A stretch of 20,000 nucleotides of DNA from an uncultured virus (IMG/VR IMGVR_UViG_3300031673_008321) (taxonomy: Duplodnaviria > Heunggongvirae > Uroviricota > Caudoviricetes), in IMG/VR virus record IMGVR_UViG_3300031673_008321; one strand, given 5' to 3'. The notes below the pieces were generated by a model that made no database searches, had not been told where the DNA came from, and saw only the letters and a list, made by a program, of their open reading frames with translations. Below are positions 1 to 20,000 of this stretch, piece after piece (the first letter of the stretch is position 1; each line of letters begins with the position of its first letter). Made by a program: the position numbers and the translations under genes.

Positions 1-2
1 AA

Positions 3-269
3 TTATGTGGTAGAGAAATTGTGGAAGGGTATGAAAGTAATCACCATTTGATACCAAAATCTAACGGCGGTTCGCATGAGCCTACCACCGTTTTGCATTC
101 GGTGTGCCATAAACAAATTCATGCGTTGTTCACGAACAAAGAGTTGTGTGTTTATGACACTGTAAGTAAGTTGAAAGCGCACAGAGATGTGAAGAGATTT
201 GTCAAATGGGTAGGTAAAAAACCTATAAATTTTGACTCAAAAACGAAAATTAGGAAGAAAAATAGGTAA
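3..269 (+). CDS. Small HNH endonuclease (5'-truncated by the window edge)
   Basis: The frame is open from base 3 (LCGREIVEGYESNHHLIPKSNGG...LHSVCHKQIH), giving the tail of an N-terminal Cys motif, HH-LIP and CHKQIH typical of small HNH proteins. The GTG at 21 is probably not the real start. Confidence 0.8.
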   Translation, partial: LCGREIVEGYESNHHLIPKSNGGSHEPTTVLHSVCHKQIHALFTNKELCVYDTVSKLKAHRDVKRFVKWVGKKPINFDSKTKIRKKNR

Positions 270-271
270 TT

Positions 272-304
272 TATCTAGCAAAAGGGTAGAATTATTCTAT
301 AATA
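272..304 (+). promoter_or_regulatory. Conserved phage promoter motif, copy 1
   Basis: TATCTAGCAAA-AGGGTAGAAT-TATTCTATAATA, with a TATAAT -10 box. It ends 7 bp before the MTase ATG, so the mRNA is probably leaderless. Confidence 0.8.
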
Positions 305-311
305 CGTATAT

Positions 312-1220
312 ATGAATATTAGAACTGAAATATTATTAGGTGACTGTTTGGGTGTTTTAAAAGATTATCCAGACGAAAAATTTAATTTAATAGTTACGTC
401 TCCTCCTTATGCCGATAGCCGTAGTAAAACATATGGTGGTGTACATCCAGATAAATATGTAGAGTGGTTTATGCCGTATGGAAAAGAGCTTTTTAGGGTA
501 CTTGATACAAAAGGTACTTTCGTATTAAATTTAAAAGAAAAAGTTGTGAATGGGGAACGGCATACTTATGTGTTAAATTTAATAATAGCTCTCAAAAAAG
601 CTGGTTGGTTATGGACAGAGGAATTTATTTGGCATAAGAAAAATTGTTATCCAGGAAAGTGGCCTAATAGGTTTAGAGATGCGTGGGAGAGGTGTTTACA
701 ATTCAATAAAATTAAACATTTTAACATGTATCAGGAAGAAGTTATGATACCTATAGGTAGTTGGTCTGTTCCCAGATTTAAGTGTTTAAGTGAAACAGAC
801 AAAATTCGAGATGAATCAGAGGTAGGTAGTGGCTTTGGCAAAAATGTTTCTAATTGGGTTGACAGAGAGTTGGTGTACCCTACTAATGTATTACACTTAC
901 CTACTGAAACCGGTAATAAGAAGCACAGTGCTGTGTTTCCCACTGCTTTACCGGAATGGTTTATAAAATTGTTTAGTAAGAAAGGCGATTGGGTATTAGA
1001 TCCTTTTGTGGGTTCTGGCACTACGTGTGCGGTTGCAAAATATTTGAATAGGAATTCAATAGGTATAGATAATTTAAGCGAAAATGTTGAAGAGGCTAAG
1101 AAACGTGTAAATATTGATCACAAATTTTTTATTGAGGAAAAAACAATTATTACTAATAAAGACACTTCAATTGATATTTTTGACGAATGGGAAAGGATTT
1201 CAAAAAATGGAAATAAATGA
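312..1220 (+). CDS. Site-specific DNA methyltransferase, N4-cytosine type, beta class
   Basis: Catalytic TSPPY near the N-terminus, HSAVFP motif, and SAM-binding VLDPFVGSGTT near the C-terminus. Confidence 0.93.
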   Translation: MNIRTEILLGDCLGVLKDYPDEKFNLIVTSPPYADSRSKTYGGVHPDKYVEWFMPYGKELFRVLDTKGTFVLNLKEKVVNGERHTYVLNLIIALKKAGWLWTEEFIWHKKNCYPGKWPNRFRDAWERCLQFNKIKHFNMYQEEVMIPIGSWSVPRFKCLSETDKIRDESEVGSGFGKNVSNWVDRELVYPTNVLHLPTETGNKKHSAVFPTALPEWFIKLFSKKGDWVLDPFVGSGTTCAVAKYLNRNSIGIDNLSENVEEAKKRVNIDHKFFIEEKTIITNKDTSIDIFDEWERISKNGNK

Positions 1221-1950
1221 ATTAGGGTTGAAAAAGTGTATTAACCAAAGTTTAAATAGATGTTTGGATAGGTTTGAGGCGGTTGAAATAGATATCAGTA
1301 AACGTATTAAAAAGATTAATCCTTATTTAATGGCCGCTATTCCTACTGATACAGATACGATTCTTAGAAATAATGTCATAACTTTTTTACAAAGGAGTTT
1401 AGAAACTATTTTTGGCAGCCTAATAGAAGATATAATAGAGTTTGTTTTAAACGAACGGGATGTTGAGTTTAGTAAGAAGCCAAATGAAGCAGGAGGCAAC
1501 GCGGATTTTATTTACAAAGATGGTCTCGGTTTTACTATCTATATGCCTGTAAAATCTAGCCCTTACTGGGGCAATAGTAGCCAGTATGCAAGTATGAATA
1601 GAGATTTTGCTGAGTTTAAAAAATCACATCCAGATGAAAAATTAAAACTTGTAAATTTTTGTGCTTATGGTAAAGAGCATGGTAAAAATAAAAAGTGTGG
1701 TCAAAGAGCTTGGTATTTTGTTTCTAACGGTGACAATGAACTTTATTTAAAAATAATTAGGTGTATTTCCTCTTTAAAAGCGGAGTCTGTTTGTGATAGG
1801 ATAGAAAATAATTTGATAAATAAATTTATTGTAGAATTTAAAAAGTATTTTTGTAAAGAAGATGAGGTATTGTGGGAAGAGGTTCTTAAATATAATGCGT
1901 GCCCTGCTTATGGGAATTTGAATTCGTTATTTCAAGATAAAATATTTTAA
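1207..1950 (+). CDS. Type II restriction endonuclease, EcoO109I/PmeII-like PD-(D/E)xK family
   Basis: Motifs INPYL, SLETIFG, ADF...VKSSPYWGNSSQ and CGQRAWYFVS..DNELYLKII. Overlaps the MTase end. Start moved to ATG 1207, which has a Shine-Dalgarno (SD) GAAAGGA at 1191-1197. Confidence 0.72.
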   Translation: MEINELGLKKCINQSLNRCLDRFEAVEIDISKRIKKINPYLMAAIPTDTDTILRNNVITFLQRSLETIFGSLIEDIIEFVLNERDVEFSKKPNEAGGNADFIYKDGLGFTIYMPVKSSPYWGNSSQYASMNRDFAEFKKSHPDEKLKLVNFCAYGKEHGKNKKCGQRAWYFVSNGDNELYLKIIRCISSLKAESVCDRIENNLINKFIVEFKKYFCKEDEVLWEEVLKYNACPAYGNLNSLFQDKIF

Positions 1951-1969
1951 AGGAAAAGGAGAATAAAGT

Positions 1970-2446
1970 ATGGGAAGATATTATGAAGCAGATGCAGTAG
2001 TTTATAATTTGATGGATGAGATAGTACATGAGCGGTTTGGGAACACACTTAGTGCAGCAACCATCAAAATTCTAATGGATAGTAAGACTAGAATAGATAA
2101 ACTTACTAACAGAATGACTTTTGCATCTATTAAAAGTGCCAGTGTGGTAGAAAAGTTTTTAAGCAAGGACGGTCATAATTTAGAAGGTATTGATTATATT
2201 ATCTTTTTATCGGATTTGGTGTGGGAACTTGCTAATGATAAGGATAAAAAGAGGATAATGTCTCATGAACTAAGGCATGCATTTTTGGACGAGAAAGGTA
2301 ATTACAAAATAGTTCGGCATGATATAGAAGATTTTTATGAAGAAGTCCAGTTGAACGAAGACGATCCTATGTGGGGTCAAGCACTTAGCACTGTAGCGAT
2401 AGCAAAGGTAGATCAAATGAAAGCTGAAGCAAAGGCTAATAAATAG
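1970..2446 (+). CDS. Putative phage metallopeptidase
   Basis: HELRH (HExxH) followed by HDIEDF, an arrangement typical of the phage metallopeptidase family. SD AGGAG upstream. Confidence 0.75.
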   Translation: MGRYYEADAVVYNLMDEIVHERFGNTLSAATIKILMDSKTRIDKLTNRMTFASIKSASVVEKFLSKDGHNLEGIDYIIFLSDLVWELANDKDKKRIMSHELRHAFLDEKGNYKIVRHDIEDFYEEVQLNEDDPMWGQALSTVAIAKVDQMKAEAKANK

Positions 2447-2455
2447 GGGGTTTTT

Positions 2456-2710
2456 ATGTCAAACAAAGGATTTACAGGTAAAGAAAAGATGTTAATAGAT
2501 TGGATGTCTGTGCGTAACGCTATTCTTTTAGCAGACACCGGTGAAATGAAAGTTACATATCATAAAAATGAGTTTGCTGGTGGTGGCATCGTAGGTTTAG
2601 TGGTAGAGTTGGTATTAAACTACAACGATCTTATGAAGCCAGATTTTACTAAGAATGAAAAAGCTGCCATTGATGCTGCAAAAAAGCAAAAAGAGCAAGA
2701 GAAGGTCTAA
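2456..2710 (+). CDS. Hypothetical protein
   Basis: 84-aa ORF with SD-like AGGGGG, in tandem with its neighbours. Confidence 0.6.
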   Translation: MSNKGFTGKEKMLIDWMSVRNAILLADTGEMKVTYHKNEFAGGGIVGLVVELVLNYNDLMKPDFTKNEKAAIDAAKKQKEQEKV

Positions 2711-2722
2711 GATTTATTTGTT

Positions 2723-3469
2723 ATGATGTATTTGAAAACACCACATCAGATAGACCGTATTGAATATGTTAATAAATTAGGCACAGAATTTCTAAAAATA
2801 TGCTATGATTATATTAAATCAGGCATATCTACATTTGAATTAGAGGAATTATCTATACAGTTTTGTGAAAAGAATAAAGTTAAACCATCTTTTTATAAGT
2901 ATCGTGGGTTTCCTCATCGGTTATGTGTGTCTATAAATGACGAAATTGTGCATGGATTTCCTAGTAGTTATGTAGTTAAAGACGGGGACATTATAAGTGT
3001 GGATTTTGGTGTAGAGAAGGATGGTTACTTTAGTGACGCTGCGTTTACTAAGACAGTAGGTAAAGTTCCTAGTAACACCAAAAAATTAGTGGAAATCACT
3101 GAAGAGTGTTTGTATAAAGGTATTGAGCAAGCCGTCCCCGGGAATAGGCTGTTTGATATTTCTAGGGCAATTCAATTATATGCTGCTCAACATAATTTTG
3201 ATACAGTGCGTGAATTTGTAGGCCACGGTGTGGGGTTAAAGGTACATGAACCGCCCCAAGTTCCTAACTATGTATCTATAGGAACAAATTGGAAATTAAG
3301 ACCTGGAATGGTGTTGGCTATTGAACCCATGCTAGTCGAAGGTAGTTATGGGATAAAAACTCACTATAATGGATGGACTATTTTTACTGCGGACGGGAAA
3401 ATGGCTGCACATTTTGAACATTCTATAGCTATCTTGGAGACTGGTCCTAAAATATTAAGCAAATTATAG
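2723..3469 (+). CDS. map: Methionine aminopeptidase, type I
   Basis: CVSINDEIVHG, DFG...DGYFSD, GHGVG..VHEPP, AIEPM and HFEHS; all five metal ligands are present. Confidence 0.96.
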   Translation: MMYLKTPHQIDRIEYVNKLGTEFLKICYDYIKSGISTFELEELSIQFCEKNKVKPSFYKYRGFPHRLCVSINDEIVHGFPSSYVVKDGDIISVDFGVEKDGYFSDAAFTKTVGKVPSNTKKLVEITEECLYKGIEQAVPGNRLFDISRAIQLYAAQHNFDTVREFVGHGVGLKVHEPPQVPNYVSIGTNWKLRPGMVLAIEPMLVEGSYGIKTHYNGWTIFTADGKMAAHFEHSIAILETGPKILSKL

Positions 3470-3482
3470 GGGGAAATGTAAG

Positions 3483-3920
3483 ATGATGTCGTTAAAGGAA
3501 GCAATAGCAGAAGTAAATAAAGCTGTTAAACATGCAAATGAAGTAGCAAAAAAGCTTACTACTAAAGACAGAAAGGCTTTAAAATCTACTACATTTTGTG
3601 GACCTAATAGAAGTTTTCCTGTTCCAGATTGTAAGCATGTTGGTACAGCGAAAGCTTATTTGAACAGATCAAAATTTTCTGGGGCGACTAAGAAAAGAAT
3701 AGCTGCTTGTATTAATCGAAAGGCTAAAGCATTAGGATGTACTCCCGGTAAACCTGCTAAGGCTAAAGGGGCTGTTGAGTATTCTTTTGATAACCTGCCA
3801 GAAGATCTTAAAAAATTGGCTGATAGTAAAATTTTTAAAACTACGAAAGAATTAGTAGAATCTTCTATTGAAAATGAAGGTATGGAGTTGGACTTTGTTG
3901 GTTGTAAAGATTGCGAATAA
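3483..3920 (+). CDS. Hypothetical protein with a DUF6582-like basic domain
   Basis: LTTKDRKALKSTTFCGPNRSFPVPDCKHV...IAACINRKAKALG resembles the 'L..R..L..S.F..P.R.FP..D..H' domain seen in phage head-associated proteins (recalled, not searched). Confidence 0.55.
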   Translation: MMSLKEAIAEVNKAVKHANEVAKKLTTKDRKALKSTTFCGPNRSFPVPDCKHVGTAKAYLNRSKFSGATKKRIAACINRKAKALGCTPGKPAKAKGAVEYSFDNLPEDLKKLADSKIFKTTKELVESSIENEGMELDFVGCKDCE

Positions 3921-3938
3921 TTTTTAGGGGTATATAAA

Positions 3939-4394
3939 ATGGCATGCGAAAATAATGAGTTGGCCGCAATTTTATTTAAAGCGGTGCAAGCTGGTATTGT
4001 TGTGGTGGACGCTAATACTAAAACTATAATAGATATTAATCCCGCTGCATCTTTTATGATAGGTGTTTCTAGGGAAGAAGTTATAGGAAAACTATGTAAA
4101 GAATATTTATGTGCGGAAGATTGTGACGGGTGCCCTATAATGACTGCTAATTTAGCAGAAGGGATTGAAGATGTAGAGAATAAAGAAATAGTTTTACACC
4201 GAAAGGACGGTTCAAAAGTATATGCATTACTAACTATAAATAGCACCATTTTAGATGGCAGGCGCCTGTTTATAAATAGTCTTATCGATATTACTAAACA
4301 AAAAGAAGCGGAGATGCAGCTGAAATCGCATTGGGATCATGCTGAAAAGTTATTATCTGATAACGTAGTGCGACTAAAAAACGGGGTGATCTAA
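3939..4394 (+). CDS. Stand-alone PAS domain protein
   Basis: GIVVVD...IIDINPAASFMIGVSREEVIGK followed by a PAC motif (RKDGS...DITKQK.AE). No output domain. Confidence 0.88.
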   Translation: MACENNELAAILFKAVQAGIVVVDANTKTIIDINPAASFMIGVSREEVIGKLCKEYLCAEDCDGCPIMTANLAEGIEDVENKEIVLHRKDGSKVYALLTINSTILDGRRLFINSLIDITKQKEAEMQLKSHWDHAEKLLSDNVVRLKNGVI

Positions 4395-4820
4395 ATGGCA
4401 GAAAATGGTGATAGCGTTCTCAAAGTTGTTCAGCTATTTATTGACAATATTAACGAATCCACTAAAAGCACAGCTAAAGAATTAGATAAACTTAGCGGTC
4501 AGGTGGATAGTGTTAAAACTAAAATTAATACGCCGCCAAGAAATGAAGAACTGTTTTCACAGATACAGGGCGTGGAAGGTAAAGTCAATACTATTACGAC
4601 TAATTTAACAACTATAAATACCTCTATAAAGTCTATGATCATATCTGTTAGAGTAGCAGCAATTGTAATGGGTTTTGCTATTATCATTGCAGCCGGTGTC
4701 ACACAATGTGGCAAATATATAGAAAATAGAAGTATAAAACAAGAAATTGATAAGTATTTGATATACAAGGATAAGGAGAAACAAGATGGAATTACATCAA
4801 GAACAGATGGACAGGATTAA
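4395..4820 (+). CDS. Coiled-coil protein with a single transmembrane helix
   Basis: Heptad-like N-terminal ~80 aa, then hydrophobic MIISVRVAAIVMGFAIIIAAGV. SD-like GGGGTG upstream. Confidence 0.65.
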   Translation: MAENGDSVLKVVQLFIDNINESTKSTAKELDKLSGQVDSVKTKINTPPRNEELFSQIQGVEGKVNTITTNLTTINTSIKSMIISVRVAAIVMGFAIIIAAGVTQCGKYIENRSIKQEIDKYLIYKDKEKQDGITSRTDGQD

Positions 4821-5097
4821 GGTAGAGTCTTATAAAGACTGCATTTGGTATGTGTCGGGCATTGATAGGTGTAAATTGCCTGGTATACTTGGAGAAAGGT
4901 ATTCAGAATGTTCTTGTAAAGAATGTAAGCTAGACGAGTTTTGTATTTGGATTACTAAATTTTTGAAATCAGCGCCTAAAGATATAGATGTTGATAACTA
5001 TACATCCGAATATTTACCAATAATTAATGATGATGGTATAGATGAAGCTTTACTTGTTAGTATGTTAGATAAAGTTTTTAATAGTAATAACGCTTAA
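4786..5097 (+). CDS. Hypothetical Cys-rich protein
   Basis: SD AAGGAG; six Cys including CSCKEC. Confidence 0.6.
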   Translation: MELHQEQMDRIKVESYKDCIWYVSGIDRCKLPGILGERYSECSCKECKLDEFCIWITKFLKSAPKDIDVDNYTSEYLPIINDDGIDEALLVSMLDKVFNSNNA

Positions 5098-5159
5098 GAC
5101 CTGTTGAGTTATTGCCGGTTGCAGGCACGGCGAATAAATGACCTAGGAGGGTTAAGATT

Positions 5160-5927
5160 ATGTATAAGGATAAGTTTGTTTTGTCTGTCATACACGATGG
5201 ACACCCAGTCAAAGAGACTGGATATAGAGGGAGTAAAGAAGTTGCTGTTCCCTTTGATAGCGAATATAAAATTCGCTTGAAGAACAAGAACGACATATCT
5301 TGCACGGCGAGAGTGCTTATTGATGGTAAGAAAGTTAGTCAGTTAGGAGATGTTATTGTCACCGCTGGGGGTACCATTGATTTAGAGCGGTACATTGACC
5401 GTTCGTTAGAGCAAGGAAAAAGATTTAAATTTGTTCCATTGGATAATTCTGATGTGGATGACCCCACCTCTTCAAGTAATGGTGTTATCGAGGTTGAGTT
5501 TAGAAAAGCCAAGCATCAGAATGGTATAAAAATTGATTATGATTGGCGCGATTTTGCTTGGACTCCCCCATATAAGGAAGATAATAATGGGCCTACATGG
5601 ACATTTAGTGGTGATTGTGGTGGTACTACAGCTGGGGATATGGGCGATTCGGTGCAATGTTATAGTGCCGGCTGCGAACTTGGCAAGCTTAAGTCTTCTA
5701 GATCTTTTGTATCGGCTGGAGCCACTGTAGAAGGAAGTAAATCAAATCAACAATTTACATATTCTAGTTTAGAGGTAGAAGATTATGCTGTAGTATTGAA
5801 ATTGAAGATTGTAGGTATAGAAAAGAGGGATACAATGCGTGATACTGAATATAAATACTGCATTCAGTGTGGTAAAAGAGTAAAGCGCGTTGCTAAATAT
5901 TGCTCAGAATGTGGGCGTAGGATATAA
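5160..5927 (+). CDS. Conserved hypothetical protein with a C-terminal zinc ribbon
   Basis: Strong SD AGGAGG; beta-rich N-domain (EYKIRLKN...V.IDG...IDLER...F.FV); C-terminal CIQC-x10-CSEC. Confidence 0.75.
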   Translation: MYKDKFVLSVIHDGHPVKETGYRGSKEVAVPFDSEYKIRLKNKNDISCTARVLIDGKKVSQLGDVIVTAGGTIDLERYIDRSLEQGKRFKFVPLDNSDVDDPTSSSNGVIEVEFRKAKHQNGIKIDYDWRDFAWTPPYKEDNNGPTWTFSGDCGGTTAGDMGDSVQCYSAGCELGKLKSSRSFVSAGATVEGSKSNQQFTYSSLEVEDYAVVLKLKIVGIEKRDTMRDTEYKYCIQCGKRVKRVAKYCSECGRRI

Positions 5928-5933
5928 CACTAC

Positions 5934-5968
5934 ATGCTCCGATCGTTACGATGGTCGGGGCATTTTTT
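5934..5968 (+). terminator. Rho-independent terminator
   Basis: Stem ATGCTCCGATC / GGTCGGGGCAT (with G-U pairs), 8-nt loop and T-run, just after the stop at 5927. Confidence 0.8.
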
Positions 5969-5987
5969 ATCCATTTTATCGTGGTTT

Positions 5988-6020
5988 TATCTAGCAAATT
6001 TGATTTTATATTCTATAATA
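5988..6020 (+). promoter_or_regulatory. Conserved phage promoter motif, copy 2 (upstream of the yeaG operon)
   Basis: TATCTAGCAAA-TTTGATTTTA-TATTCTATAATA, directly after a terminator. Confidence 0.82.
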
Positions 6021-6070
6021 TTATAAAGGTTATTAGTATAGCTGACAATGTATATAGGGGAGTAAAAAGA

Positions 6071-6202
6071 ATGCCGAAAACTACTGAAAATTATTATCAC
6101 GTTCCTGTTGCGGATATTTCTGTAGAAGCTATTTCTTTGGTAAAAGATATACAAGATTTTTATAGAGAATCAAAAAAAGAAGTGTTGCAAACTTTGGACT
6201 AG
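6071..6202 (+). CDS. 43-aa small protein (MPKTTENYYHVPV...)
   Basis: ATG 6071 has SD GGGGAG and lies downstream of the promoter. The longer 5951 start would run through the terminator and promoter. Confidence 0.55.
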   Translation: MPKTTENYYHVPVADISVEAISLVKDIQDFYRESKKEVLQTLD

Positions 6203-6219
6203 TTGGAAAGGAGAAAACC

Positions 6220-8175
6220 ATGAACGATTTCAAAGACATTATTTGTGAACAGCAGGAGTGCAAGAAAGTCGAAGACTGGGAAGGTACTGTACTTGATTAC
6301 CTATACAAGGTTCAAGAAAATTCTGGAATTGCTACTTTTGCACCTGGGCGTATATATAATATGGTAATTGCTCATGGATGTGATAAAGTCGATGAATCGC
6401 TTAAGTTAAGGGGGTACGATGATTTAGTAACCTATAAATTTTTTGACGGTAATATTTTTGGAACCTTGGAATCTTTACATGATATAATGAGGTTCTTAAA
6501 AGCTGCTGCTCGTCGTACAGAAACAGGAAAAAGAATTCTTATCATGGTTGGGCCTGTTAGTAGTGGTAAATCCACTATTGCTGCTCTATTAAAAAGAGGG
6601 CTGGAACAAGATAGTGTACCTAAATTTGTATTAAAGAATTGCCCGATGCATGAAGAGCCTTTGCATGCTATTCCTTTGTTAGATCGGAAATATTGGGAAG
6701 ACAAGCTAGGTATTAAAATTGAAGGAACGCTTTGTCCAGTATGCCAACAGAGATTAGATGATGAATTTACTGAAGAGGGCGTATCTCGTTGGGACAAATT
6801 AGAAGTTGAATCTATTAAATTTTCAGAACAAAAGCGTTTAGGTATAGGCACATTTCAACCAAGTGATCCCAAGTCCCAGGATGTTACTGAACTTATTGGA
6901 AAAGTTAACATGTCGAAAGTAGCTCGATTTGGGGATACAGACCCCAGGGCTTTTCAATTTGACGGTGAATTGCAGGTAGCTAATGGTGGTTTGATTGAAA
7001 TGATTGAACTTTTAAAAACTGACATTAAATTACAGTATGTACTAATTTCTTTGGCTCAGGAACAAGTTATTAAATCTCCCGGCTTTCCTCAAATCTATGT
7101 AGATACTCTTATTTTAGCCCACACAAACCAGACTGAGTTTGATTCGTTTAGGTCTGATAAAAAGAACGAAGCATTGCATGATAGGATGTATCCCATCATG
7201 GTTCCGTGGAATTTGAGAGTAAGTGATGAGATTAAAATCTACGAAAAAATGATTAATGAATCTGATTTTAGGAATATTCATATAGCTCCACACACTTTGA
7301 AAGTGGCTGCTGAGTTCGCAGTGCTTTCTAGGATGGTTGATTCGAGCAAGGTGTCAAGTAAAATTGAAAAAATGAAGCTTTATAATGGTGAAATTACTGA
7401 AGGTTTTAAGCAATCTGATATAGATGTAAAGGCAGTAAGACAAGAAGGCAAAGACAAGGGTGAAGGTATGTCTGGTATTTCGCCGAGGTTTATAATTAAT
7501 GCTCTTAACGTAGCCCTTGGTAGTAAAGAAGAAAAGAAATGTGTCAATGCTATTGACATAATTAGATATCTAAGAGATAACTTTGATCATCATATTGGTA
7601 TTGCTGAAGAAGACAAGGAGAGGTTTCTAAATCTTTTAATCGGTGACAAAGATTCTGTTAGTGCTGAGTATAAAGAGGTGGCTAAAAAGGAAGTTAATAT
7701 GGCTTTCTTGTATGCCTATGAGGAACAAGCAAACACGTTGTTCGATAATTACATGAGAAATGTCACATCTGTTTGTAAGAAAGAAAAGGTATATGACTCT
7801 ATTACAGGGGAATATTCTGATGCTGACGAGAAGTTGATGAGATCTATCGAGGAATTAGTTCCTGGTGGGGTGCCAGAAAATTCTAAGAATGAATTCCGTA
7901 ATGGTATTTTTGTACATAAATCATCAGCGCTAGAAAAAGGCAAAAAATTTTCTTATAAGAATTACCCGCCATTGAAAGACGCTATTGAAAAGAAACTTAT
8001 GGGAGACCTTAAATCAGTAGTAAGTCTTTCGTTAGCTGATACCACTATTACAGATCCTAAGGCTGGTAGGCGTAGACAAAAAGCATTGACAACCCTACTA
8101 AAAAATGGATATTGTAAAGAGTGTGCTAATATGTTGTTATCATTTATCGGTGAGGTTTTAAGGAAAGAAGAATAA
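6220..8175 (+). CDS. prkA: PrkA/YeaG family AAA+ ATPase ('serine protein kinase')
   Basis: Walker A GPVSSGKST, CPMHEEPL, IGTFQPSDPKSQD, DPRAFQFDGELQVAN, NEALHDR, EGMSGISPRF and C-terminal GYC..CA. Confidence 0.95.
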   Translation: MNDFKDIICEQQECKKVEDWEGTVLDYLYKVQENSGIATFAPGRIYNMVIAHGCDKVDESLKLRGYDDLVTYKFFDGNIFGTLESLHDIMRFLKAAARRTETGKRILIMVGPVSSGKSTIAALLKRGLEQDSVPKFVLKNCPMHEEPLHAIPLLDRKYWEDKLGIKIEGTLCPVCQQRLDDEFTEEGVSRWDKLEVESIKFSEQKRLGIGTFQPSDPKSQDVTELIGKVNMSKVARFGDTDPRAFQFDGELQVANGGLIEMIELLKTDIKLQYVLISLAQEQVIKSPGFPQIYVDTLILAHTNQTEFDSFRSDKKNEALHDRMYPIMVPWNLRVSDEIKIYEKMINESDFRNIHIAPHTLKVAAEFAVLSRMVDSSKVSSKIEKMKLYNGEITEGFKQSDIDVKAVRQEGKDKGEGMSGISPRFIINALNVALGSKEEKKCVNAIDIIRYLRDNFDHHIGIAEEDKERFLNLLIGDKDSVSAEYKEVAKKEVNMAFLYAYEEQANTLFDNYMRNVTSVCKKEKVYDSITGEYSDADEKLMRSIEELVPGGVPENSKNEFRNGIFVHKSSALEKGKKFSYKNYPPLKDAIEKKLMGDLKSVVSLSLADTTITDPKAGRRRQKALTTLLKNGYCKECANMLLSFIGEVLRKEE

Positions 8176-8209
8176 TGTACAGGGATTGCTGTAAATACCG
8201 GAGGATAAT

Positions 8210-9589
8210 ATGGCGATAGTTAATCATCCAGATTGGGATTTGTCCGAGCGTGGTAAAAAAGACGCTGAGAGGCATCGCAAAAAGATAGACGACGCTATTC
8301 GGAAGAACGTTAAGGATGTTATTTCTGAAGAGTCCATTATAACTCGTAAAAAGGGTAAGAAAGTAAGAGTACCAGTTAAAGGGTTAAAAGACTACAGATT
8401 TGTACATGGAGGCAAAAAAGGTAAGGCCGAGGGTGATGGTGACGGCGATGGTGAAGGTGCTGGTCAGGGACAGGGTAAGCCTGGAGATATAATAGGTAGA
8501 AGACAAAAAAAGGGCGATGGTAAGGGCAAAGATGGCAAAGCCGGAGATCAACCCGGCGAAGATTATCTTGAAACTGAAGTTTCTATAGATTATCTTATAG
8601 AAATAATGTTCGAAGACCTTGGATTACCTTGGATAGAAGAGAAAACAAGAGCTAGTCAACTGGTGCCAAGTGGTTGGAAATTTGAAACTATTTCTAAGAA
8701 GGGGATATTTCCCAGAGTTCATAAAAAGCGCACCATGTTGGAAGCTATTAAGCGCAATGAATTATACGCTAAAGAGATAGAAGAAGAAACAGGGTGCAAT
8801 CATGATGATGCCTTGAGAGCTTTGACTCAAGCTAAAGGCGACATAAATGATGCTATTGATATAATTAACAAAAACGAACTCGATATGTCGCTTGATCCTT
8901 ATGTTGTAGTAGAAGACGGGGACATGAGGTATAAGCAAATTGAGGAGGATTATGAACTACATTCTAACGCAGTAGTTATTGCTATGATGGATACAAGCGG
9001 GAGTATGACTACTGATAAGAAGTACTTGTGCAGATCATTATTGTTTTGGCTGACAGAATTTCTAAAGAAAGTATATGACCATGTGGATATTAAGTTTGTC
9101 ACACACACCACTGATGCTAAATTAGTAGATGAAGATACTTTTTTCCACAAGGGGGAGAGCGGCGGCACTTATTGTTGGACTGCTGTTGACAAAGCCCTTT
9201 ACCTAATAGATACAGAATATCCTGTAGACGAGTGGAACGTGTACACGATTTATATGTCCGATGGTGACGATTTTGATGCTGATAAGACTATTAGATATAT
9301 AGAAGAGTTGTTGAAACGAAAAATCAGTATGTTTGCTTACACTGAAGTTGATCCTGGCAGAGACGCTGGCAACGCTGACGCTGATCAAACACCTGCCTGG
9401 GGATTACTGTGGAGTTCAGGTAATACACTAATAAAGAAAATAAAAGAGAAATGGAAATTTGTTTGTAAAAAAGAAGAGGGCACAGAGTTTTGTAAGAATG
9501 AAGAAGAACACTTTTTGTTGTCTGTTATAACAGATAAATCCCAGGTCTACCCCGTATTACGTCACATACTTTTTAAGGAAGATATATGA
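8210..9589 (+). CDS. yeaH: YeaH/YhbH (DUF444) vWA-domain protein
   Basis: D..RHRKKI N-terminus, Gly-rich linker and intact MIDAS (DTSGS, SGGT, SDGD). Canonical position after yeaG. Confidence 0.93.
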   Translation: MAIVNHPDWDLSERGKKDAERHRKKIDDAIRKNVKDVISEESIITRKKGKKVRVPVKGLKDYRFVHGGKKGKAEGDGDGDGEGAGQGQGKPGDIIGRRQKKGDGKGKDGKAGDQPGEDYLETEVSIDYLIEIMFEDLGLPWIEEKTRASQLVPSGWKFETISKKGIFPRVHKKRTMLEAIKRNELYAKEIEEETGCNHDDALRALTQAKGDINDAIDIINKNELDMSLDPYVVVEDGDMRYKQIEEDYELHSNAVVIAMMDTSGSMTTDKKYLCRSLLFWLTEFLKKVYDHVDIKFVTHTTDAKLVDEDTFFHKGESGGTYCWTAVDKALYLIDTEYPVDEWNVYTIYMSDGDDFDADKTIRYIEELLKRKISMFAYTEVDPGRDAGNADADQTPAWGLLWSSGNTLIKKIKEKWKFVCKKEEGTEFCKNEEEHFLLSVITDKSQVYPVLRHILFKEDI

Positions 9590-10350
9590 CACAAAAGTTA
9601 TCTATTGACTATGTAAAAGAAGAATCAAAAAAAAGAGGGTCCGAATGTGTGTCGTATAATTATAAAAATGCCCTGACCAAGCTTAAATTTAGATGTAGTA
9701 GGGGTCACATTTTTGAGTCGTCTTGGAACTCTATTCAGCAAGGCCAGGGGTGTGGGTCATGTAAATACGAAAACACGTCTTTGGGTATGAGAGGCAAAAA
9801 ACATTATTTTTGGAATGGTGGGTATAGACAAAGAGGTGTACCTACTTACGAAACTTATGCCGAACAAATTTCTTATGCAGAGAATGTTAGGAGAAATTCT
9901 AATGATAAAAACATATTAGAAGTTAAATGCGCTTACTGCGGGCAATGGTTTACTCCATCTATACCAAATTTAAATAGTAGAATCCAATCTCTTAAAGGCA
10001 ATGCGTTAGGAGAACATAGGCTTTATTGCTCAAACGGTTGTAAGAAGGCTTGTCCTATATTTGGGCAGTATAAATATCCAAAAGGGTTTAAGCCAGCAAC
10101 TTCCCGAGAAGTTCAGCCACAATTAAGGCAGATGGTTTTGAAGCGGGACGATTACACTTGCCAAAAATGTGATAAAATGATAGATGCGGTAGAATTGCAC
10201 TGCCATCATATAGATCCGGTTGCCAATAATCCTATAGAATCGGCAGATACAGATAACTGTATAACTTTTTGTAAAGATTGTCACAAAGAAGTTCATAAAC
10301 AAAGTGGGTGTAAATATCATGAATTAAGATGTACTGAAAAGGTGGTCTAA
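9586..10350 (+). CDS. HNH (homing) endonuclease with zinc-finger domains
   Basis: CSRGH...CGSC, CAYC...CSNGC, and C-terminal RDDYTCQKC...HCHHI...N...CKDCHKEVH. Confidence 0.85.
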   Translation: MTQKLSIDYVKEESKKRGSECVSYNYKNALTKLKFRCSRGHIFESSWNSIQQGQGCGSCKYENTSLGMRGKKHYFWNGGYRQRGVPTYETYAEQISYAENVRRNSNDKNILEVKCAYCGQWFTPSIPNLNSRIQSLKGNALGEHRLYCSNGCKKACPIFGQYKYPKGFKPATSREVQPQLRQMVLKRDDYTCQKCDKMIDAVELHCHHIDPVANNPIESADTDNCITFCKDCHKEVHKQSGCKYHELRCTEKVV

Positions 10351-11978
10351 TGACAAATAATGATTTGAAAAGATTAATTAAAATAGAAGATAGGATAAAA
10401 CAGATATTTCACGAGGATTTAGGATTGACATCCTATCCAATAGAATTTGATATAGTTCCTCCACAAAAAATGTTGGAGGTTATGGCGTATAACATCCCAA
10501 CTAATATATCAAACTGGAAAAAAGGCCGCGACTATGAAATTCAACGCACAAGATATGAATATGCTGCTGCGGGACTACCTTATGAAGTAGTTATTAACGC
10601 TGATCCTGCAAGAGCTTACCTTATGAATAACAACAAGTTTTCGGTGCAGTGCTTGGTTATGGCTCATGTTTATGGCCATGCTGCATTTTTTACACATAAT
10701 AAATTTTTCCAAAATTCGAGGCGCGATATAATAGCAGCAATGAAAGCTGCCTCTGAAAGATTTAATAAATATGAAAAGCGATTTGGTGTGGATGAAGTAG
10801 AAAAAACTGTGGACGCAGGACATGCTTTACAATTCCATTCAAGCCCTTTCGCTTCCAATGAAACTGAAAAAGAAAAACGTAAAAAAATATTTGAACAAGA
10901 GAAGAAAAAAGCTCACACTCATGGTGGTACTTTTGGAGATTTGACCGGTACTGTTATAGCTGAGATTAATGAAGATTTAGAACTATTCAACCAAAAGTTG
11001 TGGCGCAAATTGAGGTTAAAAACACCAATAGAACCAACTGATGATTTACTAAGATATATTATTGACAATTCTACACTGTTAGAAGATTGGCAACAAGATA
11101 TTTTAGAAGTATTAAGGATGGAAGGACAATACTATTGGCCCATCATCAAGACTAAATTCATGAATGAGGGGTTTGCCGTAGTAGTTCATGAAAAGATAAT
11201 GACTAAGCTATTTGAAGAGGATTTACTTACCAGTGCAGAACACGCGGATTTTAATTATTCTAACTCATTAGTTAAAGCCAGCAATCCTTTTGGACTTAAT
11301 CCATATTTGATTGGTTCTTCAATGTGGCGTGATATAGAAGATAGGTGGGACAGAGGTTGTCATGGAAGTGATTGGTCGGAGTGTAAAAATGCCCAGGTTA
11401 AAGAAAATTGGGATACAAAAGATATGGTAGGCTGGCAGAAGTGCAAAGAAATTATGGAGATAAATTCTGATTGGTTTTTTATGCAAGAATTTTTAACTTC
11501 CGAGCTTATAAGAGATATAAAAATTTATGTGTTTGCTGCTAAGGACGCTGGGCAAACCATAGACTACATTATAACTAAAGATACAGCGGAGGAAATCCGT
11601 CTAAAAATATTAGATGCCTTCGCTCAGAATACTACCCCAAGTATTGATATCGTTAATGGTAATTATGAGGAAAAGGGTTGGTTAGAATTAAAACATAACT
11701 GGGTCGGTGTTGATCTTGAAGAAACATATGCAAAAGAAACTATGAGGCATATGGCTTATTTGTGGGGTAGAGCGGTGGTACTTGGTACTGAAGAAGGGGA
11801 ATTCAAGTGGGGCTCAAAAGAAAAAGTTAAGAAAATAAGCTGGAAGATCTTACCTCCGGGTGAGGAGGTCCCGGAAGAACCAAAAGAAGAAGAAAAGGAG
11901 GATGTTGTAACTGCTGCTTGGAAAAAGCTATGGAAAATTGCTTCACCACTAGATCAGACTTACCGATGTCCGTGGTAA
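10350..11978 (+). CDS. spoVR: SpoVR/YcgB family protein
   Basis: YEVVINADP..AYLM..N, MAHVYGHAAFF, WQQDILEVLR.E..Y..P..KTKFMNEGFA and NPY.IG. Completes the yeaG-yeaH-ycgB triad. Confidence 0.94.
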   Translation: MTNNDLKRLIKIEDRIKQIFHEDLGLTSYPIEFDIVPPQKMLEVMAYNIPTNISNWKKGRDYEIQRTRYEYAAAGLPYEVVINADPARAYLMNNNKFSVQCLVMAHVYGHAAFFTHNKFFQNSRRDIIAAMKAASERFNKYEKRFGVDEVEKTVDAGHALQFHSSPFASNETEKEKRKKIFEQEKKKAHTHGGTFGDLTGTVIAEINEDLELFNQKLWRKLRLKTPIEPTDDLLRYIIDNSTLLEDWQQDILEVLRMEGQYYWPIIKTKFMNEGFAVVVHEKIMTKLFEEDLLTSAEHADFNYSNSLVKASNPFGLNPYLIGSSMWRDIEDRWDRGCHGSDWSECKNAQVKENWDTKDMVGWQKCKEIMEINSDWFFMQEFLTSELIRDIKIYVFAAKDAGQTIDYIITKDTAEEIRLKILDAFAQNTTPSIDIVNGNYEEKGWLELKHNWVGVDLEETYAKETMRHMAYLWGRAVVLGTEEGEFKWGSKEKVKKISWKILPPGEEVPEEPKEEEKEDVVTAAWKKLWKIASPLDQTYRCPW

Positions 11979-11987
11979 CGGGCAAAC

Positions 11988-12369
11988 GGGGGCGATACGG
12001 CTTCGATCGTTCAGGTCGGGCTAAGAACGCGATACGCAGGGCTGTGACTGCGTTATAACACAGGATGAAAAACAATTAACGTTTCTATATTTGACTACGC
12101 CAATAAGGTACTTAAGGGCGTGGTCATTAAACCTAAGTACGCTGTAGCTTAATACAGCTTACGCGGCTCCTGTAATAGCTAGGAACAGAAATTACAGCTC
12201 AGAGTAGCTTATTCCTCGTGCGCGGCTCTTTGAGTATAAATGCGTAGAGGGTGCTAGGAGATCCTTCCCAGAGGTTCTGCTACCACTCACATATCTGGGA
12301 AAAATTATCGTACATCGTTTTTAGTGCTGAGTGGGCGACACTCGGGTTCGACTCCCGACGCCTCCACCA
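11988..12369 (+). ncRNA. ssrA: tmRNA (transfer-messenger RNA), 382 nt
   Basis: 5' GGGGGCG pairs with 3' CGCCTCC-ACCA, giving the G3:U70 Ala identity pair. Also GGCTTCGA near the 5' end, T-arm TCGGG-TTCGACT-CCCGA, helix 2 CTAAGAACG/CGTTTTTAG, pseudoknot 1 (ACGCAG/CTGCGT + CTGTG/CACAG, 12034-12063) and a tag frame ending ...KYAVA-TAA at 12152. Confidence 0.95.
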
Positions 12370-12375
12370 AATTAA

Positions 12376-12408
12376 TATCTAGCAAAACATCAGTTTTATT
12401 CTATAATA
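12376..12408 (+). promoter_or_regulatory. Conserved phage promoter motif, copy 3
   Basis: TATCTAGCAAA-ACATCAGTTT-TATTCTATAATA, 6 bp after the tmRNA CCA. Confidence 0.82.
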
Positions 12409-12439
12409 TAGGCAAAATAGGAGAATTTAGGAGAATTAT

Positions 12440-12757
12440 ATGTGGTGGATTACACAGGTTTTGGGTGTTATAGTAATCACCTGTGTCCATACTTTTAATA
12501 GGTGGGCTGGGATACAGGGCTGGAGTTTTTTAAGTAGGCTATTTGGAAATGTAATAGGCCAAGCAATCGCAGCTCCGCTTTTTATGATGTCTTATACAAT
12601 AGCACCATCATTTTTTCAAGTATCTTTTGTTGGTACAGCTGTAATAGCGGTGCTAATGTTTTTAGCAAGTGTATTCTTTTTTTGCGAAACTATAACGTTG
12701 ATTAAACTAATAGGAGCCGCACTTGCAATAGCAGGATCGGTTATTTTAATTTTATAA
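12440..12757 (+). CDS. Small 4-TM membrane protein, DMT/SMR/EamA-like
   Basis: 105 aa with about four hydrophobic segments; C-terminal FF.E.IT..KLIG..L.IAG..IL is a DMT-superfamily signature. Confidence 0.65.
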   Translation: MWWITQVLGVIVITCVHTFNRWAGIQGWSFLSRLFGNVIGQAIAAPLFMMSYTIAPSFFQVSFVGTAVIAVLMFLASVFFFCETITLIKLIGAALAIAGSVILIL

Positions 12758-12771
12758 GAAGGAGGCCGAAA

Positions 12772-13044
12772 ATGAGCTACATATGTGATATACCAAAGAA
12801 ATTTTGCAATCTAAGAGATAAAGATGAGTTGTGTAGGCTTAAGCGGCCTTGTCTTCCTATAGTAGAACAATGTGAAGGTTGTGAAAAAATAGAAAATGGT
12901 TATTGTAAATCTTACGCTGCTCCTACTATAAAATGGGATCATGGAAGAGACTGTCCGATGGCTACACATATTGAAACAGAAAAAGAGAAGGCAAATAAAC
13001 TTCGTATAGGACAACAAAAACAGAAAATAAAACACCATAAATAA
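12772..13044 (+). CDS. Cys-rich protein, PxxKW-family-like
   Basis: C.PIVEQCEGC...YC..Y..PTIKW...CPMATH pattern with a basic tail; SD AGGAGG. Confidence 0.65.
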   Translation: MSYICDIPKKFCNLRDKDELCRLKRPCLPIVEQCEGCEKIENGYCKSYAAPTIKWDHGRDCPMATHIETEKEKANKLRIGQQKQKIKHHK

Positions 13045-13070
13045 TAAAATTTTGCTAAAATACAGGGATT

Positions 13071-13103
13071 TATCTAGCAAAAAGGTTAAATTATTCTATA
13101 ATA
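13071..13103 (+). promoter_or_regulatory. Conserved phage promoter motif, copy 4
   Basis: TATCTAGCAAA-AAGGTTAAAT-TATTCTATAATA, upstream of the Rad52-like gene. Confidence 0.82.
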
Positions 13104-13136
13104 TATATAGAATTAAGAGGAAAAGGAGAACAAGAA

Positions 13137-14051
13137 ATGCAAAAAGAGATTTTAGAGGAATTGTATAAACCTTTCGAGTTGAAGGCGAGGAAAGGGGTAG
13201 GTAATCAGACATTTAGTTATGTTCCAAGCGATGATGTTGTTGACCGTATGAACAAGGTTTTTAGAGGTGATTGGAGTACTGAGGTTGTAGAGAAGGAAAT
13301 TATAGATGACCAAATTCTAATCAGAGTAAGGGTTTATGTTAAAGACCCTGGTGATGCTGATGCTAAAACGCATTGGCATGAGGGTTATGCAAGCCAGCCA
13401 ATAGCTAAATATAGTCAAGGTCAAAAAGCAGGTCAAATTATAGATATCGGTAATTCGTACAAATCTGCTATGTCGAAAGCGATTAAGACCGCTGTAGCTA
13501 AATGGGGGGTCGGTTTATATTTAGAAAAAGGATCACCCAGTGAAGAGAGCGATGCGGATTCTTGGGGACCACCTAATATTCCTACTAGTGTTCCAGAAAT
13601 CAAACCAGTAGAACAGCCTATACTACCTGTGGCAGCCCCAGTGATTCCTCCTGTGGTAGTACCAGTGGCTACGCCAGTTAGTGCTCCGTTTAATGCGCCG
13701 TTCGGTATTCCTGTGAACACGCCTACTGTAGAGCATAAATACGCGGCTGCACCACTAAATATTCCCACAGTGTTTTCAAATGACAATGTGGTTGTTGCCC
13801 AACCCAATATACCAACTGGTTTTAATCCACCTATATCTTCAGTTCCAACATCAGTAGCCGTTGAAAATTTAACGGATGTTCAGAAAGCTGCGATAGAAAA
13901 CATTATGTCTGTTCATGGAAAGAGCTTTGCTGAGTTGTCGTCCGCTGCACTACAAAGAACTGATAATTTACCAAATACTTCAGAAGCGTTGAGTTATAAG
14001 GATGCTGTTAAGCTTATACAATATGGTAATAATTTAAATGCAAGTTCCTAA
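13137..14051 (+). CDS. Rad52/Rad22 (Sak-like) single-strand annealing protein with a Pro-rich linker
   Basis: L..PF...R.G......SYV....V.DRMN.VF...W...; K.A.S.A.K.A..KWGVGLYL; then a low-complexity Pro/Val/Ala region and a short helical C-domain. Confidence 0.85.
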   Translation: MQKEILEELYKPFELKARKGVGNQTFSYVPSDDVVDRMNKVFRGDWSTEVVEKEIIDDQILIRVRVYVKDPGDADAKTHWHEGYASQPIAKYSQGQKAGQIIDIGNSYKSAMSKAIKTAVAKWGVGLYLEKGSPSEESDADSWGPPNIPTSVPEIKPVEQPILPVAAPVIPPVVVPVATPVSAPFNAPFGIPVNTPTVEHKYAAAPLNIPTVFSNDNVVVAQPNIPTGFNPPISSVPTSVAVENLTDVQKAAIENIMSVHGKSFAELSSAALQRTDNLPNTSEALSYKDAVKLIQYGNNLNASS

Positions 14052-14071
14052 TACTATAATGGAGAAATATA

Positions 14072-15994
14072 ATGAGCGATAATTACAAAGCAATTAAAAT
14101 TTATCTTGAAACAGTACAGTATAGTCTCTTAATTTTTCAAATTCCAGAAGATGAACTTGATGATAAATTAACTTACCTTACGCGTGAAAAGGGGTTGATA
14201 GCTAAAAGTTTATACCACGATTTTCTAATAGCTACATTTGTTTCTAATATTAGTCAATTTTTACAACATTTACAACAAAAAGGCACAGATAAAGAACAAC
14301 TTAATACGATTAGATCTGAAGTTGTAGATAAAATATTAGAAATTAATACTAAACTTATTCCTAGTAATTTAATTATTAACACTAACCACGTTGTGAAGCT
14401 TAAAGATGGCCCTAAAAAAGACAATGAAAGATTTCTAACTGAAAATGATTTTTGGAAGAGGGATATTTATATAGATGGCGAAACGGCTTTAGATAAATCT
14501 GGCACTAAAAAGTTGGATAAGAGCGCCATCAAAAATGTAAAAGACTTGGAGTTCATTCTAGTTCAAAAATTTTGGCGTAGAATAGGCCAATACGTTAATA
14601 TTAAACAGTTTGAGCCTGGTAGTGAGTTAGTTATTCTTGCCAATAGAAGTTTTAATGCACGAACTTCTTTTGAACAATACGTAATTACTATTTGTATTGA
14701 AGAAATAGAAGACCTTTTCATGCGGTTAGATAAAATAGGGCTTCCTAATAGGGTTGCAGCGCCTATTTTGATACATGAATTGTATGAAATTTGTAGAAAA
14801 TCTAATCCGTTTTTAGATTTTGATGTGTATAAAGACACTTTAGGCGGAGACATTCCAGAAGATTTTGATGGTGATAGTAGGGATCCGTTCGAAGCATTTC
14901 AGTCTGCTGCACAAAATAATCCGGAAGAGCTTTTATCAGACGCTCTTAAAAAGAAAAAAATTAAACTATTTCGAGATGTTGATAAGACTAGATTATTGCA
15001 GCTTGATGACAATATGAAGAAAAAAATTATGGGCCAAGACAAGCCTATAGATGATTTAGTAGATGCTATTCAGAGAGCAAGTGTTGGTTTGAAAGACCCA
15101 GAACAGCCTATTGGTTCGTTTATATTTACCGGATACACTGGAGTGGGCAAAACATATGCCGCCAAGGTATTAGCTGAAGAGCTTATAGGTAGTCAGCATG
15201 GTATTGTTATTGTTGATTGTTCAGAATATTCGGCTGATCATGAGTACTCAAAACTTATTGGTGCACCGAGCGGGTATATAGGACATGAGAACGGTGGTTA
15301 TTTAACCAACGCAGTTAAAAAGAATCCTTTTAGTGTTATTTTGTTTGACGAAGTAGAGAAAGCCAGTGAAAGAGTTCACCAGTTGTTGCTTCAAATCATG
15401 GATGAAGCACGATTAACTGATGGTAGGGGTCAGAAAGTGTCCTTTAGAGACACCATTGTTATTATGACTTCTAACTTAGGCGTTAAGGAAGTTCAAAACG
15501 TATCAAAAACTATTGGTTTTGGTAATGCTTCTAAACTGACTAAGGAAAAAAGAGTAAATGCGGTTAAAGAAGCTCTTAAAAAGAAATTTAGGCCTGAGTT
15601 CCTTAATCGAGTTTCATGTATGGTGAATTTTGATATGCTTACCAAAAAGGATTACATGAGAATTATTAAACTTGAACTTGAAAAACTCAAAAGAAATCTC
15701 AAGGTAAATCGTACAGAGTATTCTAAACTTGATGTTACATTTGACAAAACACTATACAACCATATTTATACAACAGGTATAGATGAAAAATTTGGAGCTC
15801 GTCCTCTTAAACGAGCTATTGAGAAGGAGGTTTCTACTCCCCTCGCAAAAAAATTGCTGAAAGATAATGTTGACTGCTCTAATACTAAAGTTACTGTTTT
15901 AGCACAGAAGGGCAAAGTGGTTATAGATGTAGTGTACTCAGACAAAGTAGACGATCCACCATTTTATATGGAGGTCGGTAACGGTGATAATTAA
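14072..15994 (+). CDS. Clp-family AAA+ ATPase (single ClpA/B/C D2-type domain) with an unrecognised N-terminal region
   Basis: Walker A GYTGVGKT, pore loop GAPSGYIG, Walker B LFDEVEK, IMTSN, IGF loop, FRPEFLNR and GARPLKR. No first AAA domain. Confidence 0.9.
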   Translation: MSDNYKAIKIYLETVQYSLLIFQIPEDELDDKLTYLTREKGLIAKSLYHDFLIATFVSNISQFLQHLQQKGTDKEQLNTIRSEVVDKILEINTKLIPSNLIINTNHVVKLKDGPKKDNERFLTENDFWKRDIYIDGETALDKSGTKKLDKSAIKNVKDLEFILVQKFWRRIGQYVNIKQFEPGSELVILANRSFNARTSFEQYVITICIEEIEDLFMRLDKIGLPNRVAAPILIHELYEICRKSNPFLDFDVYKDTLGGDIPEDFDGDSRDPFEAFQSAAQNNPEELLSDALKKKKIKLFRDVDKTRLLQLDDNMKKKIMGQDKPIDDLVDAIQRASVGLKDPEQPIGSFIFTGYTGVGKTYAAKVLAEELIGSQHGIVIVDCSEYSADHEYSKLIGAPSGYIGHENGGYLTNAVKKNPFSVILFDEVEKASERVHQLLLQIMDEARLTDGRGQKVSFRDTIVIMTSNLGVKEVQNVSKTIGFGNASKLTKEKRVNAVKEALKKKFRPEFLNRVSCMVNFDMLTKKDYMRIIKLELEKLKRNLKVNRTEYSKLDVTFDKTLYNHIYTTGIDEKFGARPLKRAIEKEVSTPLAKKLLKDNVDCSNTKVTVLAQKGKVVIDVVYSDKVDDPPFYMEVGNGDN

Positions 15995-17058
15995 TGAAAA
16001 AATTAACTATAAAATTTATTTATTCAGAGTTTAAAAAAGAAGGTTATACACTTTTAACTAAAGAATATATAAATAGCAAGCAAAAATTAGAGTATATTTG
16101 TCCCAATGGCCATAAACACAGTACAAGATGGGGTAATTGGCGGGGAGGTTATAGATGCTCATATTGTGCCGGAAATAGAAAGCTCGTCATAGAATTTATT
16201 AGATCGGAATTTGAAAAAGAGGGTTATAAATTATTAACTAAGAGATATAAAAACAGCTCCCAAAAACTGTATTATATTTGCCTTAATGGGCATAGTGGAT
16301 CTATATCATGGGGCAGCTGGCAACAAATCCGTAGGTGCATTTATTGTTCAGGCAAATCTAAGAAAACTATAGAATTTATTAGGTTAGAATTTGAGAAAGA
16401 AGGTTATGTGCTTTTAACCAAAGAGTATAAGAACTGTTCTCAAAAACTTGAATATATTTGTCCTTATGGGCATAAGGGTTCAGTAAATTGGGTTAATTGG
16501 AATTCAAACAAAAGTAGATGCCCCATTTGCTATAATAAAATTCGCGGATCTATGAGTAGATTGTCTATAGATTATATTAAATCGGAGTTTGCTAAAGATG
16601 GTTATAATCTTTTATCAACACACTATAGGAATAATTACCAAAAACTGAAATACCGGTGCGCAGAAAATCATATACATTTAATGGGTTGGAATAGTTGGGG
16701 TGCTGGAAAAAGATGTCCTACCTGTAGAGATGTTAAATACAGTGGATCTGGCAACCCGAATTGGAAAGGCGGCATCTCCTGTGAACCATATTGTGATGTG
16801 TGGCTTGACAGAGATTTTAAAGAATCTATTTTAGATCGGGATGATCATCACTGTCAGAATCCAGATTGTTGGAGAACAAGTAAAAAATTAACAGTTCATC
16901 ACATTGATTATAATAAGAAAAATTGCTGTCCAGAAAATTTAATTACGGTGTGTAGATCCTGTAATGCTCGTGCTAATTTTGACAGGAAGTTATGTGAGGG
17001 CCAGTATTCTAATTTAATCCAACAAAAGCATGCTAATGGACTTAATGATTATGAATAG
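15994..17058 (+). CDS. HNH endonuclease with four tandem zinc-ribbon repeats
   Basis: Four copies of EF.K.GY.LL...Y.N..QKL.Y.C..(G/N)H.....W..W....RC..C, then NPNWKGG and HHIDY...N..TVCRSCN. Confidence 0.85.
   Translation: MKKLTIKFIYSEFKKEGYTLLTKEYINSKQKLEYICPNGHKHSTRWGNWRGGYRCSYCAGNRKLVIEFIRSEFEKEGYKLLTKRYKNSSQKLYYICLNGHSGSISWGSWQQIRRCIYCSGKSKKTIEFIRLEFEKEGYVLLTKEYKNCSQKLEYICPYGHKGSVNWVNWNSNKSRCPICYNKIRGSMSRLSIDYIKSEFAKDGYNLLSTHYRNNYQKLKYRCAENHIHLMGWNSWGAGKRCPTCRDVKYSGSGNPNWKGGISCEPYCDVWLDRDFKESILDRDDHHCQNPDCWRTSKKLTVHHIDYNKKNCCPENLITVCRSCNARANFDRKLCEGQYSNLIQQKHANGLNDYE
16027..16730 (+). repeat. Intragenic tandem repeat, about 180-bp unit x4
   Basis: GA(G/A)TTT.....GA.GGTTAT anchors at 16027, 16207, 16387 and 16585 (spacing 180, 180, 198). 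Confidence 0.8.
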
Positions 17059-17407
17059 ATTAATTACGCCCGTATATAATAAAAAACCATGGGGTAGCGA
17101 TATCCTTTGGAGTTGGACTACTGGTTATATGTGTAAAACTATAGAGATAGATCCATTTAAAATAACAGATCTCTTAGTCTACGAAAAGAAAGAGAAATCC
17201 ATTATAGTTGTGGAGGGTATATTAAGTTTAGCACTTGGTAAATGTTGTGATGAGAATGAATTAAAATACTATGATTGCCCTGAAGGATGGTCTATGTATA
17301 TAGATCCTGGTTATATGCATAGATATGGAGCAACAGATAAGTCAGTCAGGATTATAGAGATTTCAAGTCCAGAAATTGATGAGGCTGTAATAGTTAGGGA
17401 GGTGTAA
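17051..17407 (+). CDS. Cupin-fold protein (mannose-6-phosphate isomerase C-terminal-like)
   Basis: KPWG...K.I.I.P, IVVEG, G.SMYI.PG.MHR, IIEISSPE. Probable start is ATG 17051. The first metal-binding His motif appears degenerate. Confidence 0.7.
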   Translation: MNRLITPVYNKKPWGSDILWSWTTGYMCKTIEIDPFKITDLLVYEKKEKSIIVVEGILSLALGKCCDENELKYYDCPEGWSMYIDPGYMHRYGATDKSVRIIEISSPEIDEAVIVREV

Positions 17408-17408
17408 A

Positions 17409-17879
17409 ATGATCAATGCTGGGGAAGTTTTGCAAATAGTGAACACTTTATTGTTTCAATTTAATGTCCAATATGATAGACATGATTATGGAAATAGTTC
17501 TATTTTTACAGTACCTAAATTTGGTGTTAAAATAATTTATCTCGACGGCCAAGAATTTGACAATAAAATACTTGACGGGTGGAATGTAGTTTATGTTCAT
17601 CCCGATTTTGATAGTAAAAAATCAAAAGAGCGAATTGTGTGGGTATTGGTTCAAGGTGGATATTTTCACTATTTACGTAATAAATATAAGAAAACTTTTC
17701 ATTATATGCTATCAAATGAAGGTTGGGGTAGACTTATTATTCAAGAACGTTTGAAAAGATATAGGGGGTTGCCAAAGTATGTTTATTTTGGTGAGTTAAA
17801 TAAAGATGCTTTACAGGCTGCTGAGACGTGGGTATTATCTCAAGACAGTGGTTTTTTTGATACGATGGTGGATCCATGA
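17409..17879 (+). CDS. Hypothetical protein
   Basis: 156-aa ORF with SD GGAGGT. Confidence 0.65.
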   Translation: MINAGEVLQIVNTLLFQFNVQYDRHDYGNSSIFTVPKFGVKIIYLDGQEFDNKILDGWNVVYVHPDFDSKKSKERIVWVLVQGGYFHYLRNKYKKTFHYMLSNEGWGRLIIQERLKRYRGLPKYVYFGELNKDALQAAETWVLSQDSGFFDTMVDP

Positions 17880-18079
17880 ACTTGTTTTTAATATATCTTA
17901 TAGGGTGTTTACTAAGCTTTGGTATAACATATACTTTTACTATACCATATAGCAATAGTGATGTGTCTAATTTTCGTATATATACTTATGGGACACTTAG
18001 TAGTTGGTTAACTGTTTTAATGTTTATAGTTGGAGTGATTAGGGGGATTGTGAAAGGAGTTACGAAAGATGGGGATTAA
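17876..18079 (+). CDS. Small 2-TM membrane protein (holin-like?)
   Basis: 67 aa with two hydrophobic segments and a charged C-tail; ATGA overlap with the upstream gene. Confidence 0.55.
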   Translation: MNLFLIYLIGCLLSFGITYTFTIPYSNSDVSNFRIYTYGTLSSWLTVLMFIVGVIRGIVKGVTKDGD

Positions 18080-19097
18080 AAATTATTACGAAATAGCAAA
18101 AGCTGTTATGTTTGGGTTGATTATATTGGCTTTAGTTATGGGCGGCTTAAAGGGCTACGCTTGGATTAACATGCAATTTGCACACCAAGATGCAAAGTAT
18201 AAACTAGAGCTTGAGCAAGCTAGGGAATACAAACAATATAACGATAACCTTGTTCGCGCTCATACAGAGATTGTTAATAGTCTGAAAGCTGAAATTGATG
18301 AGATAAGAAAGCGAAACTCAATAGCTGTGAACGAAATGTTGACGGATATTAAAGAGAAAAATGAAAAAATAAATAATATAGGTGAGACTGTTGCCAAACT
18401 CAATGAAAATATCAGAGACTTAAGAGTTAAAGCTGATCATATATATAAATCTGGAACTGGTGATTATGATGAGCAGGAATTTAAGAAGATAATGTATCGT
18501 GATAAGGATGAGCAAGGAAATGTAATAGAAATTCCAATCGGATGGGCAATATATTTTCCAAACAGAGAGCTAGATAAGAGATGGAAAACTGGTGTGTACC
18601 CTCTTGAATATCACAGTAAAATAGTGCAGTCAGAACAGGAAGACGGTCAGCTTAATACCTATACCGAAGTATACTTTGAGAACAACAAAGATAAGACCAG
18701 TAGAGGTATTGAGGTTCCTGTTAAAATAACTAGTTCGGAGTTCAAACAACTTAGAAAAGAAAACAAGGAATTCTTTCTATGGGCTCCCCATATCAACTTT
18801 ACTGTTGACTTTGGTATAAGTGGTTTTGACGTCGCTGGTAAGGATGGTCTACCCATTGTGCCTGGTATCAGTGTTAGTGTGTCTGGTTATGGTAGAACTA
18901 AAAGGGATTTGGATTGGAAATTTATTGAGTTAGGAATAGCTAGTACTGGAGACAGTACTTATCTTAGGTTCTCACCATTCTCATGGAACATAGGTAAAGT
19001 GGTTCCACTTATTAGTAACACCTTTGTTGGCCCATTTGTGGGATTTTCAACCGAGGGAGAAACTGTGTTTGGAGTAGGAATAAGTATTCCGTTTTAA
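18069..19097 (+). CDS. Envelope protein: N-terminal TM, coiled coil, C-terminal amphipathic beta strands
   Basis: TM AVMFGLIILALVMGGL, coiled coil at about aa 35-120, and Gly/aromatic alternating strands ending VFGVGISIPF. SD AAGGAG. Confidence 0.7.
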   Translation: MGIKNYYEIAKAVMFGLIILALVMGGLKGYAWINMQFAHQDAKYKLELEQAREYKQYNDNLVRAHTEIVNSLKAEIDEIRKRNSIAVNEMLTDIKEKNEKINNIGETVAKLNENIRDLRVKADHIYKSGTGDYDEQEFKKIMYRDKDEQGNVIEIPIGWAIYFPNRELDKRWKTGVYPLEYHSKIVQSEQEDGQLNTYTEVYFENNKDKTSRGIEVPVKITSSEFKQLRKENKEFFLWAPHINFTVDFGISGFDVAGKDGLPIVPGISVSVSGYGRTKRDLDWKFIELGIASTGDSTYLRFSPFSWNIGKVVPLISNTFVGPFVGFSTEGETVFGVGISIPF

Positions 19098-19107
19098 GGA
19101 GTTAATT

Positions 19108-19329
19108 ATGGATAGCATAACTGAAAATAATGTAGTAGCTCTTTTGGAAGAGTGCTTTGCTAACGGTAATCTCGGTCCGGGTTCGCTGTGGTTGTGGTTT
19201 CTACAAGAGGGGCCTCTTATAGAGCGAACTTTAGAATATGCTAATTACGATGAATACAAAAGTGATACGATTTGTTTAGCTTGCAATCTTCCTGTTAGCG
19301 TGTGTAAATGTTATGTTAGGGGAGATTAA
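19108..19329 (+). CDS. Hypothetical protein with a C-terminal Cys cluster
   Basis: SD AAGGAG; CLAC...CKC. Confidence 0.55.
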   Translation: MDSITENNVVALLEECFANGNLGPGSLWLWFLQEGPLIERTLEYANYDEYKSDTICLACNLPVSVCKCYVRGD

Positions 19330-19351
19330 AAATTATTAAGGAGAAATTATT

Positions 19352-19828
19352 ATGAAAAAGATTTTATTTCCGATCATGTTTAGTATTATGGTTTTATTGT
19401 TAACGGGTTTGGCTGCGTATGCTGGGCCTGTTGAGGATCAAAAAGTAGCGCATATCCGACAGACGTTTGATGTGGTAGCCAATGAATTTTATCAAAGAGC
19501 TGACAAAGAACAGACCCCAGTAGGTGGTATGATTATGTATCTTTCTGATGAAACTACTAAAGAACATTATTATTTGACTATGAGTGTGGATGGATCAGGC
19601 ATTATAACTATGGTTACTGCAAGCATACAAGTTGAATTAGCTAATAATGTCGTTGAGATACGCAATGAGGGTTTGCGGGTTGATTATGAATCTAAAAATT
19701 ATAACTACTATTTAGATTGCAAGCTAATATTTAGGAATGAGAATTGTCGAATTGAAATAATGGAACCCAAAGAAGGCGTTTGGGATACTGTATTAGGAAA
19801 ACTTTTCTTAAATAATAGTCCAGAATAA
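19352..19828 (+). CDS. Secreted protein with a Sec signal peptide
   Basis: MKK, hydrophobic core and AYA cleavage motif; SD AAGGAG. Confidence 0.7.
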   Translation: MKKILFPIMFSIMVLLLTGLAAYAGPVEDQKVAHIRQTFDVVANEFYQRADKEQTPVGGMIMYLSDETTKEHYYLTMSVDGSGIITMVTASIQVELANNVVEIRNEGLRVDYESKNYNYYLDCKLIFRNENCRIEIMEPKEGVWDTVLGKLFLNNSPE

Positions 19829-19833
19829 AAGAA

Positions 19834-19866
19834 TATCTAGCAAAATCTTCATTTTATTCTATAATA
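19834..19866 (+). promoter_or_regulatory. Conserved phage promoter motif, copy 5
   Basis: TATCTAGCAAA-ATCTTCATTT-TATTCTATAATA. Confidence 0.82.
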
Positions 19867-19896
19867 TAGTTAAATAACATTTATAGGAGGGATAAG

Positions 19897-20000
19897 ATGA
19901 AAAAAACTTGTACAGTTCCAATGGGTATGAGAACTAGAGCTGATGATGGTACAGCGTATTATGTTCATTGCGGTTTAGATGCGGAATATAAAGTTGGTTA
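19897..20000 (+). CDS. Hypothetical protein, 3'-truncated (MKKTCTVPMGMRTRADDG...)
   Basis: SD AGGAGG then ATG 19897; frame open to the window end; downstream of promoter copy 5. Confidence 0.55.
   Translation, partial: MKKTCTVPMGMRTRADDGTAYYVHCGLDAEYKVG

Follow-up and report, generated by a model that had tools for sequence, protein, structure and literature searches.

The window, by which we mean the whole 20,000-nucleotide stretch of DNA analysed here, carries within a block of 14 kb a putative metallopeptidase gene, map, the yeaG-yeaH-ycgB triad, a tmRNA gene and a gene for a Clp ATPase; the coordinates of these and the associated features are collected in Table 1.

Table 1. Features of the window, in order of position.
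Feature	Position	Strand	Remarks
Promoter-like site CTAGCA-N17-TATAAT	275..303	+	probable start of methylase-metallopeptidase-map unit
Putative phage metallopeptidase	1970..2446	+	PF18894, 62.9 bits; HELRH at 99
Type I MetAP (map)	2723..3469	+	TIGR00500, 287.7 bits (cut-off 171.35)
Terminator-like hairpin	5934..5963	+	13 pairs, T tail; between map unit and triad unit
Promoter-like site	5991..6019	+	precedes 43-aa ORF (6071-6202), prkA, yeaH, HNH, spoVR, tmRNA
PrkA/YeaG AAA+ ATPase	6220..8175	+	PF08298, PF06798; Walker A at 111
YeaH/YhbH vWA protein (DUF444)	8210..9589	+	DUF444, 307 bits; MIDAS DTSGS at 261
HNH endonuclease	9586..10350	+	inserted between yeaH and ycgB
SpoVR/YcgB	10350..11978	+	PF04293, PF24755
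One-piece tmRNA	11988..12369	+	ARAGORN; Rfam RF00023, 71.1 bits (gathering 47)
Tag reading frame	12078..12152	+	up to 24 residues, ends YAVA; internal frame, conserved in 10 tags
Promoter-like site	12379..12407	+	directly 3' of tmRNA; precedes 105-aa membrane ORF, DUF6811
Promoter-like site	13074..13102	+	heads Rad52-Clp unit
Rad52/Rad22-like annealase	13137..14051	+	PF04098; adjoins Clp upstream in 17/17 loci
Single-ring-type Clp ATPase	14072..15994	+	two N-terminal repeats and one ClpB/C-D2 module
ORF156 (156 aa, family unnamed)	17409..17879	+	downstream partner of Clp in 17/17 loci

The HExxH peptidase, map, the triad, the tmRNA and Clp had all been named in the initial annotation, and all are confirmed at the positions that it gave, on the plus strand. 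Two amendments are needed, namely that the Clp protein has a single AAA+ module and that unrelated genes lie within the span (a PAS protein, the Rad52-like annealase, DUF6811, a zinc-ribbon protein and several unknowns). The MetAP has all five metal ligands of the type I enzymes (D94, D105, H168, E201 and E232), and the three triad families occur together with Walker A and MIDAS intact. The window forms a subclade with the contigs G001, G002 and L093, and in G001 and L093 the HNH insertion within the triad is not present. Proteostasis genes are dense in this region of the subclade, Hsp20 and Pth2 being found there too. Concerning transcription, the promoter-like motif CTAGCA-N17-TATAAT occurs in five exact copies on the plus strand and in none on the minus strand, and L093 has it at the corresponding places. 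Judging from these repeated sites, the span would likely divide into four transcription units. A generic scan for promoters and terminators was overall at shuffle level, and the terminator-like hairpin is therefore weak when taken alone. The tmRNA begins 9 nt 3' of the spoVR stop with no copy of the promoter motif in between.

The window is part of an uncultured clade of tailed jumbo phages. The phage origin that had been supposed for it is borne out by synteny with IMG/VR records and by the capsid, portal, terminase and endolysin genes that are present in relatives sharing its Clp family, in which we sought head genes, clpP and smpB. All contigs compared are fragments of genomes; the CheckV completeness of two IMG/VR contigs syntenic with the window (12% for 35 kb and 24% for 68 kb) implies a genome of ~285 kb. 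The nearest cultured match of the clade capsid protein, at 22%, is that of phage G. A cellular origin was also considered, as L092 and L093 sit in GTDB metagenome-assembled genomes (MAGs) and the only tmRNA found in the MAG of L093 is the one on L093. It was rejected as mis-binning, given the synteny with viral records, the placement in a viral PrkA clade and an ordinary tmRNA with a 9-aa tag elsewhere in the MAG of L092.

The initial annotation saw in the 14-kb block a quality-control island, its peptidase, MetAP, triad, tmRNA and Clp being co-selected for starved hosts or against mRNA-cleaving toxins. Within the subclade, one can argue in its favour that the whole block is retained, with all five components in order, in 4/4 contigs (PrkA identity 76-83%), that the tmRNA starts 2-14 nt past the spoVR stop in each of them, that one promoter class heads every unit in the window, and that an Hsp20 gene lies directly 5' of the peptidase in G001 and G002, a place where the window has none. 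However, the synteny extends equally to genes outside quality control (PAS, DUF6811, Rad52, cupin and ORF342), an insertion of ~9 kb separates peptidase from map in G001, and the protease activity of PrkA is itself disputed, the accessible part of PMC9512850 arguing for it and that of PMC13001217 against it. Most importantly, the linkage is missing outside the subclade. Namely, the triad, scored as PrkA over cut-off, occurs in 2/16 viral contigs with this Clp family, and PrkA is absent from G016 and G019 (86% and 89% complete) as well as from all five further large clade contigs. Among 50 triad-bearing viral contigs, the two from this set of 16, which belong to the window's subclade, are the only ones with a tmRNA or the Clp ATPase. 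MetAP, found at variable positions in 9/16 clade contigs, occurs in 0/20 triad-bearing viral contigs. In other words, triad, tmRNA, map and Clp are unlinked across independent phages, the block is pieced together from parts inherited separately, and the island as a conserved unit is already largely refuted; co-selection of all five seems to us quite improbable. That said, the retention of the block within the subclade, together with its dense proteostasis genes, fits some selection for clustering.

The triad illustrates this patchwork. As the tree check proposed for the phage copies reveals, the window PrkA falls in a large viral clade (99 SH-aLRT), sister to copies from Desulfobacterota, Fibrobacterota and Spirochaetota, and most members of this viral clade lie in T4-like head modules with the order capsid, small-terminase-like gene, triad and neck. 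As monophyly of the T4-like PrkA copies is compatible with an AU test (p 0.103), these data do not single out a donor of the triad. The window has the same three families as the bacterial prkA-yhbH-spoVR triad, in the order of the cellular sister group. Phage copies have already been annotated in the Thermus phages YS40, TMA, phiLo, MN1 and Lalka and in the Ralstonia phage RsoM2USA (PMC8504454, in its accessible part), but the copy in the window comes from a distinct viral clade. A single solved structure, 9xip, matches PrkA, and none matches YeaH or SpoVR. The molecular job of the triad is unsettled in bacteria. In dozens of T4-like phages it is flanked by the capsid and small-terminase-like genes on one side and by the neck genes on the other, which gives a lead, being a concrete place to seek its substrate.

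What is invariant in the clade is the Rad52-Clp-ORF156 unit, present in 17/17 loci, HNH and cupin genes intervening between Clp and ORF156 in the window. The ATPase at its centre is a hitherto undescribed form of Clp, with a pair of novel repeats in tandem ahead of a lone ClpB/C-D2 motor. Its only AAA+ module (residues ~303-610) carries the Walker A/B motifs, GYIG pore loop and GARPL sensor-2 of a class I Clp D2 module, as well as an IGF loop at residue 481; the second AAA+ module of class I proteins is lacking. The N-terminal 300 residues have no family match and form tandem beta-hairpin/helical repeats at about residues 3-96 and 160-252. The protein lies far below all equivalog cut-offs, and it is not a ClpX, with 28.9 bits on PRK05342 (cut-off 359) and no zinc-domain match. 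As in the class I ATPases ClpA, ClpB and ClpC, there is a D2 module, for which Foldseek gives alignments to ClpB NBD2 and to ClpC at E ~1e-30, and it shares the IGF loop with ClpA and ClpC; in contrast to this class, there is no D1 module, middle domain or match to the Clp N-domain, and two unrelated repeats stand in their place. Since ordinary ClpB/C proteins dominated the first scans, an alignment of the N-terminal region was needed instead. It is matched by 145 proteins, none of them from a cultured phage; the D2 module is present in 45/46 profile matches of at least 400 aa, and the IGF loop, the hallmark of ClpP partners, in 116 of the 120 matches listed, with VGF in two more. In five further capsid contigs an A7 profile found no such ATPase, and in four PF07724 found none and matched the G019 control; these contigs, at 31-72% complete, may end before the locus. 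In G001 the Clp gene is frameshifted.

The near-invariant IGF loop points to docking on ClpP. This weighs against another reading, in which the ATPase would serve phage DNA recombination or virion assembly chiefly by remodelling, with proteolysis in second place and the tmRNA unconnected, and would strip Rad52/ORF156 complexes or act on tail-chaperone-like clients. Speaking for such a role, Rad52 and ORF156 are the only invariant neighbours, under one promoter-like site, ORF156 resembles DUF559 nucleases in structure, though below threshold, and the HK97 tail assembly chaperone is one of the four best-ranked structures for the repeats. However, none of these fold matches reaches a reliable threshold: the repeats align only weakly with 3klu, 3fgx, 5ir0 and 2ob9 (Z 4.0-4.5, rmsd 3.2-4.8, 77-91 residues), Foldseek gives no match for them at E 0.001, and neither the repeats nor ORF156 had an atlas match above 0.9. 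We consider a predominantly remodelling ATPase a rather remote prospect.

A candidate partner protease is encoded by the clade itself. A cell-type ClpP gene lies 5' of the head genes in 11/11 contigs that extend 20 kb or more beyond the capsid gene on its upstream side, and in 14/24 capsid-bearing contigs overall. The protein is full-length, with the Ser, His and Asp motifs of the catalytic triad matched in 13, 14 and 13 of the 14, and is nearer to housekeeping than to head-maturation models, scoring 247-248 bits on the cellular ClpP model (cut-off 249; 0.5-2 bits below that of PRK00277) as against 72-86 bits (cut-off 120) on the model for head maturation. It could be the prohead protease instead; no other head protease was identified in the clade contigs. 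Both ATPase and ClpP are present in G016 and G019, more than 100 kb apart. The contigs of the window's subclade end short of the head region and showed no ClpP, the presence of which there is thus extrapolated. At the level of the clade, the earlier suggestion of a phage-owned set for tagging, unfolding and degrading gains support, ClpP being present. Of the two genes whose search it had recommended, clpP was found in the clade, while SmpB was absent from 4/4 viral contigs searched, all incomplete; a host copy, we infer, would suffice for the phage tmRNA.

The tmRNA of the window is a full match to RF00023 (model positions 1-374), with a tRNA-like domain and CCA end, and ARAGORN places its resume codon at 12093, a position that is uncertain, as homologues point to ~12078-12081. 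The tmRNAs of G001 and G002 were detected by Rfam but not by ARAGORN in its default settings, and our distribution counts therefore rest on Rfam. By these counts, 9/16 viral contigs with this Clp family have a tmRNA, always 1.7-8.1 kb upstream of Clp and in 6/9 cases with tRNAs within 1.5 kb. The ten tags are 21-30 residues long, as compared with 9-13 (median 10) for 28 cellular tags, and share the consensus S-[MIL]-h-D-Y-A-x-x-x-L (L in 10/10, S in 9/10). Their identity by codon position, 0.53/0.65/0.34, points to selection at the peptide level. An AA ending is seen in 2/10 of them versus 27/28 cellular tags, and the window tag, too, differs from the canonical SsrA degron of ~10 residues with an Ala-Ala end.

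Could such tags feed a private channel? The tag would then have two parts, a conserved N-terminal amphipathic helix and, past a variable linker, a hydrophobic end; the ATPase repeats would read the helix, and rescued or deliberately tagged proteins would go to phage ClpP, bypassing host ClpXP and its adaptors, with the triad riding in the tmRNA transcript of one subclade. The length of the tags, the peptide-level selection on their helix motif, the rarity of the AA end and the closeness of all nine tmRNAs to the ATPase are consistent with such an orthogonal circuit, as is the weak resemblance of the repeats to tail-assembly chaperones, which bind helical clients. That said, 7/16 ATPase-bearing contigs, including the two most complete, have no tmRNA, and the repeats are conserved there, which argues that they have another job. 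Moreover, the proximity of tmRNA and ATPase is explained by the position of the tRNA array, the G001 tmRNA is shortened to 252 nt with the hydrophobic end of its tag lost, and the fold match of the repeats reaches just the Z values given above. Overall, we deem a dedicated circuit of this kind unlikely.

The explanation that we favour, with a probability of roughly 0.6, is that of a layered stretch of jumbo-phage DNA, in which a phage-encoded Clp protease is joined by an accessory tmRNA and a later-inserted triad. The first layer, the core of the clade, would be the Rad52-Clp ATPase-ORF156 unit. Here, the two novel repeats of the D1-less ATPase would probably select substrates and its IGF loop would dock on a ring of ClpP, the simplest candidate being the clade's own cell-type ClpP, the two forming a phage-owned ATP-dependent protease. 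The second layer would be accessory translation support: the tmRNA, usually within the upstream tRNA array, would with host SmpB free stalled ribosomes and append a long tag whose end is hydrophobic, while MetAP, Pth2 and Hsp20 would be gained and lost nearby. The third layer, confined to a single subclade, would be the triad, acquired by transfer and set directly 5' of the tmRNA and probably transcribed together with it.

Several elements of this picture have precedents. According to the accessible part of PMC12484599, the Bacillus/Lysinibacillus phage G has a tmRNA with a 13-aa tag together with adjacent clpP and clpX. Like phage G, the clade consists of jumbo phages with their own tmRNA, ClpP and Clp ATPase; unlike there, the ATPase derives from ClpB/C, with D2 as its sole module and novel repeats in addition, its gene lies far from clpP, and the tags are considerably longer. 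Translation-rescue genes of huge phages are described in PMC7162821, phage tmRNAs are discussed in PMC4131195, and tmRNA was reported in 402 of 18,146 phages in PMC9004378. In their accessible parts, these sources concern ribosome rescue or, as a proposal, selective tagging of host proteins, roles that the tmRNA studied here may share; they mention neither a long conserved tag nor any pairing with a phage ATPase. In the literature searched, which took in few subscription papers and no supplements, we found no account of this ATPase family, of the motif in the long tags or of the place of the triad in head modules. The ATPase architecture, with its likely cognate phage ClpP, bears on how minimal an Hsp100 can be and on how phages redirect proteolysis, and tags that are conserved as peptides yet unlike those of hosts bear on why phages retain tmRNA. 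If the private circuit were real, the choice of stalled or targeted proteins for destruction would rest with the phage itself, and the tag-protease pair would make a useful orthogonal degradation tool.

Finally, no RNA run is among the matches listed for the window, and no contig among those listed from four public DNA runs spans it whole; contigs from these four runs cover 27-30 of its 30 bins, in pieces of up to 3.4 kb.

Every gene named by the initial annotation is present in the window and apparently intact, but its proposed quality-control island is not borne out as a single unit by the relatives. An IMG/VR scan with PrkA gave 115 relatives, of which 80 loci were kept (56-77% identity), and among these the window's gene order was found only on the viral contigs G001 (locus L007) and G002 (L008); a GTDB scan added L093, which has that order, and the short L092; the window and its syntenic relatives are here called the subclade. 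In the 50 longest of the 80 contigs with the prkA-yeaH-spoVR triad, mostly fragments with one at least 90% complete, tmRNA was found in 2/50 and a Clp-type ATPase in 2/50, in both cases G001 and G002, while MetAP was found in 0/20 other triad contigs. Conversely, PrkA exceeded the cut-off in two of the 16 viral contigs with the window's Clp family, and was not found in the most complete of them, G016 (86%) and G019 (89%), nor in any of five further large capsid contigs; MetAP occurs in 9/16, at variable positions. The only constant Clp neighbours, at 17/17 loci (the 16 plus the window, with two near-copies of L334 left out), are Rad52 upstream and a 156-residue ORF downstream. Within the subclade, other genes are as syntenic as the quality-control genes, and in G001 approximately 9 kb separates the peptidase from map. 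A full island uniting all these parts is, in our view, improbable.

The genomic context of the window (GC 31-42%, every called gene on the plus strand) was taken from its relatives. It has no head gene itself and, through the genes it shares with them, we infer that it is part of an uncultured clade of tailed jumbo phages. G002 encodes an intein-containing DNA polymerase A, clamp, clamp loader, DnaB, primase, RecA, ribonucleotide reductase and ThyX, and CheckV completeness implies a genome of about 285 kb. Both G016 and G019 have terminase and capsid matches, with additional portal and endolysin matches in G019, whose capsid protein has 318 IMG/VR relatives and phage G as the nearest cultured match (22%). 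The DNA runs listed for the window are of soil, sediment and aquatic origin and belong to 13 studies; six of the rows may be its source. A Volactin-family actin homologue (217 bits) lies two genes from clpP in G019, adjoining a coiled-coil ORF and the endolysin.

Pfam and NCBIfam matches of the Clp ATPase are confined to residues ~303-617, which in the predicted structure (mean pLDDT 79) align with ClpB NBD2 and ClpC. Residues 1-300 used as a query retrieved 145 proteins, chiefly of 630-660 residues or intein-enlarged, and among the 120 matches listed, 116 have the IGF loop, 115 Walker A and 117 Walker B. Searching with a profile yielded 89 representatives, and of the 46 with at least 400 residues, 45 carry the D2 module, the second AAA+ module of ClpB/C. 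The N-terminal region consists of two tandem repeats (hhalign P 2.3e-5 over 90 columns, compared with P 0.16-0.71 for four control pairs), whose best structural matches, HK97 tail assembly chaperone among them, are weak (Z 4.0-4.5). That the ATPase is instead a remodeller in recombination or assembly seems improbable to us. Docking on ClpP through the IGF loop is established for ClpA, ClpC and ClpX, and because of this loop the phage ATPase is predicted to dock likewise. Of the two partners that the initial annotation suggested looking for elsewhere on the contig, SmpB was found in 0/4 viral contigs searched and ClpP did turn up in relatives, namely in 2/16 Clp contigs, the two reaching terminase, and, starting from the capsid gene, in 14/24 contigs, including 11/11 with 20 kb upstream. 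This ClpP is closer to cellular ClpP than to head-maturation proteases and keeps the catalytic motifs, so that the ATPase and the peptidase of an ATP-dependent protease are probably both encoded by the clade. We favor, at a probability of roughly 0.6, a phage-owned Clp protease in which the novel N-terminal front end of the ATPase would bind substrates, an accessory tmRNA would keep ribosomes available, and the triad would have joined later, in one subclade only.

The tmRNA occurs in 9/16 Clp contigs (8 above the cut-off; of the seven contigs where it was not found, three are near-copies of a single phage), and all nine lie on the ATPase strand, 1.7-8.1 kb upstream of it, with tRNAs within 1.5 kb in 6/9; the subclade has no tRNA array, its tmRNA starting 2-14 nt after spoVR. 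Ten phage tags, the degenerate G001 tag being left out, have 21-30 residues, the consensus S-[MIL]-h-D-Y-A-x-x-x-L and a small hydrophobic end; they are related and therefore represent one inherited motif. Their identity by codon position (0.53/0.65/0.34) indicates selection on the peptide. Cellular control tags, 28 read from 29 loci in genomes with related PrkA, have 9-13 residues, and 27/28 end in AA. Such tags could feed a private channel to the phage unfoldase; since the ATPase persists in contigs without tmRNA, we regard this as unlikely, if somewhat less so than the other alternatives. ARAGORN calls a tRNA-Pyl with an amber anticodon, possibly a suppressor, upstream of Rad52-Clp at L334, L336, L172, L338, L341 and L342, and a Pth2-like peptidyl-tRNA hydrolase family is found there at 6/17 loci.

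The triad is complete in 70/80 viral loci, most others stopping at a contig edge. Directly 5' of prkA lies a 161-residue gene (71/74 loci with room; 42/45 after dereplication at 90%), whose best PDB profile match, T4-type small terminase (E 0.017), is suggestive only. A T4-type capsid gene lies upstream of the triad in 53/59 and a neck gene downstream in 33/39, and in most T4-like loci (L001-L080) the triad sits between major capsid plus the small-terminase-like gene and the neck genes. It lies between portal/minor head and terminase in Thermus phage Lalka27b and two genes from terminase in Thermus phage YS40; no head genes are annotated near it in phiLo, MN1 or RsoM2USA. The triad could act as a chaperone in head assembly or packaging, or may simply be expressed late. 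In a quick LG+G4 PrkA tree of 92 rows, 50 viral rows group on a single branch with SH-aLRT 99, and its sister group consists of copies from Desulfobacterota, Fibrobacterota, Spirochaetota and Planctomycetota; the four rows of the window's subclade are nested among T4-like ones. Transfer of the triad between phages, in one direction or the other, is likely; by the AU test (p 0.103), monophyly of the T4-like copies is not rejected. B. subtilis PrkA is described as an ATP-dependent protease (PMC9512850), and an 88% identical homologue as having negligible protease activity once re-purified (PMC13001217). In G002, LAGLIDADG inteins interrupt YeaH and, immediately ahead of the pore loop, the Clp ATPase.

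Parts of this are in print: tmRNA, ClpP and Clp ATPase together in phage G (PMC12484599), translation-rescue genes in huge phages (PMC7162821), phage tmRNA in surveys (PMC4131195, PMC9004378) and a phage triad in RsoM2USA (PMC8504454). The main text of the Lalka paper has no mention of vWA, AAA or SpoVR by term search (PMC11437467), and in the openly available main texts we searched, neither an ATPase of this build nor the tag motif is described, nor is the triad's place in head modules.

Coordinates of features in the window and in related loci
Feature	Location	Strand	Remark
Promoter-like motif	window 275-303, 5991-6019, 12379-12407, 13074-13102, 19837-19865	+	CTAGCA-N17-TATAAT
Restriction-modification pair	window 312-1950		complete, type II; N6/N4 methylase and EcoO109I-like endonuclease; directly before metallopeptidase
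PAS protein	window 3939-4394		stand-alone domain
PAS-GAF-PAS-PAS protein	L093:6234-7922		enlarged counterpart
Pth2-like family	L342:5648-5950		also five other Clp loci
Actin homologue	L395:16232-17221		G019
YeaH and Clp inteins	L086:10170-12806, L087:621-3743		G002
Frameshifted Clp gene	L088:4944-6805, L352		G001
Triad, T4-like example	L002:9514-14788
Triad, Lalka27b	L083:4791-14280
ClpC-like group example	L217:8936-10951, 13588-14010

The promoter-like motif, absent from the minus strand, recurs at matching places in L093; its -35 element is a variant, with TTTACA at some matching sites of G001 and G002. Because of this repeated motif, the span likely comprises four units: the first runs from the methylase to map and past it, the second is prkA-yeaH-HNH-spoVR-tmRNA, the third ORF105-DUF6811, and the fourth starts with Rad52-Clp. 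Where the window has the restriction-modification pair, G001 and G002 have Hsp20. In G001, the Clp frameshift accompanies a tmRNA cut to 252 nt whose tag lacks the hydrophobic end, possibly joint decay or an assembly error. A separate phage group (L175-L251) carries a two-module ClpC-like ATPase of ~670 residues without the N-domain, with a portal gene nearby in many loci and tmRNA in 8/77, several with 21-residue tags starting GNTFAK; it is a second lineage in which a long tag goes together with a changed N-terminus of the Clp protein.
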